Shown here: positions 1-64,000 of the stretch, in pieces
Layout of the letters: each line of letters begins with the position of its first letter
Numbering within the stretch: position 1 is the first letter of the stretch
Source: an uncultured Dehalococcoidia bacterium
GTDB taxonomy: Bacteria; Chloroflexota; Dehalococcoidia; Lucifugimonadales; GCA-2712585
Direction: 5' to 3'
Length of the DNA stretch: 64,000 nucleotides
NCBI GenBank assembly: GCA_951812825.1
Contig: OX638324.1
Coordinates: 2,331,141 to 2,395,140 of the forward strand
The notes under the pieces: generated by a model
What the model was told of the DNA's origin: nothing
What the model saw: only the letters and a program-made list of their open reading frames with translations
The model's database searches: none
Made by a program: the position numbers and the translations under genes

Positions 1-1
1 C

Positions 2-187
2 GAGTTCTTGCAGACGTTGAAGGCGACGCCGCCCGCTCCGGGCCACGACAGGGTGATCGTGCCCGGGGAGCCAGAGTGGGAAACAGAACAGGAAAGGCTG
101 GCCAACGGCATTCCCCTTCATCGAGAGGTTATCGACTGGTTCCGCGTAACGTGCAATGAGATGGACATCCTCTACGGGCTGGAGTAA
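2..187 (+). CDS. 3' end of an Ldh2-family (type-2 malate/L-lactate/sulfolactate) dehydrogenase gene, truncated by the window edge
   Basis: Open frame from the window start to TAA at 185-187. The translation ...DRVIVPGEPEWETEQERLANGIPLHREVIDWF... resembles the conserved C-terminal PGE...GI.L segment of Ldh_2 enzymes. Recognition is from memory only. Confidence 0.4.
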   Translation, partial: EFLQTLKATPPAPGHDRVIVPGEPEWETEQERLANGIPLHREVIDWFRVTCNEMDILYGLE

Positions 188-257
188 TTTTTCCCTGGTA
201 AGACAAGAGTCTTTATCCAAATAGTCTCATACTTTCACGATGGAACCTTGAGAGAGG

Positions 258-1385
258 TTGTGTTTGGTTCAGAAGGACGCGTTTCCAAAGATTACTGAGC
301 GGGGGTTAGACCAGCTGCGGCGGGTGATGAACGTGGAGCTGGAGGCGCGCGACCCCTTCAATCGCTACGCATCTCCGGACACGATACGTCACTTCGCCCA
401 CGCCATCGGCGACGATAATCCCCTGTTCACCGATGAGGAGTATGCCGCTTCTACACGCTGGGGAGGGGCGGTGGCGCCGCCGACCTTTCTGTTCAGCTGC
501 TTTGGGCGGGGCGCGCCACAGGGTCTGAGGGGGATTCATAGCATGTGGGGTGGGGCTTCTTTTGAGATGCACAGACCGATAGTGTCGGGGACGCGGATTT
601 TCGGTACGGTGGCGCTTACGGGTCTTACGCCCAAGGAGAGCCAGTTTGCTGGCAAGACCATTCTTCAGGAGCACGTATACACCTTTACGGATGGAGGAGG
701 GGAACTGCTGGCTAAGGTGAAGGAGTGGCACTTGCGAACGGAGCGGGACACGGCACGGCGTCGAGGGAAGCATCGTCGTTTGGAGCCCGCCAGCTATTCG
801 CCGGAGGAGATCGAGCGGATATTTCTGGACTATGAGAAAGAAGAAATTCGTGGGGCGGAGCCGAGGTTCCTGGAGGACACATTGGTGGGGGAGAAGCTTC
901 CGCCGGTGGTAAAGGGGCCGCTGCGAGTGACGGACAACGTGGCGTGGAAGGTGGGGTGGGGGTTTCGTCCGTTTGCCTACGCCCACAAGCTGGGAGTGGA
1001 CTACTACAGGAAGCATCCAATGGCGTTTATTCTCAACGATCAGGGGGTGCCGGACGTGCCGGAGCGGGTGCATTGGGATGAGAACTTCGCCCGGAGGGTG
1101 GGTGTGCCTACGTCGTACGACTTCGGCCCTCAGCGGGTGGCATGGCTGGGGCAAGTGGTGACGAACTGGATGGGAGACGACGGGTTCATCGCGAGCTTTT
1201 GGGGAGAGGTGAGGCGGTTTAACCTGGTGGGGGATACCCACTGGTTGAGAGGAGAGGTGACGGGCAAGGAGGAAGGGGAGGGACAGCGCTTTGTGACGGT
1301 CGCATTATCGGGTGTTGACCAGCGAGGTGAGGAGACAATTCGTGGAGGGGCAGAGGTGGCGCTCCTTTCTCGTGAAGGGCGATAG
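258..1385 (+). CDS. MaoC-family (R)-specific enoyl-CoA hydratase/dehydratase with N- and C-terminal hotdog halves
   Basis: 375-aa ORF. The N-terminal half has FAHAIGDDNPLFTDEEYA...APPTF, typical of MaoC_dehydrat_N. The C-terminal half has a hotdog-like ...FNLVGDTHWLRGEVTGKEE...VALSGVDQRGEE. The TTG start at 258 is uncertain and 264 is possible. The gene directly precedes the CoA-transferase genes. Confidence 0.75.
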   Translation: MCLVQKDAFPKITERGLDQLRRVMNVELEARDPFNRYASPDTIRHFAHAIGDDNPLFTDEEYAASTRWGGAVAPPTFLFSCFGRGAPQGLRGIHSMWGGASFEMHRPIVSGTRIFGTVALTGLTPKESQFAGKTILQEHVYTFTDGGGELLAKVKEWHLRTERDTARRRGKHRRLEPASYSPEEIERIFLDYEKEEIRGAEPRFLEDTLVGEKLPPVVKGPLRVTDNVAWKVGWGFRPFAYAHKLGVDYYRKHPMAFILNDQGVPDVPERVHWDENFARRVGVPTSYDFGPQRVAWLGQVVTNWMGDDGFIASFWGEVRRFNLVGDTHWLRGEVTGKEEGEGQRFVTVALSGVDQRGEETIRGGAEVALLSREGR

Positions 1386-1404
1386 GGGGCGAAGTCCAGA
1401 GTAG

Positions 1405-3849
1405 ATGGGCAGGATGACTATGGGAGTCGGCGCACCTCCGCTGGAAGGGATTCGCGTTCTCGACCTATGCCAACCGGAGGGTCAGTTGTGCGGGCGGTTG
1501 CTGGCGGACTTAGGTGCGGAGGTGATTCTGGTGGAGCCGCCCGGAGGAGATTCGGGTCGTGGACTAGGGCCTTTTGCCGAGGGGGTGGCGGCGCCGGAGA
1601 GTAGTCTGTCGTTCGCCTATTTCAACGCAAACAAGAAGAGCATTGTGTTGGACTTGAGGGAGCATGGGGGTCGGGACCGGCTCAGGGAACTGTCTAAGGA
1701 TTTTGACGTTATCCTGGAGACGTTTGAACCGGGTGTGATGGAAGAGTGGGGGTTGGATTATCCTCAGCTATCTAAGGACAATCCGGAGCTAGTGATTGCT
1801 TCTATCACCGGCTTTGGGCTGTGTGGGCCATATAGTGGCTACAAGGCCCCAAGCGTCGTGTGCTCGGCGGTGGGGGGTGTCATGTACCTGTGCGGATCGG
1901 AAGATAGGCCGCCTCTGGCAGAGCTTGAGGACCAGCCCTATCATCTGGCCTCGGCCTTTGCGGCTACAGGAGTTTTGCTGGCGTTGAGGCAGCGTGAATC
2001 GACGGGCCGGGGCCAAATGGTAGAGATCTCGTGCCAGGAGGTTCAGGCGTTCCAGCAGCATATTCTGGTGAACTACAGCGCCAACGAGAACGTGCTGAAG
2101 CGGGCGGGCAGCCGGACTCCGGTGGGTGGAGGGATGCCCTACGGGATCTACCCAACCAGCGACGGATATTGTCATCTGGTGGTGATTGCCACGTCGCATT
2201 GGCGGAGCTTTGTCGATTGGATGGACGAACCCGACGCCCTCATGGACGACCTGTGGGACAACAGGCACATTCGGATAGCCAATCCGGACTTGATTGAGCA
2301 CCTGACGGGCGAGTTCACCCGGAAGTTTACTAAGGCGGAGTTCTTCCGTCAGGGCCAAGCGCGGCGGGTGACGACAGCGCCCGTCAATACGCCCGAGGAG
2401 TTTGTTGGCGATCCGCACGTGAGGGACGTGGGGTTGTTCGTGGAGGTGGAGCATTCTGCGTTGGGAAGGAGCAGGCTGGTTCGACCACCGTTCCGTCTGA
2501 GCGCCTCGCCTGCGATCATCGAGAAAGGTGCGCCGTTGTTGGGAGAGGACACGGAGGAGGTTCTAGGAGGAACATCTGTAGGAGGGCCAAGAAGTGTTGG
2601 AAGTCCAATATTGGGCCAGAATAGCCCGCGTAACAGTGCAGAGTCGGGACCGTTATCGGGGGTAAGGGTGTTGGACTTCAGCCAGGCGGTGGCGGGGCCT
2701 GTGTTGACGCAGCTGCTGGCGGCCTTCGGTGCTGAAGTCATCAAGGTGGAGTCGGAGTCGCACCAGCAGCGGGGAAGGACGCGAGAGGGCATGGACCCGA
2801 GGATTGTGCTCCAGCAGCGGGTGACGTTTGCCGACATGAATCGCAACAAGCGGTGCATCACCATCAACATGGGCACACACGAAGGTCGGGAGATTGCGAG
2901 GCGGTTGGTCCCGCATTGCGACGTGGTGGTGGAGAATTTCAGTCCGCGGGTGATGGACCGGTGGGGGTTGGGCTATGAGGGGCTGCGGGAGTTGCGAGAT
3001 GACATAATTATGATGCGCCTGCCCGGATTTGGGCTTTCCGGCCCCTACCGGGACTATGTGGGGTTGGCGGCTGTCGCCATGGCGGTTACCGGCATGTACC
3101 ATCAATGGTCTTACAATGACGGGTCGGAGCCGGCGGGGCCTCCCGTGTGGGCACCGGACTATCTGAGCGCGGCTTTTGGCGCAATGGCTCTTCTGGCGGC
3201 CCTGCGATATCGACGGCGCTCGGGGGAAGGACAGCTAATTGAATTGAGCCAGATGGACGCCACGGCCTATGTTATGGGGGCATCTTACCTGGACTATTTT
3301 GTTAACGGACGGAGTAAGGAGCCTGTGGGAAACGGGCATCCACAGTTTGCGCCACACGGCGTGTATCCGTGTCGGGGTGAAGACCGATGGTGTGCAATAG
3401 CGGTCACATGGGACGAGGAATGGGAGGCGCTGGTTGCGGCGATGGGAAGTCCGGCGTGGGCAAGGAATGGTGGATTGGCCACAGCCGAGGGTAGACTGCG
3501 GGAGAGGGAACGGCTGGACAAACTTATTGGAGAGTGGACGCGAGAGCGGTCTGCCAATGAGGTAATGGAGGCGCTGCAGCTGACCGGGGTGCCTGCCGCG
3601 TTGGTGCAGGACGGCAAGGACTTGTTCAGGGACCCGCATTTGAGGGCGCGGGGATTCATGAAGGCGATCGACCATCCTTTGACGGGGGCCGTTGAGTATC
3701 CCGACGTGCCCCTTCGATTGTGGGAGACGCCGGGACGCTTGGAGTGGTGGCATAGGATGGGTGAGGACAACGGGTACGTGTTCGGGGGGATTTTAGGGAT
3801 GAGCGAGGCGGAGATTGCATCTCTGCGAGAGGCGGGGGTGTTGAAGTGA
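1405..3849 (+). CDS. Tandem-fused family III (CaiB/BaiF) CoA-transferase with two complete domains in one chain
   Basis: 814-aa ORF. Residues ~13-385 and ~417-814 each open with the family signature: GIRVLDLCQPEGQLCGRLLADLGAEVILVEPPGG and GVRVLDFSQAVAGPVLTQLLAAFGAEVIKVES. The halves are joined by a Gly/Ser/Pro linker. The stop codon is TGA at 3847-3849. Confidence 0.85.
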   Translation: MGRMTMGVGAPPLEGIRVLDLCQPEGQLCGRLLADLGAEVILVEPPGGDSGRGLGPFAEGVAAPESSLSFAYFNANKKSIVLDLREHGGRDRLRELSKDFDVILETFEPGVMEEWGLDYPQLSKDNPELVIASITGFGLCGPYSGYKAPSVVCSAVGGVMYLCGSEDRPPLAELEDQPYHLASAFAATGVLLALRQRESTGRGQMVEISCQEVQAFQQHILVNYSANENVLKRAGSRTPVGGGMPYGIYPTSDGYCHLVVIATSHWRSFVDWMDEPDALMDDLWDNRHIRIANPDLIEHLTGEFTRKFTKAEFFRQGQARRVTTAPVNTPEEFVGDPHVRDVGLFVEVEHSALGRSRLVRPPFRLSASPAIIEKGAPLLGEDTEEVLGGTSVGGPRSVGSPILGQNSPRNSAESGPLSGVRVLDFSQAVAGPVLTQLLAAFGAEVIKVESESHQQRGRTREGMDPRIVLQQRVTFADMNRNKRCITINMGTHEGREIARRLVPHCDVVVENFSPRVMDRWGLGYEGLRELRDDIIMMRLPGFGLSGPYRDYVGLAAVAMAVTGMYHQWSYNDGSEPAGPPVWAPDYLSAAFGAMALLAALRYRRRSGEGQLIELSQMDATAYVMGASYLDYFVNGRSKEPVGNGHPQFAPHGVYPCRGEDRWCAIAVTWDEEWEALVAAMGSPAWARNGGLATAEGRLRERERLDKLIGEWTRERSANEVMEALQLTGVPAALVQDGKDLFRDPHLRARGFMKAIDHPLTGAVEYPDVPLRLWETPGRLEWWHRMGEDNGYVFGGILGMSEAEIASLREAGVLK

Positions 3850-3859
3850 GGGGTAAAGG

Positions 3860-5128
3860 ATGAACATGACGGGGGTTCCAACGGGTTCGCTGCAGGGCGT
3901 GCGGGTGCTGGACCTGACGCGGGTGCTGGCGGGGCCTTTCTGTACGAGGTTGATGGCGGACATGGGGGCGCACGTGGTGAAGGTGGAGCCGCCGGGGGGC
4001 GACGCGGCGCGGCAGTTTGAGTACATCACACCGGAGGGGGTTAGCGGGTACTTCATGCAGCAGAATTGCGGCAAGGAGGATATCTGCCTGGACTTGGCGC
4101 ATCCCGGGGCGAGGGAGGTGGTGGACCGGCTGGTACGAGTGTCGGACGTGGTGGTGGAGAATTTCAGGCCGGGTGTGATGGGGCGTTTGGGGTTGGACTA
4201 CGAGAGCCTGCAGCAGTTGAATCCGTCAATAATCTTGTGCAGTATCAGCGCCTTCGGGCAGAACAGCCCGTACGCTCATCGGGCTGCCGGCGACATGGTG
4301 GTGCAGGCGATGAGCGGCATAGCGTCGCTGACGGGTGATCCGGACGGACCGCCGCAGACGGTGGGGATGTCGATGAGCGACACCAGCGGCGGGGTGCATG
4401 CATTCGGGGCTATCTGCGCGGCGCTGTACCACCGGAGCGTCACGGGCAGAGGGCAGTTCATTGATCTGGCGCTGGCGGACTGCATTCTATGGCAGAACGA
4501 GTGGGCAAGCCAGTATCTGTTCCTGAGTGGAGGTGAACAGGTCCCACGGAGATATGGGAATCGACGGCCAATTCTGATACCCGGCAATCTATTTCGGGGT
4601 AAGGACGGCTGGGTGGCGATTGTGGCGTCGACGGACCCGGGCTGGCGGAATCTCACGGAGGCGATGGGACTGTCGCATTTGGCAGAGGATGGCCGGTTCG
4701 TGGACAGGGTGGCTCGGATGGCCCATCGTGATGAGCTGGAAGCGATAGTTGAGGAGTGGGTAGGGTCCTTCGAGTCGGTACAGGAGGTGGAGGAGTTGCT
4801 GGCGGACCGGGGAGGCGTCCAGTGCGGTCGGGTGCGTTCCTGGAAGGAGATGATGGAGGATGAACACGTGGAGCGTCGGCGGCTGGTGTCGTCGGTAGAG
4901 GACCCGCTTATGGGCGCGACTCCGGTGATGAACTCGCCGTTCAGGACGGAGGGCGTGAGGTCTGAGGCGCGGGGGCCGGCCCCGCTATTGGGACAGCATA
5001 CGTACGATGTGCTGGGGGAGCTGCTGGGGTGCTCGAACGGGGAGATTCTGGAGATGATTAACGCCAATTCGGTCCATGCAGACCCGGTAGTGATGATGGA
5101 GCTGGTGCAGAGGCTGATGGAGGGGTAG
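3860..5128 (+). CDS. Family III (CaiB/BaiF) CoA-transferase
   Basis: 422-aa ORF with GVRVLDLTRVLAGPFCTRLMADMGAHVVKVEPPGGD and AAGDMVVQAMSGIASLTGDPDGPP motifs. It starts 10 nt after the upstream gene. Confidence 0.85.
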   Translation: MNMTGVPTGSLQGVRVLDLTRVLAGPFCTRLMADMGAHVVKVEPPGGDAARQFEYITPEGVSGYFMQQNCGKEDICLDLAHPGAREVVDRLVRVSDVVVENFRPGVMGRLGLDYESLQQLNPSIILCSISAFGQNSPYAHRAAGDMVVQAMSGIASLTGDPDGPPQTVGMSMSDTSGGVHAFGAICAALYHRSVTGRGQFIDLALADCILWQNEWASQYLFLSGGEQVPRRYGNRRPILIPGNLFRGKDGWVAIVASTDPGWRNLTEAMGLSHLAEDGRFVDRVARMAHRDELEAIVEEWVGSFESVQEVEELLADRGGVQCGRVRSWKEMMEDEHVERRRLVSSVEDPLMGATPVMNSPFRTEGVRSEARGPAPLLGQHTYDVLGELLGCSNGEILEMINANSVHADPVVMMELVQRLMEG

Positions 5129-5135
5129 TGGGGAG

Positions 5136-5159
5136 GCGAGCGGTTCGCGAACCGCTCGC
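5136..5159 (+). terminator. Perfect 24-nt palindrome GCGAGCGGTTCGCGAACCGCTCGC downstream of the CoA-transferase operon. It may be a terminator or a REP-like hairpin.
   Basis: 12+12 perfect inverted repeat 8 nt after the stop at 5128. No T-tract follows. The core CGGTTCGCGAACCG recurs at 8307-8326. Confidence 0.4.
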
Positions 5160-5190
5160 AGGGGTGGTTTACGGGAGAAGTGGGTGTGTG

Positions 5191-6323
5191 TGATCTCGTT
5201 CAGATAGATATGAGACGGATGGAGTTGTAAGGGAAATAGAAAGGGACCATCCTTTGGGTGAGATAGACCGAAGGAGGTCCCTTTCATGAGGGTAGTAGGA
5301 CTACCCAAATCATTCTATCAGCTTTCGAAGAGGACACCAGCACAGCTGACGTTGAAAGCGCAAGATCGGATGAGGTGGGTGAGTGGCTGGAATAGGTTGA
5401 GGCAACGGGGAGTGACGGCATCGGAAGCAGCAGAGGCACTGGGACTGTCACGCTGTAGCCTGTACCGGTGGGACAAAGCCCTCAGGGAGGAAGGGCCGGC
5501 GGGCTTAGTAGACAAGAGTCGACGACCCAAGAGGGTGAGGCGGCCTACGTGGACTGTTGAGTTAGCTAGGGCAGTGCTAAAGCTGAGGGAAGAGTATCCT
5601 AGATGGGGGAAGGACAAGCTGGCGCCGTTGCTCAGGGATAAGGGCTGGGAGGTGTCCACATCCATGGTGGGCCGCATTCTGACTCGCTTGAAGGCCCGTG
5701 GGGTGTTGAAAGAGCCGCCCCGTGACGGTATATCGGCCCGTAGGCGCACGCGTCCGCGTCCCTATGGGGTACGGAAGCCGAGGGAGTATCAGGTCATAGA
5801 ACCGGGGGACATCGTGCAGGTGGACACTTTGGACGTGCGCCCTCTGCCTGGCATGGTGCTCAAACACTTCACCGCTCGGGACATGGTCTCCAGGTGGGAC
5901 GTGCTGGAGGTGCACACAAGGGCCACGTCCACACTGGCGGCCCGGTTCCTTGAGTCCATGCGGCGACGGTTTCCCTTCCCCATCAAGGCAGTTCAGGTGG
6001 ATGGAGGCTCCGAGTTCATGGCGGACTTCGAGACCGCTTGCCAGAAGTTCGATATCAAACTCTTCATACTGCCGCCGCGCTCTCCCAAGCTCAACGGCCA
6101 TGTGGAGCGGGCCCAGCGTACTCATACCGAAGAGTTCTACGAGCTCTATGATGGCGAACTGGATGTCTCTACCCTCAACCGGGCTCTGCTCAAATGGGAG
6201 CAAATCTACGACACCTTCCGACCTCATCACTCCCTGGACGGACTAACCCCTTTGCAGTATCTTCTCCAGTGCCACCCATCCTTGGTCCCTTCTAATCTGT
6301 CTCACATGTACTGAACGAGTACA
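5191..6323 (+). mobile_element. IS481-like insertion sequence, copy 1 (1133 bp)
   Basis: Boundaries were defined by where identity with the inverted copy at 58867-59999 stops. The imperfect terminal inverted repeats are TGATCTCGTTCAG... and ...CTGAACGAGTACA, matching at 11 of the first 13 positions. The element is flanked by GTGTG on both sides, a candidate 5-bp target duplication. Confidence 0.85.
5286..6314 (+). CDS. IS481-family DDE transposase (HTH plus rve integrase core)
   Basis: 342 aa. An N-terminal HTH (AEALGLSRCSLYRWDK) is followed by DDE residues in the contexts VQVDT, VQVDGGSEF and NGHVERAQRT. It is identical to the ORF at 58876-59904 except for one residue (S/T). Confidence 0.9.
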   Translation: MRVVGLPKSFYQLSKRTPAQLTLKAQDRMRWVSGWNRLRQRGVTASEAAEALGLSRCSLYRWDKALREEGPAGLVDKSRRPKRVRRPTWTVELARAVLKLREEYPRWGKDKLAPLLRDKGWEVSTSMVGRILTRLKARGVLKEPPRDGISARRRTRPRPYGVRKPREYQVIEPGDIVQVDTLDVRPLPGMVLKHFTARDMVSRWDVLEVHTRATSTLAARFLESMRRRFPFPIKAVQVDGGSEFMADFETACQKFDIKLFILPPRSPKLNGHVERAQRTHTEEFYELYDGELDVSTLNRALLKWEQIYDTFRPHHSLDGLTPLQYLLQCHPSLVPSNLSHMY

Positions 6324-6408
6324 GTGTGTTGCATATTGGGGGCAATGGGCATATCATTTCGTGGACTGGCTTGCCAGTCTATTCGCCAGAAATCTAGGAG
6401 GAATTTCA

Positions 6409-7719
6409 ATGGTAAAGTCTGCCGAAACCTTGGAACGGCTTTTTGTTGAGAGCCGGCCCAAATCCGCCGCGCTGTTCGAGAGCGGCAAGGACGTAATGCC
6501 CGGCGGAGGCATGAAGAGCCTGGGCTATTCTCCGCCTCTCTATATCGAAAGAGCCGAAGATTGCTACCTGTACGACATCGACGGCTACCGTTACGTCGAC
6601 TGGATCAACAACGCCTGCACGCTGGTGCTGGGACACAGCCCGACGGGTGTGGTTAACGCGCTAACCGACATTGTGCAGAACGGTATTGTGTTCGGCGCGC
6701 CCAACACCTATGAGAAGCCGATTGCAGAGCATATCTGCCAGCGTATTTCGTCCATCGAGAAGGTGCGCTTCACCAACTCGGGCACGGAGGCGGTGATGAA
6801 CGCGCTGCGGCTGGCCCGCGCGTATACGGGGAAGCCGAAGATCGCCAAGTTCGAGGGAGGCTTCCACGGCACCACGGACGACGCCGAGATAAGCATTGCG
6901 CCACCGCTGGACGAGGCGGGCTCCGACGAGGCCCCGAACGCGGTGGCGGAGTACAAGGGGATTAACCAGGGAACCATCGACAACATTGTGGTAATGCCCT
7001 ACAACGACTCCGAGGCCGTGGACCTGATTCTGACGGAGAACCAGGAAGAGATTGCCGCAGTGATCTACGACCCGAAGTCGGGCAACTATGAGATTCCTCA
7101 CGAGTTCCTGCGCTTCGTCGTCGACAAGTGCAAGGAGTTGGGGATTCTGTTCATCATGGACGAGGTGAAGAGTCTACGGGTCTCCTACGGCGGCTTTCAG
7201 GAGCTGGCGGGAGTGGACCCGGACATCACCACGCTGGGCAAGCTGGTGGGCGGCGGAATGCCGGTGGGCGCCTTCGGCGGGAAGTCTCACATCATGGACA
7301 TGATGAGCGGCGCGGGCGGCATCAGTTCCGGCGGGACGTACTCGGGGAATCCGATGACGCTGGCGGCGGGACTGGCCCACATGGAGGAAGCAACCCCCGA
7401 GGTGTACGAGCACCTGAAGGCGTTGGGGGAGAGGCTGAGACAGGGGCTGGAGGACGTGTTCACACGCTCCAACGTAGCGGCGCGGGTAGTCTATACGGAG
7501 AACATCATGAGCGCGCACATGACGGCGGACCCGGTACGGAATTACCGGGACATTGTGAAGTTCGACCGGGACATGCGGCGTCGGCTGATGCTGGGGATGT
7601 TCCTGGAGGGGCACTACGCCCGTGAGCTTCAGGAGATGACGACTTCCGCTCCGATGACGAACGAGACGGTGGACGACTTCCTTGCTTCGCTGGAGAAGGT
7701 GCTGAACGACAAGGAATAG
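6409..7719 (+). CDS. Class III PLP-dependent aminotransferase (glutamate-1-semialdehyde aminomutase-like)
   Basis: Motifs NSGTEAVMNALRLAR, GGFHG, DEV and LGKLVGGGMPVGAFGG (PLP lysine context). The preferred start is ATG 6409, preceded by AGGAGG. The ORF track extends to 6361. Confidence 0.8.
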   Translation: MVKSAETLERLFVESRPKSAALFESGKDVMPGGGMKSLGYSPPLYIERAEDCYLYDIDGYRYVDWINNACTLVLGHSPTGVVNALTDIVQNGIVFGAPNTYEKPIAEHICQRISSIEKVRFTNSGTEAVMNALRLARAYTGKPKIAKFEGGFHGTTDDAEISIAPPLDEAGSDEAPNAVAEYKGINQGTIDNIVVMPYNDSEAVDLILTENQEEIAAVIYDPKSGNYEIPHEFLRFVVDKCKELGILFIMDEVKSLRVSYGGFQELAGVDPDITTLGKLVGGGMPVGAFGGKSHIMDMMSGAGGISSGGTYSGNPMTLAAGLAHMEEATPEVYEHLKALGERLRQGLEDVFTRSNVAARVVYTENIMSAHMTADPVRNYRDIVKFDRDMRRRLMLGMFLEGHYARELQEMTTSAPMTNETVDDFLASLEKVLNDKE

Positions 7720-7742
7720 GTACGACCAGCAGCAACTTTGGA

Positions 7743-7774
7743 GGGGTCGGCGTTGTACCGCCGACCCCTTTTCT
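7743..7774. terminator. Rho-independent-type hairpin between convergent genes
   Basis: The stem pairs GGGGTCGGCG (7744-7753) with CGCCGACCCC (7760-7769) around a 6-nt loop, followed by TTTT. It lies between the aminotransferase stop (7719) and the cytochrome c stop (7773). Confidence 0.6.
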
Positions 7775-8255
7775 ATTGCTGAGGGAAGGGGTCTTGCTGG
7801 CTGGCGAAGGCCTGGGACTCGGATATGGAGATGCCGCGGCTTGTTTTGCCTTCCCAAAGGCTTTTGACGTAGGTGAGGACGGCGACGATTTCCTGGTGGC
7901 TGAGGGTTTCACCAAGGGCGGGCATGACGGTCTTGTAGCCGGGAACGGCGAATTCGGCGCCGCCGTCACGGACGATGCGGTAGAGGAGACCGTCGGAGTG
8001 GTGCCAGGTGTGACCGTCGCCGTTGAGCGGGGGCGCCGGCAGGGAGCCGTCGGCGTTGCGGATATGCCAGTTGGGTTGGCCTTCGCCGTTGACGCCGTGG
8101 CAGCCGGCGCAGTTGGTCGCGAAGAGAGTGCGTCCTGAGGGAGCGGAGGGGGAGGGGGACTGTGGCGCCGGGCCATTTGCGTTCTGGGATGAGGAGCAGC
8201 CCCAGAGGGCGACTGCGGCGAGGATGAGGATTAGGAGGATGAATAGATTCTTCAC
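7773..8255 (-). CDS. Secreted or lipid-anchored class I c-type cytochrome
   Basis: 160 aa. It has a signal peptide ending ...ALWGCSS, the haem-binding motif CAGCH and a distal MPA methionine context. Confidence 0.8.
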   Translation of the reverse strand: MKNLFILLILILAAVALWGCSSSQNANGPAPQSPSPSAPSGRTLFATNCAGCHGVNGEGQPNWHIRNADGSLPAPPLNGDGHTWHHSDGLLYRIVRDGGAEFAVPGYKTVMPALGETLSHQEIVAVLTYVKSLWEGKTSRGISISESQAFASQQDPFPQQ

Positions 8256-8306
8256 TTCGGAATGCTCGTTCAGAAAGACAGATAGGGGGTGGTTGGATGA
8301 GGGCCA

Positions 8307-8326
8307 GGGCGGTTCGCGAACCGCCC
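8307..8326 (-). terminator. Perfect 20-nt palindrome GGGCGGTTCGCGAACCGCCC downstream of the minus-strand gene ending at 8361
   Basis: 10+10 perfect inverted repeat sharing the core CGGTTCGCGAACCG with 5136-5159. Confidence 0.4.
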
Positions 8327-8360
8327 CTACATGCCCGCCGAATCAAGGACAGAGCCGTGC

Positions 8361-9056
8361 TCAGGCGGGGTGGATGCGCTGGTGGAGGCCGAGGCGGACG
8401 TCGGTGGTTGCAGCGTGCATACGCTGTGCCCATTCGGTGCTGTTGGCGGCTTTGACATCGGGGTGGGCGATGGCGTCGGGGTCGTCGAGTTCGTAGATGG
8501 CAATCCACTCCGGGTCGAGGCAGGGGGTGCGGGGGTGGAGGCCGGCGCGGCGGCCCAAGCGGGCGCTGCGGAAGCCGGGGACTTTCATCATCATTGGGAT
8601 GTGTTCGTCCTGGTGCCACCTGACGAGCTGGTCGGCGTTCTCGGGGGAGACGTCCATGCGGATCGTTATGAGGTAGTTGCTCTGGACGGCGCCCATGGAC
8701 CTGGCGGGGTCTCGGGGTTCTTCGAAGTCGCGGGGAGTGTCGGCGATGTTGGCCGTTACAAGCTGGTTGTAGAGGGAGGCGGAGTGGTTGGAGAAGCCGT
8801 GGCTGAGTTTTGGCCCCCAGTCGTCGTTTATGCGGACGTTCTTGTAGGCCTGGGTGCTGAGGAGATCGATGTTGGGGAGCTCGTAGAGATGGAGGTACTG
8901 GGGTTCTCCCTTGAGGGAGCGGAAGCGGACGGCGCTGAGGAAGCCGGAGCCGAGGAGGTCGGAGATGTGGCGGGTGTTGTTCCAGAGGTTGGCTTCTTCT
9001 GATATTTCGTCCTGCATGTCGAGGCGGATGGTGTAGATGATGGGGAGGTCTGACAT
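8361..9056 (-). CDS. Hypothetical protein with two tandem ferredoxin-like (DUF4286/EthD/ABM-like) alpha+beta barrel halves
   Basis: 231-aa ORF with an internal duplication. The two halves are IIYTIRLDMQDEISEEANLWNNTRHISDLLGS.GFLSAVRFR...LHLYELPNIDLL and YLITIRMDVSPENADQLVRWHQDEHIPMMMKVPGFRSARLGRR...IAIYELDDPDAI. Family assignment is tentative. The ORF itself is well supported. Confidence 0.45.
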   Translation of the reverse strand: MSDLPIIYTIRLDMQDEISEEANLWNNTRHISDLLGSGFLSAVRFRSLKGEPQYLHLYELPNIDLLSTQAYKNVRINDDWGPKLSHGFSNHSASLYNQLVTANIADTPRDFEEPRDPARSMGAVQSNYLITIRMDVSPENADQLVRWHQDEHIPMMMKVPGFRSARLGRRAGLHPRTPCLDPEWIAIYELDDPDAIAHPDVKAANSTEWAQRMHAATTDVRLGLHQRIHPA

Positions 9057-9156
9057 GGGTTGGGTTCCTTTCTGTTTCAGTTTGGGTGGGAGTCATCCCC
9101 ATCCTAACCTTCCCCCATCAAGGGGGGAGGGACTAAGGGAAAGGGGTATTGGGGGA

Positions 9157-10308
9157 TTAGTCGGTGGCGCGGGCTCCGTCTGTGGAGCGCATACCCTGGC
9201 GGTAACCGGCGATGATGCCGTCGGCGTTCCAGCGCTGGGTCTTGTCCCAGGCGCGCTGGATACTGGCGTTGGCACCCGTGAGGGCGGGCATTACGTAGCG
9301 GGCGAAGAGTTCCATGCTGTGGTACATCTTCTGGGTGGAGGCCCACTCGTTGATGGTGATGAGGAAACCGCCGGCGCCACCGGCTTCGTCGAAGAGAGCC
9401 TGAAGCTGGGAGGCGACGTCGTCCGGGTCGCCTACGATCCAGCGTCGGTTTCGGACGACTTCCTCAGCGGTAAGGTCGTCGAAGGGCTGGTCGGCATAGG
9501 TCTGGAACTGGCGCTGGCTACCGTTGCCGAAGTTGTAGCTGACTGAACTGAGGATACCGTCGCTAACGTCGGCCATGGCCTGCTCGCGGGTCTCGCCGAC
9601 GTGGACGTAGTGGACGAGGCGCCAATCGTCGCGGTTGACGGTCTTGCCGGCCTCGGCGGCGGCGGACTCAACAACGCCCCACTGCTGGGAGAGGGGGATG
9701 GAGCCGGCGATGGCGGAGTTGACCAGGGACCAGACGGGGAGGCCGTGGCGTCCGGCCTGGGTGAGGCTGTTGACGCTGCCGGAACTGGCCATGGCGACGG
9801 GTAGTCGGGGCTGCTGGTAGGACTTGACCATGAGCTCCATGTCTCTAAGCTGCCAGTAGTCGCCTTCGTAGGTGATGGGGCCGTCGGATTCGAGGAGCTT
9901 GATGATGATGTCGAGGGACTCGTTGGACATGGGACGGACCTGGTCGACGGAGAGTCCGAAGAGCATGAGGTCGGTGGCGAGGACGCCGGGGCCGACGCCC
10001 ATGACGAGGCGGCCGCGAGTGAGGTGGTCTAGGAAGGCCATGCGCTCGGCGACGTGGAAGGGGTGGTGGTAGGGGAGGTTGATGACGCCGGTGCCGAGGG
10101 TGATGCGCTTGGTCTTGGCGGCGGCCATGGCGATGAAGATGTCCGGGGCGGGGATGGTCTCCCATCCGGCGGAGTGGTGCTCGCCGATGAAGCATTCGTC
10201 GAAGCCGAGGTGGTCGACGAACTCGATGAAGTCGAGGTCGCGCTCGAAGGCGAGGGTGGGATTTTCGCTGGGGTGATGCAGAGGCATCATGAAGAAGCCG
10301 AATTTCAT
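9157..10308 (-). CDS. Luciferase-like (LLM class) flavin-dependent monooxygenase/oxidoreductase
   Basis: 383 aa. It has the N-terminus MKFGFFMMPLHHP..., FDECFIGEHHS and a TIM-barrel LLM pattern throughout. Confidence 0.85.
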   Translation of the reverse strand: MKFGFFMMPLHHPSENPTLAFERDLDFIEFVDHLGFDECFIGEHHSAGWETIPAPDIFIAMAAAKTKRITLGTGVINLPYHHPFHVAERMAFLDHLTRGRLVMGVGPGVLATDLMLFGLSVDQVRPMSNESLDIIIKLLESDGPITYEGDYWQLRDMELMVKSYQQPRLPVAMASSGSVNSLTQAGRHGLPVWSLVNSAIAGSIPLSQQWGVVESAAAEAGKTVNRDDWRLVHYVHVGETREQAMADVSDGILSSVSYNFGNGSQRQFQTYADQPFDDLTAEEVVRNRRWIVGDPDDVASQLQALFDEAGGAGGFLITINEWASTQKMYHSMELFARYVMPALTGANASIQRAWDKTQRWNADGIIAGYRQGMRSTDGARATD

Positions 10309-10450
10309 GCAGTTCTCCTAGAGTGGTTGGGATTCCGAAAGATTATATCAGAGGGCCGCACTGAGGCCAATTAAGGGGATGTTAAGCGGAGGGCGATGAG
10401 GGTGCTATGGTGGAAGGTCCAGAGGAGGCACGGTCAGGTGTTGTAGTGGG

Positions 10451-10552
10451 ATTATTCGTTTCAGCGTGATTCGTTATATTGGGTGGTGGAAACGAAGGGT
10501 GTTTTCCTTCGTAAACGGGGATTCGTAATTTGCTGTAGTGAAAACGAATGGC
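10451..10552. promoter_or_regulatory. Array of six TTCGT/ACGAA boxes in two about 50-bp units, a candidate operator region
   Basis: TTCGT occurs at 10455, 10470, 10508 and 10522. ACGAA occurs at 10492 and 10544. The pattern is direct-direct-inverted, twice. The array includes the 8-bp inverted repeat TTCGTTTC/GAAACGAA and lies 150-250 bp upstream of the LLM gene start (10308). Confidence 0.3.
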
Positions 10553-10720
10553 GCATTAACCAGGGGAAGAATTGCCTTTGGAAGGGGCTGGCCAGCGCGG
10601 AGGAGGAGTTCAGCGGAGCGTGCCGTGGAGTTGTGAAGTACGGTTATATGTTCCATTTGAGGAAGAATAGCAAGGAATGAGGTTTGTGGCAAGGGGGAAG
10701 ATGGCAGTAAGGGGGAGTGG

Positions 10721-10810
10721 GAGAGGGGGCGTTTCTCAGAGTGAAGGAGGGGAGACCCCCGGTCACCAGATTCTTCGTTGGGGGGCCTCCTCAGGAAAAG
10801 AGGGGGAGGG
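10721..10810 (+). repeat. Interspersed intergenic repeat, copy a (about 90 bp)
   Basis: GAGAGGGGGCGTTTCTCAGAGTGAAGGAGGGGAGACCCCCGGTCACCAGATTCTTCGT...GGGGCCTCCTCAGGAAAAGAGGGGGAGGG. It aligns by eye, with a few mismatches and short indels, to 11519-11610 in the same orientation. Confidence 0.7.
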
Positions 10811-10904
10811 GGGAAGGCGAAGAGGGGAGCGGACGACCACAAGGGTCGCCCCTTCGAAGGGCGGCGAACGGAGGGCGTGGGACGCCAGGCACAGGTGGTG
10901 AGGG

Positions 10905-11327
10905 CTACCAGGCGGCGAGGAGGATGCCGATGATGGCATAGGTGATTATGGGGTAGCCGGAGTTGATTAGGAAGAGGCGGAGGCTGCGGCTTTCGAAGCT
11001 GTAGGTGGTGGCGTAGGAAGTGGCTATGGCTCCTATGGATACGAGCAGGCCTAGGAGGAGGCCTTCGGCTGCGCCATTTGCCCCCATGCCTTGAATGAGC
11101 AGGGCGAGGACGAAGGTGAAGATGAGGGCGCTTATGATGGCGACGACGTAGGGGAGCCATTGCATGGGGGTGCCTTTCATGGCCTCCATGTCTTCCATGG
11201 TGAGGCCGACGTCGGCCATCCAGGGCTTGGCCCAGGTGCGGTACCAGGCTGCGCCGAGGAGCTGGTTGATGACGACTCCAACGATGATTGCGAGGTAGTT
11301 GAGGGATCCGAGGTCAAGGTTGTCCAT
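10905..11327 (-). CDS. DUF1761-family small membrane protein
   Basis: The preferred start is ATG 11327 (MDNLDLGSLNYLAIIVGVVINQLLGAAWY...), preceded by AGGAG. There are four predicted hydrophobic helices. The pattern matches DUF1761 as I recall it. Confidence 0.65.
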   Translation of the reverse strand: MDNLDLGSLNYLAIIVGVVINQLLGAAWYRTWAKPWMADVGLTMEDMEAMKGTPMQWLPYVVAIISALIFTFVLALLIQGMGANGAAEGLLLGLLVSIGAIATSYATTYSFESRSLRLFLINSGYPIITYAIIGILLAAW

Positions 11328-11454
11328 TTCCACTCCTTTTGAAGCCGGACTTGCGTTCTTTGCCTTTTTCGGCACAGAGATTATATGAAAAGGGTGGTGA
11401 ATGCAATGGTGGGATGTGGAGGAGGGAGTCCGCCTCTCGCCGCTCCGCCGTGGG

Positions 11455-11477
11455 TTCCTGCCTGCGCAGGAATGACG
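11455..11477. repeat. Hairpin repeat TTCCTGC-CTGC-GCAGGAA followed by TGACG
   Basis: 7-bp stem. The same architecture (ATTCCCGT-CTGC-ACGGGAAT followed by GACG) occurs at 60281-60304. It belongs to the widespread class of intergenic repeats that translate as VIPAQAG-like peptides in spurious ORFs. Confidence 0.5.
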
Positions 11478-11518
11478 AAGGGGGATGCAGGAATGGCATA
11501 GCGGAAGAGGGGGGGACG

Positions 11519-11610
11519 GAGAGGGGGTCGTTTCTCAGAGTGAAGGAGGGGAGACCCCCGGCCACCAGATTCTTCGTCGCGGGGCCTCTTCAGAAAAAAG
11601 AGGGGGAGGG
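11519..11610 (+). repeat. Interspersed intergenic repeat, copy b (about 90 bp)
   Basis: Direct copy of 10721-10810. The two copies bracket the DUF1761 gene. Confidence 0.7.
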
Positions 11611-11746
11611 TTTCTATGGGGATAGATTCTTCGGCATCGCTTCGCTGCGCACAGGGTGGCACGTGGGGGGCTAGAGGGGATGGTTGCTTGAAGCTTACTG
11701 TGGGGGTAGAATCCCAACGGTAACCGAAGTAGAGAGGCGGGGCGCA

Positions 11747-14700
11747 ATGTTCTTCAATCGCAGACTGTTTGGATTCACCGAGGGAGTAAGGCTGAGGCTT
11801 GTGCTGGCTCTCATCTTTGGTCTTCTGACGGCGGCCTCAGGGGTCAGCCGGCTGGCGCTTTCGGGTTACGCGATTGCGCTGGTGATTCGAGGCGCGCCTA
11901 CAGAAGAGATTATTCTGGCGGTTGTGGGAGTTGTGGCTTCGGCAGTGCTGCGGGGGGTTTTCCAGTACCTGAAGGAGATGACGGGGCACCTGGCGTCGGT
12001 GCGAGTGCAGGCGAAGATGAGGCGGGAGTTGTACCAGAGGGCGCTAATTCTGGGGCCCGGAGCGCTGGACCAGAAGCGGGCGGGGGACGTGCTGGTTTCG
12101 TTGGTGGAGGGCGTTGACCAGTTGGAAACCTACTACGGGGAGTATCTGCCTCAGGTGGCGGTGGCGGCGCTGACGCCCATCGGGATTTTCATATTCGTGG
12201 CGTTCCTGGACGTGCCCACGGCGGCGATTTATCTGGGCTTCGCCCTGTTTACACTGTTTGCCCCACTATTGTTCCACCACTGGAATGCAGTGAGCAGCGC
12301 GAGGCGTCGGGAAGTGTACGGAGACCTGAGCGCGGAGTTTCTAGACAGTGTTCAGGGGCTGGCGACGCTGAAGGCGTTCGGTCAGAGCCGGGCCCGGGGC
12401 CAGATGCTGGCGTCGAAGGCACGCGACGTGTACCAGAAGACGATGCGGATCCTGTTCATGAACGTGGGCACGACGGGCGCGACCTGGTTCGGCATCACGG
12501 CCGGAGCAGCGGTTGCGCTGGGGTTTGGCGCGGTGCGGGTGGCGGACGACTCGATGAGTCTGGCGACGCTGCTGGTGGTGTTGATGCTGGGGGTGGAGGT
12601 GTTTCGTCCTCTCCGGGAGCTGACGATGCTGTACCACAAGGGGATGCTGGGGATGTCGGCGGCAACGGCGGTCTTCGACCTGCTGGACGCGAAACCCCAG
12701 GTGGAGGACGTGGAGGGGAAGTCGGAAGCCGCTCCTTCGCTACAGCCGACGTTGAAGTTTGAAGACGTTACCTTCGCGTATCCCACGGGTCGTTCGGACG
12801 CGTTGAGCAATCTCAGCTTCGAGCTCAAGGCAGGGGAGACGCTGGGGGTAGTGGGACGAAGCGGCGCGGGGAAGAGTACGCTGGTGTGGCTGGCGCTGCG
12901 TTTCTTCGATCCATCCAAGGGCCGGATTTTGCTGGGCGGACAGGATATCCGAAGTATGCCGCTTGCGACGCTGAGAAAGCACGTGGCGGTGGTGGCGCAG
13001 GATACCTACCTGTTCCACGGAACTGTGGCGGACAACCTGAAGTTGGGGAACCCCGACGCAACCCAGGAAGAGATGCAGGAGGCGGCGAGGGCGGCCAACG
13101 CCGACCAGTTCATCACGTCGCTGCCCAACGGTTACGACACGGTAATCGGAGAGCGGGGGATTAGATTGTCGGGCGGACAGCGGCAGCGCATTGCCATCGC
13201 AAGGGCGCTGTTGAAGGACGCGCCGATTCTGCTTCTGGACGAAGCGCTTTCCAACGTGGACACGGAGAATGAGTCGATAATCCAACAGGCGTTGAACCGG
13301 CTGATGCAGGGCAGGACTACGCTGGTGATAGCGCACAGGCTTTCCAGCGTGATTGCCGCCGACCGGATTCTGGTTCTGGAGGAGGGACGGCTGGAGGAAC
13401 AGGGCGTCCACCGAGAGTTGATGCGCCAGCGGGGGGTCTACCGGAGCCTTATGGAGGCGCAGATGGAGACGGAGTCGGTGGAGCTTGCGCCGCTTCTAGC
13501 TACGGCCACTGCGGAGGATCCGGTGGCGGAAACGTACCACGGAGACTGGACGGGCCAGGGGTCCCAAGAGTATCTGCAGGAGCCGAGCATCATCAGCGCG
13601 ACGGCGGAGGAGATGAGCTGGTTCCGGGTCTTCGGGCGGCTTCTGAAGCTGGTAAGTCCATGGAAGACGGCGCTGACGTTCACCTTCATTCTGGGAATAC
13701 TGCGGGTGTTCGTGCTGATTGGGATAGGGGTTACGGGCGCGCTTATAGTGCGTCAGGTGGCGTTGGGCGGAGAGTTTGGCTTATTGTTGGTGGTGCTGGG
13801 CGTGATGGCCGTGTTGACGCCGATATTGCACTGGGCGGAGTCGTGGGTGTCCCACGACATGGCGTTCCGGCTGCTGGCCGAGATGCGGATAGCGATGTAC
13901 GAGAAGCTGGACCCGCTTTCGCCGGCGTACCTGGTGAGGCGGCGGTCTGGAGACATCGTGGGGCTGGTGACGAGCGATATCGAAACGGTTGAATACTTCT
14001 TCGCCCATACTATTGCCCCTGCCTTTGTTGCCGTGACGGTGCCTGGGGCGGTGCTGGTTACGCTGGCCATATTCCAGTGGCCGCTGGCGCTGATTCTGCT
14101 GCCGTTCCTGTTCCTGGTGGCGCTGACGCCGTTCTATGCGAACAAGACGCTGGACCGGGTAGCGTCGCAGTCTCGCCAGCAGTTGGGGGAGATCAATGCG
14201 CACATGGTGGACAGCGTTCAGGGGATGCGGGAGATTGTGGCGTTCGGGCACGAGGAGCAGCGGCTGGCGGAGGTGCAGGAGAACCAGAGGAAGTTTGCCG
14301 CCTACCGGATAACGTTTTTCAAACATCTGACGATTCAGAAGGTGGCGATTGAAGTGTGCATCGGGCTGGGGGGCATCGCCGTGCTGGGAGCGGGGGCGTA
14401 TTTCGCTACGCAGGGGAACCTGACGGGGACATTATTACCTCTGTTGAGCTTAATTGCGCTTTCGTCGTTCATTCCGGTGTCGGAGGTGGCGCAGGTAGGC
14501 AAGCAGTTGGCGGACACGCTGGGGAGTTCCCGTCGGGTATTCGCCGTGCATGACGAGCCGGTGCCGGTGCAGGACGGCAAGGGAGTCCACGCACCGCGGG
14601 AGGCGGCCCAGGGGTCGGCGGTGGCGTTCGAGGAGGTGGACTTCACCTACGGGCGGGGTCTGCCGCAGGCGTTGAAGCGGGTGGAATTTTCGATTGAGCC

Positions 14701-15361
14701 CGGACAGACGGTTGCCCTGGTGGGCCGGTCAGGCGCGGGGAAGACGACCTCGGCGCACCTGCTGCTGCGGTTCTGGGACCCGACGGAGGGTTCGATCAAC
14801 CTGGACCTGCATAATCTGAAGGAATTTGAGCTGGACGAATTGCGTCATTCAATTGCGTTGGTGTCGCAGGATACGTACCTGTTCAACACGACCATCCGGG
14901 AGAACCTGAAGGTGGCCAAGCCCGACGCTACGGACGAGGAGATTGTGGCGGCGGCGAAGCAGGCGAACGCGGATGAGTTTATCGCAGCGATGCCGGAGGG
15001 CTACGACACCAACGTGGGCGAGCGGGGAGTGCAGCTTTCGGGCGGACAGAGACAGCGGATAGCCATCGCGAGGGCGGTGCTCAAGGGCGCGCCGGTGCTG
15101 GTGCTGGACGAGGCAACGTCGCACCTGGACGCGGTGAACGAACGGCTGGTGCGGCAGGCCCTTTCGCGGCTGATGTCGGACCGGACGACGCTGGTGATTG
15201 CCCACCGGCTTTCGACGGTTCGGGACGCGGACAAGATTCTGGTGCTGGAAGAGGGAGAGCTGGTGGAGCAGGGGACGCACGAAGAGCTGCTGGCGAAGGG
15301 CGGGTTGTATTCGCATCTGGTTTCGGCGCAGGTTCTGCCCAGCGAGGGTGCTAGCGACTGA
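11747..15361 (+). CDS. Fused two-half ABC exporter (TMD-NBD-TMD-NBD), CydDC-like
   Basis: There are two Walker A sites (GRSGAGKST and GRSGAGKTT), two LSGGQRQR signatures and two Walker B sites (LLLDEA and LVLDEA). Each is preceded by a six-helix TMD. The preferred start is ATG 11747. The CydD/CydC-type assignment is tentative. Confidence 0.85.
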   Translation: MFFNRRLFGFTEGVRLRLVLALIFGLLTAASGVSRLALSGYAIALVIRGAPTEEIILAVVGVVASAVLRGVFQYLKEMTGHLASVRVQAKMRRELYQRALILGPGALDQKRAGDVLVSLVEGVDQLETYYGEYLPQVAVAALTPIGIFIFVAFLDVPTAAIYLGFALFTLFAPLLFHHWNAVSSARRREVYGDLSAEFLDSVQGLATLKAFGQSRARGQMLASKARDVYQKTMRILFMNVGTTGATWFGITAGAAVALGFGAVRVADDSMSLATLLVVLMLGVEVFRPLRELTMLYHKGMLGMSAATAVFDLLDAKPQVEDVEGKSEAAPSLQPTLKFEDVTFAYPTGRSDALSNLSFELKAGETLGVVGRSGAGKSTLVWLALRFFDPSKGRILLGGQDIRSMPLATLRKHVAVVAQDTYLFHGTVADNLKLGNPDATQEEMQEAARAANADQFITSLPNGYDTVIGERGIRLSGGQRQRIAIARALLKDAPILLLDEALSNVDTENESIIQQALNRLMQGRTTLVIAHRLSSVIAADRILVLEEGRLEEQGVHRELMRQRGVYRSLMEAQMETESVELAPLLATATAEDPVAETYHGDWTGQGSQEYLQEPSIISATAEEMSWFRVFGRLLKLVSPWKTALTFTFILGILRVFVLIGIGVTGALIVRQVALGGEFGLLLVVLGVMAVLTPILHWAESWVSHDMAFRLLAEMRIAMYEKLDPLSPAYLVRRRSGDIVGLVTSDIETVEYFFAHTIAPAFVAVTVPGAVLVTLAIFQWPLALILLPFLFLVALTPFYANKTLDRVASQSRQQLGEINAHMVDSVQGMREIVAFGHEEQRLAEVQENQRKFAAYRITFFKHLTIQKVAIEVCIGLGGIAVLGAGAYFATQGNLTGTLLPLLSLIALSSFIPVSEVAQVGKQLADTLGSSRRVFAVHDEPVPVQDGKGVHAPREAAQGSAVAFEEVDFTYGRGLPQALKRVEFSIEPGQTVALVGRSGAGKTTSAHLLLRFWDPTEGSINLDLHNLKEFELDELRHSIALVSQDTYLFNTTIRENLKVAKPDATDEEIVAAAKQANADEFIAAMPEGYDTNVGERGVQLSGGQRQRIAIARAVLKGAPVLVLDEATSHLDAVNERLVRQALSRLMSDRTTLVIAHRLSTVRDADKILVLEEGELVEQGTHEELLAKGGLYSHLVSAQVLPSEGASD

Positions 15362-15477
15362 GGGGCTTTCACTGACCATTTCGGCTAGTTTGGGTGTGGT
15401 GCGGCTGATATAATGGCCGCGCCACGGCCCCCGTATTGGGGCATTGGCAGTTTCAGAAAGGACGCTTGCAGAATTCC

Positions 15478-15816
15478 ATGATTTCCATATTTGTGACTAT
15501 CAACATCAAGCCTGGATTCAGGGACGCATTCGTTGCATCGCTGATGGGGGACGCTCAGGGTTCCGTGAGGGACGAGCCGGGGTGCTTCCGTTTCGACGTG
15601 CTTCAGAGCGACGAGAACCCGAACCGTCTGCACCTGTACGAGGTGTATGCAGATCAGGACGCTTTGGCGGCCCATCGAGGGGCGCCCCACTACGTGAAGT
15701 GGCGCTCGGAGGTTGAGGAGTGGTTTGACGGGGAGCCGGAGCGGATCGCGACGACGACAGTCTTTCCTTCGGACGAGGGATGGCGGGCGCAGAAGCCGAG
15801 GCTGGTCAACTGGTAG
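15478..15816 (+). CDS. Antibiotic-biosynthesis-monooxygenase (ABM) family protein, YgiN-like
   Basis: MISIFVTINIKPGFRDAFVASL...EPGCFRFDVLQSDENPNRLHLYEVYADQDALAAHRGAPHY is a classic ABM fold pattern. Confidence 0.75.
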   Translation: MISIFVTINIKPGFRDAFVASLMGDAQGSVRDEPGCFRFDVLQSDENPNRLHLYEVYADQDALAAHRGAPHYVKWRSEVEEWFDGEPERIATTTVFPSDEGWRAQKPRLVNW

Positions 15817-15881
15817 GTTCGGCTGACGAGGCGATCCACTTTCCTCCCGGGATTCCAAATTTACATAATGCAAGGTGAGAA

Positions 15882-17324
15882 ATGAATAAGCGTCAAGCGG
15901 CGCACCAACACGTCATCGAAAATCAGGCCGGGCACCTGGAGCGGGTTCGGGAGTTCATGGCCCAGCCCAGCGTGAGCCAGGACAACCAGGGGGTGGAGGA
16001 GTGCGCCAAGCTGCTGCTTCGGTACTACCAGGAGTTGGGATGCAAGGAGGCGGAAATAGCGGAGACGCCCGTCTTCCCCGCCGTGTGGGGGTACTACGAT
16101 GCGGGAGCGCCAAAGACGCTGGCGGTGTACAGCTACTTCGACACGAACGTGGTTGGGGACGGCTGGGACCATCCCCCGTACGATGCGGTGGTGGCGCCCC
16201 ACGGGCCGTTCAAGAAGGTGCTTTACGGTCGGGGGGCGAACAACAAGGGCGCGTTCATGGGCTTCCTGAATGCGTTGGAGTCGATCAAGGCTGCGGCGGG
16301 TGAGCTTCCGGTCAACCTGATGTTTGTTTCGGAGGGGGAGGAGTTCGTCGGGAGCGACCACATTCCGCTGCTTATCGACAGATACCGACATCACCTTTCC
16401 AAGGCGGACGATGCGATGGTGGCCGGGGCCTGCCAGACCGCTTCAGGGGACGTCACGCTTTTCCTCGGGAATAAGGGGAACCTGCACCTTGAGTTGGAAT
16501 GCTCCGGGGACCGGTGGGGCAGGGGTCCGGCGGGGGGGCCGGTGCATTCATCGGCGCAGCCCGTGGTGGACCACCCCGTCTGGCGGATGGTGCAGGCACT
16601 GTCCACGATGTTCGACCCGGAGACGAACCGGGTGTTGGTGGATGGGTTCTATGACGACCTGGAGGCGCCGTCAGCTGAAGACCTGGAATTGATTGACGGG
16701 CTGTCGAAGAGGTACAAGGGGCAGGAACGGAGCGCCATTCCGAGCCTTTCGCCGGGCAAGGTGGAACGCTTCGTGAACGACGTGTCTGGTAGAGACGCGT
16801 TTTTGCGGTACTGCTTTGAGCCGACGATGAACATCAACGGTCTGCGGGCGGGGTACACGGGGCCGGGGACGCTGCTGTGGACGCTGCCGAGCGCGGCTTA
16901 CTGCACCATCGACCACCGGCTGCCGCCGGACATGGACCCGCTCGACATTCGCGACAAGATCCGGGCACATCTGGACAGGAACGGGTTTGAGGACGTGGGG
17001 ATCAAGGTGCTGATGGCGGTGCCGGCGCAGAAGTTGAGCGTGACGGACGACGTCGCGAAGGCGGGGCTTCGGGTGTTCGATGGGTGGGGGATAGAGCCGA
17101 CGGTGTGGCCGCGGCGGGGAGCGAGCGGGCCGATGGGGTTCTTCAGCAAGATGCTGGGACTGAAGCTGCTGGGTTCGACGGGGATTGGCTATGCCAGCGG
17201 GCATTCGGCGCCTAACGAGTTTCTGGTTATCGAGGGGGACGGAAAGGTCGGGGGGCTTTCGGAGCTGGAGCGGTCCTTTGTGGACCTGCTGTATAGCTAT
17301 GCGGCGTATCCAGGGGAGTTTTAG
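15882..17324 (+). CDS. M20-family metallopeptidase/dipeptidase
   Basis: 480 aa with the motifs YSYFDT, GRGANNKGAFMG and SEGEEFVGS, which are metal-ligand contexts of M20 enzymes. Confidence 0.8.
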   Translation: MNKRQAAHQHVIENQAGHLERVREFMAQPSVSQDNQGVEECAKLLLRYYQELGCKEAEIAETPVFPAVWGYYDAGAPKTLAVYSYFDTNVVGDGWDHPPYDAVVAPHGPFKKVLYGRGANNKGAFMGFLNALESIKAAAGELPVNLMFVSEGEEFVGSDHIPLLIDRYRHHLSKADDAMVAGACQTASGDVTLFLGNKGNLHLELECSGDRWGRGPAGGPVHSSAQPVVDHPVWRMVQALSTMFDPETNRVLVDGFYDDLEAPSAEDLELIDGLSKRYKGQERSAIPSLSPGKVERFVNDVSGRDAFLRYCFEPTMNINGLRAGYTGPGTLLWTLPSAAYCTIDHRLPPDMDPLDIRDKIRAHLDRNGFEDVGIKVLMAVPAQKLSVTDDVAKAGLRVFDGWGIEPTVWPRRGASGPMGFFSKMLGLKLLGSTGIGYASGHSAPNEFLVIEGDGKVGGLSELERSFVDLLYSYAAYPGEF

Positions 17325-17433
17325 GGGAAGGGGCTGAAACTCTGCTTTCCTTTCGATTGGACGCTTGTTTTACTATAGTGGTAAAATCCGGACAGGAAGG
17401 TAAGGCAATGTGCAGGAATGAAAGGAGGGGTGG

Positions 17434-17763
17434 ATGAGAGACGCAGGAACGGAGACAAATGAGGCTGAGGGATCTGTGCCAAGTCGACCACGTCGTGAAG
17501 CTCGGGAGACGGGACGGCTGGGGAGGGAGATATACAAGCGGGATATTCGCGAGCGCGTGGAGCCGGAGCACGTCGGCGAGTACGTTGCCATTGACGTGGA
17601 CAGCGGCTGTTGGGCATTGGGGGAGAGTGCGATGGCGGCACGGAAGAGGCTTGTGGAACTTAGGCCGGAAGCTGTGAACGTTCTTCGGGAGCGAATTGGC
17701 TATGTGGCTGTGGGCAGCATTGGTGGCGGAGCACCTCGGAGGATGGATTGGTCGAAGGAGTAG
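17434..17763 (+). CDS. Small hypothetical protein (DUF5678-like GxxVAID core), partner of the downstream aspartic protease
   Basis: 109-aa ORF with AGGAGG 6 nt upstream. The core is EHVGEYVAIDVDSGCWALGES...RLVELRPEAVNVLRERIGY. It overlaps the next ORF by 16 nt. Confidence 0.5.
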   Translation: MRDAGTETNEAEGSVPSRPRREARETGRLGREIYKRDIRERVEPEHVGEYVAIDVDSGCWALGESAMAARKRLVELRPEAVNVLRERIGYVAVGSIGGGAPRRMDWSKE

Positions 17764-18119
17764 TCAACGCTCGAATAGAAGCAACTGTAATGCTCGAAAT
17801 CTGCGGAGAATCGGGGAGTGCTCAAGAAATTGAGGCCGTATTGGATACCGGATTCAGTGAATCTCTCATCTTGGGGAATGATATGGCATCGGAGTTGCAA
17901 CTTGAGGGAGTTGGTGTTGATTACTTAACTCTAGCCGATGGCAGTATTGAAAGCTTCGAGGTGTTCAACGTCACTGTGAGATGGGACGGTTTACTGCGAC
18001 AGATTGAAGCATATGGTGCCCAATCCACTCCGCTGATTGGGATGCGTCTGCTTCATGGGCATAGCGTGTATGTGGATGTGGTGGAGGGGGGACGGGTGGA
18101 GATTCGCGGCCTGGGATAG
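17748..18119 (+). CDS. Clan AA retropepsin-like aspartic protease (AF_0612-type)
   Basis: 123 aa. The catalytic context is AVLDTGFSESLIL, followed by LTLADGS and LIGMRLL, typical of the small bacterial/archaeal retropepsin-like family. The TTG start is uncertain. Confidence 0.65.
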   Translation: MVEGVVNARIEATVMLEICGESGSAQEIEAVLDTGFSESLILGNDMASELQLEGVGVDYLTLADGSIESFEVFNVTVRWDGLLRQIEAYGAQSTPLIGMRLLHGHSVYVDVVEGGRVEIRGLG

Positions 18120-18130
18120 GGACTTTGCGG

Positions 18131-18988
18131 CTAGGGGTTGGTGATGCGGTGGGCGTGGGTAAGGGTGGGGTTGCTGGGCTGGGACGAGGTTATGAAGAAA
18201 CTGTAGCCCTGTTCCAGCTGTCGTTCCAGTTCTTCGGGGCTGCCGGAGACGGCGCCGCAGGGGACGCCGAACTCGTTGCAGGTGTTGAGGGTGGAGAGGA
18301 GTGCTGCTTGCACTTCGGGGTCTTGGGGGTTGCCGGCAGCGCCCATGGTCACGGAGAGGTCGCCGGGGCCTGCAAGGACGCCGCCGATGCCCTTAACTTC
18401 GCGGAGAATATCGGGGAGATTTTTCACGCCTTTGGCGGACTCGCAGATGGCCATGAGGAAGATTTCGCCGTCGGGGTCGAGGGACCAGAGGCCGGCGGAG
18501 TCGTAGTATTCAGGGACGGATAGGCCCCAGAAGCGGGCAGCGGCGGTCGGACTCCAGCCACGTTCTCCCCAGGGGTGTTTCGCGCCGCGCTTCTGGGGAT
18601 ATCGGCAGGCGAGGACGGCGGCGCGGGCTGCTTCGACGGTTTCCACCTTTGGAAGGAGGACGCCGTAGACGCCGTGGTCGAGGGTCTGCTTGACGACCCA
18701 CTGGTTCATTTCGCCGGTGTTTGGGGCGACGCGGACCAGGGGAGTAGGGTTGGCCTGCAGACTGCCCTGGTCGACGATGGCCTTTCGGTTAAAGAAGAAC
18801 TGGAGGGAGACCTTCAGTTGAGTGAAGTCCATGCCGACGTGTTCATTTTCGATGAAGACGAAGTCGTAACCAGCGGTGGCGGCGTGGGCAATTTCGTCGA
18901 GGTTGCCGTTGTAGACGTGGGTGCCGAAGGCGGGTTTTCCTTCCTCGAGGAGTTGGATGAGGCGGTTGAGTCTGGGTTTGTGTGGCAT
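18131..18988 (-). CDS. HpcH/HpaI-family class II aldolase
   Basis: 285 aa. The N-terminal pattern is RLNRLIQLLEEGKPAFGTHVYNGNLDEIAHAATAGYDFVFIENEHVGMDF. It is divergent from a CoA-transferase gene. Confidence 0.8.
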   Translation of the reverse strand: MPHKPRLNRLIQLLEEGKPAFGTHVYNGNLDEIAHAATAGYDFVFIENEHVGMDFTQLKVSLQFFFNRKAIVDQGSLQANPTPLVRVAPNTGEMNQWVVKQTLDHGVYGVLLPKVETVEAARAAVLACRYPQKRGAKHPWGERGWSPTAAARFWGLSVPEYYDSAGLWSLDPDGEIFLMAICESAKGVKNLPDILREVKGIGGVLAGPGDLSVTMGAAGNPQDPEVQAALLSTLNTCNEFGVPCGAVSGSPEELERQLEQGYSFFITSSQPSNPTLTHAHRITNP

Positions 18989-19137
18989 GGATTGGCCTGC
19001 TTTTCGGATAAATTGGTTGTGTCATCATACGTTGGGTGGATATGGCAGTCAAAGGGCGGTTTCGATGGCCTCTGGGGCTGTGATAGGATAATTGTGGTTG
19101 GATTTTAGACATTTTGAGCCGTCGAGAGGTGATGGTT

Positions 19138-20364
19138 ATGAGTTTGCCGAAAGGGGCTTTGGATGGGATCCGAGTGTTGGACCTGGGGCGATATCAGGCG
19201 GGGCCGCGGGCGAGCCTGGTTATGGCACGGTTGGGCGCGGAGGTAATCAAGGTGGAGGGGCCGGGGGGCGATGAGAGCCGCGACCACGGGCCTTTCGTGC
19301 GGGGTCAGAGCGCCTACTGGGTGCAGTACAACAGCGGCAAGAAGAGCCTGGGTCTGAATCTTCGCACGGAGGAAGGGAAGGAAGTGCTACGGGGGTTGGT
19401 GAAGGTTTCGGACATACTGGTGCAGAATTTTCGGCCTGGGACCATCGCCAAGATGGGCTTTTCCTACGAGAACCTTCGGAAGCTTAACAAGGGCATCATC
19501 ATGGTCAACGTTTCGGCTTACGGGCAGTACGGGCCGTACAGCAGCCGGATCGGGTTCGACCCCATCGGGCAGGCCATAAGCGGGATGATGATGTTGACGG
19601 GGTTTGAGGGAATGCCGCCGATAACTACGGCGAACCCGATTATTGATCGGATCACTTCGCTGCACGCCTGCATCGGCGCGCTGGCGGCGTTGCACGAGCG
19701 GGAGACTTCGGGCGAGGGACAGTGCGTGGACGTGTGCCTGGCGGATACGGGTTACACGATGACGGAGATCCAGTGCAGCGCGTTTCTGGGGTCTGGGGAG
19801 GATACTCCGAGGAAGGGGAACGGAAAGGGGACGAGCAACGTTTACCAGGCATCCGACGGGTGGGTGCTGCTATCGGCGCAGAGCAACAACATTTGGCCGC
19901 GATTCTGTGGGGTGGTTGGCAAGCCCGAATGGGCGGAGGACCCGCGATTCGCCACCCGGTCGTCGCGGGATGCCAATGCGGACGCCATAACGGAGGAGCT
20001 GGAGGGGTGGTTTCGGAGCCGGACCGTTGCAGAGGCGGTGGGGGTTATCGCGGACGTGGGTATCCCGTGCCAGGCGGTGAACCGGATACCGGAGGCGGCG
20101 ACGGACCCGCACCTGCACGAGCGGGAGATACTGAAGGAGGTGCCGGACCCTGTGGCGGGATCGATTCACGTTTCGGGGAAGAACATCAAACTGAGTCGAA
20201 GCGGGGCGGTTGTGGGGTCAGCGCCGACGGCGGGACAGCATACGCGGGAGATATTGACGTCTTTGTTGGGGTATTCGGACGATAAGATCGACGGGTTGGA
20301 GTCGACGGGGGCGTTGTACACGGGGTTGGAGGCGCGGGAGGCGGTGACGCCGCAGGATGAGTAG
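19138..20364 (+). CDS. Family III (CaiB/BaiF) CoA-transferase
   Basis: Motifs GIRVLDLGRYQAGPRASLVMARLGAEVIKVEGPGGD and GFDPIGQAISGMMMLTG. Alternative starts are 19114 (TTG) and 19132 (ATG). Confidence 0.85.
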   Translation: MSLPKGALDGIRVLDLGRYQAGPRASLVMARLGAEVIKVEGPGGDESRDHGPFVRGQSAYWVQYNSGKKSLGLNLRTEEGKEVLRGLVKVSDILVQNFRPGTIAKMGFSYENLRKLNKGIIMVNVSAYGQYGPYSSRIGFDPIGQAISGMMMLTGFEGMPPITTANPIIDRITSLHACIGALAALHERETSGEGQCVDVCLADTGYTMTEIQCSAFLGSGEDTPRKGNGKGTSNVYQASDGWVLLSAQSNNIWPRFCGVVGKPEWAEDPRFATRSSRDANADAITEELEGWFRSRTVAEAVGVIADVGIPCQAVNRIPEAATDPHLHEREILKEVPDPVAGSIHVSGKNIKLSRSGAVVGSAPTAGQHTREILTSLLGYSDDKIDGLESTGALYTGLEAREAVTPQDE

Positions 20365-20374
20365 GGGATTAGGG

Positions 20375-21196
20375 TCAGCCGGTTCGTTGGGCGTCGACTT
20401 CCGCCAAGAATCCGAGGACGGCGCGATTGAAGGCTTCCGGCTGGTCCAGGTTGGAGAGGTGGCCGGCGTTGGGGATGATTTTCAGTTGGGAGCCGGCGAT
20501 TTTCTCGTGGATGAGCTTGCAGGCCTCACGGGCAGGGTCTTCGTCGCCGGAAAGAACGAGGGTGGGGGCTCGGATGGCCGAGAGGATGTTGGAATCGAAT
20601 TCGGGGTGGACGGTGGCGAGGGTGCTGTAGGCGTATCCAACGGGGTCAAGCACGGCGTACATCTCGCGGATGGCGCGTTCGCCTTCGGGGCCGGAGTTGG
20701 CGGTACGGCTGATGTTGGGGTTGTGTCGGATGGAGTAATCGGCGACGGCGTCCATCCCTTCGGATAGGGCGAGTTCTACGATGCGGTGTCGCATACGCAG
20801 GGCAGCGGGAGGGGTTGGGAGGCCGGATGCGGAGGCGGAGTCGATGACGACGAGGGCGGCGGTGCGGTGGGGAAATAGGAGAGCGAAGCGGGTCGAGATG
20901 CCGCCACCCATGGACAGGCCGCCGACGTAGGCTTTTTCGATGCCGAGGTGGTCGAGGAGGGCGAGGAGGTCGTAGGCGGAGTTGCCGCTGCCGTACTGGT
21001 CTAGATTGGGCGGACTGTCGGACTGCCCGTGGCCGCGGGGGTCCCAGATGATGAAGCGATACTTCTTCGAGAATTCGGGGACCTGTCCGTACCATTCGGT
21101 GGTGTTGCCGCCGAGGCCGTAGGCGAAGACCAGGGGGAAGCCTTGGCCGTAGCTTTCGTAGTGGATGTGAACTCCGTTGAGAAGGGCGGTGGGCAT
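20375..21196 (-). CDS. Alpha/beta-fold hydrolase
   Basis: The preferred start is ATG 21196 (MPTALLNGVHIHYESYGQG), preceded by GGAGGAAG. It has the nucleophile elbow GLSMGG and a C-terminal NAGHLSNLDQPE histidine context. Confidence 0.8.
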   Translation of the reverse strand: MPTALLNGVHIHYESYGQGFPLVFAYGLGGNTTEWYGQVPEFSKKYRFIIWDPRGHGQSDSPPNLDQYGSGNSAYDLLALLDHLGIEKAYVGGLSMGGGISTRFALLFPHRTAALVVIDSASASGLPTPPAALRMRHRIVELALSEGMDAVADYSIRHNPNISRTANSGPEGERAIREMYAVLDPVGYAYSTLATVHPEFDSNILSAIRAPTLVLSGDEDPAREACKLIHEKIAGSQLKIIPNAGHLSNLDQPEAFNRAVLGFLAEVDAQRTG

Positions 21197-21283
21197 GGAA
21201 ACTTCCTCCGAGGGTGGTGTGCTGGAATCAGTATAGCATTGTGGGCAGCCGACACTTCCTTCGTGAAGAAAAATGAAGGCAAC

Positions 21284-21311
21284 AAAAAAGAAGCCTTGCG
21301 GCTTCCTTTTC
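21284..21311 (-). terminator. Intrinsic terminator reading on the minus strand
   Basis: GAAGCC-TTGC-GGCTTC hairpin (21290-21305). On the minus strand it is followed by TTTTTTGTT. No protein gene ends here, so it would terminate the RNA candidate at 21312-21479. Confidence 0.5.
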
Positions 21312-21479
21312 GTCAACGCTATCGGGTCCGAACCTGGGTTTGGTTACCAAATAGGTCCTGGGTTGGACCCTGCACAGGGCGATGGTAGGCATTTGCCCGA
21401 ACCCGACGGCTGAGTGGTTGTTGATGTTAGGGCGCTATTAAAGCGTCGAATCCAGACAGATGCCTACCATCGCCCTCTT
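21312..21479 (-). ncRNA. Candidate structured non-coding RNA of unknown family
   Basis: A 17-bp perfect inverted repeat pairs 21376-21392 with 21460-21476 and extends to about 20 bp with G-U pairs, enclosing 67 nt. A second composite hairpin (GGGTCC/GGACCC, AACC/GGTT, TTTGG/CCAAA) lies at about 21325-21370. A terminator follows. There is no credible ORF. Confidence 0.3.
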
Positions 21480-21662
21480 AGTTAAACTATGTTCCATACG
21501 TCACCTCCTTCGGCTGTTGGAGCCCTGTCAAAATTCCGCGCGAGCGGTAGGATCATGGTAAATCGGGAGAGGGAGGCGTGTCAAGGGGATGGGGGAGGGT
21601 GGGGGAGAGATTTGGAGGTGGGGAAACTCCAAGTTTCGACCCTCACATCCCTGATGTGTAAA

Positions 21663-21672
21663 GTGTATACAC
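21663..21672. promoter_or_regulatory. Palindrome GTGTATACAC just upstream of vapB, a candidate autoregulatory operator
   Basis: Perfect 10-bp palindrome 27 nt upstream of the vapB ATG (21699). Confidence 0.3.
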
Positions 21673-21698
21673 ACAATGTCGAAATAAGTGGGACAGAG

Positions 21699-21974
21699 AT
21701 GGCAAGGGTACAGGTAATAATCCCAGGCGAAGATCAGGATCGGTTCGTGAGGCAGGCACGGAAATAAGGTCTTAGCTTCAGCGCTTGGCTGAGCGAGGCG
21801 GCCAAAGAACGTCTGCGAGCGCGGCAAAGAGACGAACGGTTCAAGTCCGTAGAAGATTTGACTCGGTTCTTTGAGGAATGCGATGCCAGGCAGGGGCCGG
21901 GGGTGGAGCCGGACTGGGAAGAGCATAAGCGCGTAATCGGAGAATCTCTAATGCGCGGGCTGCCGAAGACATGA
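21699..21974 (+). pseudogene. vapB: VapB-type (ribbon-helix-helix) antitoxin interrupted by an in-frame TAA
   Basis: The reading is MARVQVIIPGEDQDRFVRQARK-TAA(21765-21767)-GLSFSAWLSEAAKERLRARQ...SLMRGLPKT. It is one frame throughout and ends in an ATGA overlap with vapC. Confidence 0.6.
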
Positions 21975-22369
21975 TTGTTGTAGACACCAATCTCTTCATA
22001 TACGCGGTAGGCAGGCCCCATCCTCTGGGTTCGCGCGCCCGCGATTTCTTCAACGCTGCTCTCCGGAATTCTCATCCGCTTTGCGCGTCTGCGGAAGTGT
22101 TGCAGGAGTTGCTGCATGCGTATTTGCCCATTGGAAGGACGGGGACGTTCGCAGATGCCATTGACTTGATTTGCCGAGCCGGGGTTGAGATATGGACGCT
22201 AGACGAAGAGGACGTGATTTTAGCGCGGGGACTCTACAAACAATATCCAATGCTGGAGGTGAGGGACTTGTGCCATCTGGCAAGCTGCCGAAGGCGTGGT
22301 GTAGTAGAACTTAAGACGTTTGACAAAAAGCTGGAGAAGGTGGGCACTGAGGTCTTGGGTGGCGGTTGA
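21971..22369 (+). CDS. vapC: PIN-domain toxin VapC
   Basis: 132 aa. It has MIVVDTNLFIYA (the first acidic PIN residue) and later conserved acidic positions. Its start overlaps the vapB stop (ATGA). Confidence 0.85.
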   Translation: MIVVDTNLFIYAVGRPHPLGSRARDFFNAALRNSHPLCASAEVLQELLHAYLPIGRTGTFADAIDLICRAGVEIWTLDEEDVILARGLYKQYPMLEVRDLCHLASCRRRGVVELKTFDKKLEKVGTEVLGGG

Positions 22370-22548
22370 AGTAGAAGGCTTGAACGGAGACAGCGAATAG
22401 CGATTATTCTTCGTCTTCCCTTGCGTTGAATGGGGGAAGGGGGTGGTGTTATAGTTGCGCTAATTATCCGCAAACGTTAGGGCGCATGGGGTAGTCGGCT
22501 TGGAGTAGGGTGCGTTGTTGCGATTTCCATTGTAATAAGGGTGCGTAG

Positions 22549-24801
22549 TTGAAGTTCTTGTCTACGGAGTTTTGGGCCAGGGTTTGCTCTCGCAAACCGT
22601 TGTTGGTGTTGGGCGTTTGGGGGGTGCTGGTGCTCATCGGCGGGGCGTTGGCGGTGGACGGCGAGCTGGGGCCGGGTAAGCAGTTCGCGGACTTTCTGAA
22701 GCCGGCGACAACCACTGAATTGAAGCTCACGGGGGCGGCTGAATCGTCGCAGGCGGAGAGTTTGCTGGAGGAGCGGGGCGGTCAGACGATGCCGTTGAGG
22801 GAGATTGTCATCGTCCAGTCGGACGTTCATACAGTGGACGCCCCTGAGTTTCGCACAAAGGTTGAGGTGCTTTATCACGAACTAATCGTGTTGGGGGCGG
22901 AGGTGGCGATACCGGAGCGGAGCTACTATACGACTACCCCGCCAGACGAGAATCTGGTGTCTGCTGACCGGATGACCACGTTTATGACGGTGGTGATGGC
23001 GGGGGACTATGTGGAGGCGGTGAAGAACGTGGAGAGCGTTCTGGAGGTGGTTGCGGAGTCCAACGTAGCAGACAGCTTCCGTGTTCTAACGGTTGGAGAC
23101 GCGAGCATTGCTTTTGAGCAGAACGAGCTGGCGGAGAAGGACTTGAGGCAGGGAGAGCGGATTGGCATACCTGTTGCGTTGGTGATTCTGGTGGTGTTGT
23201 TCGGCACGGTTGCCGCTGTGATTATGCCTATTGGGTTATCCATAATAGGGATTATAGTTGCGATGGGCATTGCGGCGCTCATTGGGCAGACTTTCGACCT
23301 GGTCTTCTTTGTGACGCTGATGATAGTGATGATCGGGCTGGCGGTGGGCATTGACTATTCGATATTGATAATCTCGCGGTTCAGGGACGAGAGGGCGCGG
23401 GGTCGGAACAAGCTGGAGGCGATTGAGCGGGCGGGGGCGACGGCGGGGCGAACGGTGATGTTCAGCGGGTTGACGGTTGTAATTGCCCTGCTTGGGATGC
23501 TCATTGTTCCGTTTTCGTTCTTCCAGTCGCTGGGGATCGGGGCGATACTGGTGGTGCTGGTGGCGCTTTCGGCGACGTTCACCTTCCTGCCGGCGAGCCT
23601 AGCGGTGTTCGGGGACCACTTGGAGAGACTGCCTGTGCCGTTCTTCGGCAGGAAGTCGACGGAGGCGGTGCAGGGCGAGGGAGCTCCTAAGGACGGGTTC
23701 TGGGAAGGGGTAACGCGACTGGTGATGCGATATCCGCTCATCAGCATCGTTGTCGTGGGAGTGCCTATGGTGTTTGTGACACTCTTCTACTTCCAGTGGC
23801 CGGGCATCAACACAGGGCTCAACGGGGTGGATGTGTTCCCCGAGGGGGCGGAGACACGGGAAGCGTTCTTTGTGATGGAGGAGGAGTTCTCCTTTGGGCT
23901 GGTCAACCCGACGGACGTGGTGATAGATGGGGAAGCCGGCCACCCGGCGGTGCAGGGGGCAATTGTGCAGCTTCTAACGTCGCTGTCCGCGCATCCCGGG
24001 GTGACGGTATTCCCGGTTCCGGTTGTTAACGAGGCGCAGGACCTGACCCATCTTTCGGTGTTCATCAACGGGGAGTCGAGAAGTCAGGAGGCGGTGGACG
24101 TGGTGACGGCCATACGGGAGGAGTACGTCCCTCAGGCTTTCGATGGGGTTGACGCCGAGGTCTTGGTGGGCGGCGTGACGGCGGTGGTTGCGGACACTTT
24201 CTCGATTGTGGACAGGTACACGCCCATTGTGTTCGCCTTTGTGCTGGGGTGCAGCTTCCTGATACTTATGCTGGTTTTCCGGTCGATAGTCATTCCCATC
24301 AAGGCCGTGTTCATGAATCTGCTGTCGGTGGGCGCCGCATACGGGTTGATTGTGCTGGTGTTCCAGAAGGGCATCGGCGCGGACTTGCTGGGATTCCAAC
24401 ACGCCGAGGTCATCGACGCGTGGATACCGCTGTTCCTGTTTTCGATACTGTTTGGGCTGTCTATGGACTACCACGTGTTCCTGCTGAGCCGCATCCGGGA
24501 GCGGTACGACCAGACGGGGAACAACCGGGAGGCGGTGGCCCACGGTCTGCGGTCTACGGCGGGGATAATCACGGGCTGCGCTCTGATTATGGTGGCGGTA
24601 TTCGGCGCCTTTGCATCGGGCGACACGATAATCAACCAGCAGGTGGGGTTCGGGCTGGCGGTGGCCGTTTTGCTGGATGCGACGCTTGTGAGGTCGGTGC
24701 TGGTGCCGGCAAGCATGGAGTTTCTGGGTCGTCGAAACTGGTACCTGCCTTCGTTCCTCAGGTGGCTGCCAGACGTGCGGGTGGAACCGGAGGAGGACTA
24801 G
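22549..24801 (+). CDS. MMPL-family (RND superfamily) membrane transporter
   Basis: 750 aa with two 6-TM bundles and two periplasmic loops. GLAVGIDYSILIISRFRDE and GLSMDYHVFLLSRIRE are the duplicated MMPL signature. Confidence 0.85.
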   Translation: MKFLSTEFWARVCSRKPLLVLGVWGVLVLIGGALAVDGELGPGKQFADFLKPATTTELKLTGAAESSQAESLLEERGGQTMPLREIVIVQSDVHTVDAPEFRTKVEVLYHELIVLGAEVAIPERSYYTTTPPDENLVSADRMTTFMTVVMAGDYVEAVKNVESVLEVVAESNVADSFRVLTVGDASIAFEQNELAEKDLRQGERIGIPVALVILVVLFGTVAAVIMPIGLSIIGIIVAMGIAALIGQTFDLVFFVTLMIVMIGLAVGIDYSILIISRFRDERARGRNKLEAIERAGATAGRTVMFSGLTVVIALLGMLIVPFSFFQSLGIGAILVVLVALSATFTFLPASLAVFGDHLERLPVPFFGRKSTEAVQGEGAPKDGFWEGVTRLVMRYPLISIVVVGVPMVFVTLFYFQWPGINTGLNGVDVFPEGAETREAFFVMEEEFSFGLVNPTDVVIDGEAGHPAVQGAIVQLLTSLSAHPGVTVFPVPVVNEAQDLTHLSVFINGESRSQEAVDVVTAIREEYVPQAFDGVDAEVLVGGVTAVVADTFSIVDRYTPIVFAFVLGCSFLILMLVFRSIVIPIKAVFMNLLSVGAAYGLIVLVFQKGIGADLLGFQHAEVIDAWIPLFLFSILFGLSMDYHVFLLSRIRERYDQTGNNREAVAHGLRSTAGIITGCALIMVAVFGAFASGDTIINQQVGFGLAVAVLLDATLVRSVLVPASMEFLGRRNWYLPSFLRWLPDVRVEPEED

Positions 24802-24841
24802 AGTTTAGAATATGGATATGCGAATTGGCGCGAAGTAAGGA

Positions 24842-26020
24842 ATGAACGAAGAGGGTATGTTCATACCATCAGCCTACATAGCGGGTTACGAGAAGGCCCG
24901 TCTTGAGGACGAAGAAGCTGCGAGGAATTACATTGCGCACACCACGATAGGCGACCCTCAGATGGATGCGCTGGTGGAAGAGCTGTCGTCGCTGCCGCAG
25001 GACCAGGTCCATCGATTCATTCATGCGGGCATGGAGGAGGACCGGGAGGGTATGAGAGAGGCGCCGCAAATGCTGCGCGACTTTTTCCTTGATGCACCAC
25101 AGCCGGACCCGGACTGGCTTGACTATGACGGCTTTGGACCGGGAATACGAGCCTTTCAAAGAAACGCGGTTGAAGTTCTCTCGGCATTTGTGGCCGGGGT
25201 GTTGATAGACGGATTTTCGACGCTGATAAGCAAGTCTTTCGTGCAAACGGGACGCATTTTCGATAATGGGGTCTGGCGACTGAAGCAGAACAACCGGCAT
25301 CAGGTGGAGATATTCTGGCCCGACGGACTGAAAAGACATGGCGACGGATGGAAGCTGTCGGTCCGGATCCGGTTCGTGCACGCCCAGGTGAGACGGTTAC
25401 TGGCACATAGCCCAGAATGGGAGCACGACGCCTGGGGCGTGCCTATCAGCGCGGCACATGTGGGATATGCGGTGTCCTGCTTCGCAGCGCGCGCAGTCAA
25501 ACACTCGCAGTCACTGGGAGCTCGCTACAGCAGAGAGGAGCGCGCCAGCTTCCACGACGTTTGGCGCTACTCCGGCTACCTGATGGGCATTCCTGAAACG
25601 ATCCTCTTCACTGATGAGAGTCACGCGCTGAACTTGTACCGAATAGGCTCAATGTGCGAGCCACCTCCGACCCAAGATGCAATCATCATGACGAATGCGT
25701 TGATCAACTCGGCTCCGCTGGTGGCGGGGATTGAGGCACCGGAAGCGCGGAGGAAGTTGGTGGAGAAGGTGATCTACCCTGTGTCTCGGGCGCTTATAGG
25801 GGATAAATTGGCCGACGAGCTGAATTTTCCCAAGAAGGGGATGCCCTTTCCCTTGCTTGCTTACAAGCTTGAGCAGCGTTTTCAGAGATTAAAGGGGCGG
25901 TTGCGAAGACGAGGAGGCGGGAATTTTTCGACGCTCTTAGTGGCGTCAGCCTATGGGGACGCCGGCATGAGCTATCGGCTGCCGGACCACGCGCACGCGG
26001 AGGAGTCTGGGAAGTGGTGA
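24842..26020 (+). CDS. MpaB/DUF2236-family putative oxygenase
   Basis: 392 aa with GDPQMDALVEEL near the N-terminus and VRIRFVHAQVRRLL...WGVPISAAHVGY, resembling the DUF2236 core. G+C is visibly lower than in neighbouring genes. Confidence 0.55.
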   Translation: MNEEGMFIPSAYIAGYEKARLEDEEAARNYIAHTTIGDPQMDALVEELSSLPQDQVHRFIHAGMEEDREGMREAPQMLRDFFLDAPQPDPDWLDYDGFGPGIRAFQRNAVEVLSAFVAGVLIDGFSTLISKSFVQTGRIFDNGVWRLKQNNRHQVEIFWPDGLKRHGDGWKLSVRIRFVHAQVRRLLAHSPEWEHDAWGVPISAAHVGYAVSCFAARAVKHSQSLGARYSREERASFHDVWRYSGYLMGIPETILFTDESHALNLYRIGSMCEPPPTQDAIIMTNALINSAPLVAGIEAPEARRKLVEKVIYPVSRALIGDKLADELNFPKKGMPFPLLAYKLEQRFQRLKGRLRRRGGGNFSTLLVASAYGDAGMSYRLPDHAHAEESGKW

Positions 26021-26052
26021 TGGGGGGCACTATTTAGTAGGAAGCGAAAGTC

Positions 26053-28104
26053 ATGCTTAGCGGACCCAAACCCGGCGAATCGCTCAGACTGGATATTGAT
26101 GACGGTACCGGACTTCGTGTAGCTAGTGCGCGGTTCGAGTCCGACTCGAAGTTTACGTGGTCGCTGTTTGACGGATTCGATCGCATTCGGATACTCACCT
26201 ACTCGGCTGGAGTAGGCGCTATTGTGCGGATGCTGGATAAGCACGACTTTAGTGACTTCGAATGCGTTTTTGGTTGCGAAAGCACGCTGCGAACCTTGAA
26301 GGATATTATGGCGTTCCAGCAGGTTGCGATCGGTGACACGAGGGCTGCTATCAAGGGTCTCTCTGACCAACGCCATTCCTTCATTCTTGGTCGAGTAAGA
26401 GAGGGCCAGGCCCGATTTCGAGTCTTACGCAAGGAAATAGCACATGCAAAACTTTACTTATTGGAAAACCTGGAGTCTGGCAATACCCGCGCCCTCATAG
26501 GCTCTGCGAACCTATCGGAAACTGCTTTTGGTGGACGACAGTCGGAGACCCTTGTGTGCTTCGACAATGACCCTGCTGCCTGGGGTCACTATCTGAGAAT
26601 GTACGAGGCCATTAGGGACCAGGCTTCGGACGAGATACCGTTGCCGACAGAGCGGGTGACGAACGAGACTATTCGACTTGATGAAGTACCAATATTGGAC
26701 GCCAACGATCTCTCTACGTTAGTGATTGATACAACCGAGGCGGATAATCAGTCAGGCAACGGCTATGGAATAGCTGTTCCTACACAGATAGAACGAATAG
26801 AGAAGATGAAAAAAGCCATCCCACCAGTTGTGGCTAGCGTCATTCCTCCACCGCGAAACGGAAGGCAGAGCATAACTCCCCAGACAAGACGGAGCATTGT
26901 CAAGGAATACAGTCGAATCCGCGTCGTGCAGTCTGATGAGGAAGCGGATCACCGTCAGATGTCAATTGACCGGGATATGAAAAGCGTCACCCTATTTGGT
27001 GAGCCCTTCCCTCTGAATTGGGATTCTGCTACCGCAAGGAGGGATGCACAGATTCTGGTGGAATTCTTCGGCAACTACGAGGGCACGTTTGAGGGGGGAA
27101 TGGGAGTGGAGAGGCTGCAGAGGGATTATTTCATCCTATGGTCATGGTTATACTTCTCTCCATTCATGTGTGACATGAGGACAAGGGCGGGCCACGACGG
27201 GGATATATTCAGATATCCTTCCTTTGCCATCGTCTATGGTAAACCTTCCTGCGGTAAATCCAGCCTCATCGACACGTTAATGACCTCCATGTTTGGTAGG
27301 GCGTATAACGTGGACAAGAGGGAGTTTACGAAGAGCAGACTCAGGGACATACAGTACGCATACAGACGGTTTCCCGCCGTATTCGATGATATCGGTAGGG
27401 CTGCGATACGCAATCACGGAGAGGACGCAATCAAGGACGAGATTCCGCCGTTGGTCTCCGAATATCCCTGCTTTGTTCTGTCGATGAACCAGGATCTCAA
27501 GGCGTTCAGCGACCAGGTAGTTAAGCGCTGCCTTATGATTTACACCACTACGGCTCTTCCCTCCTATAAGGAGAGCCTACGCCATGAGTTGCATTTGAAG
27601 ATTCAAGCTGTGCGTAGGGAATTGTCCACAAATCTATACAGGGCATACCTAAACGGAGTCTTGGATAGATTAGGCGAGGTTGTAACCCCCGAGGACTGGC
27701 TTCAGTTTTCCTCAAGTATCCTATCAAACTTAATTGGCGATCTGATTGACGATGATCTGCCAAAGTGGTGCGCGCCGGTAGGCTGGAACGATTATGCAGA
27801 CAAACGTCATGAGAGAGTGCAGGCGCAAATAGACCATCTGTTGAGACAGGCGACGAGGATGAAGAAGGAAGGGGACCGGCCCACGGGCTGGATGTTGGAA
27901 GACGATAAGGTCATTGTGATTGAGCAAACCGATACCTTCGGGCGACGTGAGTTTCAATGGGACAATGTTCCTTCGACTCTCATCGATGATAGCGCCAGTG
28001 TTGGGGGACGAACTGTCTTGAATCGGCCTGAACTTGAAGAATTCATAGGCCGGAATCTCAGAGGAAGACGAATCGGGCTGCTGAGCAGGCTATTTGGCGG
28101 TTAA
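26053..28104 (+). CDS. Fusion of an N-terminal PLD/HKD-family nuclease domain with a C-terminal SF3-helicase-like P-loop NTPase
   Basis: 683 aa. The single HKD-type motif is AHAKLYLLE...ALIGSANLSETAF (H131, K133, GSxN 150-153). Walker A is GKPSCGKS (396-403). The Walker B-like motif is AVFDD (442-446). A hydrophobic strand ending in Asn, FVLSMN (474-479), resembles SF3 motif C. G+C of sampled lines is 48-52%. Confidence 0.7.
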   Translation: MLSGPKPGESLRLDIDDGTGLRVASARFESDSKFTWSLFDGFDRIRILTYSAGVGAIVRMLDKHDFSDFECVFGCESTLRTLKDIMAFQQVAIGDTRAAIKGLSDQRHSFILGRVREGQARFRVLRKEIAHAKLYLLENLESGNTRALIGSANLSETAFGGRQSETLVCFDNDPAAWGHYLRMYEAIRDQASDEIPLPTERVTNETIRLDEVPILDANDLSTLVIDTTEADNQSGNGYGIAVPTQIERIEKMKKAIPPVVASVIPPPRNGRQSITPQTRRSIVKEYSRIRVVQSDEEADHRQMSIDRDMKSVTLFGEPFPLNWDSATARRDAQILVEFFGNYEGTFEGGMGVERLQRDYFILWSWLYFSPFMCDMRTRAGHDGDIFRYPSFAIVYGKPSCGKSSLIDTLMTSMFGRAYNVDKREFTKSRLRDIQYAYRRFPAVFDDIGRAAIRNHGEDAIKDEIPPLVSEYPCFVLSMNQDLKAFSDQVVKRCLMIYTTTALPSYKESLRHELHLKIQAVRRELSTNLYRAYLNGVLDRLGEVVTPEDWLQFSSSILSNLIGDLIDDDLPKWCAPVGWNDYADKRHERVQAQIDHLLRQATRMKKEGDRPTGWMLEDDKVIVIEQTDTFGRREFQWDNVPSTLIDDSASVGGRTVLNRPELEEFIGRNLRGRRIGLLSRLFGG

Positions 28105-28222
28105 GGCAGGAAGGTCTTGCATTGCGGGCTATTCTGGTGGGAGGGTAAGTCCGGCGGGTGGGGGTTTGGCGTAGGGGATAGTGGGGGTTGGGTGAGTTTG
28201 AGTTGGGGTGGGAAGGAGTTTT

Positions 28223-29812
28223 GTGAGTAGGATATTGTTGTTTTTTGCGATGCTGGTGGTTGGGGTTGCTGCGGCTGTCACGCTGGGTTGTTCGGGGGGT
28301 GATGGGACGTCGGGAGTGCCGACGGCGACTGTGATGCCTGAGGCTGCGGAGGGCCGGCCTGGGAGTGCAACGGTCGCGACTCCGTCGGCAACGTCGCGGG
28401 TGACGGCTGGGGCGACGCGTGAAAATACTACGTCGGAGATGACTCCAGCGTTGGGGGCGGGCTACGATTCCAGTGAGAATATGTTCCGTCTGTTTTCTGG
28501 GCGGGACCACGAATCTGTCGACACACTTGAGGCTATGGAGCTTGCTGTTGCCAACAGGGACAGGTCGATGGCGCCGGTGCTTATTGAGATGCTTCGATTC
28601 TTCGAGGACTATGTACATGCGATCGAGGCCCGGAAGGCGCTCACGGCGATAACGGGCCGGGTGGTTGAGGGGAATGAGGGGTCGTGGAGCGGGTGGATGG
28701 AGTGGCTGGTCAATAACGCCGACGAGCACCATCCGCCCGCCGGATATCTGGACTGGAAGATCGGGTTGATGAGTCTGATTGACCCCAGGTTCGAGGAGTT
28801 TCTGGCTCCGGCGGCTGAGGGGTCTCGCGTAAATGTGTTTGAGATTGCGTGGGGAGGCGTCGGGCCCGACGGGATTCCAGACCTTCAGGACTCGCCCGTA
28901 GTTTCGGCGGAAGAGCAGGACTATCTCCAGCCGGGGGACCGGGTCTTTGGAGTGTCGATCAACGGAGAGCATCGGGCATACCCGCATCGGATCATGAATG
29001 CTCACGAGATGGCCAACGACGTGCTGGGGGGCGAGCCCATTGCCCTGGCCTATTGAACGCTTTGCGGCACCGGAATCGTGTATTCCGCAAAGATAAACGG
29101 GGAGCCAACCACTTTCGGAACGTCGGGGTTGCTGTATCGCAGCAACAAGGTGATGTACGATCGTCTGACCAATAGTCTGTGGAACCAGTTTACGGGGGAG
29201 CCTATCATCGGACCGCTGTGGAACTCCGGGATGCAGCTGGATTTTTTCCCTGTGCTTGTGACGACGTGGGAGGAGTGGGTGGAGCTTCATCCGGATACGA
29301 CGGTGCTGGACAGGGAAACGGGGCATTATCCAGTGACGTACTATCTGCCGGAGGAGCACCGGGAGGCGATCTACTATGATTACTTTAACTCGCCGGGAAC
29401 GATGTTCGCGGTGCCGGACCGGGACGGCCGGCTTGCAACGAAGGACGTGGTGCTGGGGGTGCAGGTGAATGACAGCTACAAGGCGTACCCGGTTGCGGCG
29501 CTGCAGGAGGAGAGGATTGTCAATGACGCGGTGGGAGGCGAAGGGGTGGTGGTGTTGGGGTCGGCGGCGAGCCAGGGGGCGAGGGCCTATTTGCGAGGGG
29601 ACAGAGTCTTCGAGGCAGCGGGGGAGGATGGGGGAGTGGGGATTCCATCGGTGATTGCGGATGCTGATGGAGGCAGGTGGCAGGTGACGGAGGAGTTTCT
29701 GGTCAATGCGGCCGACTGGTCGGAGAAGCTGGCCCGGATTCCCACGCACACTTCGTACTGGTTTGGGTGGTTCCAGTTCCACGGGGATACGGAGCTTTAT
29801 ACGGGGCGGTGA
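28223..29812 (+). CDS. DUF3179-family lipoprotein read through an in-frame TGA (candidate selenocysteine at 29054-29056)
   Basis: The GTG start at 28223 follows GGAAGGAG. There is a signal peptide with ...TLGC. The two track ORFs (28208-29056 and 29078-29812) share one frame with only the TGA between them. Read-through gives ...HRAYPHRIMNAHEMANDVLGGEPIALAY-U-TLCGTGIVY...GTSGLLYRSNKVMYD, matching the DUF3179 core, where a Cys is conserved at this position. Confidence 0.65.
29060..29092 (+). promoter_or_regulatory. SECIS-like hairpin immediately downstream of the in-frame UGA
   Basis: The lower stem pairs CTTTG (29060-29064) with CAAAG (29088-29092). The upper stem pairs CGGAAT (29071-29076) with ATTCCG (29082-29087). 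The apical loop is CGUGU, which contains GU. The loop lies about 20 nt from the UGA. Confidence 0.5.
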
Positions 29813-29893
29813 TGTGGCCCAGGACCGGTTGCGGGTTGCAATAACTGAAATTCGCTCGCAACGTTACTTTCAATGTCCTGTGGAGGCAGGGAC

Positions 29894-30410
29894 ATGGAGG
29901 ATCAACCTACGTTCGGCGATTTTGTTTTGGGGTTGGAAGGTCTGGCCATCCTGCGTTCGTGGATGACGGACCCGCAGATGGTAAAGGCGAGGGTGGGGGA
30001 GATAAGCGAGATGGTGGCACGACTTGGGGAGCAGCCCTGGTCGGAGCCGATAGTGGGGTGGATCGAACGGTTGTGGCCGGATACGGGGAGCCGGCCGCCT
30101 CATACGACGACGGGGCAAATCCACTGAAACTCGCAGAGGAGATGGTGGTCCACGATCTCATTGCGGGTTATCCAGCGGGAAGGGCACTGGCCGCATTGAG
30201 ACCGGTTTCGTACGGAACTACATGCATCTACCTTCGGAGTTTCTCGCCGGTTTCGAGGAAACGGGGCTGGAGGTCGTCCAATTCATAGAGAGGCTCTGCG
30301 GGGACGAGGAGATCGCTGCCATGGGACTCACGGGGCAGATGTCCGGGCTCATGGAAGCCGCCTTCAAGGATGTGCCAATCGTGATAGTGTGGTACTGGCT
30401 AAGGGACTTT
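29894..30410 (+). pseudogene. Remnant of a class I SAM-dependent methyltransferase (frameshifted, SAM-binding core deleted)
   Basis: Three frames carry consecutive pieces. These are MEDQPTFGDFVLGLEGLAILRSWM..., ...VAGYGEPAASYDDGANPLKLAEEMVVHDLIAGYPAGRALAA... and ...LPSEFLAGFEETGLEVVQFIE.... The GxGxG core between them is missing. Confidence 0.45.
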
Positions 30411-30891
30411 GACCCCTGTGGTGGCTCCAGGTTGAAAGGGCCGGGCAACAATGATGGCGAGGATGAATTCGGTTTCATGGTTTGGTGGCTTGCTGGGCAG
30501 ACTCTCCTTTTGGTCTTGTGCGGCGAAGCTACTGGTGGTAAAAGTATGGAGACGGTGTTTCGATTTGTTTCGTGACGTGGAGGCGGTGAGCTTTATGGTT
30601 GGATTGCAGTGCAGGGTTTGAGAGAACAAGATGCTCCCGCAGAATAACATCAAGGTCTCGGCGGTGGTGCGGTGGGCCATCTTCGTCTGATGCGGGGCCA
30701 TCATCTATGTTCTGACGAAGCTGATGCCCGCCAGCCGCCCGTTTTGCAGGGCGGAAGTTTACAAGGTGGGATTCCAGGTTGAAGGAAACGGGACAGACGG
30801 ATGAACACCGTGTCTCGGTGTCTGTGACGGGATTGTTCTGGTGTGCGGTTGGGAATCCGGGGAGTGACGCGATGACGTTGAGCAGGCGAAT

Positions 30892-32685
30892 TTGACGACA
30901 CCTTCTGCTCAGAATCCACGGTACGAGGCTGACGAAAATCCGCCGCTGAAAGCGTCTCTGGGATATGGAGCGCAATTCAGCCTGATTGCATCGGCGACGC
31001 TGCTGGTGACGCCCATCGTTGTGGCCAAGGCATCGGGACGGGACGACGAATACCTGGTGTGGATGGTGTTCGCTTCGCTGCTTGTGGCGGGGATTTCGAC
31101 GCTGATGCAGGTGAAGAAGTTTGGGTTGGTGGGGACGGGATCGATGCTGCCGATGTTCACCGCCGCCTTCGCCATTCCATTCTGCATAACGGCGGTGACG
31201 GACGGCGGCCCGGCGACGCTCGCCGCGCTGGTGCTGGTGTGCGGCATTGGTCAGCTCATCATTGCCAGATGGCTTTTCCTGCTGCGTCGCATAGTCACAC
31301 CCGTGGTGGGCGGAACGGTGCTGATGATCCTGTCTATAACCCTAGCGTCGGTGATTCCGAGGCTGCTGCCCGAAGCTTCTGACGAAAACTCATTGGGTGC
31401 ACACTTGGCGGCGCTGACGGCGCTGGCAGTAATTTCTGCGCTTATCCTGAGAGGGTCTGCCGTGATACGGCTTTGGGGGCCGGTGATTGGTATAGTCGCT
31501 GGGACCGCGGTGGCGGCCGGCTTCGGCATATATAACGCAGATGCGATTCTGGACGCAGCCTGGATAGGAATACCCGGGGAATGGCCGGGTCTGGGCGTGC
31601 CCCCGGTTGTATCGGGCTTTGGGGTGTCTTTCTGGACGCTGCTACCGGCGTTTCTATTCCTCAGCATTGTGATTTCCATACAGGTAAACGGGGAGAGCAT
31701 TGCCCAGCAGCGAGCTTCACGAAGGGAGAACCGGGCGGTTGACTTCAGGGAAGTGCAGGGGGCTATGACGGGCACCGGCGTAACCAATCTGATGGCGGGA
31801 GCCGCTGGAACGGTGCCTTACATAATCAGCCCGGCCGCCGTGTCGTACACGCAGACAACGGGAGTAGCTTCGCGGAGGGTGGGCTACATAATTGGCGCGT
31901 TGTTCATCATGGTGGCCTTTCTGCCCAAGGTTTCCGCGGTGTTCAGTTCCATCCCCGGGCCGGTGATGGCGGGTTTTCTCGTAGTTTTAAGCGCGTACCT
32001 GTTCGTAGACGGAGCGCGGACGGTGATGCAGAGCGAGGAGAACCGTCAGAGGATAACGGTGGCGGGAGTGTGCTTCTGGATTGGGGCGGCGTTCCAGTTC
32101 GGGCTGTTCTCGCTGCCGGACGTGGGGGCGGTTTGGGCGACGCTGGTGCAGAGCGGAATCACGACGGGCGGGGTGGCCGCGATAATAATGATTCTGTACC
32201 TGGAGTTCACCAATCCCCGGAGGATGCGGTTCCAGTCCAAGCTGGACATTGAAGTGTTGCCAGAGCTAAATGAGTTTCTGGGGAAATTCGCGGACCGGCG
32301 GGGTTGGGATACGCCGATGAAGGAGCGGCTGAGCGCCGTTGCGGAGGAGACGCTGCTTTCGCTTTCGCCACTGGACCTGGAGGCGTTCATGGCGGAGGAT
32401 GAGGAATCGGAGGATGACGAAGAGGCGTCGGAAGGGGAGGCGGACCCGGGCCGCCAGCTGGTGGTGCTGGCATCCAGCGATGGGCCGGTGGCGACACTTG
32501 AGTTTATTGGAGGGGCGGGGGACGAGGGGAACATGGAAGACCGGATACATCAGCTTCAGCAGTATGATGAGGAGACGCCGGTTGAGCAGGAACTTTCGCT
32601 GAGGATGTTGCGAGCATACGCCACTTCGGTGGTGCATCAGCAGTTTCACGGGACGGATATCATAACTGTTCGGGTGGAGCCCTAA
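30892..32685 (+). CDS. NCS2 (xanthine/uracil/vitamin C permease) family transporter with an extra cytoplasmic C-terminal domain of about 160 aa
   Basis: 597 aa with a polytopic N-terminal part of about 430 aa resembling nucleobase:cation symporter-2 permeases. The soluble C-terminal extension contains an acidic linker (EDEESEDDEEASEGE). The start codon is TTG. Confidence 0.65.
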   Translation: MTTPSAQNPRYEADENPPLKASLGYGAQFSLIASATLLVTPIVVAKASGRDDEYLVWMVFASLLVAGISTLMQVKKFGLVGTGSMLPMFTAAFAIPFCITAVTDGGPATLAALVLVCGIGQLIIARWLFLLRRIVTPVVGGTVLMILSITLASVIPRLLPEASDENSLGAHLAALTALAVISALILRGSAVIRLWGPVIGIVAGTAVAAGFGIYNADAILDAAWIGIPGEWPGLGVPPVVSGFGVSFWTLLPAFLFLSIVISIQVNGESIAQQRASRRENRAVDFREVQGAMTGTGVTNLMAGAAGTVPYIISPAAVSYTQTTGVASRRVGYIIGALFIMVAFLPKVSAVFSSIPGPVMAGFLVVLSAYLFVDGARTVMQSEENRQRITVAGVCFWIGAAFQFGLFSLPDVGAVWATLVQSGITTGGVAAIIMILYLEFTNPRRMRFQSKLDIEVLPELNEFLGKFADRRGWDTPMKERLSAVAEETLLSLSPLDLEAFMAEDEESEDDEEASEGEADPGRQLVVLASSDGPVATLEFIGGAGDEGNMEDRIHQLQQYDEETPVEQELSLRMLRAYATSVVHQQFHGTDIITVRVEP

Positions 32686-32817
32686 GAACGAGGGCGAGTA
32701 CGCCCGGCAGGACAAGACCCACTCCCAATTGGCGACATCACATAGGACGTATTTTGCTTTGGGTTGGGTTTTGACGTTTAGCTATTCTGGGTATCAGAAC
32801 CAGATGGAAGAACCGGT

Positions 32818-33071
32818 ATGGCGAAGTTCTTGTTCCAGGCAGACTATAGCCCTGCTGGAGTGGCAGGGCTACGCAACGAGGGCGGTACAGGGCGGAAGAG
32901 GATGTTTGCGGACATGGGCGGGACAATCGAGTTCTTCTATATGCCTTTGGCAGAGAGGACCTCTACATGATTGTGGACCTGCCTGACGATGCTGCGGCCG
33001 TAGCTGCTTGAATGGCGGCGACGGCATCCGAAGTGTTGGCTGACGGCGTATACTGCATAGCACTGGTTTGA
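32818..33071 (+). pseudogene. Remnant of a GYD-domain protein gene
   Basis: MAKFLFQADYSPAGVAGLRNEGGTGRKRMFADMGGTIEFFY... matches the GYD/COG4274 N-terminus. A frameshift is then needed to read ...DLYMIVDLPDDAAAVAA, followed by an in-frame TGA and a truncated tail. It is too short to appear in the ORF track. Confidence 0.45.
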
Positions 33072-34777
33072 TGATTCCTGTGAACCGCATATATTTCCCT
33101 ACTATGCTTGGGTTGGCCTTGGTGTTGGCGATTGTGGGCTGTCAAAGGCCGGATGATGAATCCGACGCCTCGACGCCTGAGTCCGGGGCTACATTCATTG
33201 TGACGGCAGTTCCGGCATCGACGACGGCGGCTGCTGAAGCGGCTCCAGCCTCTCCGACGGCGGGGCCTACGGCGACGCAGGCAACCACATTGCCGGCTCC
33301 GTCGACGCCAGCGCCCACTGCTGCGCCTGCCGCGCCCTTCCCTTCGCCTACGAGACGGCCCATACCACGGGAGACGCCCACGCCCACGCCGGACAGGACT
33401 CGTTCGCCCACGCCTACGCCTATTGCTGTTCCGGCAGTCTACGAGTCCAACAAGAATATGTTCCTGCTACTGTCGGAGTTCATTCATCCTGAAGAGTCAT
33501 CGTTGGCGGCGTTGGAGAGGGCCAGGGCTGAGAGGGATGTCTCCCAGGTGCATGTCATATTGGAGGCGCTGCCGTTCTTCACCCGCGACCTTGCGATGGC
33601 CGGCATAGAGGCGGTGGGCCACCTTACGGGGCAGGATTTCGGTTTCGACCTGAGGAGGTGGAGAGAGTGGCTTGGGCCCAGGCACGAGGAGTATGCGCCA
33701 CCTTCCGACTATGCCCGCTGGAAGGCCAATATGCTTTCTCTGATTGACCCGGAACTGGGCGATCTGATGAAGCAGGCAATAGATGGAGGATCGAGGGCTA
33801 ATCTTACCGAGATTGTATGGGGCGGGGTACGAACGGACGGCATTCCGCCGCTGGAGTTTCCGCCGCACGCGAGGCCGGAGGGAGCGCTATATCTGCTGCC
33901 TGACGACAGGGTGTTTGGTGTTTCCATCAACGGTGAGCACCGGGCGTACCCGCTGAGGGTGATGAATGCCCACGAACTGGCGAACGACGTGCTGGGCGGG
34001 GAGCCAATTTCGTTAGTGTATTGAACACTCTGCGGCACCGGAATCGTGTATTCCGGCTTCGTAAACGGAGAGGAGACAACCTTCGGGACTTCCGGGATGC
34101 TGTACCGGAGCAACAAGGTTATGTATGACCGGGCAACCCGCTCTTTGTGGCATCAGTTCACGGGGGAGCCGATTATCGGCCCCCTGGCCAACTCCGGCAT
34201 CAAGCAACCCTTTTTCCCGTCCGTAGTCACCACGTGGGAGGAGTGGCTGGCGGAGCATCCCGACACGACGGTGTTGACGAATGAAACTGGCTATTACAGG
34301 GCGGAGTTCTACGTTCCTGAAGACAATCCACGGGCCATCTACTACGAGTATTTTACTACGGATGAGGTTATGTTCCCGGTGTGGCTTCGGGACCCGAGCA
34401 TAGAGCCGAAGAGGGTGGTTGTGGGACTCTTGACGAGCGAGAGAAAGAAGGCGTACGTGGTCGATGACTTGCGGGCGGCGAGGGTGATTAACGACACGGT
34501 GGGGGACGTGGAGGTAGTGATTGCGGCGTCGGGCGAGTCGCGCTCGGCCCGCGCCTACGAAAGGCAGGGGGAGACGTTTACGGCGGCGGGCGGCGGGGAC
34601 GCGGAGGCGACGCCCCGGTTCCTGGTGGACTCCAACGGAGCAAGATGGGAGGTGACCGAGGAGGCGCTGGTCCTTGAGAGCGACCCCTCAAAGACGCTGC
34701 CGCGGCTTGCTACGCTGACCTCCTTCTGGTTTGGGTGGTACCAGTATCACCCGGACACGGAGATTTACCGGCCCTAG
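33071..34777 (+). CDS. DUF3179-family lipoprotein paralog read through an in-frame TGA (candidate selenocysteine at 34022-34024)
   Basis: It has a signal peptide with the lipobox ...AIVGC and a Pro/Thr/Ala linker. The track ORFs 33068-34024 and 34046-34777 share one frame. Read-through gives ...HRAYPLRVMNAHELANDVLGGEPISLVY-U-TLCGTGIVY...GTSGMLYRSNKVMYD. Confidence 0.65.
34038..34056 (+). promoter_or_regulatory. SECIS-like hairpin downstream of the second in-frame UGA
   Basis: CCGGAAT-CGTGT-ATTCCGG is a 7-bp stem with the same CGUGU loop. It starts 13 nt after the UGA. Confidence 0.5.
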
Positions 34778-34779
34778 AG

Positions 34780-37700
34780 TTAGCCTGAATCCTGCATGGC
34801 TTGCTCTTCAACAGGGAAGAGGACGACGCGGATGTAGCGGTCTGGGGTGAAGTAGCGCTGCGCCGCTTCGACGACTTGCTCCAGTGTCAAAGCGTCCAAC
34901 CGTTCATCGAAACCTGCGGGGTCTGTGAAAGGGCCACCGTTCTGCGCCGCGGTCTGGATCCGCCCGAGCCAGAATGTGTTTTCTCGAAGGTCTTCCTCCC
35001 GGTTGGAGCGCAGTTGTTCCTTGACGGTGTCTAAGTATTCCTGCTCACCGCCCTCCCGGAGCCAGTTAATCTCGTCTATGACCGCTCCAAAGAGCTCGTC
35101 GGTGCGGGAAGGGTCGCTGCCGAAAATGATTGAGGCCAGGTATTCTTGATCGGGAAGCCTGGAGGCGCTGGCGTTTACTCTTATGCCGTAGGTGCCGCCA
35201 AGCTGCTCGCGCACGCTCTCATGAAGCCGCAGGCCCAAAATCTCACCCGCAACGGTGAAGGCGAGAGCTTCATTCTGGCTCCATTGAGTGTCACCGGCGA
35301 AGACGACGACGGAGTTGCTTCTTGGTTCGGTCCCAGCGCGGACAACTTCGTCAATCAGTGTCATGGGCGGGTCTATTCCAACATCAATCCACTGCTCGGC
35401 GCGCCCGGAAGTGGGCAATGCGGCCAAGTAGGTTGTGGTCAGGGAACGCAGATTATCCCAATCGAAGGCGCCGACAAAAACGAAGGTGGCATCGCCAATA
35501 TCGGCGAAACGGTCAGCGTAGATGGCTTCCGCCCGCTCCATGTTCAGTTCTTCGACCAGCTCAACGGTAAGGGGCCTGTTGCGAAGGTGGTTCTGGCCAA
35601 GAATGGTGTTGACGGTGTCAGAGAGAATGGAGTCCGGCTCAGCGGCGTAGTACTCGGCAACGCTTATGAGTTGGGACATGTACCTGGAGAAGACGGCGTT
35701 ATCCAACCTGGGTTCGGTGGCGTACAGCCAGATCAGCTGGAAGAGGGTCTCCATATCTTCGGGAGAAGCGTTGCCCGTGAAGCCCTCAGAGAGTTCGCTG
35801 ATGTAGGGGGAAACGGAGACCAGTTTGCCGGCAAGGAGCTTCTCCAGGGTAACGTTGTCGTGGGGACCAACACCGCTGGCTGCGACCAGCTGGGCGGCGT
35901 ATTGGGCCGACACGAAATCTTCGTCGGAGACGAGGGAGTGGCCGCCGGGGCTGGAGGCGCTCAATACGACTTCGTCGTCCTTGAAGTCGGTCTGCTTGGC
36001 GATGACGGTTATGCCGTTGGAGAGGGTCCACATCCGGGCGTCTATAGACTCGATGTGCTCCTCCGAAGTGATTGATCCCGGTGTGGGGATAGTCGCAAGC
36101 AGAGGAACGTCGCCGACGCTGTCCTCGTAGGGCTCTACGGCGAGGGTATTTGCGGTTTCGAGTTGAAGTTGGACCGCCGCGGATAGATCCATGTCGGAAC
36201 TGGTCTCGGTCTCCTCGGGGCGCACGATCAGGAGACCTGTGTCTTCCGATGCAGACCAGATTTCTGCAACTTCAACGAATTCCGTCAGAGAGATCTGGGG
36301 CAAGATTTCCTGGTAAAGTTCCCACTCAGCTTCGATTCCGAGATACGGCTCTCCCCGGGTAAAGTGGGCCACGTAGGAGTTTGCCAGGGTGGATGAGGGG
36401 GTTTGGCCTCGTTCCTTGTAGGCGCTCTCGATGAGGCTCAGGAGGTTGACCTTCTCTCGTTCCAGTTCGCTTTCTGTGAAGCCGTGCCGGCTAGCGCGCT
36501 GGATTTCTTGCAGAATAGCCGCCAATCCCTTCTCGACGCCACCCTCTTCAACCCAGGCTCCGAACTCCAGGAGGTCCAGGGTTTCCACGAAGGGAGAACC
36601 CTGGACCCAGCCGTTCAGGTAGGGAGGGTCAACGGCCCGGGCGCGTTCGGAAAGGCGGGCGTTCAGCATCATTAAGGCCAGGGATTCCACCACGTGACGG
36701 CGGAATGCCGACAGGTGGTTTCCCGTATCAGGAGTCAACTTGCGAAGGAGGAGTAATTGAGTGGCCGGAGATTCGGGATCGGTGAAGACCAAGATGTTCG
36801 GTTCTTCATTGCCCGGGACTTCGAAGCTGGGCCTTTCGGTTGAGGTTGTTAGAGTGGCGCTGTGCTGATTGGCCTCTCCCTCGGGCGGCGGAGCAAAATA
36901 CTGCCTTATCTTGGCCTGTATCAACTCGGGGTCGAAGTCGCCTACGGCGATCAGGGCCATGAGATCAGGCCTGTACCAACGCTGGTAGAAGTCAATCAGG
37001 TCTTGGGCAGGGGCGTTTTCGACTACCTCCGGCAGGCCAATTGGGGATCTCTGGGAGTAGGGGGAGTCGCCAAAAAGGAGGTTAAGCAAGCTGCTGCGGA
37101 GACGGGAGTTGAATCCCTGGCCGAGGCGCCACTCTTCCAAGACGACACCGCGCTCCAGGTCCACCTCCTCGGGATCGAAGGCTATGGCGTAGGCCCAGTC
37201 GCTGAGGATCTGGAATGCCTTTTCGATGACCTCCGGATCGTCGGTTGGTATCTCAAGGAGGTAGACGGTGGCATCAAAGCTTGTATAGGCGTTAACGTCG
37301 GGGCCAAAGGTTCTGCCGATGGACTCCAGGTAGTCGACAATTTCCTGCTTGGCAAAGCGCTGGGTGCCGTTGAAGGCCATGTGCTCTACGAAGTGGGCGA
37401 GGCCGCGCTGGTCCTCCTCCTCGTGGACGGAGCCGGCCCTAACGACGAGGGTTAACTGGGCGAGGTCTCCAGGTTCCTCGTTACGTCTGATGTAGTAGCT
37501 GAGGCCGTTGGTGAGGGCGCCACGAGTGACTGAGGGATCTAAGGGAAGGGCGGCTTCGGGTTTCGGAGTGGGTTCAGGGGTAGGCTCCGGTGTTGGAATG
37601 GGGGTTGGAGATGGGGTTGGTACGGGAGTTGGTTCCGGCGTGGGGGCAGGTGTTGGTGGGGGTGCAGGGGTCGGAGTGGGTATGGGCCGGGGTACACGTG

Positions 37701-38001
37701 TGGGAGTTGGGAGAGGCGCTGGATCCGGTGCGGGTACAGCTGTAGACTCCGGGGTGGGAGCCGGTGTTGGCGCGGGGGTCGGAGTAGGAGCTGGGGCAGG
37801 AGTCGGGGCTTGGGTGGGAGTCGGAAGCGAGGCTGGCGCGGGAGTGGGGGGAGGCGCTGGCGCTGGGGTGGATGTGGGTTCCGTTGGTACGACGGTTGGT
37901 GTGGGAGTAGCCTCTCGGCTGCATGCAATCAGCGCCACTAACACCAGCGTTAGAGTGATGACGGCTAACGTCGGCGTAAGTCTTTTGGCCATTAATCTCA
38001 C
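34780..38001 (-). CDS. M16-family (pitrilysin/insulinase-like) zinc peptidase lipoprotein with two M16 units
   Basis: 1073 aa. It has the lipobox LIAC, a Pro/Thr/Ala linker of about 130 aa, the inverted zinc motif [11 protein letters not shown] and a second inactive-type M16 repeat. Confidence 0.85.
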
Positions 38002-38204
38002 CTCTGTCTCATTTCCGGTTGATAATCCTAGTGTGCAGTGATGGGCGCGTCAACGGATTTCTACGCGACATAACGCATAGTTTTCGTGTGTCGCGGTGAC
38101 TGCCGGTAGAAATGGAGTTGACCGGTCCATCACCTGACTATTACGGATTTTAGTGAGAGTTGGTTTCATTATGTTAGGGCGGCTTGGGAGGATCAGGGTT
38201 TACT

Positions 38205-38260
38205 GAAAAGTTAGATTCTTCACTGCGCTTCGCTTCGTTCAGAATGACAGATTGGAAAGA
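38205..38260. repeat. Intergenic repeat of the GATTCTTC...CGCTTCG...CAGAATGA class
   Basis: GATTCTTCACTGCGCTTCGCTTCGTTCAGAATGACAG resembles 60171-60204 (GATTCTTCGACTTCGCTGCGCTCAGAATGAAATG) and 11621-11650. Confidence 0.4.
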
Positions 38261-38296
38261 GGGGGTGTGAGTCCCTGTCGACGATTTGGGGGGAAT

Positions 38297-38342
38297 GAAG
38301 AAGCTCGCCGGATGAGGAGGCTTGGTTCCGGCGAGCTTCTTC
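38297..38342 (-). terminator. Strong hairpin after the sigma/anti-sigma operon
   Basis: A perfect 16-bp inverted repeat pairs GAAGAAGCTCGCCGGA (38297-38312) with TCCGGCGAGCTTCTTC (38327-38342) around a 14-nt loop. It lies 22 nt downstream of the stop at 38364. No clear T-tract follows. Confidence 0.5.
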
Positions 38343-38363
38343 GTTGGTGGGATGTGGTGGGGT

Positions 38364-40520
38364 TTAGCGGGTGTAGCCCGAAGGTCGGGTTGCCTGTCGA
38401 GAGTTTCGGGTGATGTGGTTGAGGAGGAAGGCCATGTCGTGGTAGGAGCCGAGGTGGCCGAGGCTGGCCTCCAGGGAATGGAATTGGTCCAGGAGGGAGA
38501 GGAGGTCCTCGTGGACGGTGGGGCTGGAGGAGTCGGGGTAGGGGAGGCTGCTGTAGAGGTCGGAGGAGAGGGCAACGATGGCGCCTAGGCGGAGCAGGGG
38601 GTCGGCGAAGTTGAATTCGAAGTTGTGGCTGTTGATCTCGGCGTGCTGGCGGTTGGACTCCTGGGTTGAGGGAGTTACCCAGCGCAGTTCAACGTCGCCG
38701 AGGGTGAGGGGGCCGGTGAACCATTGGTCCTTCAGTTCGAGCTCGTAGAAGACGGTAGTTGCCGTGCCTGCGGGAATCTCGGCGAACTCCCTGCGTGCCT
38801 GGGTGAAGGACTCGTCGGAGGTGAGGCGGTTCTCGTAGCCTACGATGCGCCAGGAGTTGACGACGTTGGGGTCCCAGGTGACCTGGGCGCGAGTGGCGTC
38901 GGCGAAGGGGATGGAGAGGGCGAGCCAGTTTTCGCGGGTGAAGGTGGCGTGGGCCTGGTTGACGTCAGTGAGGTAGCGGTACCAGCCGTTGCCGTGCTGG
39001 GCGAGCTGTTCGAGGAGGAAGTCGTTGAAGTTCTCGATGCCGACGCCGATGGTGATGAGGCGGAGGGGGTTGGAGTTGTCGTAGTCGGCGGTGGTCTCGA
39101 GGATGGCGAAGGGGTCTGTGGCGTCGACGTTGGCGACGCCGTCAGACATGAGGATGATGTAGTTGTAGGAGTTGGGGTTCTGTCTGCGGGCCTGGTCTGC
39201 GAGCCAGACGCCTTCGTTGAGACCGGCCTGGACGTTGGTGGAGCCGCCGGGTCGGAGATTCTGGATGGAGTTGTAAACATTGGAGTCGCCGGGGTGTCTG
39301 TGCTCCACGGTGTATTGGGAGAGGACGTTCTCGCTGAAGTGGACGACGGCGATGCGGTCCTGGTCTCTGAGGCTGTCGAGGATGGACTCAGCGGCTTCTC
39401 TGGCGATGTCCACGCGGTTGCCGCCGGACATGGAGCCTGAGGCGTCGAGGACGAGGGTGACGTTGACTGGGGTGGAGTCGTAGTTGAGCTCGGGCGCCTG
39501 GAAGGCGATGCGTGCGAGGTGCAAGCGGCTGTCGACGGGGTGGGTGACGACATCTGTGGTGACGGCGAAGCTGTCGTCGCGTCGGGGCAGTTGGTAGCCG
39601 TAATTGAAGGCGTTGATCCACTCCTCGGCGCGGACGGAGTCTGGGTCGACCTCGAAGCCGTTTTGGGCCCAGTTGAGGGCGAGGAAGTAGGAGGTGCGGT
39701 CGGTGTCCAAGCTGAAGGTGGAGACGTTGTCGACGGCGGCGGAGACGAAGCGTTCCCTGGCGTAGTCGCGGAAGGTAGTGGCTGGGGCAGTGCCGCCGGG
39801 CTGTGTCTGTGGTGGTGTCGTTGGCCTTGGGGAGGCGGTTGGCCTTGGAGAGGCGGTTGGAGCGGGAGTGGATGTGGGTCTGGGAGGCGCTGCCGTTGGG
39901 GCTGTGATGGGTGCGGACGCGGCCATGGTGGGAGCCGGGGCGGCTGTTGCGGTGACCTCCGCAATAAACCGTTGCCGTGTGGGAGTTGGGGCGGCGGTTG
40001 GCCTTGGAGCCGCGGGGGCGGCGGTTGCCGCCGGAGCTGCGGTTGGAGCCATGGCGGGAGCTGGGGTGGGTCTACGCGTGGGCGCCGCGGTGGGGGCAGG
40101 CGTGGGAGCGGGCGCCATGGTGGGAGCGGAAGTGGCGGCGGGGCTTACAGTCCTGCCACCGCTCCCATCATCTTCCGGCCTTGCTTCCAAAGCAAACATG
40201 CTATCCAACTGATTCCCTGGGTCGTCGTCGAAGAGGACGTTCAATGTGACGAAGATTGCTACCAATACAACGGCTGCCGCGCCTACGGCGGAGAAGACGG
40301 GGCCGGGTCTCAATTGGAAAAAATTCCTGAAGCTGTTAGTAATTCGGGACAGGAGTGGTGGGGCGTCTGGTTCGTCCATTCTACTCTTGAGCCAGTCCCA
40401 GGGGTCCTTAGACATGCGGAGGTCGGAACTCTCGGTCTCGAAGTGGTCCCTCAGGACGCGGTCCGTATCCCGGTCCGATGCGCCGTTATTGCTTTTTCTT
40501 GGTGAACTTCCACTGCCCAT
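38364..40520 (-). CDS. Membrane-anchored von Willebrand factor A (VWA, YfbK-like) protein, probable anti-sigma partner
   Basis: 718 aa. It has a cytoplasmic N-terminus, one TM helix (VFSAVGAAAVVLVAIFVTLNVLF), a long Ala/Pro/Thr linker, the MIDAS motif VLDASGSMSG and a C-terminal DUF3520-like region. It starts 4 nt after the sigma gene. Confidence 0.75.
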   Translation of the reverse strand: MGSGSSPRKSNNGASDRDTDRVLRDHFETESSDLRMSKDPWDWLKSRMDEPDAPPLLSRITNSFRNFFQLRPGPVFSAVGAAAVVLVAIFVTLNVLFDDDPGNQLDSMFALEARPEDDGSGGRTVSPAATSAPTMAPAPTPAPTAAPTRRPTPAPAMAPTAAPAATAAPAAPRPTAAPTPTRQRFIAEVTATAAPAPTMAASAPITAPTAAPPRPTSTPAPTASPRPTASPRPTTPPQTQPGGTAPATTFRDYARERFVSAAVDNVSTFSLDTDRTSYFLALNWAQNGFEVDPDSVRAEEWINAFNYGYQLPRRDDSFAVTTDVVTHPVDSRLHLARIAFQAPELNYDSTPVNVTLVLDASGSMSGGNRVDIAREAAESILDSLRDQDRIAVVHFSENVLSQYTVEHRHPGDSNVYNSIQNLRPGGSTNVQAGLNEGVWLADQARRQNPNSYNYIILMSDGVANVDATDPFAILETTADYDNSNPLRLITIGVGIENFNDFLLEQLAQHGNGWYRYLTDVNQAHATFTRENWLALSIPFADATRAQVTWDPNVVNSWRIVGYENRLTSDESFTQARREFAEIPAGTATTVFYELELKDQWFTGPLTLGDVELRWVTPSTQESNRQHAEINSHNFEFNFADPLLRLGAIVALSSDLYSSLPYPDSSSPTVHEDLLSLLDQFHSLEASLGHLGSYHDMAFLLNHITRNSRQATRPSGYTR

Positions 40521-40524
40521 TGGG

Positions 40525-41100
40525 CTAACCTCCCTTTCCAGATGAGGCTTTGGAGGAATTGAAATCCTCCTCTTCCAGCTGTCGTCGCAGATTCTGCAGG
40601 GCCCGGTTAAGACGAGACTTCACCGTGCCCTGCTTGATATCCAAGGTTTGGGCCACTTCCGGCACTGTCAGGTGGGCGAAGTATCGCAACGCAACCACCT
40701 GGCGGTGCTCCAGACTGAGTTGGGCGATGGCCCTCCTTACGGACAGCCGTCTTTCCAGAGCGTCGAGGGTCTCTACGGGGTCGCCTTCCGTGGAATCGGG
40801 TTCTTGGGGTTCCTGGCCAGATAGATATACGGTTGGGACGGACTTCTTCCTTCGCCAGGACAGGACAGTGTTGATCAGAATTCGCAAAAACCAGGGTTTA
40901 ACCGGCTTGCCGCGATGGAAGCCACGGATACCCCGCCAGGCGGAGAGGAACGCTTCCTGCACCTGCTCCTCTGCCGTGTCGCGGTTGCCTGTCATAAGGA
41001 CGGCGGTGCCGAAGAGCAGATCCTTGTACTGCTCCACCAGGTGGCGGAAGGCGTCCCGGTCCCCGTTCTGGCAGCGTATTACGGCTTCAGAGTCGGTCAT
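40525..41100 (-). CDS. ECF-type sigma-70 family RNA polymerase sigma factor
   Basis: 191 aa. Region 2 is DAFRHLVEQYKDLLFGTAVLMTGNRDTAEEQVQEAFLSAWRGI. Region 4 is the HTH LTVPEVAQTLDIKQGTVKSRLNRAL. Confidence 0.85.
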   Translation of the reverse strand: MTDSEAVIRCQNGDRDAFRHLVEQYKDLLFGTAVLMTGNRDTAEEQVQEAFLSAWRGIRGFHRGKPVKPWFLRILINTVLSWRRKKSVPTVYLSGQEPQEPDSTEGDPVETLDALERRLSVRRAIAQLSLEHRQVVALRYFAHLTVPEVAQTLDIKQGTVKSRLNRALQNLRRQLEEEDFNSSKASSGKGG

Positions 41101-41440
41101 GTCTCCCCCTCACGTCTCGTTTTGCCCAGGGGCCTTTGGTAGATAATATGCATCCAGAGGGCAAATCGTTCCCTCCATGAGGGGCGAAGATTTGGAAATT
41201 CTCTGGGATTGCCCTTGCAAATAGGTCCAGCAAGCGGCTGTTCAGGGGAAATGCTAACCCAGCAGACATTTGCAGGGATAGGCAATTGAGAGGCCGAGAA
41301 ACGTAAGTTACGCTTGGTTGGCACGGGTGGGGAGTGAGCCAAAGGGTGTTCCAAGGATGGACAGCAGTGGTCTTGGGTTAGTGCAATGAAGGGTGGGCCC
41401 CAGCCTTGGCGGGGGAACGGGAGGCTATGGGTTTTCGGCC

Positions 41441-42601
41441 TTAGCCTGTTACCAGCATCTCATCGGTGCTGATCAGGGGGGAGAGAAGTTGGGGGGAGTC
41501 TTCGGTAATCAGCACCATGTCTTGAAGATGCCAGTAACCGACGTGTGGCTCAAGGGCGACTACCATTCCTTTTTCGAGGACGCGGTTGCTGGAGGGCACC
41601 ATGTACGGCTCCTGCTGGTGCCACCAGGCTCCAACGCCATGGCCGGCCAGGGAAACGTTTCCCTGGAAGCCGGCTCTGTGGAATCCGTCGTTGGCAAAGT
41701 GGTAGATGTCCCTTGTGGGAGTGCCGGGTAGACATCGCTCGATGGTGGCGCGGTAGATATCCCTGACGACCTGGTAAATCCGTTTCTGCTCGTAGGAAGG
41801 CGGGCCGACGCAGGCGCTCCGCGATTGGTGCCCGGGATATCCGTTGAGGTATGAAACGTAATCGTTGCGGATGATGTCGCCCGGTTGGAAGACGAAGTCG
41901 CCCTCGCCGCCATAGGCCACCGTGTTACGGCTGGAATTCAGGATGCCGTGGGCCCAGTTTGCACCCCTCCGCAGACAGCTTTCGATAATGCGGCTGTGCA
42001 CCAGCCGTTCGGTGTCTCCGGGCTGAACGGCGGGCAACACCTCCAGGTACGCCTCGTCCAGCAGTTTTGCTCCGGCCTGCAGGGCGGCTACCTCACCGGG
42101 AGTCTTGATCCAGCGCACGCGGTCCATCAGCTCAGTGCTGTCGACGATACGGGCTTTTGGCAGCAGACTTTCAATTTCCTCCCAACGGAGCGCGCTCACG
42201 TAGCTTTTTTCGAACCCGATGGTCTCCCCCGCCAGGCCGAGTTTTCGGAGTACGTCTACGGCCCTCTCGTAGGGCGACTCAGCGTAGTCGTCGACGACTT
42301 CGATGTTTTGCAGCCACGAATCTCGGCGGGCCAGGGGAGCGGCGTAGGAGTTCAGCACCATTACGGGGTCGCCGGTCCTCGGCCACACGAGCATCACTTC
42401 CCGGGGCGAATCGGGAAACTCCAAGTGTCGTGCCAGGGTGCCGGGGTAGGCAAAACCGGCCAGGTAGGTGAAGTTCTTGCCGGAGCGTGCGACTATGGCC
42501 GAGATGCCTTCTTCGTCCATGAGACGGTGCAGTCGCTCAACGTTTGCGAGCAGCCGGCGAGGGCGGGTATTGTTATGCTTAGCGTAGTTTGGGGTTGTCA
42601 T
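41441..42601 (-). CDS. M24-family metallopeptidase (Xaa-Pro peptidase/creatinase-like)
   Basis: The preferred start is ATG 42601 (MTTPNYAK...). It has a creatinase-like N-domain and a pita-bread C-domain with HGVG and E..E metal-ligand contexts. Confidence 0.8.
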   Translation of the reverse strand: MTTPNYAKHNNTRPRRLLANVERLHRLMDEEGISAIVARSGKNFTYLAGFAYPGTLARHLEFPDSPREVMLVWPRTGDPVMVLNSYAAPLARRDSWLQNIEVVDDYAESPYERAVDVLRKLGLAGETIGFEKSYVSALRWEEIESLLPKARIVDSTELMDRVRWIKTPGEVAALQAGAKLLDEAYLEVLPAVQPGDTERLVHSRIIESCLRRGANWAHGILNSSRNTVAYGGEGDFVFQPGDIIRNDYVSYLNGYPGHQSRSACVGPPSYEQKRIYQVVRDIYRATIERCLPGTPTRDIYHFANDGFHRAGFQGNVSLAGHGVGAWWHQQEPYMVPSSNRVLEKGMVVALEPHVGYWHLQDMVLITEDSPQLLSPLISTDEMLVTG

Positions 42602-42764
42602 AATTGCTTGAACCGATTGCGTAAGATTGGAAGGTCTGGGATTTGCGATCGCCAGCGCGATGGTATCACCGGCCCTGTGCCTGTGCAATTGCGACGGAGG
42701 AAATGAGCAGGGCTATTTGGCCGGGGCAGTACTGTGTTCGAGATGTCTAGAGGGAAATGGAGAA

Positions 42765-44198
42765 ATGGTGACTGGGTCGGGGAGCTACGACGCGGTTGTG
42801 GTTGGCGCGGGGCCTAATGGGCTGTCGGCGGCGATAGCCGTGGCTGAGAGAGGATATTCGGTCCTGGTGTTGGAAGGGGAAGAGACGGTTGGGGGAGGCG
42901 GCCGGTCTGCGGCTCTGACGCTGCCCGGCTTTCTGCACGACGTATGCTCGGCGGTACATCCTATGGCGGTGAGTTCCCCTTTTCTCTCGGGTCTGCCTCT
43001 GGGTGATTACGGGTTGGAGTGGATTCAGCCTCCCGCGCCGCTGGCTCACCCCCTGGACGATGGAACAGCGGTGGTGCTGGAGCGGTCTGTTGAGGCTACG
43101 GCTAAAGGTCTGGGGACGGACGGCGGGTCTTACCGCAGGCTGTTTGGTCCTATTGCGGCTCACTGGCACAAACTTGTAGCCGATACTGTAGGCCCCTTCC
43201 GTTTGCCACGGCATCCGCTGGTGACGGGGCGATTCGCTTGGAACGCACTGCGTTCGGCGGCGGCTCTGGCCAGCAATCGTTTCAGGGGCGAACGGGCCAG
43301 GGCTTTGTTTGCGGGGATGGCCGCTCATTCGATGCTGCCGCTTGAACGTCGCGTGAGCGCTGCATTCGGTCTGGTACTGGGGGCCAGCGGCCACGCTGTG
43401 GGCTGGCCGATGCCTCGGGGAGGAGCTCAGCGCATCTCGGATGCTTTGGCGTCTCATCTGGTCTCTCTGGGCGGTCGAATTAAAACAGGGGTGAGTGTGA
43501 GTAGCATAGAAGAGTTGCCGGAGTCTAGGGTTGCCCTTCTTGACGTCACACCGAGACAGGTGGTTGAGATTGCCGGAAGTCGTTTGTCCCGCTCCTACAG
43601 GCGAAAGCTGGAGGGATATCGTTACGGACCTGCGGCCTTCAAGATGGATTGGGCGTTGAGTGGCCCGATACCTTGGAGGGCGCGAGAGTGTGAGCGTGCC
43701 GGAACGGTGCACGTGGGGGCCACTCTGCCTGAAATCGCCCATGCCGAGCGGGAGGTGTGGTTGGGGCGCCACCCGGAGCGTCCCTTCGTACTGCTCAGCC
43801 AGCCAAGCCTGTTCGATCAGTCCAGGGCGCCGCAGGGACAGCATACGGCGTGGGCATATTGCCATGTTCCCAACGGTTCAGACTTTGATATGACTGACCG
43901 CATTGAGGCGCAGGTTGAGAGGTTCGCTCCCGGGTTCAAGGAGCTCGTGCTGGCGAGAAGCGTCCGTCCGCCGGGGGCGATGGAGGAGTACAACCCCAAC
44001 TACGTGGGTGGGGACATCAACGGCGGCGTTCAGGACTTGGGACAGCTCTTCTCCCGTCCCACCAGGATGTTCAGTCCCTACACCGTGCCATCCACCAATC
44101 TGTTCATCTGCTCATCGTCGACGCCTCCCGGGGGCGGGGTTCACGGGATGTGCGGGTACTTCGCCGCCAAAGCAGCGCTGCGGCGCCTGAGTCGTTGA
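42765..44198 (+). CDS. Phytoene-desaturase-family FAD/NAD(P)-dependent oxidoreductase
   Basis: The preferred start is ATG 42765. It has the dinucleotide-binding motif YDAVVVGAGPNGLSAAIAVAERGYSVLVLEGEETVGGG. Confidence 0.8.
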   Translation: MVTGSGSYDAVVVGAGPNGLSAAIAVAERGYSVLVLEGEETVGGGGRSAALTLPGFLHDVCSAVHPMAVSSPFLSGLPLGDYGLEWIQPPAPLAHPLDDGTAVVLERSVEATAKGLGTDGGSYRRLFGPIAAHWHKLVADTVGPFRLPRHPLVTGRFAWNALRSAAALASNRFRGERARALFAGMAAHSMLPLERRVSAAFGLVLGASGHAVGWPMPRGGAQRISDALASHLVSLGGRIKTGVSVSSIEELPESRVALLDVTPRQVVEIAGSRLSRSYRRKLEGYRYGPAAFKMDWALSGPIPWRARECERAGTVHVGATLPEIAHAEREVWLGRHPERPFVLLSQPSLFDQSRAPQGQHTAWAYCHVPNGSDFDMTDRIEAQVERFAPGFKELVLARSVRPPGAMEEYNPNYVGGDINGGVQDLGQLFSRPTRMFSPYTVPSTNLFICSSSTPPGGGVHGMCGYFAAKAALRRLSR

Positions 44199-44253
44199 AT
44201 TGGGGTAGGCGGGATGTTCGGGTTGATGAAGGGCAATCTGTTACAATCCTGCC

Positions 44254-44997
44254 ATGCCCAGATTCGGTGTTACTCTCCTTTCGGGTGGACTCGACTCGAC
44301 GACGGTTGCGGCTTACGCAAAAGAACGCGTCGATCACCTGTGGGCGGTCACGTTCCACTATGGTCAGAGCAACGCGAAGGAGGTCGACCACGCGGCAAGA
44401 ATCGCCGGATTGATGGGCATTGAGCACAGGCTTCTCGACATCTCTTTTCTGTCAGAAGTGGCCTGGTACTCCGCTTTGACCAATCCCGATGGTTTTCCGA
44501 CGCCGGCAGGGCGCACCGGCGTGGAGATTGGACACGGCGTACCGATTACGTACGTACCCATGCGCAACTTGATCTTTCTGTCGCTTGCCGCCGCGTATCT
44601 GGAGAGTCAGACGCTACACGCAATCGAGGCTGAAAGCGTTGCCGCATCCGAAGTTGAGGCTGCGGTTTACATTGCACCCAATGCTCTGGACTATAGCGGT
44701 TACCCAGACTGCCGCCCCGAGTTCTACGAGAAGGTGCGGAAGACGATTGAGGCGGGCAGCAAGCTCTTCACCGTTTACGGGGTGTCCATGAAGGTTGAGA
44801 CCCCGATAATTCATCTATCGAAGGCGGAGATAGCGCTGCTTGGAATGAGGTTGGGCGCCCCGTTGGAGCATACGTGGAGCTGTTACAAAGGCGATCCGAT
44901 GCCTTGCGGCCAATGCGATAGTTGCGTATTGCGAGCCAAGGGTTTCGCCGAAGCGGGAGTACCAGATCCGCTTCTGGTCAGCCTCGGCGCAGCCTAA
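44254..44997 (+). CDS. queC: 7-cyano-7-deazaguanine synthase
   Basis: It has the SGGLDSTT PP-loop at the N-terminus and a C-terminal zinc cluster, CYKGDPMPCGQCDSCVLR. Confidence 0.9.
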   Translation: MPRFGVTLLSGGLDSTTVAAYAKERVDHLWAVTFHYGQSNAKEVDHAARIAGLMGIEHRLLDISFLSEVAWYSALTNPDGFPTPAGRTGVEIGHGVPITYVPMRNLIFLSLAAAYLESQTLHAIEAESVAASEVEAAVYIAPNALDYSGYPDCRPEFYEKVRKTIEAGSKLFTVYGVSMKVETPIIHLSKAEIALLGMRLGAPLEHTWSCYKGDPMPCGQCDSCVLRAKGFAEAGVPDPLLVSLGAA

Positions 44998-45173
44998 TCT
45001 GTGAACAAGGATCTCCGTCTGCGGCTACCCGATCTTGATGCGGGTGGTTGGGATGAGCACGGGAGAGACGTACCGGGCGCGGCAAGGTACGACAGGGCTT
45101 TCACAGCATCCACTGGACTGCACGGCAGTGCACCGTCCACATGAATGGCACAATTTCGATAGAATAAGCGCTC

Positions 45174-46625
45174 GTGCTCGCTTCTCGCATATTCGATAGA
45201 CCTGCCTACAAGTGGTGGGTGTTCGCGGCAGTCGCCCTGGGGACGCTGACATCCGTCGTCAACCACGGTGGCATGGCCGTGGCGCTACCCACCATAGCCC
45301 AGCACTTCGACGCTGACCTGTCCACGGCTCAATGGGTGGTCGTCGCCGAGGGGTTGGCTATCAGCGCGTTGATACTCCCGATGGGCAGGCTCTCGGACAT
45401 AATCGGGCGGAAGAGGGTATACATTTCGGGCATGGCAATCTTCGCTGTTGCCGCGATACTGGCGGCGGGGTCGGAAAGCATTCTTGCTCTCATTGGTTTC
45501 AAGGCGGCGCAGGGGCTCGGAGCAGCGATGACGCAGGGCACCGGAATGGCGATGATCACTTCCGTGTTTCCGGCGAAGGAGCGTGGCAAGGGAATCGGCA
45601 CCCACGCCAGCGTTGTGGGGACAGGGGGCGTTCTCGGACCCATAATGGGTGGGTTCCTGATTACCACCTTCGACTGGAGGTGGCTCTTCTACGTGAACGT
45701 AGTCATGGGCATCGTTGCGCTGGTCGCGATGCTGCTGATTGTGAAGGGACAGACATTCAGGCAGGAGGCGGGCAGTCGCAGCTACGACTTACCGGGCGCG
45801 GCCCTGTCCACCGCCATACTGCTGACTTTTCTCCTGGCACTTTCGAACGGCGCAACCTTGGGGTGGAGTTCTCCTCCGATGATTGCGGCAGCGGTGGGCT
45901 TTGTGGTTCTGCTTGCGGCATTCATCTGGTGGGAAGGTCGAACGTCGTCGCCGATGTTGGACCTGGGGCTGTTTAGAAACAGGGTCTTTGGCATTGGCAT
46001 ATCCACAAACTTCGGGTCCTTCCTGGGGATCAGCTCCTCCCGCTATCTGCTGCCGTTCTATTTGCAGGCCGCTCTTGGCTTCACTCCCGCCTTGGTAGGT
46101 GTTGTGCTGCTGCCCAATGCGATTAACAGGATAGTAATGGGGCCACTCAGCGGATGGCTTTCGGACCGGTACGGCTGGAGACCGTTTAACGTGATAGGAC
46201 TGCTTTTGTCCGCCGCCGGACTGTTCACTCTTTCCGCCTTGACGGTATCTTCTCCGATAAGTCTGGTTCTTGTGGGGATTGTGCTCCAAAGCGCCGGCGC
46301 GGGACTGTTCCAGTCGCCAAACGCATCCTCCATATTCAGTGCGGCTGACACCAGCAAGCACGGAGTTGTGGCGGCTTTCGTGAATCTGTCGCGTAATGCG
46401 GGCAACGTGACGGGAATTGCCATTGTGACGTCCATCGTGACGGCGATGATGGCGGGCCAGGGATTCGAGTCCAACATTGGCGCCGTTCTGGATTCTCAGC
46501 CCGGGTCGGGTCTGCTGGGTTCGTTTATGACGGGACTGAAGACAGCGTTTCTAATTATGGGCGTACTGCAGTTGATAGGCGCCGCCGCATCGGTTTTGAA
46601 GAAGGGGTCGGAGCACACAGTTTAG
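45174..46625 (+). CDS. MFS transporter, DHA2 (EmrB/QacA-like, 14-TMS) type
   Basis: 483 aa with 14 hydrophobic segments. It has the MFS motif A-like GRLSDIIGRKRV and the motif C-like GPIMGGFL. Confidence 0.85.
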   Translation: MLASRIFDRPAYKWWVFAAVALGTLTSVVNHGGMAVALPTIAQHFDADLSTAQWVVVAEGLAISALILPMGRLSDIIGRKRVYISGMAIFAVAAILAAGSESILALIGFKAAQGLGAAMTQGTGMAMITSVFPAKERGKGIGTHASVVGTGGVLGPIMGGFLITTFDWRWLFYVNVVMGIVALVAMLLIVKGQTFRQEAGSRSYDLPGAALSTAILLTFLLALSNGATLGWSSPPMIAAAVGFVVLLAAFIWWEGRTSSPMLDLGLFRNRVFGIGISTNFGSFLGISSSRYLLPFYLQAALGFTPALVGVVLLPNAINRIVMGPLSGWLSDRYGWRPFNVIGLLLSAAGLFTLSALTVSSPISLVLVGIVLQSAGAGLFQSPNASSIFSAADTSKHGVVAAFVNLSRNAGNVTGIAIVTSIVTAMMAGQGFESNIGAVLDSQPGSGLLGSFMTGLKTAFLIMGVLQLIGAAASVLKKGSEHTV

Positions 46626-46755
46626 AGCAGGGCTGGCCGGCGAAGGACGGGTAGCGTTCCGGATGGGACCTGGATGGAGAGTTGGGATGCCGATCCAGTG
46701 GTAATATGGCGTCAATGAATCGTGCAGGCGGTCACGTCTGTCAAGGAGGACTATT

Positions 46756-47154
46756 TTGATTGTTCTGATGGTAGCAATGGGGGGTCTATTTGGGGCGGTC
46801 TTGCGTTATTTGGCGGCAACGTGGGTACAGGGTTCCCTCGGCAGCAACGGGTTCCCTTACGGGACGCTTGCAGTGAACATAGTTGGGTGTTTAGTGATTG
46901 GCGTTATTGCGGGATACGCAGAGGTCAGGCGGCCTTTGAGCGCCGAGGCCCAGGCGTTTCTAGTTGTGGGCGTGCTGGGCGGCTTTACCACGTTCTCTGC
47001 CTTTGGAATCGACACCATTAACCTTCTGAGGGGAGGCGACTATCTGGCCGGGGCAGCGAACGTTGCTCTGCAGGTGACTTTCGGTCTGCTGGCGGTGGTC
47101 GTTGGCTTGAGACTGGCGCAGTGGGGCTTCGAAAAGCTGGCGGCGGGCCAATAG
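46756..47154 (+). CDS. crcB: Fluoride ion channel CrcB/FluC
   Basis: 132 aa with GGLFGAVLRY, GTLAVNIVGCLVIG and GGFTTFSAFG. AAGGAGG precedes the TTG start. Confidence 0.9.
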   Translation: MIVLMVAMGGLFGAVLRYLAATWVQGSLGSNGFPYGTLAVNIVGCLVIGVIAGYAEVRRPLSAEAQAFLVVGVLGGFTTFSAFGIDTINLLRGGDYLAGAANVALQVTFGLLAVVVGLRLAQWGFEKLAAGQ

Positions 47155-47197
47155 AGAAGTCCGTCAACGGTATTCTTCACGAACCAGGCCGCTACGG

Positions 47198-48329
47198 ATG
47201 ACGTCGCTGAGTTACGGAAGGTTGGCTCGTACGCAGAAGAAGGGCGCGGGATCAGGGGCTGCCCTGGACCTGAACGGTGACGTCATTCCAACCTGGGAGG
47301 AATTTGGTCCCCGAGGGCGTATTCTCCAGGCTATTGGGGTCAACGGGAAATTCGAAGTTGATCAAGACGGCCTTATTGAGATCGCCAACATTGAGCAGAT
47401 GGCTGCTATGGCACTTGATCTCAGCGGTAACGGGCGTCCAAAGAGTGGAGGAGTCTAGAAGCCATATTATGGGGCCTATCCTGTTGGAGAGGGAGGGGTG
47501 GTATGCAAAATCTACTACGGATATGAACTTGTACGCCCGCTGGATTTCGCAGCCCCAGACAGTTATTCGACGGGCGTAGTCCATGACGAATGGGGAACCG
47601 GCCAGGGTTGGTATCCCGCAACCCTGGGGTCGAATCAATCTCCTACTGTATTCGGAGGCAACGGGCGACGTGTCTGGCACTCTGTAAGTGGGTGAACTGG
47701 TCGGGTGTAATTCGGAGGCTCAGATCACGTCGAATCTTTCCTCTGGAAACGTTACGGGAGTACCCAGGGAAGGGGATCCGGTTGGAGTCAACGCAATCAA
47801 TTCCTGCCCTGCCAAAGTCACGGCCAGTTACGCCACAGGCGACGGAGACATTTGGGACTTCGGGACCGAGGTCCCACACCCGGCGCTGAAGGTTGATCTG
47901 GACGGAGACGGCGTTGCAACGTGGCAGGAAGTCGGCAACCAAGGCAGGGATACTTACTCCGCTTCTGCCGTCCCCGCAACAGGTCCGGCTGCTCCCACTC
48001 CCGTTCCCACTTTGGACGACGGGACCGAAATGGACGCCGACTCCGACGGTCTCATCGAGGTCTCAAGTCTGGGGCAGTTGAATACGGTACGATACGATCT
48101 CGACGGCGACGGAATTCTCGACGACGGCGGGACAGCTATCAATGCTTCAGTCTTCCCATCTCCCCTGCTCATCTTCGAGCGAAGCCTTCCCACGTACCAC
48201 TCTTGTCGAACTCCGAAAAGCAGCCGGGAGAGTTTGCACCGATGGGCTGCGTCTCAATTCCAACCGGCACAGCAACCGGGACTGGCTCTCGCCCACCCAT
48301 CGGTTCACCCCAGCAATTCTGAACTGTAA
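47198..48329 (+). pseudogene. Degraded fragment of a large repetitive surface protein gene (DxDGLIEI...LDGDG / GLUG-like repeat units)
   Basis: Pieces are spread over frames with an in-frame TAG (47456-47458) and at least one frameshift. The pieces are DQDGLIEIANIEQMAAMALDLSGNG, GYELVRPLDF...GQGWYP...FGGNG, ELVGCNSEAQITSN...SYATGDG..WDFGTEVPHPALKVDLDGDGVATWQEVGNQ and DSDGLIEVSSLGQLNTVRYDLDGDG. Confidence 0.5.
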
Positions 48330-48512
48330 ACGCCAATTGGATAGGTTGACTACTACAGCGTCGAGAGTGTACCATGTTCTGCTTAATAAGCGATACTTTA
48401 TATCATTAAAGTGTAAAGGAGGATAGCAATGCGCGCTGACAGAGGAACCAGGATGTGAAGGCCAGGAATCCATTTGCGAATTACATTTGAAAATCAATGC
48501 ACGAGGTGAAAC

Positions 48513-48707
48513 ATGGAGTTCTATAACGTGAAGACCAGGCAAAAGGTGGAAATACCAGACGGCGACCTCAGGAAGAATACCCTGGTGCAGAAGAATGGCA
48601 GACGCACCTATCTTGTTACTGGGGAAGAAAACGGCACCAAACTGGTCAGGTTTGTTAGCAAGCAACAGTACGATGCCTTGCAAGTGCCTGAGATTGAGGG
48701 CTCCTGA
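48513..48707 (+). CDS. Small protein resembling a Cys-less DUF5679 (degenerate zinc-ribbon) domain
   Basis: 64 aa with GAGGTG upstream. EFYNVKTRQKVEIP...LVQKNGRRTYLVTGEENGTKLVRFVS parallels the DUF5679 pattern AYCVKCR.K.E...VT.KNGR....G.CP.CGTK.FRI, but all four Cys are replaced. Confidence 0.5.
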   Translation: MEFYNVKTRQKVEIPDGDLRKNTLVQKNGRRTYLVTGEENGTKLVRFVSKQQYDALQVPEIEGS

Positions 48708-48716
48708 GGGGGCATT

Positions 48717-49229
48717 ATGTGGTGGTTCAAACGAGCGGTACTTCGTAGGACCTTCGCTGAAGCCCAGGCGATGCATCCCTGGTTTCTGAACTACGAGCAG
48801 CTGGAACCAGGGGTCAGGGAGCTGGTGCGGACACTCAACCAGACCGACCTGGTAGAGACTCTCTCCTCCTGTGAAGGTCACCCGGAGTTGGCAGACTGGT
48901 GGGATACCACTGGTGGAACGGCTTACGTCCTGTGCCTGGTGACCAGTCCCAGCCAGTGGAACCAGGTGCTGAATCGACTACGTCAACTGGCCCAGGACTG
49001 GACTGAAGTCCAATTGATAGTACGAGATGACCGGGAGCGGTCGGAGCAGTGGCTGGGGTTTCAAGCCAGCCATGACGAACCGCAAACAGTCCGCAACGCC
49101 CTGGACCGAGCCATTAGCCAGGCTAACGAGTTGATTAGAGAGTACTTGGACCATGATGTTGTTGCTATAACCTCAGCCCGACGTGGGAGAGAGGACTATA
49201 CCCAGCAAACTGGTCCTCACGTTTTCTAG
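48717..49229 (+). CDS. Hypothetical 170-aa protein (LVETLSSCEGHPE motif), middle gene of a tight three-gene cassette
   Basis: It starts 9 nt after the upstream stop and is preceded by GAGGGGG. I recognise no family. Confidence 0.5.
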   Translation: MWWFKRAVLRRTFAEAQAMHPWFLNYEQLEPGVRELVRTLNQTDLVETLSSCEGHPELADWWDTTGGTAYVLCLVTSPSQWNQVLNRLRQLAQDWTEVQLIVRDDRERSEQWLGFQASHDEPQTVRNALDRAISQANELIREYLDHDVVAITSARRGREDYTQQTGPHVF

Positions 49230-49280
49230 AGGATGAATGCGAGGCCAAGGAAAGGCCCAACAGATCGACGGAGGTGTCCC

Positions 49281-49466
49281 ATGGAAGGACTAACTGCCTA
49301 CTGCTTTGCGCTGCGCAGGATGTGCGAGATCCTGGAACCCAGTTTAGTAACCCTGAAGAATGGTCGCAAGGCGGTACGGGGCAAGGCCAAAGATGCTCCC
49401 CAGTACACCATCTTCCGAATTGTGAGTGAATCTGAGGCGAAGCAAGTGGAGTCCAGGTTCAGTTAA
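49281..49466 (+). CDS. Second DUF5679-like small protein, a paralog of 48513-48707
   Basis: MEGLTAYCFALRRMCEILEPSLVTLKNGRKAVRGKAKDAPQYTIFRIVS... GGAGG lies 7 nt upstream of ATG 49281. The ORF track extends to 49233. It shares Y..R..EI, LV..KNGR and (L/I)(V/F)R(F/I)VS with the first copy. Confidence 0.5.
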   Translation: MEGLTAYCFALRRMCEILEPSLVTLKNGRKAVRGKAKDAPQYTIFRIVSESEAKQVESRFS

Positions 49467-49764
49467 CGGAACAGGATTCAGGATTGCGGCTAATCCTGGC
49501 GTATGATCAGGTATTGCATCGCAGAGAACACATCTGCTCCACCCGGATGGTCAGCTGCGCCGGTTGTAGGTCGGCGAGGGACTGAGGCCGGAAAAGCGGC
49601 TACTACCATCTATTGAGAGCGAGCAATCGCCTTGTAGGCACCGAGATTTCTGACGGCCCGGTGGCCTGCGTCACTGAGTAAGATTCCGATGTCAGCGTAC
49701 CCGCAGCGCCTAAAGACGTTGAAGTCATCAGGAAAGAGTTAGCGTCTTTCCTGGCGTTGACGAG

Positions 49765-49956
49765 GTGAACTGGACCGCGGCGGAGGGTGTGACCTGTTAC
49801 CAAGTGTACAGGGCTGGGGAGATGCTGACCGTGTTAAGCGCCCCCCAGGCCGTCAGTTCCTACACGTACCTGGTCCGCTCCTTAGACCTCGCATTCGATA
49901 CCTACTATCAGATCCGCGCGCTCGGCAAGGCTGGCTGCTCTCCGTTATCGCAGTAG
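49765..49956 (+). pseudogene. Isolated C-terminal FN3-like fragment, probably the tail of the degraded surface protein gene
   Basis: VNWTAAEGVTCYQVYRAGE...SSYTY...YYQIRALGKAGCSPLSQ-stop resembles a fibronectin-III-type terminal domain. There is no plausible N-terminal continuation or RBS. Confidence 0.35.
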
Positions 49957-50502
49957 GAAATATCACCGGAAAGTTTACAAAGATGGCCGACGTGTGAGCG
50001 CCGGCTTAACCGACGACTCGAGCCGGGCCCTCGTCCACCTGAAGCGGCGCTGGGGTTAGCCTGCATTGCAAAGGCAACCCTTGGCTTGAAGGCGCTAGAT
50101 CTTATTCAATATGGTGGGCCGGAGGTGACTGTAGGTAGTACCGTCTTTGAGATGCAGATGAAACTCTAAGCCCACAATCACCTCGGTCTCATCAGATAGT
50201 TCGAACGCTATCGGGCGGTCAAGAACATATTGGAGAACTTTAACACGTTTCAGTCCATCGGTTAACCTCATGCATGTTTGCAGTGCGTAACTGAAGCTTC
50301 AACATGTCGGAAATTTTGTCCCTGGTCTTAGTTGAGGCATTTGGCCCTGCGAGGACGCCCAATGCCATCCCCATGTCGTCCTACGTTGACCACCTTACTT
50401 GGCTAACAAGTGGTCAACCAAAGAGCATGTTCCTTCTACGTCAGAATCACGTAGTGCGGACTGGGAACATTAAGGACGGAACTGGTTCGCTGGACAAGAG
50501 CC

Positions 50503-51672
50503 TCAAACGCTGAGCAATTCTCGAGGATAGTCTGTCAGGACCTCGTGACCGTCCCTGGTTACAAGCACCATGTCAACGGTCATCAGCCCTCCGAGATCGG
50601 GGAAATAGAGGGAAGGCTCCACCGATAAGATCATGCCCTCCTCTATAGGTGTATCGTTGTAGATTCGCAGTTCTCCCAGCTCCTCCCGTCCCCAGAAGGG
50701 CCCAAAGAGACCAAAGGAATGGCCCGTTCCAAAACCCTTGAAATCCACGTATCCGGCCTTTTCAAACACCCGGAAGGCAATGCGATCGATTTCGGAACAG
50801 AGAATCCCGGGTCTGATAGAGTCCATCGCGGTAAGGGCCGCCTCCAGCCTTACATCAAATCGTTGCTTTACATCCTCGGGCACGGGGCCAATGATCCGTT
50901 GCCTGTGTAACGTATGATGATATCCCAAGGCATAGTGGTTGGTGCCAAACTGGATTACTTCTCCCTTTACAAGCTTCTTACTGCTGGCCGGAGTATGTCC
51001 CATCAGGCTCCTGCTGCCTGACTTGCAGCGCGCCTGTCCGCTGGCAAATTCGATATCCGGGAACACCCTTACGTGCTCCGCCGCCGCCTTCAGTTCCGCC
51101 GCGATGGCAACATCTACCTCCGTCGCACCTTCGGCAATAGCATCCTCACCAGCCCTCACGGCGACTCTGCATATCTCTGCACCCTTACGCGCCACAGCTA
51201 TCTCTTCCTGGGTCTTGATCAATCGTTGCTTCATCATTGCGACAGATATGTCCTCAAAGGAGGCAGAGGGCAACGATTGCCTTAAACCCTTATAAAGCCC
51301 GAAGGGAATCACATCCTTTTCTATGCCAATCTTGCCTCGAACAAGCCCAAGTTCGTGGCATATTTTTTTCACTTCGTTGATCAATTGGACTGACGTAGAC
51401 TGCTCATCCGAGTATGCTCGTACGTCCTTCACCCACGAGAATGCGCGTGCCCTCCGGCTTTCCATGTTGGGCGCTATCAATATGGGTTCACCCATTTTGG
51501 GAATTACGGCGGCGGCATATCGCCCATAGGGGTATCCGAACCAGAAACCCGTGTAGTAGAAGGATGTGTGGACTGATGTCGCAATCGCGCAATCCATCCC
51601 CCGCTCATCCATCACTTCCTGCAGGTGAGAAACCCTGCTTTGCATTTCCTGGACACTAAACAAGGCAGGCAT
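50503..51672 (-). CDS. M24-family metallopeptidase (Xaa-Pro dipeptidase/creatinase-like)
   Basis: 389 aa. It has an N-terminal creatinase-like domain and a C-terminal pita-bread fold with GTGHSFG and SVEPSLY contexts. Confidence 0.8.
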   Translation of the reverse strand: MPALFSVQEMQSRVSHLQEVMDERGMDCAIATSVHTSFYYTGFWFGYPYGRYAAAVIPKMGEPILIAPNMESRRARAFSWVKDVRAYSDEQSTSVQLINEVKKICHELGLVRGKIGIEKDVIPFGLYKGLRQSLPSASFEDISVAMMKQRLIKTQEEIAVARKGAEICRVAVRAGEDAIAEGATEVDVAIAAELKAAAEHVRVFPDIEFASGQARCKSGSRSLMGHTPASSKKLVKGEVIQFGTNHYALGYHHTLHRQRIIGPVPEDVKQRFDVRLEAALTAMDSIRPGILCSEIDRIAFRVFEKAGYVDFKGFGTGHSFGLFGPFWGREELGELRIYNDTPIEEGMILSVEPSLYFPDLGGLMTVDMVLVTRDGHEVLTDYPRELLSV

Positions 51673-52074
51673 TTCAATTTTCTCCTGTGTCAGTAATAAG
51701 GCTCACCTAGTATTTCAGTTTGACAGGGTCGGCTGAGTTATCATCATTAACCCAACTAAGGAGCAGAATTATTTTACCATTCAGTCATTGGATTTTAGAG
51801 AATTACTGCATGTCGAAGTTACATATATTGGAGATGCCCTGAATAATGCTATAAGATGCCTTAAGAGACTGTATTCCGTATTCCGCAATAGCCTTTTGAT
51901 TTACATAGGGCTATGGAGTAAATAGTCAATTAATTCGTGTGCTATATGCAACTACATCCCAAGACTTGACACTATTTGCGTAATTAAAGTACGCTCCGAC
52001 CCGTAGAACATCATCCACCTTCATTCCGAAGCCTTTGCCACATTGACAAGCTCAGATCAGGAGGACCCCATTCA

Positions 52075-54126
52075 ATGAAGACGCACATGTCAAGACCGTG
52101 GAATGTTTATGCCCTGATAGCCGGCATATTGGCCTTAACTCTGTTCGTATTAGCGTGTGGGACTTCCGAAGAAACTGCAACTCCCACCGCCGCACCCCTT
52201 CCCACACCCATCCCTATAGACATCGCCGGTATCACCGCTGACTTCCAGAGAATTGTCCAACAGGAAGTAGAAAAAGTTCAGCCCCCTCTGTCTGAGGATG
52301 AAATACGCAATCTCATTGAGGCAGCCGTCAGCAGCGGTGTGCCCGAAGGTTTAACCGCCTCTCAGGTCCAGGCAATGGTAGATGATGCGGTTTCAGCCGC
52401 CGCTGACGAGGCAGTCACCGAGGGGGACGTCACAGCGGCCATCGGTCAAGCCATCGCCGACGCGCTTGCTTCAGCCTCGGAACCCCTGTCGAAAAGCGAA
52501 ATAGAGAGCATAGTAAGGGCCGCCATACCGGAGCCCACCCCTGCTCCCACCCCTGTTGCAACCGCCGTACCCACCGCCACACCTGTGCCGACCACCCCGG
52601 CAGCGCCAAAGGTCCCGGTTGCGTCTCGATTGAGGCTGGCCGTGAGTCCGCCGGCAACTCAGAAGATGATGGCCCATCTGGGGGCACGCAGCGTAATGCC
52701 TACCCTGTTTCCCATGTATGACTTCCCCATTCACCGAAATTACATAACGGCTGACTACACCAAGGAAGGCTTGGCCGAAGACTGGACTCTGTCTTCCGAC
52801 GGAAAGCTATGGAATTTCAAGCTAAGACAGGGAGTCAACTTCCACAAGGGGTTTGGCGAGTTAACCGTCAAGGACATTGTCACTACCCACACGGTGTACC
52901 TGGGACCAACTTCTCGGGCGGGCAGCGGTCCGATGAGAGACACTACTTCGGACAATTTTGAGATCGTCAGCGACCATGAGTTTAACTTCACGACACCAAA
53001 ACCCTCCCCCGATCTATTGGAGTGGTGGAGCGACGCCCGGCAGTTCTCCATAATCAGCGACACCTATCTAAATGCTGTTGGCGAAGACGTATACAATCAA
53101 TCCCCAATTGGCACCGGACCGTGGAGCTTTGTTAGCCTTGAAATAAACGTCGGCGCCGTATTCGAAAGGAACGAGGAGCATTTCCGAAAAGTTCCCGAGT
53201 TTGCAGAACTGGAAGCGAGGTATATGTCGGAGGATGCAGTCCGCCTGGCGAGTTTGCTCACCGGAGAGAATCACATCGCCCAGGTGGCCCGAGCGTCACA
53301 CACCCAGGTGCGTGCGCAGGGACATCAGATTGCCACGGCGTCTATCCCCTTCGTTCAGGTCTGGACATCCGTTGGAGGTCTCTATTTCCCCGATGCCCCA
53401 ACGTATGATCCCGACTCGGCCCTGTTGGACCCCAACGTGCGCCTCGCCTTGAATCTGGCGGTTGACAAGCAGGCCATTGTCGACAGCTTCCTGAACGAAC
53501 TGGCCACGGTAGGGTCCGTCCTCAGCATTCCTCCGGGACATCAACACTTTGATCCCAGGTGGGATCCCCATCCGTACGACCCGGAAAGAGCCCGGCAACT
53601 AATTGCCGATGCAGACGCGGAAGGGTATTCCTTCAACGTCACTACGGCCCCTTCGGGCAGGGTTCCTGAAGTCGTCGACATCGCGGAAAGTTACGTTGGA
53701 TACTGGACTAGCATTGGCCTCAACCCAACTCTCGAAATCGCCGAGCCTGCGGATATCACCTTCAGAGGACGCAACAGAGGCAACGGCAACAGCGTAACCG
53801 TTGCCGCTCACTCGGCTACTCCTCTGCAGGTTGGGTGGCTGCCCTTCATTCTCAGTACGAAAATCGGAATGCGCGGCTCTTACTGGGAATTCGATGACCT
53901 GGACGCCCTATGGCTTGAATTCATCGAGCTCGCGGGTGATGAAGAACGCTCCGCCAAGCTAGGAGAGATTGGAGACTACATATACGACAACACACTTATA
54001 GGTCCAATCATCTTCGTTCCTTCCCAGGTGGCCTTCAATCCAGGGGTAATTGAGGACTACACCGTCAACTATATGGGCTACGGCCCCATCGTTCACCACG
54101 AGTACACGGTGCCCATCTACGAATAG
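52075..54126 (+). CDS. ABC transporter substrate-binding lipoprotein, family 5 (peptide/nickel, OppA/DppA-like) with an N-terminal repeat extension
   Basis: 683 aa. It has the lipobox VLAC and four helical repeats of about 18 aa, followed by a Pro/Thr/Ala linker. An SBP_bac_5-like body follows (WTLSSDGKLWNFKLRQGVNFHKGFGELTVKD...). Confidence 0.8.
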   Translation: MKTHMSRPWNVYALIAGILALTLFVLACGTSEETATPTAAPLPTPIPIDIAGITADFQRIVQQEVEKVQPPLSEDEIRNLIEAAVSSGVPEGLTASQVQAMVDDAVSAAADEAVTEGDVTAAIGQAIADALASASEPLSKSEIESIVRAAIPEPTPAPTPVATAVPTATPVPTTPAAPKVPVASRLRLAVSPPATQKMMAHLGARSVMPTLFPMYDFPIHRNYITADYTKEGLAEDWTLSSDGKLWNFKLRQGVNFHKGFGELTVKDIVTTHTVYLGPTSRAGSGPMRDTTSDNFEIVSDHEFNFTTPKPSPDLLEWWSDARQFSIISDTYLNAVGEDVYNQSPIGTGPWSFVSLEINVGAVFERNEEHFRKVPEFAELEARYMSEDAVRLASLLTGENHIAQVARASHTQVRAQGHQIATASIPFVQVWTSVGGLYFPDAPTYDPDSALLDPNVRLALNLAVDKQAIVDSFLNELATVGSVLSIPPGHQHFDPRWDPHPYDPERARQLIADADAEGYSFNVTTAPSGRVPEVVDIAESYVGYWTSIGLNPTLEIAEPADITFRGRNRGNGNSVTVAAHSATPLQVGWLPFILSTKIGMRGSYWEFDDLDALWLEFIELAGDEERSAKLGEIGDYIYDNTLIGPIIFVPSQVAFNPGVIEDYTVNYMGYGPIVHHEYTVPIYE

Positions 54127-54377
54127 GCATCAAGACGTGGATCAAGTGACCGAACTAGGGGTGCGGACTCTTCCATAAGAGGGTTCGCGCCCTTGTAATG
54201 CTATAGGTCAGCAGATCCTCGTTGAGTTGCAGATTGTCTCAAGTTAGTAGAATGGTACCGCAGGGTAAAGGCTGGCGGGAGCAGTATGGATATGGGACGA
54301 TAATGTTAGTGGCACATGTCTTGCACTAGTTGCCCGGGAGGTAGTCATGCGTTTGATAGTGAAAAGTGAGGAAGAAC

Positions 54378-55133
54378 ATGGGAAGGCTGGACAATAAAGT
54401 AGCTCTCATTACCGGTGGTTCTCGTGGCCAGGGCGCCGTTGAATCTAAACTGTTTGCGCGGGAAGGAGCCAAGGTTGTCTTCGGCGATATTCTCGATGAG
54501 GAAGGAAAGCAAGTCGAGAGGGAGATAATTGAAATGGGATGTGAGGCCGTCTATGTTCATCTGGATGTGACCAGTGAAGAGGACTGGGCGAAAGCAATAG
54601 CCACAACCGAAACCAAATTCGGCAAGCTTGAAATATTGGTGAATAACGCGGGCGTTTCTATCGGCAAACGCGGTATAGAGGACACTTCCGTCCAGGATTG
54701 GGACCACATTATGGATATCAACGTCAAGGGCGTGTTCCTGGGTACCAAATCTGTAATTCCTGCCATGAGAAGGGCCGGCGGAGGCTCCATTATCAACATC
54801 TCCTCTACCGCAGGTATCGTGGCCATAGGCCGGTCCGCTGCCTACAACGCTACTAAAGGGGCTGTGCGCGTCTTTTCGAAGGCGACCGCAATCCAACATG
54901 CGAAGGACAATATAAGATGCAACTCGGTCCACCCGGGGCCCATCGACACCGCATTTCTTCAGGACCTCATAGATAATCCCGTTCTTCTTCAGGAGCGGCT
55001 CAAGAAGGTTCCTCTGGGAAGAATCGGGACTCCGAAAGATGTAGCCTACGGTGTCCTTTACCTGGCCTCCGACGAGTCTTCTTACGTTACCGGTTCTGAA
55101 CTTGTGATTGACGGAGGCTCAACAGCGGAATAG
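54378..55133 (+). CDS. Short-chain dehydrogenase/reductase (FabG/3-alpha(20-beta)-HSD-like)
   Basis: It has TGGSRGQG (TGxxxGxG), NNAG and the YNATKGAVR (YxxxK) catalytic motif. ATG 54378 is preceded by GAGGAAG. Confidence 0.9.
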   Translation: MGRLDNKVALITGGSRGQGAVESKLFAREGAKVVFGDILDEEGKQVEREIIEMGCEAVYVHLDVTSEEDWAKAIATTETKFGKLEILVNNAGVSIGKRGIEDTSVQDWDHIMDINVKGVFLGTKSVIPAMRRAGGGSIINISSTAGIVAIGRSAAYNATKGAVRVFSKATAIQHAKDNIRCNSVHPGPIDTAFLQDLIDNPVLLQERLKKVPLGRIGTPKDVAYGVLYLASDESSYVTGSELVIDGGSTAE

Positions 55134-55310
55134 CTATCCCCAGCAACGTTAGGAACAATGCGCTTGACGTCCATCAACCTCTCCCGTAAGCCAACATCAC
55201 TTCTCCGTGGAACTGAGTCAAACTGTTCAGACTCTCCACATATACGGGATCGGATAGCAACCGTGGACCACACCATATGGTTCGAATCCCCTCAGGTCTT
55301 AGCTATGGAT

Positions 55311-55386
55311 TGGTGGAGCTGGGGGGACTCGAACCCCCTACCTCTTCAATGCCATTGAAGCGCTCTCCCAGATGAGCTACAGCCCC
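55311..55386 (-). tRNA. tRNA-Ala (anticodon GGC) with encoded CCA
   Basis: The reverse complement folds as GGGGCTG-TA-GCTC-ATCTGGGA-GAGC-G-CTTCA-ATGGCAT-TGAAG-AGGTA-GGGGG-TTCGAGT-CCCCC-CAGCTCC-ACCA. A G3:U70 pair is present, which is the Ala identity element. Confidence 0.9.
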
Positions 55387-55514
55387 ATGAGGTTGTAAAT
55401 GATAGCACAGGTTTGGGTTTTAATCCCAGGGCGGGGGGGCGGAAGGGTGTGGGAGTGAATCTTCGCCGGCGTGGTGGGATGAGGCTTGCCAGGGTTTGGT
55501 TTGACTTTTGACGG

Positions 55515-56780
55515 TCAGTGGGGCGCTATTACGCTGAAGCCGGCGTAAGGGCGAAGGGCTTCGGGTATGAGGACGGAGCCGTCGGACTGCTGTCCGTTTT
55601 CAAGGACGGTGATGACTATACGCGGCAGGGCAAGGCCGGAGCCGTTGAGGGTGTGGGCCAGGGTTGGCGGAGCGCCGGTTTCGGTACGGAAGCGGACGTT
55701 GGCACGGCGGGCCTGGAAGTCGGTGCAGTTGGAGCAGGAACTCACCTCCAGCCACTCCTTGGAGCCGGGGGCCCACACCTCCAAGTCGTAGGACTTGGCG
55801 GATGCAAAGCCCAATTCCGGGGCGCACAGCTGTAGGACACGGTAGGGCAGTTCCAGAGCCTGACAGACCATCTCGGCGTCGGCGACGAGGCCTTGCAGCT
55901 CATCCTCAGATGTCTCAGGTTCGACGAACTTGTACATCTCCACCTTCTGGAACTGGTGGACCCGCTTGATGCCACGGGTGTCGCGTCCGGCGGCGGCTTT
56001 CTCGCGACGGAAGCAGGGGGTGGAGGCGGTGTAGCGGAGGGGCAGCGTGTCCGGGGGGAGCACCTCATCGCGGTGCAGGTTGGTGAGAGGCACCTCGGCG
56101 GTAGGGATGAGCCATAGATCGTCTTCGTCGTCGTGATAGAGGTTGTCGCCGAACTTGGGGAGATTGCCGGAAGCTTCCATGACGTCGCGGCGGACGACGG
56201 CGGGAAGCTGGGCTTCCGTGTAGCCGTTCCTGGTGGTATGGAGGTCCAGCATGAAGTTGACGAGGGCGCGTTCCAGCCGGGCGCCTTGCCCCATGAGGAC
56301 GAAGAAGCGTGAGCCGGCGAGTTTTGCGCCGCGGGGCAGGTCGATGACGCCAAGGATCTCGCCCAGATCCCAGTGGGGCTTGGGCAGGAAGTCGAAGGCG
56401 GGCATATCGCCCCAGGTGCGAATGACGACGTTGTCGTCTTCGCCTTCGCCGTCGGGCACGTCGGGCTGGGGGATGTTGGGCATGCCGAGGAGGAGGTTGT
56501 GGAGTTCTGCCTGGACCTGGTCGTGCTGCTCGTCCAGGTCGGTTATCTGCTGACCGACCTGTCGCATTTCTGCGATGAGGGGGGCCCTATCGCCGGACAT
56601 GCGGCCGATGGCGCGGCTGGTCTCGTTGCGGAGGGCGCGGAGTCTGTCGGCCTGGGCCTGGAGGCTGCGGCGTTCTTCGTCGAGGGAGATTATCTGGTCG
56701 ATGGGCTGCTCCTCGCCGCGTCGGGCCAGGGCTTTGGAGACGAACTCCGGGTCTTTGCGGATGAGTTCGATGGACAGCAT
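55515..56780 (-). CDS. serS: Seryl-tRNA synthetase
   Basis: 421 aa. It has an N-terminal coiled-coil arm (MLSIELIRKDPEFVSKALARRGE...) and the class II core motifs. Confidence 0.95.
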   Translation of the reverse strand: MLSIELIRKDPEFVSKALARRGEEQPIDQIISLDEERRSLQAQADRLRALRNETSRAIGRMSGDRAPLIAEMRQVGQQITDLDEQHDQVQAELHNLLLGMPNIPQPDVPDGEGEDDNVVIRTWGDMPAFDFLPKPHWDLGEILGVIDLPRGAKLAGSRFFVLMGQGARLERALVNFMLDLHTTRNGYTEAQLPAVVRRDVMEASGNLPKFGDNLYHDDEDDLWLIPTAEVPLTNLHRDEVLPPDTLPLRYTASTPCFRREKAAAGRDTRGIKRVHQFQKVEMYKFVEPETSEDELQGLVADAEMVCQALELPYRVLQLCAPELGFASAKSYDLEVWAPGSKEWLEVSSCSNCTDFQARRANVRFRTETGAPPTLAHTLNGSGLALPRIVITVLENGQQSDGSVLIPEALRPYAGFSVIAPH

Positions 56781-56783
56781 GGG

Positions 56784-58277
56784 CTAGTCCCTGGTGCGCA
56801 TTTGCGGGAAAAGCAAGATGTCCCTGATGGTAGTCTGGCCGGTGAGCAGCATGACCAGCCTATCTATGCCGATGCCGAGGCCGCCGGTGGGGGGCATTCC
56901 GTACTCCAGGGCGAGGAGGAAATCCTCGTCCGTCCGGTCGGTCTCCTCGTCGGCGAAGAGGCGGCGGGCTTCTTCCTGCTCTTCGAAGCGTCGACGCTGC
57001 TCCATGGGATCGTTCAACTCGGTGTAGGCGTTGGCGAGTTCCATGCCTACGACGAAGCATTCGAAACGCTCCACCAGGTGGGGGCTGCCGGGCTTCTTCT
57101 TGGCCAGAGGGGACATGGCCATGGGGTAGTCGATGATGAAGGTGGGCTGGATGAGGTGGGGTTCGACGGCCTGGGAGAGGAGCTTGTCGTAGACCTGATG
57201 GACGGGACCGGGGGCGAGGTCGAAGCCCTTTTGTCTGGCTTCGACGATCAGGTCATCGGTTGTAGCTTCGCCCTGAAGGTAGGGGGTTAGATCAATGCCG
57301 CCGTATTCTTTAATGGCATCGCAGAAGGGGAGGCGTCGCCACGGGGGCTTGAGGTCTATGGAGTGTTCCTCGTACTGAATGGTGGACGAATCGAAGACGG
57401 TCTGGGCGGCGTGGTGGACCATCTCCTCAACCATTGACATAACGTTGGTATAGTCGGCGTAGGCTTCGTAGCTCTCCATCATGGTGAACTCGGGGTTGTG
57501 GTCCTGGTCTACGCCCTCGTTGCGGAAGATGCGGCCGATTTCGTAGACCTTGTCGAATCCGCCGACTATCAGGCGCTTCAGGTAGAGCTCGGTGGCGATG
57601 CGCATGTATAGCTGCTGGTCGAGGGCGTTGTGGTGGGTGACGAAGGGGCGGGCTAGGGCGCCGGCGGCTATGGGAACGAGGACGGGTGTGTCCACCTCCA
57701 CGAAACCGCGGGCGTTCATGAAGGAGCGGACGGCCTCGATGATGCGGCTGCGTTGGACGAAGGTCGGCATGATATCGTCGTTGTTGGCGATTAAGTCGAG
57801 GTAGCGCTGTCGATAACGCTGCTCGGTGTCGCGGAGGCCGTGCCACTTTTCCGGCAGGGGGCGTATGGACTTGGAGAGGAGGTTGAAGGAGCGGGCCTCG
57901 ACGGTTACTTCGCCGGTGCGGGTGCGGATCATGGGGCCGGAGGCTTCGATGAAGTCGCCGACGTCGAGGTCGCGGAGGATGGGGTAGGCGTCTCCGACGA
58001 GGTCGGCGCGAAGCTGGACCTGCAGTTTGCCGGTTGAATCGCGGAGGTCGATGAAGGTGTTCTTGCCCATGCCGCGTCGGGCGATGATTCGTCCAGCGAC
58101 GGTTACGGTGGGGGATTCGCCCTGTTCCGACTGCACTTGGCGGAGGAAGAGGTCCCTGGCGTCTGCGTTGGGGTGGGTGCGCGTGACGCGAGGGGGATAG
58201 GGGTCAATTCCCTTGTCCAGGAGACGTTGGAGCTTCTGCTGGCGGCTTGTGCGGTGGTCGGGAACCCGTTTTGGCAT
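56784..58277 (-). CDS. lysS: Lysyl-tRNA synthetase, class II
   Basis: 497 aa. It has an OB-fold anticodon-binding N-domain (VTVAGRIIARRGMGKNTFIDLRD) and a class II catalytic core (FRNEGVDQDHNPEFTMMESY, GLGIGIDRLVMLL). Confidence 0.95.
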   Translation of the reverse strand: MPKRVPDHRTSRQQKLQRLLDKGIDPYPPRVTRTHPNADARDLFLRQVQSEQGESPTVTVAGRIIARRGMGKNTFIDLRDSTGKLQVQLRADLVGDAYPILRDLDVGDFIEASGPMIRTRTGEVTVEARSFNLLSKSIRPLPEKWHGLRDTEQRYRQRYLDLIANNDDIMPTFVQRSRIIEAVRSFMNARGFVEVDTPVLVPIAAGALARPFVTHHNALDQQLYMRIATELYLKRLIVGGFDKVYEIGRIFRNEGVDQDHNPEFTMMESYEAYADYTNVMSMVEEMVHHAAQTVFDSSTIQYEEHSIDLKPPWRRLPFCDAIKEYGGIDLTPYLQGEATTDDLIVEARQKGFDLAPGPVHQVYDKLLSQAVEPHLIQPTFIIDYPMAMSPLAKKKPGSPHLVERFECFVVGMELANAYTELNDPMEQRRRFEEQEEARRLFADEETDRTDEDFLLALEYGMPPTGGLGIGIDRLVMLLTGQTTIRDILLFPQMRTRD

Positions 58278-58299
58278 AGGAAGAGGGCGCGTGATTAGT

Positions 58300-58770
58300 C
58301 TACTGGATGTCCAGGACTTCCAGGTTAATTGTTCCGGCGGGCACCTGAACTTTGGCCACCTGACCTACTTTCGTTCCGAGGAGGGCTTTGCCGATGGGAG
58401 AAAGGTTGGAGATTTTGCCCTGGGAGGGGTCGGCTTCCGGGCTGCCGACGATGAAGTAGCTTTCCTTCTTGCCCCGCCGCTCGTTCATAACCGTTACGGT
58501 GGAACCCACGTTTACTTTGTCGGAGTCCTCTGCCACGTCCTCGATGATGGTTGACTTGTTGATTATGCGCTCAAGGTCGAGGATTCGGCCCTCGATGAAG
58601 GCCTGTTCCTTCTTTGCTTCGTCGTACTCGGCGTTGTCGACGGTGCCGCCGATGGAGTTGGCGCGCTGGATCCTGTCGGCGACTTCCTGGCGTCGGGTGG
58701 TACGGATGTAATCGAGTTCTTTCCGGAGCTTAACCAGGCCGTCTCTGGTGAGGTAGGTGGGTTGTGTCAA
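58300..58770 (-). CDS. greA: Transcription elongation factor GreA
   Basis: 156 aa. TRDGLVKLRKELDYIRTTRRQEVADRIQRA...NAEYDEAKKEQAFIEGRILDLE is followed by a C-terminal FKBP-like domain. Confidence 0.95.
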   Translation of the reverse strand: MTQPTYLTRDGLVKLRKELDYIRTTRRQEVADRIQRANSIGGTVDNAEYDEAKKEQAFIEGRILDLERIINKSTIIEDVAEDSDKVNVGSTVTVMNERRGKKESYFIVGSPEADPSQGKISNLSPIGKALLGTKVGQVAKVQVPAGTINLEVLDIQ

Positions 58771-58866
58771 GGTGAACCTCCAGAAAAAGAGAAAAGACCA
58801 GGCGCACTTCTGCCCTTGGCCCAGTCGCAGACATTGTACCGCTATGGGGATGAGTTGTAAAGGGGA

Positions 58867-59999
58867 TGTACTCGTTCAGTACATGTGAGACAGATTAGAA
58901 GGGACCAAGGATGGGTGGCACTGGAGAAGATACTGCAAAGGGGTTAGTCCGTCCAGGGAGTGATGAGGTCGGAAGGTGTCGTAGATTTGCTCCCATTTGA
59001 GCAGAGCCCGGTTGAGGGTAGAGACATCCAGTTCGCCATCATAGAGCTCGTAGAACTCTTCGGTATGAGTACGCTGGGCCCGCTCCACATGGCCGTTGAG
59101 CTTGGGAGAGCGCGGCGGCAGTATGAAGAGTTTGATATCGAACTTCTGGCAAGCGGTCTCGAAGTCCGCCATGAACTCGGAGCCTCCATCCACCTGAACT
59201 GCCTTGATGGGGAAGGGAAACCGTCGCCGCATGGACTCAAGGAACCGGGCCGCCAGTGTGGACGTGGCCCTTGTGTGCACCTCCAGCACGTCCCACCTGG
59301 AGACCATGTCCCGAGCGGTGAAGTGTTTGAGCACCATGCCAGGCAGAGGGCGCACGTCCAAAGTGTCCACCTGCACGATGTCCCCCGGTTCTATGACCTG
59401 ATACTCCCTCGGCTTCCGTACCCCATAGGGACGCGGACGCGTGCGCCTACGGGCCGATATACCGTCACGGGGCGGCTCTTTCAACACCCCACGGGCCTTC
59501 AAGCGAGTCAGAATGCGGCCCACCATGGATGTGGACACCTCCCAGCCCTTATCCCTGAGCAACGGCGCCAGCTTGTCCTTCCCCCATCTAGGATACTCTT
59601 CCCTCAGCTTTAGCACTGCCCTAGCTAACTCAACAGTCCACGTAGGCCGCCTCACCCTCTTGGGTCGTCGACTCTTGTCTACTAAGCCCGCCGGCCCTTC
59701 CTCCCTGAGGGCTTTGTCCCACCGGTACAGGCTACAGCGTGACAGTCCCAGTGCCTCTGCTGCTTCCGTTGCCGTCACTCCCCGTTGCCTCAATCTATTC
59801 CAGCCACTCACCCACCTCATCCGATCTTGCGCTTTCAACGTCAGCTGTGCTGGTGTCCTCTTCGAAAGCTGATAGAATGATTTGGGTAGTCCTACTACCC
59901 TCATGAAAGGGACCTCCTTCGGTCTATCTCACCCAAAGGATGGTCCCTTTCTATTTCCCTTACAACTCCATCCGTCTCATATCTATCTGAACGAGATCA
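58867..59999 (-). mobile_element. IS481-like insertion sequence, copy 2 (1133 bp, inverted relative to copy 1)
   Basis: It is the reverse complement of 5191-6323, with a single visible nucleotide difference (59769 versus 5421 region, Thr/Ser codon). The flanks are ...AAGGGGA and GAACCTG..., with no convincing target duplication. Confidence 0.85.
58876..59904 (-). CDS. IS481-family DDE transposase
   Basis: 342 aa, identical to 5286-6314 except residue 45 (T versus S). Confidence 0.9.
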   Translation of the reverse strand: MRVVGLPKSFYQLSKRTPAQLTLKAQDRMRWVSGWNRLRQRGVTATEAAEALGLSRCSLYRWDKALREEGPAGLVDKSRRPKRVRRPTWTVELARAVLKLREEYPRWGKDKLAPLLRDKGWEVSTSMVGRILTRLKARGVLKEPPRDGISARRRTRPRPYGVRKPREYQVIEPGDIVQVDTLDVRPLPGMVLKHFTARDMVSRWDVLEVHTRATSTLAARFLESMRRRFPFPIKAVQVDGGSEFMADFETACQKFDIKLFILPPRSPKLNGHVERAQRTHTEEFYELYDGELDVSTLNRALLKWEQIYDTFRPHHSLDGLTPLQYLLQCHPSLVPSNLSHMY

Positions 60000-60144
60000 G
60001 AACCTGGTTCTCGGGTTGCGTAAGTTCTGAGGTTACGGCGATGGACGAAAGGGGCTGATTATTGAGATGCAGGAATACTGTGAAAAATAGGCGGTTATTA
60101 TGTCAACCTGTGAAAAAGCAGGGCTGAAGTTAACGTAACATTTA

Positions 60145-60345
60145 TTGTGCGAACCTAGTGCATTCACCACGAGATTCTTCGACTTCGCTGCGCTCAGAAT
60201 GAAATGTGGGGGCGCGTTGTGCGCTGCGGCTCAGATTGGGGTGGGAGGATTGCGAGCCGTACCTACGGAAGGTGGGATGGATTCCCGTCTGCACGGGAAT
60301 GACGGGGGAGGCGGGCGACCACAAGGGTCGCTCCTAGGGGGGATG
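60145..60345. repeat. Mosaic of intergenic repeat modules
   Basis: It contains GATTCTTCGACTTCGCTGCGCTCAGAATGA (compare 38211-38250). It contains ATTCCCGT-CTGC-ACGGGAAT-GACG (compare 11455-11477). It also contains GGCGACCACAAGGGTCGC (compare 10833-10849). Confidence 0.5.
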
Positions 60346-60353
60346 GTTGGGGG

Positions 60354-61373
60354 TTAGGGCTTGACTGGCGGCGCTTGGTCGTAGCCCGGCGTCAGCAGGC
60401 AGGCAGCCCAGTGGTTTGGGCGCACCTCCCTGAACTCAGGCGTCTCGCGGGAGCACCGATCCTCCGCCATGGGACACCTCGGGTGGAAGACGCAGCCGCT
60501 GGGCGGATTCAACGGGCTGGGAGTCTCGCCGGGAAGGATTATCGGCTCTCGCGTCGCCTCCACCGCCGGGTCGGGTACGGGCACCGCCGAAAGCAGCGCC
60601 TGGGTGTAGGGGTGGGCCGGGTCGGAGTAGATTACGTCGCTGTCGGCCAGTTCGACCACGTGGCCAAGGTACATCACGGCCACCCGGTTGCTGATGTGCC
60701 GCACAACGGAGAGATCGTGGGCGATGAACAGGTACGTCAAGCCCATCTGCTGCTGCAGTTCCATGAGCAGGTTGATTATCTGTGCCTGAATGGAAACGTC
60801 CAGGGCGGAGACGGGTTCATCGGCAACGATGAACTCCGGGTTCAGCGCCAACGCCCGGGCGATGCCGATGCGCTGACGCTGGCCGCTGCTGAACTCGTGG
60901 GGGAAGCGGTCCAGCATGGACGGGTGAAAGCTGACGATTTCCGCCAGCTCCAGGACCCGCCGGCGCTGTTCTTCCCTGTCGGCCACGGTCTTGTGGATGG
61001 CGAGGGGTTCTCCGATTATCCGACCCGCCGTCATGCGCGGATTCAGGGATGCGTAGGGGTCCTGAAAAATCACCTGCATCCGACGCCGGAAGGGTCGCAG
61101 GTCCCTGTTGCCCAAGTCGGTGATGTCCTGGCCGTCGTACTCCACCCGCCCTTCGGTTGGCTTGTAGAGTCGCAACACGCATCGGCCCAGGGTGGTCTTG
61201 CCGCAGCCGCTCTCCCCCACCAATCCCAGGGTCTCGCCGCGCCTGATTGTCAGCGAAACGCCGTCTACGGCCTTTATCCAGCCCTGAACGCGCTGGAAGA
61301 AGATGCCCGAGGTGACGGGGAAGTGCATCTTCAGCCCCTCCAGGCGGAGGATGGTATCCTGGGCGGCGTTCAT
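60354..61373 (-). CDS. Oligopeptide/dipeptide ABC transporter ATP-binding protein (OppF/DppF-like)
   Basis: The preferred start is ATG 61373, in an ATGA overlap with the upstream gene. It has Walker [10 protein letters not shown], the signature SSGQRQR, Walker B IVADEP and the C-terminal oligopeptide-type extension with Cys residues. Confidence 0.85.
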
Positions 61374-62365
61374 TTGCCAGCCGACTCCTTCGTGACGGAG
61401 ATAGGGGCCTGCCAGCAGGCGGACTGCTGGTTCCGGGTCACGCCTACCAGCGGAGGCACTTCCTCGGCGCATCTGTCCACGGCGTAGGTGCAACGCTCCC
61501 GGAAGGCGCATCCTTTCGGCAGGTACGCCAGGTCCGGCGGCTGACCGGGGATGGACTCCAGCACGTCCCTTCTCGGCAGGTCCAGCCTGGGGATGGAGCG
61601 CAGCAGCCCCAGGGTGTAGGGGTGCTGGGGCGAGCGGAAGGTCTCGGCCACGGGGCCGCTCTCGACAATTTTGCCCGCGTACATGATGAAGACCCTGTCC
61701 ACGTAGCGGGCCACGATGCCCATGTTGTGGCTGATGATTATCAGGGCTACGTTCAACTCGCGCGTCAGGCTCTTCATAAGCTCAAGCAGCTGGGCCTGAA
61801 TGGTAACGTCCACTGCGGTAGTCGGCTCGTCGGCGATTATCAGGTTCGGATTGCAGCTCAGGGCCATGGCGATCATCACGCGCTGCCTCATGCCGCCGCT
61901 GAGCCGGTGGGGATGCTCCTTGATGCGCTGGTGCGGATCGGGGATGCCGACCATTTCCAGAAGCTCGACGGCGCGACGGCGGGCTGCGCCCCGGCTCATT
62001 TCCAGATGGGTCTCGAGAGACTCGGTAAGCTGTCTTTCGATGGTGAGCACCGGATTCAGGGAAGTCATGGGTTCCTGGAATATCATTCCGATGCGGTTGC
62101 CCCGGATCCGCTGCATATCCCTGTCGCTGAGGGCAAGGAGGTTCGCGCCTTCAAACAGGATGCGGCCTTCGACGATACGGCCGGGGTAGGGAACGAGGCC
62201 CAGGATGGAGAGGGCGCTGACGCTCTTGCCGCTGCCGCTTTCGCCAACGATGCCCACGGCCTGACCCTCGCCCACCTGGTAGGAAACGTCGTTCACCGCC
62301 TTCACCACGCCGCCATCGGTGTAGAAGTAGGTGTGGAGATTCTGGACTTCTAGAAGGGGGGGCAT
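61370..62365 (-). CDS. Oligopeptide/dipeptide ABC transporter ATP-binding protein (OppD/DppD-like)
   Basis: 331 aa. It has Walker [10 protein letters not shown], the signature LSGGMRQR, Walker B IIADEP and the C-terminal oligo_HPY-type region. Confidence 0.85.
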
Positions 62366-62395
62366 GGCAAGTTCATGACATATCGGAGTCAGGCC

Positions 62396-63121
62396 CTATG
62401 GAGCCTGGCGGGAGCTACGCATTTTCTCAAGCTGGTCCATGACCTCGTTTCTGTTGAGCCCCAGCTCAATTGCCCTTTCCGCGTCGGACTCGGCATTGGC
62501 GTCCTTGCCCAGAGCGGCGTAGGTGAAGGCCCGGTTGGCGTAGGCGTGGGCGAGTTCCGGGTCAAGTTCGATGGCTTTGTCGAAATCTGTCAGCGCCTCC
62601 TCGGTCTTGCCCTGTGCCACGAAGGCGAAACCGCGGCTGTTGTGGGCGGCGGCGTTGTCGGGGTCGAGTTCGATGGCCTTGTCGAAGTCACGGATGGCGG
62701 GAGTGAGCTTAGCCTGGGTCCCGTAGACCTTCCCCCGCTCGAAGTATGCCTCAGCCAGGCCTGGATCTATGCGGAGGGCGCGCCTGTATTCGTCCAGGGC
62801 CAGCTCAAACTCGCTTCTCATGGCGTGGGCCTTGCCCAGACCTAAACGCGCGGGGGCATACTGGTTATCGACCCTCAGGGCACTGCGGTATTCCCGCAGG
62901 GCGGCGCCGGGCTGGCTGTTTTCGAGAAAAGCGTCGGCCCTCTGCATGTGCTCCTGGACGCTGAGCAGGTGCGGTGTGGGTGTGGGAGTCCGGGTAGGCG
63001 TCTCGCCGCCTCCGCAAGCTGATAGGAGAATCAGAATCGCCATAGCCAGCAAAAGGGCCGAGACTGGCAACGTTTCCCTCGTAGCCGAAAGATTTATGTA
63101 AAGCAAGAGACCTGTCCGCAT
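62396..63121 (-). CDS. Tetratricopeptide-repeat lipoprotein
   Basis: 241 aa. It has the lipobox LLSAC and about five consecutive 34-aa TPR units (A..Y..AL..DP..A.AY..RG). Confidence 0.8.
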   Translation of the reverse strand: MRTGLLLYINLSATRETLPVSALLLAMAILILLSACGGGETPTRTPTPTPHLLSVQEHMQRADAFLENSQPGAALREYRSALRVDNQYAPARLGLGKAHAMRSEFELALDEYRRALRIDPGLAEAYFERGKVYGTQAKLTPAIRDFDKAIELDPDNAAAHNSRGFAFVAQGKTEEALTDFDKAIELDPELAHAYANRAFTYAALGKDANAESDAERAIELGLNRNEVMDQLEKMRSSRQAP

Positions 63122-63169
63122 CCGAGGGTTCTAACGCTGTCGGCGCAGTCCACCAAGTCTGGAATCCTC

Positions 63170-64000
63170 CTACCGGAAGGCGGGGAGGGACTGGTCAAGG
63201 TATTCGTAGGCCCGCTGAAGCTGGCTGTCCCTGTTCATCAGGAGGTCCTCCTGGCTCAAGGAAGCGGAGATGTCCGGCAGGATGCCCTCGCCGCTGATGG
63301 CCCTGCCGGAGGGGGTAAACCAGTAGGAAGTGGGGAAATAGAGGGCCCCGCCGTTGCTGAGGGTCACGTAGCTGTTGGTGGAGCCTCTGCCCCTGGTGGG
63401 GTCGCCCATGACAACGCCGCGTCCGGCGTCTTGGAGCGCGCCGGCAAGGGCCTCGGCAGCCTCCGCCGTACCCTCGTTGACCAGGACGACGAGCTTCACC
63501 TCCTGGTCCAGCACGCCGCTGCCTCCGCCCTCCTGCAGGTGAAGGTCCGTGCGGACCTGCTCGTTGTCTATCTGGTAGGCGAAGAGGCCGTCGGTCACGA
63601 ACTGGGCAGCCACATCGCGGGCCAGCTCGAGGGACCCTGTCTGGTTGCTGCGAAGGTCCAGGACCATCCCCAGGGTCTCCAACTCGTTGAAAGTCTCCAG
63701 CACGTCCAACACCTCATCGAGGGTGTGGTCGTAGAAGGCCTGAATGTACATGTAGCCAACGGAACTGGGCAGCAGGGACATGTCCACGGTGGGCACGTTG
63801 ACATTGCCCCGGGTGATGCTGACCTCCCGGGGTTCCGTTTCCGTGGGGCGCTGAATGAGGAAAGTGACCCGGCTGCCCGACGGGCCCCGGATATTGGAGG
63901 TGGACTCGGAGATCTCCGAGTCGCCCACGGGGACGCCGTCAACCTCCAGAATCACGTCGTTTCTCTGAAGGCCGGCCCTGGCCGCGGGGGCGTCGCTCAT
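63170..64000 (-). CDS. S41-family C-terminal processing peptidase (PDZ plus protease domain), N-terminus beyond the window
   Basis: It has a PDZ segment (SDAPAARAGLQRNDVILEVDGVPV) and an S41 core (LDLRSNQTGSLELA, GTAEAAEALAGALQD). The ORF runs off the window edge. Confidence 0.8.
   Translation of the reverse strand: MSDAPAARAGLQRNDVILEVDGVPVGDSEISESTSNIRGPSGSRVTFLIQRPTETEPREVSITRGNVNVPTVDMSLLPSSVGYMYIQAFYDHTLDEVLDVLETFNELETLGMVLDLRSNQTGSLELARDVAAQFVTDGLFAYQIDNEQVRTDLHLQEGGGSGVLDQEVKLVVLVNEGTAEAAEALAGALQDAGRGVVMGDPTRGRGSTNSYVTLSNGGALYFPTSYWFTPSGRAISGEGILPDISASLSQEDLLMNRDSQLQRAYEYLDQSLPAFR

Follow-up and report, generated by a model that had tools for sequence, protein, structure and literature searches.

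The window, a 64,000-nt stretch of contig OX638324.1 from an uncultured Dehalococcoidia bacterium, carries a complete gene whose product combines a PLD nuclease domain of the restriction-enzyme type with an AAA+ ATPase module that, in the structural model, is closest to the SF3/D5/DUF927 ring helicases. Because the gene travels as cargo on mobile DNA, a stand-alone ATP-driven defence nuclease is the most likely function: the protein would be an autonomous, single-polypeptide PLD nuclease acting in defence or in conflicts between elements, a reading to which we assign a probability of roughly 55%. The family is best read as a novel variant of the SauUSI/NgoAVII/MtsD theme, in which a ring-type motor appears instead of an SF2 motor. 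In the literature searched for fusions of PLD with SF3 or AAA+ domains, this architecture is not described.

Gene structure and locus

The features of the gene are listed in Table 1. The ORF begins with ATG and is preceded by a Shine–Dalgarno-like sequence, AGGAAG. This is a genuine gene rather than a chance reading frame, since more than 1000 homologs were found, dN/dS is low, and the AlphaFold2 model of the 683-aa protein has a mean pLDDT of 87.9. The dN/dS values were 0.06–0.22 in 11 of the 12 close pairs, solitary copies among them, and the remaining pair (0.36) is the least diverged (dS 0.014). An earlier interpretation from the DNA alone, hereafter the sequence-only reading, had named this ORF and several motifs within it; the ORF has exactly the limits given, and all the motifs are present, with a single HKD motif per chain.

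The gene is compositionally foreign within the 64-kb window, as had been noticed from its letters. The gene has a GC content of 0.51 (flanks ~0.59) and a GC3 of 0.567, compared with 0.67–0.80 for most neighbours. The surrounding genes include those for an MMPL transporter, an MpaB/Lcp-like oxygenase, and a xanthine/uracil-family permease, as well as split DUF3179 genes. The intergenic spaces of 33 nt upstream and 103 nt downstream contain no ORF, and a promoter and terminator scan at the gene gave nothing above the level of shuffled sequence. Terminal inverted or direct repeats were not found on either side of the gene, and the non-coding flanks show no conservation between non-syntenic loci; a self-mobile single-gene element was therefore rejected. 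When the upstream MpaB-like gene was used as the anchor in JGI metagenomes, the focal gene was present in 0 of 25 loci, and the downstream synteny was likewise kept in 0 of 25.

Table 1. Features of the PLD–AAA+ fusion gene, with positions in the 64,000-nt window
Feature	Position (nt)	Strand	Basis
Complete gene, PLD-nuclease/AAA+ (SF3-like) ATPase fusion, 683 aa	26053..28104 (including stop)	+	ORF list, full-length homologs, model
N-terminal PLD/HKD nuclease domain, NgoFVII/BfiI type, ~aa 20-195	26110..26637	+	Pfam, Foldseek, invariant residues
Sole HKD catalytic motif, AHAKLYLLE (aa 130-138)...GSANLS (aa 150-155), with H131, K133, N153	26440..26517	+	Sequence positions, single regex match, invariance
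Conserved folded middle domain, aa 196-385	26638..27207	+	Conservation, pLDDT mostly 80-98
AAA+/ASCE ATPase core, aa 386-500, beta1 to beta5	27208..27552	+	Model secondary structure, Foldseek matches
Walker A/P-loop GKPSCGKS, aa 396-403 (G396 and K402 invariant)	27238..27261	+	Motif match, conservation
Walker B PAVFDD, aa 441-446 (D445, D446)	27373..27390	+	Motif match, conservation
Sensor-1/SF3 motif C strand FVLSMN, aa 474-479 (N479 invariant)	27472..27489	+	Motif, conservation, model
Invariant arginine R492, last residue of helix alpha4, with beta5 following directly	27526..27528	+	Invariance, model
Alpha-helical lid (aa ~507-600) and small C-terminal helix/beta-hairpin domain (~612-665)	27553..28101	+	Conservation, model

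N-terminal PLD nuclease domain

The N-terminal domain has the PLD nuclease fold of restriction enzymes (BfiI/NgoFVII/NgoAVII/SauUSI type). The window protein matched Pfam PF09565 (RE_NgoFVII) with 27.3 bits, above the cutoff of 23.8; among 71 relatives, PLDc_2 was matched in 70 and RE_NgoFVII in 63 (E ≤ 0.01 for PLDc_2). Foldseek gave R.NgoAVII (4rct, E 2.4e-5) and SauUSI (7clg, E 1.9e-3, rmsd 5.6 over 172 columns). The PLD/HKD assignment made from the sequence was thus upheld by profile and fold alike. Gly74, His131, Lys133, Ser151, Asn153, and Glu165 are invariant in 88 relatives with identities down to ~20%. Since each chain holds a single HKD motif, the active site would be formed by dimerization, as the comparison with SauUSI and MtsD suggests. 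The match of the window protein to Tdp1, a repair enzyme that also belongs to the PLD superfamily, is at the level of the motif only.

Middle domain and AAA+ module

The region of aa 196-385, which the sequence-only reading had taken for a linker of about 200 aa, is instead a conserved and confidently folded domain. Within it, the AlphaFold2 model has only two short disordered loops (231-242 and 291-298), and the domain ends in a long helix with the motif RLQRDYFxLWSWLYFSPFMCDMR that leads into the ATPase core.

The best PDB match in Foldseek was Cch, a DUF927 helicase (5dgk, E 1.6e-6, ~412 columns). Judging from the alignment length alone, the middle domain probably belongs to the aligned columns. 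JCV LTag (5j47), B19V NS1 (9kbi), and many AAA+ proteins were also listed behind Cch. The fold matches in BFVD were COG3378 primases, DUF927, D5-like, and LTag proteins (E 5e-7 to 1e-4), including phage and NCLDV primase-helicases and a parvoviral nonstructural protein. These matches agree with the proposal from sequence of an SF3/D5-like ATPase, as opposed to a DEAD/SNF2 helicase or a kinase. In the profile searches, PF00910 reached 19.1 bits with the window protein, under the cutoff of 21.5. Among the 71 relatives, PF00910 was matched in eight and a VapE-like profile in one (E ≤ 0.01), and DUF927 and D5_N were absent from the profile matches of the window protein and the relatives. A profile-versus-PDB search gave weak matches only (NucT, Zucchini, and Cch, the last with E 0.056). 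The kinship to SF3/D5/DUF927 helicases is one of fold and motif, not of family.

Sequence and model agree that Walker A, Walker B, the sensor-1 Asn, and the arginine follow one another in SF3 order on an ASCE core. The Walker A, Walker B, and FVLSMN elements pointed out previously have key residues that are invariant or nearly so: Gly396, Lys402, Asn479, and Arg492 are invariant in the same 88 relatives, and Asp446 is shared by at least 90% of them. In the stretch from Walker B to sensor-1, where motif B' or the pre-sensor-1 beta-hairpin of ring helicases contacts DNA in the central channel, the model shows a helix (449-461) followed by a loop instead of a hairpin, and Lys461 is conserved in at least 90% of relatives. 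Arg492 lies at the junction of a helix (487-492) and a strand (493-498) in the model, and this canonical AAA+ position suggests that it serves as a trans-acting arginine finger. The small C-terminal domain holds a conserved FGRRxFxWxxVPSTLID motif and looks winged-helix-like in the order of its predicted secondary structure elements.

Family, distribution, and evolution

The family is widespread and large, its homologs forming 788 clusters at 50% identity. Pfam PF27394 (Aq_aa27) is recorded for a 99%-identical homolog and for essentially all close homologs; it is the only catalogue entry of the family, and its name carries no functional information. Literature searches for PF27394 or aq_aa27 returned nothing or spurious string matches, and searches of NCBIfam, PHROGs, and PDB sequences with the single window protein gave nothing useful. 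A pattern scan of 185,579 species representatives found relatives in at least 87 of them, which is a lower bound. An excisionase-type HTH_17 domain is present at the N terminus of 10 of the 71 relatives.

The Latescibacterota copies nest at three places among the Chloroflexota copies, and one of them shares 88% identity with a Chloroflexota copy. The sequences thus indicate that the gene crossed between the two phyla several times. The rate at which the protein evolves does not exceed that of its neighbours, and some genomes carry disrupted or truncated copies, such as one with an IS21 (locus L052). A phage origin was rejected, since no match came from tblastn against 50,697 phage genomes or from pattern scans of IMG/VR that used two family members.

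Genomic contexts and alternative explanations

No neighbouring gene is conserved across the 80 loci, and the gene is therefore considered autonomous. Homologs do not sit in a conserved housekeeping operon; their contexts vary between islands, plasmids, and the cargo slot of an integrative element. The sequence-only reading had proposed a candidate defence or mobile-element gene, and these contexts speak for it, with defence staying a candidate function. In the Dehalococcoidia clade that includes the window copy, most immediate neighbours are housekeeping genes, not defence genes. Plasmid copies lie in accessory regions dense in TA modules, and those replicons have their own Rep proteins. Distant members occur in islands with Type ISP/Eco57I RM genes, an integrase, IS elements, and PIN_3, in others with an EcoRI methylase and Abi_C, and elsewhere with DUF4365, IS elements, and an integrase. 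Fic, SLFN/AlbA_2, and zeta-toxin neighbours occur in Latescibacterota, and an HTH-bearing member has a DinG-like helicase gene and three OGG/HhH-GPD genes beside it.

In about 12 loci, the gene is flanked by a MobC relaxase on one side and by a pair of an RHH protein and a large serine recombinase on the other, which together mark an integrative element. The RHH gene (RHH_1, with a weak Antitox_RHH match) is directly 3' of the gene in 11 loci, and two copies with this context are found on one contig of 1.49 Mb. The slot of the gene is empty in one such element (L123) and holds two unrelated small ORFs in another (L124), and other conflict genes (PIN_3 and REase-ARP) occur in the same slot region. 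Because the backbone occurs without the gene or with other ORFs, the gene is cargo and not a core component of the element.

The sandwiched position and the presence of two such copies in one genome could also be expected of a Rep-like initiator, in which a PLD nickase, working through a covalent phosphohistidine intermediate, would take the place of the HUH nuclease ahead of an SF3 helicase and would replicate or mobilize the excised element, as Cch and SaPI Rep do. A nuclease joined to an SF3 helicase is the classic Rep architecture. The same order of nuclease and SF3-type ring helicase is seen in the HUH–SF3 Reps, namely parvovirus NS1/Rep, CRESS Rep, and the Rep_2+PF00910 proteins, which occur in IMEs (PMC5357655). 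Cch of SCCmec, SaPI Rep, and the D5/primase-helicases are the best structural match for the C-terminal two thirds of the protein, the motor itself is nearest in structure to primase-helicases and to the self-loading helicases that replicate mobile elements, and Cch and SaPI Rep likewise reside on integrative elements moved by large serine recombinases (PMC7581432). The excisionase-type HTH_17 of some relatives points in the same direction. However, Cch, SaPI Rep, and the primase-helicases are replication initiators or helicases that belong to the core of their elements and in many cases come with a primase, either fused or as a partner, whereas the present protein has a PLD nuclease in front, occupies a cargo position, and stays below the Pfam thresholds of PF00910 and VapE-like. 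The nuclease differs from that of the HUH–SF3 Reps in being PLD/HKD, and of the restriction-enzyme type, and the gene is dispensable to its element. Moreover, most copies are solitary and have no element genes, yet they are under strong purifying selection with intact catalytic residues. No Rep-family domain was matched in the window protein or the 71 relatives. No origin-like repeats or conserved non-coding flanks lie beside the gene, and a search for iteron-like repeats or an origin 3' of it, as in SaPI and SCC elements, gave nothing beyond chance. The absence from the phage genomes and IMG/VR scans and the plasmid copies in accessory regions of replicons that encode their own Rep also weigh against this explanation, and we consider it unlikely.

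A related but bolder proposal, and one that we think rather improbable, is that the PLD domain is a covalent phosphohistidine nickase or transesterase working with an SF3-type ring helicase as a non-HUH analogue of Rep, relaxase, or Helitron proteins. If so, the protein would be a self-sufficient module that starts rolling-circle replication, mobilizes its own DNA, or hijacks a rival plasmid, and it would represent a previously unknown enzymatic route to initiating strand-displacement DNA transactions.

A host enzyme of DNA repair or genome maintenance, acting on blocked ends or stalled replication intermediates, could have been acquired horizontally and kept for a housekeeping benefit. Stable inheritance, neighbour-like evolution rates, strong purifying selection, and the housekeeping genes that flank many Dehalococcoidia copies are in line with this, as are the membership of Tdp1 in the PLD superfamily and the locus of one distant, HTH-bearing member, which adjoins a PHP-domain gene, a DinG-like exonuclease-helicase gene, and three genes for OGG-type (OGG/HhH-GPD) glycosylases. 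Against it stand the patchy distribution in the species scan, the repeated transfer between phyla, the cargo position in the integrative element and in plasmid accessory regions, the RM/Abi/TA islands around distant members, the disrupted or truncated copies, and a PLD domain that is closest to restriction endonucleases; a repair function thus seems quite doubtful. We give least credence to a toxin-like addiction or stabilization module that would act as a selfish post-segregational killer and might be under the control of the small RHH protein encoded downstream at some loci: the surroundings on plasmids and in Latescibacterota are rich in TA genes, the RHH gene often follows directly, and PIN_3 is adjacent in L025 and close in L096/L097, but the RHH gene, as part of the recombinase backbone, also occurs where the focal gene is missing, no small partner gene accompanies the window copy or most others, and no neighbour is conserved among the loci.

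Comparison with known nuclease systems

To our knowledge, all characterized motor-driven PLD restriction nucleases (SauUSI, NgoAVII/CglI, MANTIS MtsD, and components of Mokosh and Azaca) use SF1 or SF2 motors. Outside this family, the AAA+ ring-helicase module is known from viral and mobile-element proteins that initiate replication. The closest overall layout is that of SauUSI (7clg) and MANTIS MtsD, in which one polypeptide begins with a BfiI-type PLD domain with a single HKD motif and continues with an ATP motor. The PLD domains of SauUSI and the window protein are structurally similar, and SauUSI likewise has no methyltransferase and acts alone. The motor of SauUSI and MtsD is a pair of SF2 helicase-like RecA domains. 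The present protein instead has one AAA+ domain, of the SF3/D5/DUF927 class, in which a sensor-1 Asn and a putative arginine finger are present, and a ring is expected, not a dimer. No SF2 helicase domain (ResIII/DEAD or Helicase_C) and no SRA-like DUF3427 domain was found in the window protein or the 71 relatives.

The nearest PLD domains by sequence family (PF09565) and fold are those of the NgoAVII/CglI R-proteins (4rct) and BfiI. The R-proteins have a C-terminal B3-like domain, for which the window protein and the 71 relatives gave no match, and their partners are a methyltransferase and an SF2-type ATPase that is a protein of its own. Cleavage by NgoAVII and CglI requires nucleotide hydrolysis by this separate N-protein. 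In the present family, by contrast, one chain unites the nuclease with an ATPase of AAA+/SF3-like type, and no partner gene goes with it. The END nucleases (END-PaCF1) show a similar modularity, with an N-terminal BfiI/NgoAVII-like PLD domain and a swappable C-terminal module in a single-gene defence system, which was unrecognized by DefenseFinder or PADLOC at its discovery (PMC12191111). Their C-terminal module is an inactivated EndoIII/OGG-like sensor of modified bases without an ATPase, whereas an ATPase occupies this place here; the OGG-like link between the two families is limited to the neighbouring genes at one distant locus.

In Mokosh, Azaca (ZacB), and DISARM DrmC, anti-phage defence likewise relies on a PLD nuclease together with a P-loop NTPase (bioRxiv 10.1101/2025.07.10.664194). 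There, however, the NTPase is an SF1/SF2 helicase, and several genes make up Azaca and DISARM. With the PADLOC v2 models (Mokosh, Azaca, DISARM, MADS, and others), no component was matched over its full length, and no partner genes were found at the 80 loci. The matches are confined to the HKD or P-loop motifs (ZacB at aa 130-184, mad8 at aa 386-424, and weak ones to DrmC and PbeA), those to ZacB and DrmC span only about 50 residues at the HKD motif, and the "PLD_Helicase" model was matched weakly by two of the 71 relatives. That the architecture lies outside the named defence systems, as the first reading had supposed, therefore holds for PADLOC v2.

Proposed mechanism

For the ATP-driven defence nuclease preferred here, the following course of events can be proposed. 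The ATPase modules would assemble into an oligomer, probably a hexameric ring as in their structural relatives, which would bind and translocate on nucleic acid, probably DNA. Paired PLD domains, within one ring or between two, would build a composite HKD active site that cuts via a phosphohistidine intermediate. ATP hydrolysis would gate or position the cleavage as it does in SauUSI, NgoAVII/CglI, and MANTIS MtsD, with the ring motor replacing SF2. Because there is no methyltransferase partner, self and non-self would have to be told apart by DNA modification (Type IV-like), by DNA structure, or by the form in which the DNA enters. In support of this proposal, both catalytic centres, nuclease and ATPase, are invariant throughout the family, and in defence nucleases that have been tested by experiment, BfiI-type PLD domains are joined in modular fashion to sensors or motors (PMC12191111; bioRxiv 10.64898/2026.09.23.753747; bioRxiv 10.1101/2025.07.10.664194).

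Several observations count against the defence reading. The motor is most closely related to replication helicases of mobile elements and not to defence motors; most immediate neighbours in the clade of the window copy are housekeeping genes; PADLOC v2 gives no full match; the neighbour-like evolution rate is atypical for arms-race genes; and the JGI loci gave no clean empty site for the window copy. If the protein is a defence enzyme, it would constitute a new mechanistic class of stand-alone ATP-dependent restriction and would pose a structural puzzle, in that a nuclease requiring a dimer is coupled to a motor expected to be hexameric. The family, invisible to PADLOC v2, is spread by plasmids and small integrative mobilizable elements in uncultured Chloroflexota and Latescibacterota.

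A second ORF of equal length

Another ORF of the window, 52075-54126, also encodes exactly 683 aa and was considered as a second copy of the gene. It is unrelated, and the equal length is coincidental. Its product resembles a solute-binding lipoprotein.

The focal gene and its domain architecture

The sequence-only reading had placed the gene at 26053-28104, and an ORF lies exactly there on the + strand, with all of the quoted motifs at their residues (table). It starts 33 nt past the stop of an upstream MpaB/Lcp-like gene, and the next ORF follows 103 nt downstream. The compositional distinctness claimed for it is also seen: its GC content is 0.51 versus ~0.59 across 10 kb on each side, and its GC3 is 0.567 versus 0.67-0.80 in most neighbors. 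A word-indexed search returned more than 1000 homologs, the best 120 being full length with 74-99% identity, and an exhaustive search gave 788 clusters at 50% identity (194 with E ≤ 1e-30), the family retaining the 650-800 aa architecture down to ~25% identity. The dN/dS ratio was 0.06-0.22 in 11 of 12 computable close pairs; the remaining pair, the least diverged, gave 0.36 at a dS of only 0.014. Because full-length homologs are abundant and dN/dS is low, the ORF is a genuine gene under selection.

Features of the focal gene, its relatives' loci, and the window (positions in L-numbered loci are locus coordinates)
Feature	Position	Located in	Remarks
Focal ORF	26053-28104 (+)	window	683 aa, ATG start
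AHAKLYLLE	aa 130-138	focal protein	sequence motif
GSANLS	aa 150-155	focal protein	sequence motif
GKPSCGKS	aa 396-403	focal protein	sequence motif
PAVFDD	aa 441-446	focal protein	sequence motif
FVLSMN	aa 474-479	focal protein	sequence motif
PLD domain	~aa 20-195	focal protein	AlphaFold2 model
Folded middle domain, two short disordered loops	aa 196-385	focal protein	AlphaFold2 model
Five-strand ASCE/AAA+ core	aa 386-500	focal protein	AlphaFold2 model
Helical lid and small helix/beta-hairpin C-terminal domain	after AAA+ core	focal protein	AlphaFold2 model
Solitary gene		Komagataeibacter and Acetobacter plasmids	amid BrnT, VapC/Phd, MazEF, HicAB, RelBE modules, resolvases
Neighbors		L096/L097	tyrosine integrase, Type ISP and Eco57I RM genes, IS1595, PIN_3
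Neighbors		L093	IS110/IS3, DUF4365, integrase
Neighbors		L092	EcoRI-type methylase, Abi_C, plasmid- or phage-like small ORFs
Neighbors		Latescibacterota loci	Fic, SLFN/AlbA_2, zeta-toxin-like genes
Multi-gene locus	4,342-9,970	L088; also L089	HTH_17-bearing member, then 975-aa RNase_T + DinG-like exonuclease-helicase, three tandem OGG_N/HhH-GPD glycosylase-like genes
Focal-gene homolog split by IS21	11,463-13,537	L052	IstA (rve + Mu-transposase C-terminal domain) and IstB genes
~770 bp inverted repeat	12,198-12,967 and 14,989-15,773	L086, L087	RHH gene and 5' part of serine recombinase gene
~1,200-aa Helicase_C + UvrD-helicase protein	13,357-16,983	L001; also L049, L055, L032, L036, L050	few genes from focal gene
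6.45 kb common segment	~10,000-16,450	L024, L032, L036, L039, L055	focal gene, purC, HAD hydrolase, unknown ORF, PhyH dioxygenase
PIN-domain (VapC-like) gene	21971-22369 (+)	window	between alpha/beta-hydrolase and MMPL genes
DUF3179 ORF pairs	28208-29056 / 29078-29812, and 33068-34024 onward	window	adjacent N-terminal and C-terminal ORFs
Antisense ORF	28058-29782 (-)	window	574 aa, spurious
Low-GC region	48000-55400	window	GC 0.48-0.56, negative GC skew
ORF of equal length	52075-54126 (+)	window	exactly 683 aa
tRNA-Ala(GGC)	55311-55386 (-)	window	near end of low-GC region

The proposed N-terminal PLD/HKD domain is supported by both sequence and fold. RE_NgoFVII (PF09565) matched aa 124-175 with 27.3 bits (curated cutoff 23.8), and PLDc_2 scored under its cutoff; in 71 diverse relatives, these families matched 63 and 70 proteins, respectively. 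One HKD motif is present per chain, as had been read. The SF3-like assignment of the P-loop module stood for motifs and fold but not at the level of the sequence family, as PF00910 (SF3 helicase) reached 19.1 bits on aa 393-476, below the cutoff of 21.5. PF00910 matched 8 of the 71 relatives and a VapE-like family 1.

The AlphaFold2 model, predicted from an 88-sequence alignment, had a mean pLDDT of 87.9, with 441 residues at ≥ 90. In the Foldseek search against the PDB, the top match was Cch, the SCCmec DUF927 helicase (5dgk, E 1.6e-6, ~412 aligned columns), followed by R.NgoAVII (4rct, E 2.4e-5) and then many AAA+ proteins; JCV LTag, B19V NS1, and SauUSI were likewise matched. The predicted viral structures matched were phage and giant-virus primase-helicases (COG3378, DUF927, D5-like, "ring-shaped active helicase") and polyomavirus LTag. 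The focal protein thus has the features that define the PLD superfamily and the motif and fold features, not the sequence-family scores, of SF3/AAA+ ring helicases. Residues 196-385, previously taken for a linker of ~200 aa, are instead a conserved domain, because the region is confidently folded in the model and carries the strongest family motif outside the catalytic sites (RLQRDYFxLWSWLYFSPFMCDMR). In the 88-sequence alignment, G74, H131, K133, S151, N153, and E165 of the PLD domain and G396, K402, N479, and R492 of the ATPase are invariant, and D446 is kept in at least 90%. In the model, R492 is at the end of helix α4, immediately ahead of β5, where AAA+ proteins canonically have their arginine finger, and it probably serves as such.

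Proposed mechanism

The restriction-type PLD nuclease center and the ATPase center are strictly co-conserved, the AAA+ module of the SF3/D5/DUF927 class holds all nucleotide-hydrolysis residues, and the gene is genetically autonomous. One-motif HKD nucleases (Nuc, BfiI, SauUSI, and MtsD) form their active site by dimerization and cut metal-independently via a phosphohistidine intermediate. An arginine finger acting in trans limits ATP hydrolysis by AAA+ proteins to their oligomers, and the SF3, Cch, and D5 relatives form hexameric rings that move along DNA. In the simplest model, an oligomeric ring motor would load onto DNA, and PLD domains would pair to make the active site, either inside a single ring or where two rings converge, as in McrBC-type enzymes, with ATP hydrolysis gating or positioning the cut. 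Since no methyltransferase accompanies the gene in 80 loci, self-protection may depend on modification (Type IV logic) or on recognition of an invader-specific DNA form. By analogy with those PLD nucleases and SF3 ATPases that work on RNA, the substrate could in principle be RNA. Overall, we favor, with a probability of about 0.55, an ATP-driven ring-motor PLD nuclease acting in defense or inter-element conflict.

Relation to known systems

Close homologs have a precomputed Pfam match to PF27394 "Aq_aa27", which we take to name an uncharacterized ORF of plasmid ece1 from Aquifex aeolicus, and the source annotations of homologs are "phospholipase D family protein" or "restriction endonuclease PLD domain-containing protein". 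The architecture had not been recognized among the named defense systems, and this held: for the focal protein and 71 relatives, PADLOC v2 gave motif-level matches alone (ZacB on the HKD region, mad8 on the P-loop, plus weak matches to DrmC and PbeA), searches of NCBIfam and PHROGs gave no useful match, and literature searches found no account of a fusion between a PLD nuclease and an SF3/AAA+ module. The Aq_aa27 family is listed in Pfam, functionally uncharacterized, and lies outside the PADLOC v2 defense catalogue.

The END nucleases join an N-terminal PLD domain of the BfiI/NgoAVII type to varied C-terminal modules, a modular form of single-gene defense (PMC12191111). The characterized motor-driven PLD nucleases, SauUSI and MANTIS MtsD, are dimeric, carry SF2 motors, and form a single composite PLD site (bioRxiv 10.64898/2026.09.23.753747), and the PLD-type "nuclease-NTPase" defense systems tested to date are Mokosh and Azaca (bioRxiv 10.1101/2025.07.10.664194). 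The focal protein does not have the defining features of SauUSI, NgoAVII/CglI, Mokosh, Azaca, or the Rep family. It is a motor-driven PLD nuclease in architecture, with a different motor class: SF3/D5/DUF927-class AAA+, whereas SauUSI and MtsD use SF2. The family is a widespread, testable, and mechanistically unusual candidate, whose function we infer.

Cargo status on an integrative element

In about a dozen Dehalococcoidia loci, the focal gene is located between a Replic_Relax protein gene and genes for an RHH protein and a large serine recombinase, and this module adjoins a tRNA-Arg gene in two loci (L018 and L028). Replic_Relax (PF13814) belongs to the MobC relaxase superfamily, and MobC relaxases are found in compact serine-integrase IMEs (PMC5357655). 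SCCmec, whose replication helicase is Cch, is likewise moved by large serine recombinases (PMC7581432). The kinship with Cch, the best structural relative, and the serine-recombinase element make replication or mobilization of the element a serious rival, in which a Rep-like PLD nickase with an SF3 helicase would be its replication initiator. We consider it unlikely, mainly because the relaxase/RHH/recombinase backbone occurs without the focal gene: these genes are contiguous in locus L123, and in L124 (relaxase 75% identical) the slot is filled by two unrelated small ORFs. These two look-ups are a small sample but agree that the focal gene is variable cargo and has no core role in the element; intact solitary copies under strong purifying selection favor this status too and are the other main argument against the initiator. 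The absence of iteron-like repeats and conserved non-coding flanks beside the gene further weakens the Rep-like explanation. Elsewhere, the same region also carries PIN_3 (L025) or an REase-ARP nuclease (L046).

The inverted repeat of loci L086 and L087 forms two convergent RHH-recombinase units, tail to tail, and may reflect back-to-back integration of two elements or a segment capable of inversion.

Genomic contexts and evolution

The homolog contexts, which the sequence-only reading had marked for a survey, comprised islands, plasmids, and the integrative element, and our own ORF clustering of 80 loci found no universally conserved neighbor. In the Dehalococcoidia clade, many neighbors are housekeeping genes; the window copy fits this, lying among MMPL, MpaB-like, DUF3179, and permease genes. 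The other contexts are accessory, conflict-related DNA (table). Because the HhH-GPD fold is the hypermodified-base sensor of END nucleases (PMC12191111), L088/L089 may, by analogy, be a multi-gene variant sensing modified DNA. The ~1,200-aa Helicase_C/UvrD protein, found in varying arrangements, could be either co-cargo or, in one sub-clade, a partner in function.

A pattern scan with one genome per species found relatives in at least 87 species representatives, mostly Dehalococcoidia and other Chloroflexota MAGs, plus Latescibacterota and single Caldilineaceae and Chloroflexia records. In a neighbor-joining tree, Latescibacterota copies occupy three separate positions amid Chloroflexota copies, and one of the loci (L013) has 88% identity to a Chloroflexota copy but just 64% to its closest counterpart from Latescibacterota; provided that the MAGs are labeled correctly, the gene has moved between phyla repeatedly. 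Its GC is typically 2-10 points under the flanks in high-GC hosts, with some exceptions. Within lineages the gene is stable, its identity equaling the neighbor median in 74 syntenic locus pairs (mean difference +0.2 points). One homolog is split by IS21 (L052), two are truncated (L026 and L078), and a 1.49 Mb contig has two copies ~300 kb apart. No relative was found by tblastn in 50,697 phage genomes, a search type that caught plasmid homologs at 25% identity, or by pattern scan in IMG/VR.

Stable inheritance and the L088 neighborhood would suit a host DNA-repair enzyme, an explanation made improbable by the patchy distribution, horizontal transfer, and cargo or plasmid locations. Least probable is a toxin or addiction module, since the RHH gene downstream goes with the recombinase backbone and no partner accompanies the window copy.

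One subfamily of 724-802 aa (P0156, P0166, P0168, P0176, P0193, P0196, P0225, and P0232) has an extra N-terminal DNA-binding domain, HTH_17 (excisionase/MerR-like), preceding the PLD domain, so these members may recognize specific DNA sequences. The 6.45 kb segment common to five loci is flanked on both sides by unalignable DNA and has the focal gene start as its left boundary; the 4.3 kb 3' of the focal gene is ~100% identical, but identity across the focal gene itself varies as a mosaic from 80 to 98%. A recently transferred block, the focal gene being its divergent edge, could account for this, as could MAG chimerism.

Other features of the window

The ORF of equal length, considered as a second copy, shows no relation to the focal gene (BLASTP E 0.84); it resembles a secreted solute-binding lipoprotein, and the length is coincidental. 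Around it, the low-GC region has metabolic-looking ORFs by eye (M24-peptidase-like, binding protein, and short-chain dehydrogenase) and no mobile-element genes were seen in it; seryl- and lysyl-tRNA synthetase-like genes lie immediately beyond. Across nearly the whole of the first 48 kb, GC skew on the + strand is very strongly positive (typically 0.1-0.4); in the regions examined, most of the real genes lie on this strand, and long spurious antisense ORFs occur. Contig L084, nearly identical to the window, has only a 50-aa ORF called in the interval of the PIN gene, pointing to presence/absence polymorphism of this toxin gene. The DUF3179 split, present in two tandem pairs, recurs in independent contigs of the same species (L084 and L085) and is therefore a conserved arrangement, not a frameshift artefact.

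Follow-up and report, generated by a model that had tools for sequence, protein, structure and literature searches.

Probable selenocysteine at an in-frame UGA in two DUF3179 lipoprotein genes of a Dehalococcoidia bacterium

A TGA within a conserved protein domain raises the question of whether the gene ends there or is read through and, if so, as which amino acid. Such a case is found in a 64-kb stretch of DNA from an uncultured Dehalococcoidia bacterium (hereafter the window), where the open reading frames 28208-29056 and 29078-29812 share one frame and are parted by the TGA at 29054-29056 alone, just as a first-pass annotation made from the DNA letters had described. Our analysis indicates, with a probability of roughly 0.87, that this DUF3179 gene (paralog 1) and a second one in the window (paralog 2) are selenoprotein genes in which UGA is read as selenocysteine (Sec).

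Read through, paralog 1 spans 28223-29812 on the forward strand and comprises 529 codons including one Sec codon. GTG 28223, with AAGGAG at 28213-28218, is its likely start (an alternative GTG lies at 28208), and the TGA at 29810-29812, which no hairpin follows, is its true stop. With Cys put at the internal TGA, the protein matches the DUF3179 profile PF11376 over positions 2-292 of 292 (E 6e-79; 265.9 bits with a cut-off of 27; residues 216-523, encoded at 28868-29791), in agreement with the earlier claim that read-through yields one continuous domain. The internal TGA is the first position of a U-T-L-C motif (...EPIALAY-[TGA]-TLCGTGIVYS) whose Cys is encoded by the TGC at 29063-29065, and the predicted Sec-spanning peptide reads ...IALAY-U-TLCGTGIVYSAK.

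Paralog 2, which the first-pass annotation did not cover, lies 5 kb away at 33068-34777 on the same strand, ends in TAG and is about 53% identical to paralog 1. It starts at TTG 33068 or ATG 33071 and carries the same motif around an in-frame TGA at 34022-34024 (...EPISLVY-[TGA]-TLCGTGIVYS), with its two halves matching PF11376 at profile positions 2-64 and 75-292. Both paralogs begin with a lipobox, recognized by sequence pattern only: in paralog 1 the signal peptide (28223-28291; MSR-ILLFFAMLVVGVAAAVTLG-C) ends in ..AAAVTLG-C with the lipidated Cys codon at 28289-28291, and in paralog 2 ...LALVLAIVG-C places this codon at 33140-33142. At the same point, L-x-x-A-x-A-C-G-S is common to homologs. 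In paralog 1 there follow a low-complexity linker rich in Pro, Thr, Ala and Ser (28292-28459), a stretch that has a pLDDT below 50 in a modelled homolog, and an all-helical domain (28460-28867), which is kept in both paralogs and in homologs and gave no match in a Pfam search. The product would thus be a membrane-anchored extracytoplasmic lipoprotein composed of signal peptide, disordered linker, helical domain and DUF3179 domain.

What does the rest of the family carry at the position of the TGA? Of the aligned close homologs, 113 of 117 have Cys in this column, as do 142 of 148 aligned diverse family members (representatives of 50%-identity clusters), which makes it the most conserved Cys of the family. 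The proposal that TGA takes the place of the first Cys in a C-x-x-C pair is therefore borne out, and the test of whether the column lacks a conserved Cys came out in its favour. Among the 148 representatives, CTLCG and CPLCG dominate, close to the consensus Y-C-P-L-C/T-G given in the first-pass annotation; 17 of them (about 11%) have Ser, Thr or Asn instead of the second Cys. DUF3179 selenoproteins are defined by a TGA on the first Cys of C-x-x-C/T and by TGA orthologs in other genomes, and both are found here.

Those orthologs emerged from a codon census of the window and 80 species-representative Dehalococcoidia/Chloroflexota genome loci, which together hold 88 homologous sites from 77 sources: the codon is TGA at 81 sites and TGC at seven, and the TGA-bearing proteins reach down to about 47% identity with paralog 1. 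An independent metagenome assembly, 98.6% identical to the window over 3.9 kb (locus L081), contains the identical TGA together with the hairpin described below. Further 3′ of the TGA, residues such as FGTSG and YRSNKVMYD are invariant while their four-fold degenerate codons vary freely (1.1-1.8 bits), which reveals selection at the protein level past the TGA. A single in-frame stop could also mark a pseudogene or an error in sequencing or assembly, but neither would be expected to recur at 81 of 88 sites, in an independent assembly and in both window paralogs, with strong purifying selection on either side; given the conservation, the selection and the second assembly, we regard this explanation as already refuted.

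Nor does the genetic code itself appear to be altered. Codes in which UGA is reassigned genome-wide to a sense codon (Trp or Gly) do exist in some uncultured lineages, yet TGA ends 10 of the 32 Pfam-supported genes in the window, paralog 1 included, and no supported gene there is interrupted by an in-frame TGA apart from those at the two DUF3179 sites. Reassignment is thereby refuted as well, as the first-pass annotation had anticipated when it called a global change unlikely. Of the three terminators it had cited, those at 3847-3849 and 15359-15361 hold as stops, whereas the one at 21972-21974 was not confirmed as ending a gene and shares bases with the beginning of a PIN-like ORF at 21971. 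Two scans of the window and the related loci for further TGAs, one for a Cys at ±3 and one for a hairpin, produced no convincing candidate besides DUF3179; the minus-strand TGA at 11316 falls in a junk frame.

If UGA is recoded at these two sites, a signal in the mRNA would be expected, and both paralogs contain a candidate selenocysteine insertion sequence (SECIS) immediately downstream. In paralog 1 this is the hairpin CGGAAU-CGUGU-AUUCCG at 29071-29087, with a 6-bp stem and a 5-nt loop at 29077-29081, and in paralog 2 it is CCGGAAU-CGUGU-AUUCCGG at 34038-34056, with a 7-bp stem. The spacing between UGA and loop is 20 nt in both and in all relatives. The published bacterial SECIS consensus calls for an apical loop of 3-9 nt on an upper stem of 4-16 bp, a G at one or both of the first two loop positions (as a rule with G or U next), a distance of 16-37 nt from UGA to the apical loop and a minimum free energy no higher than -7.5 kcal/mol (PMC13188914). 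Loop size, stem length, loop G and spacing of the window hairpins all lie within these bounds, and none of the 63 distinct sequences departs from G at loop position 2 (column 25) or from U at the next position (column 26).

Conservation of the hairpin goes beyond what the protein demands. Over codons +5 to +10 after the TGA, synonymous variation is almost nil (0-0.38 bits), and the Tyr codon within the hairpin is TAT in 67 of 67 sequences, whereas the other four Tyr codons in a 76-codon stretch are TAC in 41-97%. Pairs 18-23 with 29-34 are kept in essentially all 63 distinct sequences, with every change in the stem remaining paired via G-U. At the closing pair, the 81 TGA sites include a single double change from C-G to A-U, a single U-G wobble and two mismatches. 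As the stem hardly varies, there is little strict compensatory covariation. Cys-encoding forms use other codons over this stretch and have no hairpin, and the clade contains one reversion to Cys, with which the hairpin was lost.

The energetics are more uneven. The paralog 2 hairpin reaches -8.8 kcal/mol (-15.0 in context) and, with the hairpin enforced, 59 of 64 relatives attain the SECIS energy threshold. For paralog 1, the fold that contains the hairpin comes to only -7.3 kcal/mol, and the competing optimum of -13.4 is a different fold (CUUUGCGG/CCGCAAAG). This minimum-energy structure is not kept in relatives, where 66% of cells are paired and the outer pairs are broken, and it was rejected as a functional structure for that reason. 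No SECIS family was matched in an Rfam scan of the window at gathering thresholds or in a permissive scan of 29030-29130, the sole match being a frameshift-site model at E 0.95, which we take as chance.

The hairpin also bears on the possibility that the gene is truly split, into an N-terminal product that stops at the TGA and a C-terminal one that starts at GTG 29078. Gene callers yield exactly these two products, and the corresponding fragments P0109, P0105 and P0120 stand in public databases. However, GTG 29078 is part of the hairpin loop and lacks a ribosome-binding site, the seven codons from TGA to GTG (TLCGTGI) are kept as protein in all relatives, the 113 aligned homologs with Cys at the position are unbroken, and the break would fall within a predicted β-hairpin of one compact domain. 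A genuine split is thus very improbable. The halves did not turn out to be separate genes in relatives, a test that had been named as one that could overturn the selenoprotein proposal, and the split database calls are artefacts of the TGA. It follows for annotation that DUF3179 Sec genes, which are routinely cut into two false fragments of this kind, should be merged and labelled as selenoprotein genes.

By analogy with the E. coli fdhF paradigm of SelB/SECIS recoding, in which a stem-loop likewise lies in the ORF just 3′ of UGA, the route is most likely the standard bacterial mechanism. The UGAs at 29054-29056 and, in paralog 2, 34022-34024 would most likely be decoded as selenocysteine during translation: the hairpin, starting 14-15 nt 3′ of the UGA, would recruit SelB carrying Sec-tRNA(Sec), which would outcompete release factor 2, and the terminal TGA of paralog 1, lacking a hairpin, would terminate as usual. 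Unlike the fdhF SECIS, the window stem is short (6-7 bp), unrelated in sequence and without an Rfam model match.

A conserved hairpin might instead direct a residue other than Sec, be it Cys through a SelB-like factor and a variant tRNA, or Trp or Cys through near-cognate read-through. In line with this, selA, selB, selD and tRNA-Sec were all absent from the 64-kb window and from 1 Mb of related loci, with ARAGORN detecting no tRNA-Sec in either, and in one relative (L082) the site reads TGG (Trp) with the hairpin kept; its contig is labelled as 2x coverage, so the TGG may be an error. Against it stand the position of the TGA on the catalytic-type Cys of a family with catalogued Sec forms, the fit of the hairpin to the SelB-type SECIS model and the large selenoproteomes documented in Dehalococcoidia, where metagenome-assembled genomes with 46-49 selenoproteins have been reported (PMC13326102). 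We therefore consider non-Sec recoding improbable, and with no Sec machinery in the window or loci, the Sec-decoding trait of the source genome is assumed from its class.

Two leads on such machinery were followed and dropped. An AIR-synthase-family gene beside DUF3179 in about seven loci, picked up by tblastn with E. coli SelD as query, resembled selD, but NCBIfam identifies it as ThiL, with TsaE coming after it. A SelA-like PLP enzyme is encoded upstream in about 12 loci, but it reached no more than 48 bits with PF03841, did equally well with Aminotran_5 and is not evidence for Sec machinery.

The selenocysteine reading agrees with existing catalogues. The first-pass annotation did not count DUF3179 among established selenoprotein families; in this it was mistaken, as ‘DUF3179 domain-containing protein, pfam11376, UxxC/T’ is listed in two compilations (PMC9312934, published in 2022, and PMC13188914, in 2026), which makes the window genes well-supported ordinary members rather than a discovery. 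Both compilations credit the DUF3179 selenoproteins to Zhang & Gladyshev 2007 (PMC1976440), although the name DUF3179 does not occur in the text of it that was consulted. That study concerned the metagenome of Olavius symbionts, with most of its selenoproteins in the delta-1 deltaproteobacterium; the members reported here come from Dehalococcoidia instead. The window proteins share with the catalogued ones the Pfam domain, a single Sec at the first position of U-x-x-C, the existence of Cys homologs and a SECIS-like hairpin in the coding region just past the UGA. They are set apart by being lipoproteins, by their additional N-terminal helical domain and by the occurrence of two paralogs in close proximity. 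Specialists' expectations of this family are unchanged by these data, which extend a selenoprotein family so far resting on computation only by one well-documented clade.

What might the protein do? Pairing of Sec with Cys at a family's most conserved residue is a standard indicator of a redox-active catalytic Cys, and it offers a testable handle on the function of DUF3179, a domain with about 13,000 representatives of 50%-identity clusters and no solved structure. For a structural view, P0001, a Cys homolog with 54% identity, stood in for the window protein. Its confident model shows an internally duplicated, β-rich fold in which the Sec position closes a β-strand and U-T-L-C-G forms a hairpin turn. 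Neither a PDB sequence search nor a Foldseek comparison of the AlphaFold model with the PDB returned anything meaningful (best E 0.27, TM below 0.13). DsbA-like, TlpA/ResA-like and thiol:disulfide interchange (seleno)proteins resemble DUF3179 in having a U/C-x-x-C motif outside the cytoplasm whose second Cys can give way to Ser or Thr, and one DUF3179 homolog, P0126, fuses a TlpA-like thioredoxin domain (WCPPC) to two DUF3179 domains. Unlike these extracytoplasmic thioredoxin-fold oxidoreductases, the window proteins match no thioredoxin-family Pfam entry, and the modelled motif sits on a β-hairpin turn of a different fold rather than at a helix N-terminus.

In the model, the local geometry with C-x-x-C-G on a β-hairpin turn also recalls the rubredoxin/zinc-ribbon ‘knuckle’. 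Here the likeness ends, since DUF3179 has a single knuckle without a second pair of ligands, and one invariant His only. Moreover, about 11% of representatives lack the second Cys but keep the first, a pattern more in keeping with a catalytic Cys than with a metal site. The Sec may act as a redox-active nucleophile that, after meeting an oxidized substrate, would form a selenenylsulfide with the Cys at +3—giving the latter a putative resolving role—to be re-reduced by a thioredoxin-like partner of the TlpA type; this proposal draws on the one fusion protein, the predicted homolog model and analogy. Tentatively, DUF3179 may be an extracytoplasmic selenol/thiol oxidoreductase of a structurally new class, having U/C-x-x-C on a β-hairpin and TlpA-like recycling. 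Its Sec form may be the ancestral one, older than the paralog duplication and close to universal within a large Dehalococcoidia clade that is marine and possibly sponge-associated. Were this the case, DUF3179 would be an unusually widespread lipoprotein selenoenzyme, and its near-invariant minimal SECIS could serve as a lineage-specific search model.

As for the genomic surroundings, the gene neighbourhood of DUF3179 is conserved with the two closest relatives only. Two ORFs of 683 aa in the window, at 26053 and 52075, are unrelated to each other, their equal size being coincidental.

The ORFs at 28208-29056 and 29078-29812 share one reading frame, with the TGA at 29054-29056 as the sole break between them, as the first-pass annotation had stated when it proposed the gene at 28223-29812 (paralog 1, forward strand) as a candidate selenoprotein. 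With Cys substituted for the stop, the product comprises 529 residues and matches positions 2-292 of the 292 in PF11376 (DUF3179; E 6e-79). Translation likely starts at the GTG at 28223, five bases 3′ of AAGGAG, and the predicted N-terminus has the pattern of a lipoprotein signal (...AAAVTLG-C). A second DUF3179 gene (paralog 2, 33068-34777, forward strand), outside the scope of that annotation, is located 5 kb downstream and is ~53% identical. It is broken by a TGA at 34022-34024 within the same motif and followed by the same hairpin, the contexts being ..EPIALAY-U-TLCGTGIVYS in paralog 1 and ..EPISLVY-U-TLCGTGIVYS in paralog 2 (U, selenocysteine or Sec).

A search of 5.8 billion proteins returned 3,256 matches, and among the best 120 of these the column aligned with the TGA holds Cys in 113, Asp in two, and Ser and Trp in one each; the other three are fragments ending or beginning at the TGA. 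Scanning one genome per GTDB species yielded 80 loci, 79 of them labelled Dehalococcoidia or Chloroflexota. Together with the window, these hold 88 DUF3179 sites of this type, of which 81 are TGA and 7 are TGC, in proteins down to ~47% identity with paralog 1; TGA occurs at one or more sites in 77 of the 81 sources. In an independent metagenome assembly (L081; 98.6% identity to the window over 3.9 kb), the TGA and its downstream sequence are unchanged. Moreover, the residues FGTSG and YRSNKVMYD after the TGA are invariant while their four-fold codons vary freely (1.1-1.8 bits), so the frame is translated past the TGA. A sequencing error or pseudogene is thus excluded by the recurrence of the TGA, the independent copy and this selection; likewise, a gene split into two is excluded by the continuity of the homologs across the Cys column and by translation past the TGA. 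Reassignment of UGA, already judged unlikely in the first-pass annotation, is excluded as well, since TGA terminates 10 of the 32 Pfam-supported window genes, including paralog 1 itself at its own terminus, so that the genetic code is standard.

The one remaining locus of the 80, from a bin labelled 'Actinomycetes bacterium' (L003, JAPOVR010000002.1), holds a Sec-DUF3179 gene 76% identical to paralog 1; the contig may have been mislabelled or mis-binned. In a further homolog (L082:3571-3573; ENA ERZ25766727, contig ctg350188_2x_l; protein P0104), the Sec codon is replaced by TGG (Trp) but the hairpin CCGGAATCGTGTATTCCG is kept; either Sec has recently mutated to Trp here or the TGG is an error, the contig being labelled 2x coverage.

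Immediately 3′ of the TGA, the residues G-I-V-Y-S are encoded by GGA AUC GUG UAU UCC in every TGA-form, and this stretch folds into the hairpin CGGAAU-CGUGU-AUUCCG. Codons +5 to +10 show a synonymous entropy of 0-0.38 bits. The Tyr codon of the hairpin is TAT in 67/67 sequences, whereas at the four remaining Tyr positions of the 76 codons examined TAC makes up 41-97%, the one just 5′ of the TGA being 59% TAT; the Gly codon is GGA in 62/67, whereas elsewhere in these codons GGC is commonest at five of seven Gly positions. Essentially all of 63 distinct sequences retain the six core pairs, and all stem changes among them are wobbles (four A-U to G-U, two G-C to G-U and one C-G to U-G). Of these sequences, 20 have C-G and 6 have G-C as a seventh pair, which is open in the other 37. 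Over the 81 TGA sites, the closing pair is replaced once by A-U (a double change from C-G), once by a U-G wobble and twice by a mismatch. Cys-forms encode similar peptides with other codons, and the hairpin cannot form. The hairpin fits the bacterial SECIS (Sec insertion sequence) criteria quoted in PMC13188914 in its 5-nt loop, in the invariant G-U at loop positions 2 and 3 (the G being the required base) and in a UGA-loop spacing of 20 nt. Its stability is adequate in paralog 2 (-8.8 kcal/mol alone, -15.0 in context) and marginal in paralog 1 (-7.3 kcal/mol with the hairpin enforced), where a more stable alternative fold is confined to this window and not conserved. Rfam scans of the window and of 29030-29130 gave no matching SECIS family.

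Taken at the sequence level, the Cys column, the conserved TGA and the hairpin lend strong support to the selenoprotein reading of paralog 1, and both DUF3179 genes of the window very probably encode selenoproteins (probability roughly 0.87). The accompanying premise that the family had gone unrecognised is wrong: DUF3179 is a catalogued prokaryotic selenoprotein family (pfam11376, UxxC/T, one Sec), exemplified by MBW1804167.1 (PMC9312934, 2022) and MDJ0986319.1 (PMC13188914, 2026). Both sources attribute it to Zhang and Gladyshev 2007, a paper older than the Pfam name DUF3179. The two window genes agree with the catalogued family in every sequence-level criterion and are new Dehalococcoidia members rather than a new family. 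Their value lies in an annotation correction and in a clear, testable entry point to a large uncharacterised family.

None of selA, selB, selD and tRNA-Sec was found in the window or in 1 Mb of related loci, so that Sec decoding by this lineage rests on the literature: 46-49 selenoprotein genes are listed in BSepDB for Dehalococcoidia MAGs (PMC13326102), and among bins of sponge symbionts from various phyla, most have been reported to contain SelA and SelB together (PMC5649159). A candidate adjoining DUF3179 that first seemed to be selD by tblastn is ThiL; six loci (L044, L054, L055, L057, L061 and L063; ~4300-5800, minus strand) have thiL and tsaE as the immediate upstream neighbours of Sec-DUF3179. 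In about 12 loci (e.g. L066:4592-5722, L025:4256-5398, L025:7516-8673), DUF3179 is flanked directly upstream by a SelA-like PLP enzyme and directly downstream by an Ldh_2 family dehydrogenase. The PLP enzyme matches PF03841 weakly, at 48 bits and equally to Aminotran_5, and is unlikely to be a true SelA.

A neighbour-joining tree places Sec-forms in both paralog clades. Nested within the Sec clade is a single clade of Cys-forms (L035, L037, L038, L041), corresponding to the abundant 540-residue group that heads the protein search matches; the other Cys group is placed outside it. The simplest reading of this one distance tree is that Sec predates the duplication, with a later return to Cys and loss of the hairpin in one lineage. 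In three genomes, a Cys-form (..AQCVLCG..) coexists in tandem with a Sec-form 1.7 kb downstream (L010:4884/6592, L011:4915/6592, L014:4811/6592).

For the Cys homolog P0001, AlphaFold gives a confident model (mean pLDDT 85.5, >90 over most of the folded part) in which a disordered linker leads into an all-helical domain and then into a beta-rich DUF3179 domain, the latter with an internally repeated strand-strand-helix-strand-strand module. A strand ends at the first Cys and C-T-L-C-G forms a beta-hairpin turn, an arrangement that differs from thioredoxin; neither sequence search nor Foldseek returned a solved relative. The family counts 12,971 cluster representatives at 50% identity (E up to 0.001). 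Among the best 150, the first Cys is present in 142/148, while at the second motif position 131 have C, 9 have S, 6 have T and 2 have N, in agreement with the published UxxC/T motif. Since the first Cys is kept and the second is replaceable, the motif is better suited to a catalytic Cys whose resolving partner is dispensable than to a metal site. Also near-invariant (P0001 numbering) are A-Y-P, Arg264, His269-Glu270, Asp274, Ser-Gly 309-310, Ser-Asn 315-316, Asp321 and Trp328. In one homolog, P0126 (1,004 aa), which has a membrane anchor, a TlpA-like AhpC/TSA thioredoxin domain (WCPPC) is fused to two DUF3179 domains, each with CPLC. The model, the motif conservation and this fusion suggest that DUF3179 may be an extracytoplasmic selenol/thiol redox enzyme, which thioredoxin-like partners would recycle. 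Further representatives combine DUF3179 with CarboxypepD_reg-like or fibronectin type III domains (P0171, P0135).

Just upstream of paralog 1, a gene at 26053-28104 encoding a PLD/NgoFVII-like nuclease domain and a P-loop looks like a recent insertion: its GC content is 51% vs 59% for the window, and it does not occur in the closest relatives L001 and L081, the synteny of the latter starting only at 28136. Two inverted copies of an IS481-family insertion sequence (5191-6323, forward; 58867-59999, reverse; 1,133 bp, 99.8% identical) lie 52 kb apart on either side of most of the window. The region 258-20364 contains three CoA-transferase family III genes (one two-domain) as well as luciferase-like monooxygenase, MaoC and HpcH/HpaI aldolase genes, a content typical of SAR202-type Dehalococcoidia. 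Finally, an ORF at 21971-22369 (MIVVDTNLFIYA...) appears PIN/VapC-like by eye, and its start overlaps the TGA at 21972-21974, as in toxin-antitoxin pairs.

Follow-up and report, generated by a model that had tools for sequence, protein, structure and literature searches.

Does the in-frame UGA in each of two paralogous DUF3179 genes encode selenocysteine (Sec), and is the RNA that directly follows it the signal for doing so? The question is raised by a 64-kb stretch of DNA from a marine, SAR202-type Dehalococcoidia bacterium (the whole of the DNA analysed, referred to here as the window) in which two pairs of open reading frames (ORFs), 28208-29056 with 29078-29812 and 33068-34024 with 34046-34777, are each split by a single in-frame TGA. 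A sequence-only reading of this DNA had pointed to a block of 24 identical nucleotides after both TGA codons, proposed that it folds into a SECIS-like hairpin, and suggested that an RNA structure is under constraint beyond what the protein requires. On the comparison of homologs presented herein, we propose that the conserved hairpin in both genes is very probably a functional bacterial SECIS (bSECIS) element and that the UGA is read as Sec.

Two DUF3179 genes split at a UGA codon

The features discussed here are listed in Table 1. When read through the UGA, each gene gives a product of ~535-570 residues, the C-terminal ~310 of which match the Pfam family DUF3179 with E-values of 6e-79 (copy 1) and 4e-77 (copy 2), and in both cases the match covers positions 2-292 of the 292-position profile and spans the TGA. 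The product of copy 1 has a lipoprotein-like N-terminus followed by an N-terminal region and then the DUF3179 domain, which continues through the UGA; its start codon is uncertain, the earliest possible one being the GTG at 28208. Copy 2 also has a lipoprotein-like N-terminus, together with a Pro/Thr/Ala-rich linker. The two copies share 58% identity over the 1,587 columns of a codon alignment. The closest ortholog of copy 1 (L004) is 96% identical in amino acids over 110 codons, and the closest relative of copy 2 (L094) is 91% identical. There is no NCBIfam family for these genes, and a sequence search of the PDB found no relative of the proteins. The AF2 model of a Cys-containing homolog (pLDDT 79) shows a helical N-terminal region followed by a beta-rich domain, with the CxxC motif located within well-predicted beta structure, and Foldseek found no match to this model in the PDB below E = 0.017. 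The weak local matches to Rieske ferredoxins that Foldseek did return are a lead, not a result.

Table 1. Positions in the window of the two DUF3179 genes, their UGA codons and the predicted SECIS hairpins
Feature	Position	Strand	Remarks
Predicted DUF3179 selenoprotein gene, copy 1	28208..29812	+	single frame through TGA; PF11376 match
In-frame UGA, copy 1	29054..29056	+	predicted Sec codon of U-T-L-C; aligned with Cys of homologs
Predicted SECIS hairpin, copy 1	29071..29087	+	C-GGAAU / loop CGUGU (29077-29081) / AUUCC-G; 6 bp; -5.1 kcal/mol
Predicted DUF3179 selenoprotein gene, copy 2	33068..34777	+	old paralog; PF11376 match
In-frame UGA, copy 2	34022..34024	+	predicted Sec codon; paralog codon alignment, single ORF
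Predicted SECIS hairpin, copy 2	34038..34056	+	CC-GGAAU / loop CGUGU (34045-34049) / AUUCC-GG; 7 bp; -8.8 kcal/mol

Both copies read Y-U-T-L-C-G at the interruption, where the TGA takes the place of the first of the two Cys residues of CxxC, and the peptide across the site is ...IALAY-U-TLCGTGIVYSAK. Reviews list DUF3179 among the selenoprotein families, with the motif UxxC/T (PMC9312934, PMC13188914), and Y-U-T-L-C-G fits this motif in both copies. The same site is the first Cys of AYCTLCG in ~95 full-length Cys homologs, and TGA is kept there in 16 genomic and >100 metagenomic homologs. Reassignment of TGA throughout the genome is excluded as an explanation, since 16 of the 38 long ORFs in the window terminate normally at TGA, and a search of the window for further TGA-interrupted genes found only the two DUF3179 genes to be protein-like on both sides.

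Homologs were collected in three ways. A protein search gave the ~95 full-length proteins (~540 aa, 60-65% identity), which contain AYCTLCG[AS]GIAY[SH]G, as well as ~25 fragments of 217-247 aa with 74-99% identity. Most of the fragments start with M-YSAK..., which means that gene callers restart at the GTG within G-I-V-Y-S, and the public gene calls begin fragments of 244-247 aa exactly at this conserved GTG (29078 and 34046 in the window). A genome scan was seeded by peptides elsewhere in the protein, and is therefore unbiased for the Sec site. It found 18 loci, all in Dehalococcoidia/SAR202 MAGs and one of them covering the C-terminal end only, and the 17 usable loci have TGA in 16 cases and TGC in one (L012). 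The 16 genomic Sec forms and the two window copies make up the 18-sequence set used below. A metagenome scan, with a pattern that fixed amino acids only (Y-U-T-L-C-G-x-G-I-x-Y) and left synonymous sites free, gave 107 stretches. The extracted sites numbered 124, and the 104 that belong to the G-I-V-Y class represent 90 distinct 57-mers. The alignment of window, genome and metagenome sequences contains 89 of these; L042, in which a change in the 3' arm disrupts the frame, was left out. A second DUF3179 subfamily (SGILYDT) has a different hairpin, GGAUC-NGG-GAUCC.

A conserved hairpin downstream of the UGA

The identical block reported after the two TGA codons is real, and its true length is 25 rather than 24 nt (TGCGGCACCGGAATCGTGTATTCC plus G; 29063-29087 and 34031-34055). 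No identical run in the codon alignment of the paralogs is longer, and the second longest has 15 nt. The codons that flank it diverge as described (ACG CTT in copy 1 and ACA CTC in copy 2 before the block, GCA AAG and GGC TTC after it), and the stems CGGAAU/AUUCCG in copy 1 and CCGGAAU/AUUCCGG in copy 2, each closed by the loop CGUGU at about 20 nt from the UGA, are also present, the distance from UGA to loop being 20 nt in both. An additional lower stem, CTTTG/CAAAG, had been assigned to copy 1; it does exist in that copy, but it is not conserved among the 18 sequences, where the middle pair fails to form in 16 and its covariation is not above that of shuffles. A scan of the window for the hairpin motif found exactly two copies, and the homologous loci of other genomes have one each; hence the motif is not a general repeat.

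The two hairpins differ in how readily they are predicted to fold. That of copy 2 has a pairing probability of 0.85-0.98 in the ensemble. The free 60-mer of copy 1 favours a CUUUGCGG/CCGCAAAG helix (-15.2 kcal/mol) over the conserved hairpin, the pairing probability of which rises from ~0 only on removal of the 13 nt at the 5' end (UGA and the next 10 nt), and these 13 nt would correspond approximately to the stretch occluded by a ribosome at the UGA. The competing minimum free energy helix was rejected as a candidate structure as it is neither conserved nor covarying. Relative to a cut-off of -7.5 kcal/mol, the copy 1 hairpin has an energy of -5.1 kcal/mol by itself, -7.3 kcal/mol with the lower stem, and -11.7 kcal/mol with an enforced core and free folding elsewhere.

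How much can be concluded from two copies? About half of the conserved codons are identical between copies 1 and 2. The probability of eight identical codons out of eight is 0.0035 at a pre-specified place, and an identical run of at least 8 codons occurs somewhere in the gene in 33% of permutations, so that the argument from the 24- or 25-nt match does not hold when it is made from the two copies alone. Single-sequence folding was also set aside as uninformative: the fold z-scores of the hairpin regions (-0.4 to -1.0) are not significant and the background of rule-compliant hairpins is high, as in-frame coding positions drawn at random from the window have one of -5.1 kcal/mol or lower in 18% of cases and one of -8.8 kcal/mol or lower in 4.6%. 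A small hairpin in a pair of paralogs is thus weak evidence by itself; once the orthologs are included, the signal is far beyond chance.

All 16 genomic homologs with TGA have the hairpin. Within the 18-sequence set GGAATCGTGTATTCC is invariant save for one GGGAT, which gives a G.U pair, and the 6-bp stem is paired in every sequence, with an outer pair that is C-G in 16, G-C in one and U-A in one. Among the 89 distinct TGA homologs GGAAU-CGUGU-AUUCC is almost invariant, and all 89 have five standard core pairs, including G.U pairs and C-G and G-C replacements. The earlier reading had suggested that compensatory changes in the stem be looked for, and these are found at two pairs. Pair 24-34 is AU in 75 sequences, GU in 11, CG in two and GC in one, and the C-G and G-C versions alter the protein, from Ser to Ala and from Ser to Pro, respectively. 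Pair 21-37, the sixth, is UA in 42, CG in 29, GC in two, UG in one and unpaired in 15. At the codon level, the third, synonymous position of codon +5 varies together with the first position of codon +11 (T with A, 42/43; C with G, 29/38), an association with a chi-square p of 5e-15 that is not corrected for phylogeny. The covariation score of the hairpin is 0.174, versus 0.102 for shuffles, none of the 500 attaining 0.174, and 0.04 or less for slid registers; these statistics are not phylogeny-aware and much of the covariation is common to subclades. RNAalifold independently predicts the 6-bp hairpin from the 89 sequences, and over 180 nt it gives no other convincing structure, the only extra element being a 4-bp long-range helix that we regard as spurious.

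The homologs also resemble each other, and bSECIS elements in general, in their dimensions. The stem is 5 bp long in 15 sequences, 6 bp in 51, 7 bp in 15, 8 bp in seven and 9 bp in one; the loop is CGUGU in 88 of the 89 and CGUCU in the other, loop positions 2 and 3 being G and U; and the spacing between UGA and loop is 20 nt throughout, with no indels. The rules for bSECIS elements specify a loop of 3-9 nt with a G at loop position 1 or 2, a spacing of 16-37 nt and a stem of 4-16 bp (PMC13188914), and the two copies and their homologs, with loops of 5 nt, a G at position 2 that is followed by U, 20 nt and 5-9 bp, are within all of these ranges. The homolog helices have a mean energy of -5.35 kcal/mol, and 19% are at or below -7.5 kcal/mol alone and 94% with the core enforced and non-conserved pairing included. 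A comparison with Rfam gave no SECIS-type match, either at the gathering threshold or at E <= 10, but noise only.

Probable selenocysteine insertion and the alternatives

An element that conforms to the bSECIS rules could in principle promote recoding of UGA by something other than Sec, such as near-cognate read-through with Cys or Trp, and the inserted residue is not identifiable from sequence alone. Genes for selA, selB, selD and tRNA-Sec were found neither in the 64-kb window nor in the 37 fetched loci with their flanks, which is why the Sec competence of the host rests on lineage-level literature. That literature reports Dehalococcoidia MAGs to be among the most selenoprotein-rich of bacteria, with 46-49 selenoprotein genes (PMC13326102), and these MAGs are from a UUID-named assembly series that is shared with several of the homolog loci. 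Considering also that UGA corresponds to Cys within UxxC, that a GU-containing apical loop is located at SECIS distance, and that the family is classed as a selenoprotein family (PMC13188914), we regard recoding by a residue other than Sec as very improbable.

It is very improbable that the TGA is a true stop, such that these are split genes or pseudogenes in which the GTG at 29078 or 34046 re-initiates translation of a C-terminal protein and the conserved block is the re-initiation signal. Public gene calls do start fragments at this GTG, and GTG is present in 88 of the 89 sequences, but such a split would cut one folded domain within its CxxC motif. A start signal also does not explain covariation across the GTG, in which bases downstream of it change with bases upstream, and purifying selection persists on both halves of the gene. 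Moreover, it is TGA specifically, rather than any stop codon, that is kept at the Cys position, down to 51% protein identity.

A further proposal is that the block reflects protein or codon constraint only, namely a conserved peptide, CGTGIVYS, that is encoded by preferred codons with no role for RNA. The peptide is indeed conserved, and both the frequency of identical runs in permutations and the abundance of similar hairpins in coding sequence, as given above, count in its favour. The codons used in Sec forms are nevertheless difficult to reconcile with it. Among the 89 sequences Ile is ATC in 89, Tyr is TAT in 89 and Val is GTG in 88, and codons +7 to +9 have zero entropy versus 0.4-2.0 bits in neighbouring conserved codons. 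As controls, Gly+4, two codons upstream of the hairpin Gly, uses all four GGN codons (GGC 45, GGT 22, GGA 13, GGG 9) in contrast to the GGA of Gly+6, and the Tyr immediately before the UGA (Tyr-1) is TAT in 69 and TAC in 20. In the 18-sequence set only 8 of the 122 conserved degenerate columns have a single codon, and the four successive codons of I-V-Y-S (29075-29086) are among them. Amino acid changes also follow the pairing, GGC occurring with GCC (Ser to Ala) and GGG with CCC (Ser to Pro).

The Cys forms retain the G-I-x-Y frame and yet vary freely at synonymous sites. The seven distinct Cys-form DNAs (L012, L126, L130 and L133-L136) use GGT, GGC or GGA for Gly, ATT or ATC for Ile, GCN at the position of Val, and TAC or TAT for Tyr (TTC once), and they have no common hairpin. 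Their identity to copy 1 is 56-64%, and that of the hairpin-bearing Sec forms L013, L016 and L017 is 51-55%. Because some of the closer relatives are Cys forms that lack the hairpin while more distant Sec forms possess it, the hairpin tracks the TGA and not relatedness. The initial reading had named two outcomes that would speak against it, a lack of any conserved hairpin in TGA-containing orthologs and equal nucleotide conservation in Cys homologs; both were looked for, and the result was in its favour in each case. Constraint on the protein and its codons alone is therefore largely refuted, and we give it hardly any weight; the suggestion from the initial reading of an RNA-level constraint is supported by pairing, by codon use and by the contrast with Cys forms. 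Finally, the idea that recent gene conversion homogenised the 25-nt patch has a negligible probability, for although the exact identity is limited to a short tract in genes 5 kb apart, the orthologous sequences refute it, as an identical 15-17 nt is present in the orthologs of each copy (L004 and L094) and in ~100 further contigs. Beyond the hairpin, pairwise identity among the homologs has a median of 0.69 at the nucleotide level.

With Sec insertion as the preferred reading, the following mechanism can be proposed. The in-frame UGA, at the first position of U-x-x-C, would be decoded as selenocysteine, and the signal would be a bSECIS element within the coding sequence that consists of a 5-bp core, GGAAU/AUUCC, mostly extended to 6-9 bp, and the loop CGUGU. 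By analogy with E. coli fdhF, the hairpin would lie immediately beyond the mRNA channel of a ribosome positioned at the UGA, and there the complex of SelB, GTP and Sec-tRNA(Sec) could bind the apical hairpin through loop bases G25-U26, the putative equivalents of G23-U24 in fdhF. SelB would then bring Sec-tRNA into the A site, competing there with release factor 2. The sequences show that UGA corresponds to Cys, that the hairpin is conserved and covaries, that synonymous change is suppressed, and that Cys forms lack these features; the binding of SelB and the actual insertion of Sec are what we infer.

The hairpin overlies the codons for the peptide G-I-V-Y-S (GGA AUC GUG UAU UCC), and this part of the mRNA would therefore have a dual coding function. 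The protein would set Gly (GG-), Ile (AU-) and Tyr (UA-), and pairing would then force GGA, UAU and UCC. The need for a particular loop would set AUC and GUG, and only the loop bases C27 and G30 (alignment columns) would need a separate constraint, which is most simply accounted for by recognition by SelB. Such dual coding would explain the near-total invariance of the sequence, and the loop requirement, in which GUG supplies the G-U, would explain the presence of Val in Sec forms at the position that Ala occupies in Cys forms. We also considered the more radical proposal that this is a minimal, family-specific class of SECIS, with a stem of 5-6 bp that is usually under-strength by the energy cut-off, no lower helix, and a CGUGU loop that does not vary at two synonymous sites and is read base-specifically by the SelB of Dehalococcoidia, forcing Val in place of Ala and fixing Ser. 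This is a speculative proposal that we consider unlikely. If it were true, such genes in SAR202 would systematically be overlooked or cut in two by standard SECIS predictors and gene callers, and the CGUGU hairpin and GGAUC-NGG-GAUCC would together define what the SelB of this lineage needs.

Comparison with known selenoprotein genes and SECIS elements

The element is in our view an ordinary bSECIS, in a family known to include selenoproteins since 2007 and in a lineage that uses Sec, and the general picture of Sec decoding is unchanged by these genes. What does change is their annotation, and that of dozens of homologs that public gene calls break at the UGA, the C-terminal piece then beginning at a GTG within the predicted SECIS loop. 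The alignment also provides a clean, covariation-supported SECIS consensus for the DUF3179 selenoproteins of marine Dehalococcoidia/SAR202, and an example of how an embedded RNA signal can shape codon choice and amino acid sequence alike. In the papers searched we found neither a description of the consensus GGAAUCGUGUAUUCC nor any mention of the division of these genes in public gene calls.

According to reviews (PMC9312934, PMC13188914), the DUF3179 selenoprotein was first predicted in the metagenome of the Olavius algarvensis symbionts by Zhang and Gladyshev (2007), a study that reported SECIS-like hairpins for all of its new families (PMC1976440). The genes in the window share with the known DUF3179 selenoproteins the Pfam domain, the position of Sec and the motif, and Cys homologs exist as well. 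They differ in their origin, Dehalococcoidia/SAR202 instead of the worm symbionts, and in having an additional N-terminal lipoprotein signal and helical region.

With respect to the RNA, the closest references are the hairpin of the E. coli fdhF/fdnG type, which likewise follows the Sec UGA directly on its 3' side and within the coding sequence, and the consensus model of Zhang and Gladyshev (2005). We used an fdhF sequence that was verified against 5,419 E. coli genomes. The loops of fdhF and of the DUF3179 hairpin both have G-U at loop positions 2-3, and these bases are G23-U24 in fdhF and G25-U26 here (the U of UGA being 1). The DUF3179 hairpin has no sequence similarity to that of fdhF and lacks its bulged U, and in comparison with fdhF-type bSECIS elements its helix is shorter and weaker with no conserved lower helix. 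Its arms and loop are almost frozen in primary sequence, unlike those of the fdhF type, because they overlap the part of the gene that encodes the conserved G-I-x-Y peptide.

Genomic surroundings of the two predicted selenoprotein genes

The region that carries the two DUF3179 genes lies between two IS481-family insertion sequences, which are inverted relative to each other, share 99.8% identity across 1,133 nt and enclose approximately 52.5 kb. The only translation-related genes nearby encode seryl-tRNA synthetase and tRNA-Ala(GGC); the former enzyme also charges tRNA-Sec, yet it is a housekeeping gene product, and none of selA, selB, selC or selD was found within the 64-kb window. In addition to the pair reported here, a tandem DUF3179 gene pair is present in a contig encoding the Cys form (L132, 1952-2157), and clustering of DUF3179 paralogs may be common.

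Features in the neighborhood of the two DUF3179 genes (window coordinates)
Feature	Position	Strand	Remark
IS481-family insertion sequence	5191-6323	+	transposase ORF 5286-6314
Xanthine/uracil-type permease gene	30892-32685	+	between both DUF3179 genes
tRNA-Ala(GGC)	55311-55386	-	
Seryl-tRNA synthetase	55515-56780	-	
IS481-family insertion sequence	58867-59999	-	transposase ORF 58876-59904

The + strand of the window (1-64000) is also unusually rich in G (34.7%, versus 24.5% C), with a GC skew of +0.17 overall and of +0.22 to +0.24 in the first 40 kb (1-40000), where it is strongest. This G-richness is not a coding-strand effect, since the skew is still +0.16 to +0.31 over minus-strand genes (34780-38001 and 38364-40520).

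Protein architecture and gene calls

Both DUF3179 proteins have lipoprotein-type N-termini (..VTLGC and ..AIVGC, in regions 28208-28870 and 33068-33840), and copy 2 additionally carries a Pro/Thr/Ala-rich linker. The approximately 120 residues upstream of DUF3179 form helices in an AF2 model that represents a Cys-containing homolog (P0003). The conserved H...H...(C/U)xxC residues of these proteins, together with weak Foldseek matches of the same model to Rieske ferredoxins (3gce, probability 0.85, TMt 0.56), hint at a putative metal site. Sec forms are split in public gene calls (e.g., P0002, P0006, P0013, and P0055), and the C-terminal fragments of 239-247 residues start at a GTG in the middle of the predicted SECIS loop (29078 and 34046 in the window).

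Alternative, disrupted and divergent hairpins

An 8-bp helix, CUUUGCGG/CCGCAAAG (29060-29093), rivals the conserved hairpin in copy 1 only, where it prevails in the predicted free-RNA ensemble; orthologs do not conserve it. Two contigs (L042 and one other) have a frame-disrupting change within the 3' arm of the conserved hairpin (GGAATCGTGTATTAACAA, giving G-I-V-Y-stop), and at a further locus, L022, an in-frame TAG lies two codons past the hairpin; all three may represent pseudogenes or errors of assembly.

Sixteen loci recovered by pattern match (L020, L024, L028, L031, L044, L058, L063, L077, L080, L086, L091, L105, L109, L111, L112, and L119) form a second Sec subfamily of DUF3179, with the sequence Y-U-T-L-C-G-S-G-I-L-Y-D-T, from which the GGAAUCGUGUAUUCC hairpin is absent. 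A different hairpin, GGAUC-NGG-GAUCC, is conserved in this subfamily and starts 9 nt 3' of the UGA, with four pairs of its stem present in 16/16 loci and the fifth in 14. Its loop begins about 14 nt past the UGA, which is slightly below the published range of 16-37 nt.

Follow-up and report, generated by a model that had tools for sequence, protein, structure and literature searches.

The closest described relatives of the locus analysed here are the DUF3179 selenoproteins. DUF3179 (UxxC/T) was predicted to be a prokaryotic selenoprotein family by Zhang & Gladyshev in 2007, a prediction attributed to the metagenome of the Olavius algarvensis worm symbionts, where most selenoproteins were deltaproteobacterial (PMC1976440), and the family is present in the selenoprotein catalogues of 2022 and 2026 (PMC9312934, PMC13188914). 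The catalogue entries are computational predictions, and none of the three papers that mention the family gives 75Se or mass-spectrometry proof of Sec in DUF3179. Thioredoxin-fold UxxC selenoproteins, both DsbA-like and of the thiol:disulfide interchange type, are listed in the same catalogues (PMC9312934, PMC13188914). On the RNA side, the bacterial SECIS (bSECIS) model describes a loop of 3-9 nt, an upper stem of 4-16 bp, a G in the first two loop positions, a distance of 16-37 nt from the UGA and an MFE of <= -7.5 kcal/mol (PMC13188914).

The window, by which we mean the whole 64-kb stretch of DNA under analysis, contains two DUF3179 genes that are each interrupted by an in-frame TGA (Table 1). 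We estimate a probability of about 0.9 that both specify exported DUF3179 lipoproteins of full length whose UGA is decoded as Sec, with U-x-x-C replacing the C-x-x-C of most homologs. Like the catalogued DUF3179 selenoproteins, the two genes combine the same Pfam domain with a UGA in the first position of UxxC, Cys homologs and a stem-loop directly downstream; unlike them, they are two old paralogs in a Dehalococcoidia/SAR202-type genome.

In paralog 2, ORFs 33068-34024 and 34046-34777 occupy one common frame with the TGA at 34022-34024 as the sole stop between them. Translation bore out the first-pass annotation on this point, and the sequence is exactly as given there. The read-through translation is ...GGEPISLVY-[TGA]-TLCGTGIVYSGFVNGEETTFGTSGMLYRSNKVMYD..., and with Sec written at the stop the junction peptide becomes ...ISLVY-U-TLCGTGIVYSGFVNGEETTFGTSGMLYR. 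In paralog 1 the corresponding context is ...GGEPIALAY-[TGA]-TLCGTGIVYS, and a global alignment places both TGAs in one column, in agreement with the earlier claim that they stand at an identical position. Y-[TGA]-T-L-C-G is therefore common to both paralogs, and U-T-L-C corresponds to the UxxC/T motif at a conserved CxxC site: about 110 full-length homologs, among the 120 listed, carry C[TV]LC there, with the TGA in place of the first Cys. Conservation among homologs reaches 90% or more at both C196 and C199.

Table 1. Coordinates of predicted features of the two DUF3179 genes in the window
Feature	Position	Strand	Remarks
Paralog 2, full CDS of DUF3179 selenoprotein precursor (predicted)	33071..34777	+	568 codons + stop TAG, via TGA 34022-34024
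Signal peptide with lipobox, paralog 2	33071..33142	+	…LAIVG-C24; translation read by eye
Pro/Thr/Ala-rich low-complexity linker, paralog 2	33143..33433	+	From translation; pLDDT <50 in matching segment of homolog P0002
Helical N-terminal module, ~130 residues, paralog 2	33434..33835	+	Outside Pfam model; helices 84-208 in P0002 model
DUF3179 (PF11376) domain, paralog 2, TGA inside	33836..34759	+	Residues 256-563, profile positions 2-292 of 292, E 3.9e-77
Predicted Sec codon, in-frame TGA, paralog 2	34022..34024	+	Residue 318; position one of U-T-L-C motif
SECIS-like hairpin, paralog 2	34038..34056	+	Stem CCGGAAU/AUUCCGG (7 bp), loop CGUGU at 34045-34049
Paralog 1, full CDS of second DUF3179 selenoprotein (predicted)	28208..29812	+	534 codons + stop
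Predicted Sec codon, in-frame TGA, paralog 1	29054..29056	+	Residue 283; sole internal stop
SECIS-like hairpin, paralog 1	29071..29087	+	Stem CGGAAU/AUUCCG (6 bp), loop CGUGU

The architecture proposed for both proteins (putative signal peptide or lipobox, Pro/Thr-rich linker, helical module, DUF3179) holds when the translation and the Pfam match are set beside an AlphaFold model for a Cys homolog. As in paralog 2, the PF11376 match of paralog 1 crosses the TGA (residues 221-528, E 6.2e-79), and the two paralogs score 260 and 266 bits against a gathering cut-off of 27, with both matches covering profile positions 2-292 of 292. By inspection, the paralog 2 N-terminus ...LVLAIVG-C24 fits the lipobox [LVI][ASTVI][GAS]C, that of paralog 1 (...AVTLG-C28) is a less canonical lipobox, and the ortholog P0001 has an N-terminal start like that of paralog 2, where the homolog consensus is ..A.ACGS. 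The paralog 2 product is a predicted lipoprotein that would be exported to the outward-facing side of the membrane. The linker has the maximum omega within the gene, 0.41 in the paralog comparison.

Cys-containing DUF3179 proteins (~540 residues, 45-53% identical) share with the window proteins their length, lipobox-like N-terminus, linker, helical module, DUF3179 domain and invariant residues. They differ in having Cys for Sec within C-T-L-C-G-A-G-I-A-Y-H, that is GAGIAYH where the TGA forms have G[TS]GIVYS, and in a coding DNA that, unlike that of the TGA forms, cannot form the hairpin. The AlphaFold model of one such homolog (P0002, 51% identical, pLDDT 86) consists of a signal helix followed by a disordered segment (19-78), the helices, and a beta-rich domain (216-527) that holds the motif. 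A thioredoxin-fold oxidoreductase was considered and rejected, as there is no thioredoxin-type Pfam match and the motif lies in the beta-rich domain of the P0002 model. The thioredoxin-fold UxxC selenoproteins, many of which are exported, resemble the window proteins in their UxxC redox-type motif and differ in fold, since the DUF3179 Cys-homolog model joins a helical module to a beta-rich domain and has no significant PDB neighbour. A Foldseek search of this model returned nothing with E <0.4 from the PDB and solely an uncharacterised Indivirus protein from BFVD; NCBIfam gave no match, and sequence and profile searches gave no PDB relatives. When the ORFs around the TGA gene were clustered across loci, no neighbouring family occurred in more than 14 loci, and the commonest were unrelated housekeeping or catabolic genes.

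The experimental archetype of bacterial SECIS elements is that of E. coli fdhF, and such elements are usually described as weakly conserved in sequence. As in these elements, the hairpin of the window genes lies within the coding sequence just past the UGA. Its core, GGAAU-CGUGU-AUUCC, belongs to a stem of 6-7 bp that begins 14-15 nt past the UGA, and its 5-nt CGUGU loop, with G-U at positions 2-3, is located 20 nt past the UGA, such that the bSECIS geometry is matched in loop length, in stem length, in spacing and in having G as the second loop nucleotide. The 15-nt core GGAATCGTGTATTCC has exactly two occurrences in the window, one per TGA site. Unlike typical bacterial SECIS elements, the hairpin is very short, has no bulge and is only marginally stable, and its 15-nt core is near-invariant across more than 100 species. 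Measured against the published energy cut-off of -7.5 kcal/mol, the paralog 2 hairpin alone reaches -7.7 kcal/mol, and the conserved 6-bp form of paralog 1 is weaker (-5.1 kcal/mol) and has a rival extended fold at -12.1 kcal/mol. An optional lower stem in paralog 2, pairing 34032-34035 with 34059-34062, brings its energy to -11.4 kcal/mol. In energy terms, shuffled sequence folded as well as the 60-80 nt after each TGA (z -0.7 to +0.3), and Rfam returned tRNA-Ala only in a gathering-threshold scan of the whole window and only noise in permissive scans of the two TGA regions. The case for the hairpin is built on conservation and covariation and not on energy.

This conservation becomes apparent when the motif TGA-ACN-YTN-TGY-GGN-WCN-GGN-ATH-GTN-TA is scanned over 596 Gb of genomes. 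It occurs at no fewer than 120 loci, almost all in MAGs labelled Dehalococcoidia, Chloroflexota or SAR202, which is far beyond chance, since about 0.4 matches would be expected at uniform base composition. Across 117 distinct sequences, the pairs from 19-33 to 23-29 are present without exception (100%). At 18-34, 82 sequences have C-G, 25 have U-A and 2 have G-C, and at 21-31, 107 have A-U, 9 have G-U and 1 has C-G. The changes at pairs 18-34 and 21-31 are compensatory, and overall 98.9% of paired positions can pair, versus 17-67% with the partner strand slid. The same constraint appears in codon choice, with a codon entropy of 0-0.5 bit at positions +5 to +10, while most other conserved codons have 0.8-2 bits: all 119 of 119 sequences use TAT for Tyr+9, and Gly+6 is GGA in 108/119 although GGC is favoured at most other Gly codons. 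In contrast, Cys forms that share G-S-G-I-V-Y vary at their wobble bases and lack the hairpin; this contrast, drawn from 4 loci of a metagenome collection, is qualitative and not statistical. In one related contig (L002), TGG (Trp) is found at the TGA site with the hairpin sequence retained; either an error in long-read assembly or a true substitution could account for this.

No Sec machinery appeared in the DNA that we searched. ARAGORN found no tRNA-Sec in the window or in the surveyed loci, Pfam scans of 40 window ORFs gave no match to SelA, SelB or SelD, and the surveyed loci contained no selA, selB or selD. Support for the machinery at the lineage level comes from the literature, where Dehalococcoidia bacterium UBA1141, whose locus L044 carries the TGA motif, is described as a Sec-pathway species that has 49 selenoprotein genes, and where SelA/SelB are described as enriched in bins of sponge symbionts from several phyla. 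Since the machinery is not seen directly, and since our data establish translation of the UGA and an RNA element and not the identity of the inserted residue, one may ask whether the UGA is instead read, under stimulation by the hairpin, by a near-cognate tRNA for Trp or Cys or by a dedicated suppressor, the more so as Trp may be tolerated at this site if the TGG of L002 is genuine. We consider this quite unlikely: bacterial Sec genes are defined by just such a UGA at a CxxC Cys followed, ~20 nt downstream, by a hairpin with a G-U loop, published catalogues already list DUF3179 among the selenoprotein families, and both the presence of the exact motif in UBA1141 and the enrichment of SelA/SelB in symbiont bins argue for Sec.

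A very unlikely arrangement, in our estimate, is that of a split gene, in which an exported N-terminal half ends at the TGA, a separate C-terminal half starts at GTG 34046 and the hairpin serves translational coupling or regulation. The GTG is only 7 codons past the TGA, and re-initiation there could be modulated by the hairpin. Within those seven codons, which precede the first possible restart, T-L-C-G is retained while the wobble bases vary, and this shows that the stretch between the TGA and GTG 34046 is translated; the same holds for T-L-C-G-T-G-I as a whole, which is kept as residues with variable synonymous sites. In addition, the second Cys of the motif falls inside the gap between TGA and GTG, a lone C-terminal half would be without a signal peptide while its partner is exported, and the site is crossed both by one Pfam domain and, in the P0002 model, by a compact beta domain.

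Selection on the two sides of the TGA points in the same direction as the Sec reading. Among the species representatives surveyed, which do not include the window's own genome, the nearest are L109 (CBDBPI010000002.1) and L111 (~85-86% nucleotide identity), and relative to their orthologs omega is 0.08-0.12 downstream of the TGA (dS 0.42-0.53) and 0.20-0.23 upstream; between the two paralogs it is 0.23 upstream and 0.29 downstream. Purifying selection therefore acts on both sides in ortholog and paralog comparisons alike, as the first-pass annotation had proposed for one translated protein, and with these values and frames that are intact in nearly all 106 checkable loci, there is no sign of neutral drift or frame decay downstream. 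These 106 are the pattern matches, out of 122, that lie wholly within their locus, from more than 100 species-level genomes, and in nearly all of them the open frame extends for ~250-330 codons upstream and 242-255 codons downstream of the TGA.

That first annotation had also preferred a retained recoded TGA over independent nonsense mutations in the two paralogs. Retention and recoding are supported, with the qualification that the two TGAs do not count as independent events. In the paralog 2 orthologs of L109, L111 and L001 both the frame and the TGA are preserved, the paralog 1 ortholog in L109 keeps its TGA as well, and each paralog thus has its own TGA-bearing orthologs, with both present in the related genome L109. 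In an NJ tree (without support values), the two paralogs fall in separate deep Sec clades.

The view that both genes are pseudogenes, with TGAs that arose as nonsense mutations, independently or by gene conversion, and with the N-terminal half made at most, can be given next to no credence. Gene callers do end there, as in the public protein P0001, an ortholog recorded as a 312-residue fragment that stops at the TGA (...ISLVY), and the window is without Sec machinery. Against this stand the stronger purifying selection downstream than upstream relative to orthologs, the ~250 intact codons downstream in nearly all loci, and a stop that is invariably TGA, at a Cys position, followed by the same hairpin. 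Genome-wide reassignment of TGA to an ordinary sense codon (Trp, code 4; Gly, code 25), for which the Trp codon at the site in L002 might be cited, is dismissed because 11 of the 35 well-supported window genes, including SerRS and a CoA-transferase whose next gene lies 10 nt beyond, end in TGA as their normal terminator and thus indicate the standard code, because in-frame internal TGA is limited to the two DUF3179 genes among credible window genes, and because homologs read Cys at the site and not Trp or Gly. Elsewhere within the window there is no convincing in-frame TGA join that would mark another selenoprotein gene.

We are thus left with a TGA that is almost certainly a Sec codon read with the hairpin, and hence with an intact gene. 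The mRNA folds 14-15 nt past the UGA into the 6-7 bp hairpin with its GGAAU/AUUCC core and CGUGU loop. In the mechanism that we propose, this hairpin would work as a bacterial SECIS: while the ribosome pauses at the UGA, it would recruit SelB·GTP·Sec-tRNA(Sec), and Sec would be inserted and termination avoided. The precursor would be exported and then lipid-anchored via the lipobox Cys, and its beta-rich domain would thereby present a selenol/thiol pair on the external side of the cytoplasmic membrane. Its chemistry would most likely be selenenylsulfide/disulfide redox exchange or the binding of a soft metal or metalloid, a suggestion taken from the motif, as the DUF3179 family has no characterised member.

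It is possible, if on balance doubtful, that Sec is ancestral in the Dehalococcoidia/SAR202 branch of DUF3179 and that the large Cys clade arose via Sec-to-Cys replacement. The near-invariant 15-nt hairpin GGAAUCGUGUAUUCC would then be a minimal, lineage-specific SECIS that has stayed unchanged through an old duplication and more than 100 speciations, and the protein might be a lipoprotein of a new type, active outside the cytoplasm in selenol/thiol redox or in metal(loid) handling, whose fold has no solved relative.

Since the DUF3179 selenoprotein family was already catalogued, these results amount to a sound annotation fix and not to new biology or a new mechanism. The fix has practical consequences, because gene callers split these genes and a conserved pair of exported selenoproteins is consequently absent from Dehalococcoidia, Chloroflexota and SAR202 proteomes. 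A SECIS core that is nearly fixed in sequence and register, with clean compensatory changes across its many loci, provides a simple and specific pattern by which such genes can be found and corrected. The hairpin is also a compact candidate element for SelB target recognition in the Dehalococcoidia lineage. Many of the MAG names of the TGA loci point to marine or sponge samples.

The two DUF3179 genes of the window, paralogs 1 and 2, each carry a single internal in-frame TGA (coordinates in the table). In paralog 2, two ORFs share one forward-strand frame with this TGA as the sole intervening stop, and the read-through product is ...GGEPISLVY-[TGA]-TLCGTGIVYSGFVNGEETTFGTSGMLYRSNKVMYD...; the context in paralog 1 is ...GGEPIALAY-[TGA]-TLCGTGIVYS. 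Translated with Cys at the stop, each gene gives a single full-length match to Pfam DUF3179 (PF11376) running over the TGA, at residues 256–563 in paralog 2 (E 3.9e-77) and 221–528 in paralog 1 (E 6.2e-79). The first-pass annotation had described the split frame of paralog 2 and placed both TGAs at an identical position; the ORF listing and translation bear out the former exactly as written, and both TGAs share one column when the paralogs are aligned globally.

Coordinates of features in the window and in the loci compared with it
Feature	Sequence	Position	Strand
DUF3179 paralog 1	window	28208-29812	+
In-frame TGA, paralog 1	window	29054-29056	+
DUF3179 paralog 2	window	33071-34777	+
ORFs of paralog 2	window	33068-34024; 34046-34777	+
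In-frame TGA, paralog 2	window	34022-34024	+
First possible restart (GTG), paralog 2	window	34046	+
IS481-type insertion sequence, copy 1	window	5191-6323	+
IS481-type insertion sequence, copy 2 (inverted)	window	58867-59999	-
103-bp direct repeat, two copies	window	10710-10810; 11508-11610	
Large ABC transporter gene	window	11684-15361	
Family III CoA-transferase domains (four, two in one gene), MaoC-type dehydratase and luciferase-like monooxygenase genes	window	258-5128; 9157-10308; 19114-20364	
Region of short overlapping ORFs	window	47150-50500	
One-base deletion in G run	L001 (ena:ERZ24894577:ctg459401l)	~5990-6010	
Region of the relative with TGG (Trp) at the TGA position	L002 (ena:ERZ25766727:ctg350188_2x_l)	10460-10735	
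DUF3179 paralog with neither Cys nor Sec	L097	2987-3262	
Two TGA-form DUF3179 genes	L013	1861-1889; 3779-3807	

Separate dN/dS (omega) estimates for the two parts of the gene, proposed in the first-pass annotation, show purifying selection on both sides: between the paralogs, whose synonymous sites are saturated, omega is 0.23 upstream of the TGA (194 codons) and 0.29 downstream (250 codons). Orthologs at ∼85% nucleotide identity, from L109 (contig CBDBPI010000002.1, with both paralogs arranged as in the window) and L111 (paralog 2), gave unsaturated estimates (dS 0.42–0.53) of 0.20–0.23 upstream versus 0.08–0.12 downstream, and the part after the TGA is therefore under stronger constraint than the part before it. 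A motif scan with the pattern TGAACNYTNTGYGGNWCNGGNATHGTNTA over one genome per GTDB species matched at least 120 loci, with few exceptions labelled Dehalococcoidia, Chloroflexota or SAR202, where ∼0.4 matches are expected by chance (our own arithmetic, uniform base composition). Of 122 matches listed, 106 lie wholly within their locus, and in nearly all of these the frame is open for ∼250–330 codons upstream and 242–255 downstream; neither downstream neutrality nor frame decay, two of the signs named beforehand as speaking against one translated protein, was seen.

If the two ORFs were instead translated as two polypeptides, the second could start at the GTG restart, seven codons past the TGA. 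Within those seven codons, which include the second Cys of the motif, the T-L-C-G residues are kept while wobble bases vary freely, so that the stretch before the restart is itself under protein-coding selection and the two-polypeptide reading is untenable. A pseudogene or a sequencing error is likewise untenable given selection on both sides of the TGA and a frame open across species. TGA as a general sense codon is ruled out, since 11 of 35 well-supported window genes terminate with it, and among credible window genes an internal in-frame TGA is confined to the DUF3179 pair. Four independent lines (paralog omega, ortholog omega, cross-species frame and the coding gap) make translation of the UGA nearly certain.

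Relatives indicate which residue the TGA replaces. A homologue search found 1176 proteins, and ∼110 of the 120 listed, with lengths of ∼540 residues, have C-[TV]-L-C where the TGA stands, most commonly as CTLCGAGIAYH; among 35 aligned sequences, each of the two motif Cys shows at least 90% conservation. The closest public protein among the matches listed, P0001 (79% identical), is a fragment that stops after 312 residues at ...ISLVY, and its contig L001, syntenic with the window, has a TGA there followed by the same downstream sequence. Thus the TGA stands for the first Cys of CxxC, giving UxxC. L001 also has a one-base deletion 60 nt past the TGA and several fragmented adjacent genes, which suggests noise in a long-read assembly, and for that reason its downstream dN/dS is unusable. 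In L002, a close relative with 74% identity over a 92-residue probe around the site, TGG replaces the TGA and the hairpin core CCGGAATCGTGTATTCCG is kept; the change from Sec to Trp is either genuine or an artefact of long-read assembly. Locus L097 holds, in addition to a TGA form, a paralog with the motif AY-D-V-Q-T-G, so the family also includes members without the redox pair.

Downstream of the TGA lies an RNA hairpin in which, with numbering from the U of UGA, positions 18–23 pair with 29–34 (CGGAAU/AUUCCG) around the loop C24-G25-U26-G27-U28, with a seventh pair, C17-G35, in paralog 2. The two paralogs are base-identical, wobble included, between the TGC (Cys) codon and the end of the hairpin, both inclusive, and differ in the flanks. 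Across 117 distinct TGA-form sequences five of the pairs are formed in 100%, and in raw counts, uncorrected for kinship, pair 18–34 is C-G in 82, U-A in 25 and G-C in 2, U18 always occurring with A34, and pair 21–31 is A-U in 107, G-U in 9 and C-G in 1; paired cells make up 98.9% overall, versus 17–67% when the 3′ partners are slid by 1–3 nt. Synonymous sites are frozen exactly over the hairpin codons: codon entropy is 0–0.5 bit at codons +5 to +10 versus mostly 0.8–2 bits at conserved codons elsewhere, all 119 Tyr+9 codons are TAT whereas TAC is favoured at the more distant Tyr codons −25 and +27, and Gly+6 is GGA in 108/119 whereas GGC is favoured at most other Gly codons. Since the search pattern is free at all these wobble positions, ascertainment does not account for the frozen bases. 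In Cys forms with the same G-S-G-I-V-Y residues (L123–L126), and in the Cys paralogs of L069, L079 and L080, the wobble bases vary and the hairpin cannot form.

Bacterial SECIS elements, the hairpins directing selenocysteine (Sec) insertion, are recognized by criteria that include a G at loop position 1 or 2, a spacing of 16–37 nt and at most −7.5 kcal/mol (PMC13188914); loop length, stem length, loop G and spacing (20 nt) here all agree with them. The paralog 2 hairpin, at −7.7 kcal/mol (−11.4 with the lower stem), passes the energy cut-off; in paralog 1 the conserved 6-bp hairpin by itself, at −5.1 kcal/mol, misses it, and a competing extended fold reaches −12.1. Energy z-scores of 60–80-nt folds after the TGA were unremarkable and no Rfam model matched the hairpin, the case for which rests on conservation and covariation.

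Selection on both sides, Cys at the site in relatives and a hairpin of the TGA forms together uphold the first-pass interpretation of a retained recoded codon, and we put the probability that the inserted residue is selenocysteine at about 0.9. No selA, selB, selD or tRNA-Sec was found within the 64-kb window or the fetched loci. The lineage as a whole offers good support for the machinery: in the BSepDB paper, Dehalococcoidia bacterium UBA1141 is listed as having 49 selenoprotein genes and belongs to the species said to have the Sec pathway, and this genome (L044) bears the same TGA motif; according to Slaby et al., SelA and SelB COGs are found together in most bins of sponge symbionts from several phyla. 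The tRNA-Ser(GGA) gene present in 14 loci (L012, L030, L034, L036, L039, L053, L055, L057, L058, L070, L081, L093, L098 and L108) is an ordinary one and not a tRNA-Sec; at L012, the sole locus with positions compared, it lies ∼1 kb past the TGA, just beyond the end of the DUF3179 gene.

DUF3179, with the motif UxxC/T, is a listed predicted prokaryotic selenoprotein family (PMC9312934, PMC13188914), and both papers credit Zhang & Gladyshev 2007, on Olavius algarvensis symbionts; the window genes are thus further members of a known family. Our analysis may extend these catalogues incrementally in three respects: a Sec form widespread across Dehalococcoidia, Chloroflexota and SAR202 genomes, two or more old lineages of Sec paralogs, and a SECIS core unusually invariant in sequence. 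A midpoint-rooted NJ tree lacking support values places paralog 1 in a 31–41-member Sec clade adjoining a 101-member Cys clade, and paralog 2 in a separate 26-member Sec clade. Two TGA-form genes, in tandem or far apart, also occur in L013, OZ240229.1 (L004, L061) and OZ253584.1 (L018, L038), so retention of two Sec paralogs is common in the lineage. The result soundly corrects the annotation and provides a tidy SECIS example, but does not amount to a system of a new kind.

The Cys homologue P0002, as modelled by AlphaFold (pLDDT 86, pTM 0.80), has a signal helix and a disordered linker, followed by a helical module (84–208) and a beta-rich domain (216–527) holding the motif. One comparison showed a weak repeat within the sequence, V-x-G-(5 residues)-AY-(8 residues)-ND-x-(L/V)-G (E 0.016), which hints at a pair of related beta units. 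No PDB structure resembled the model (E above 0.4), PDB sequence and profile searches and NCBIfam returned nothing, and gene neighbours showed no conservation across loci. From the lipobox and the UxxC motif we infer a putative exported, membrane-anchored protein with selenol/thiol redox or soft-metal-binding activity.

Elsewhere in the window, the IS481-type copies, 99.8% identical over 1133 bp and each encoding a transposase of 342 residues that contains HTH and rve domains, flank ∼52.5 kb holding both DUF3179 genes, and could form a composite element or mediate inversion. The ∼3.3-kb region that separates crcB from an M24 peptidase gene is occupied only by short ORFs overlapping one another in several frames, has slightly lower G+C (0.52–0.58) and no Rfam match, and may be degraded or foreign DNA. 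The direct repeats, 90% identical and ∼800 bp apart, adjoin the start of the ABC transporter gene. Together with the CoA-transferase domains, the window holds genes for a MaoC-type dehydratase and a luciferase-like monooxygenase, a content typical of SAR202-type Chloroflexota and in line with how the closest loci are classified.
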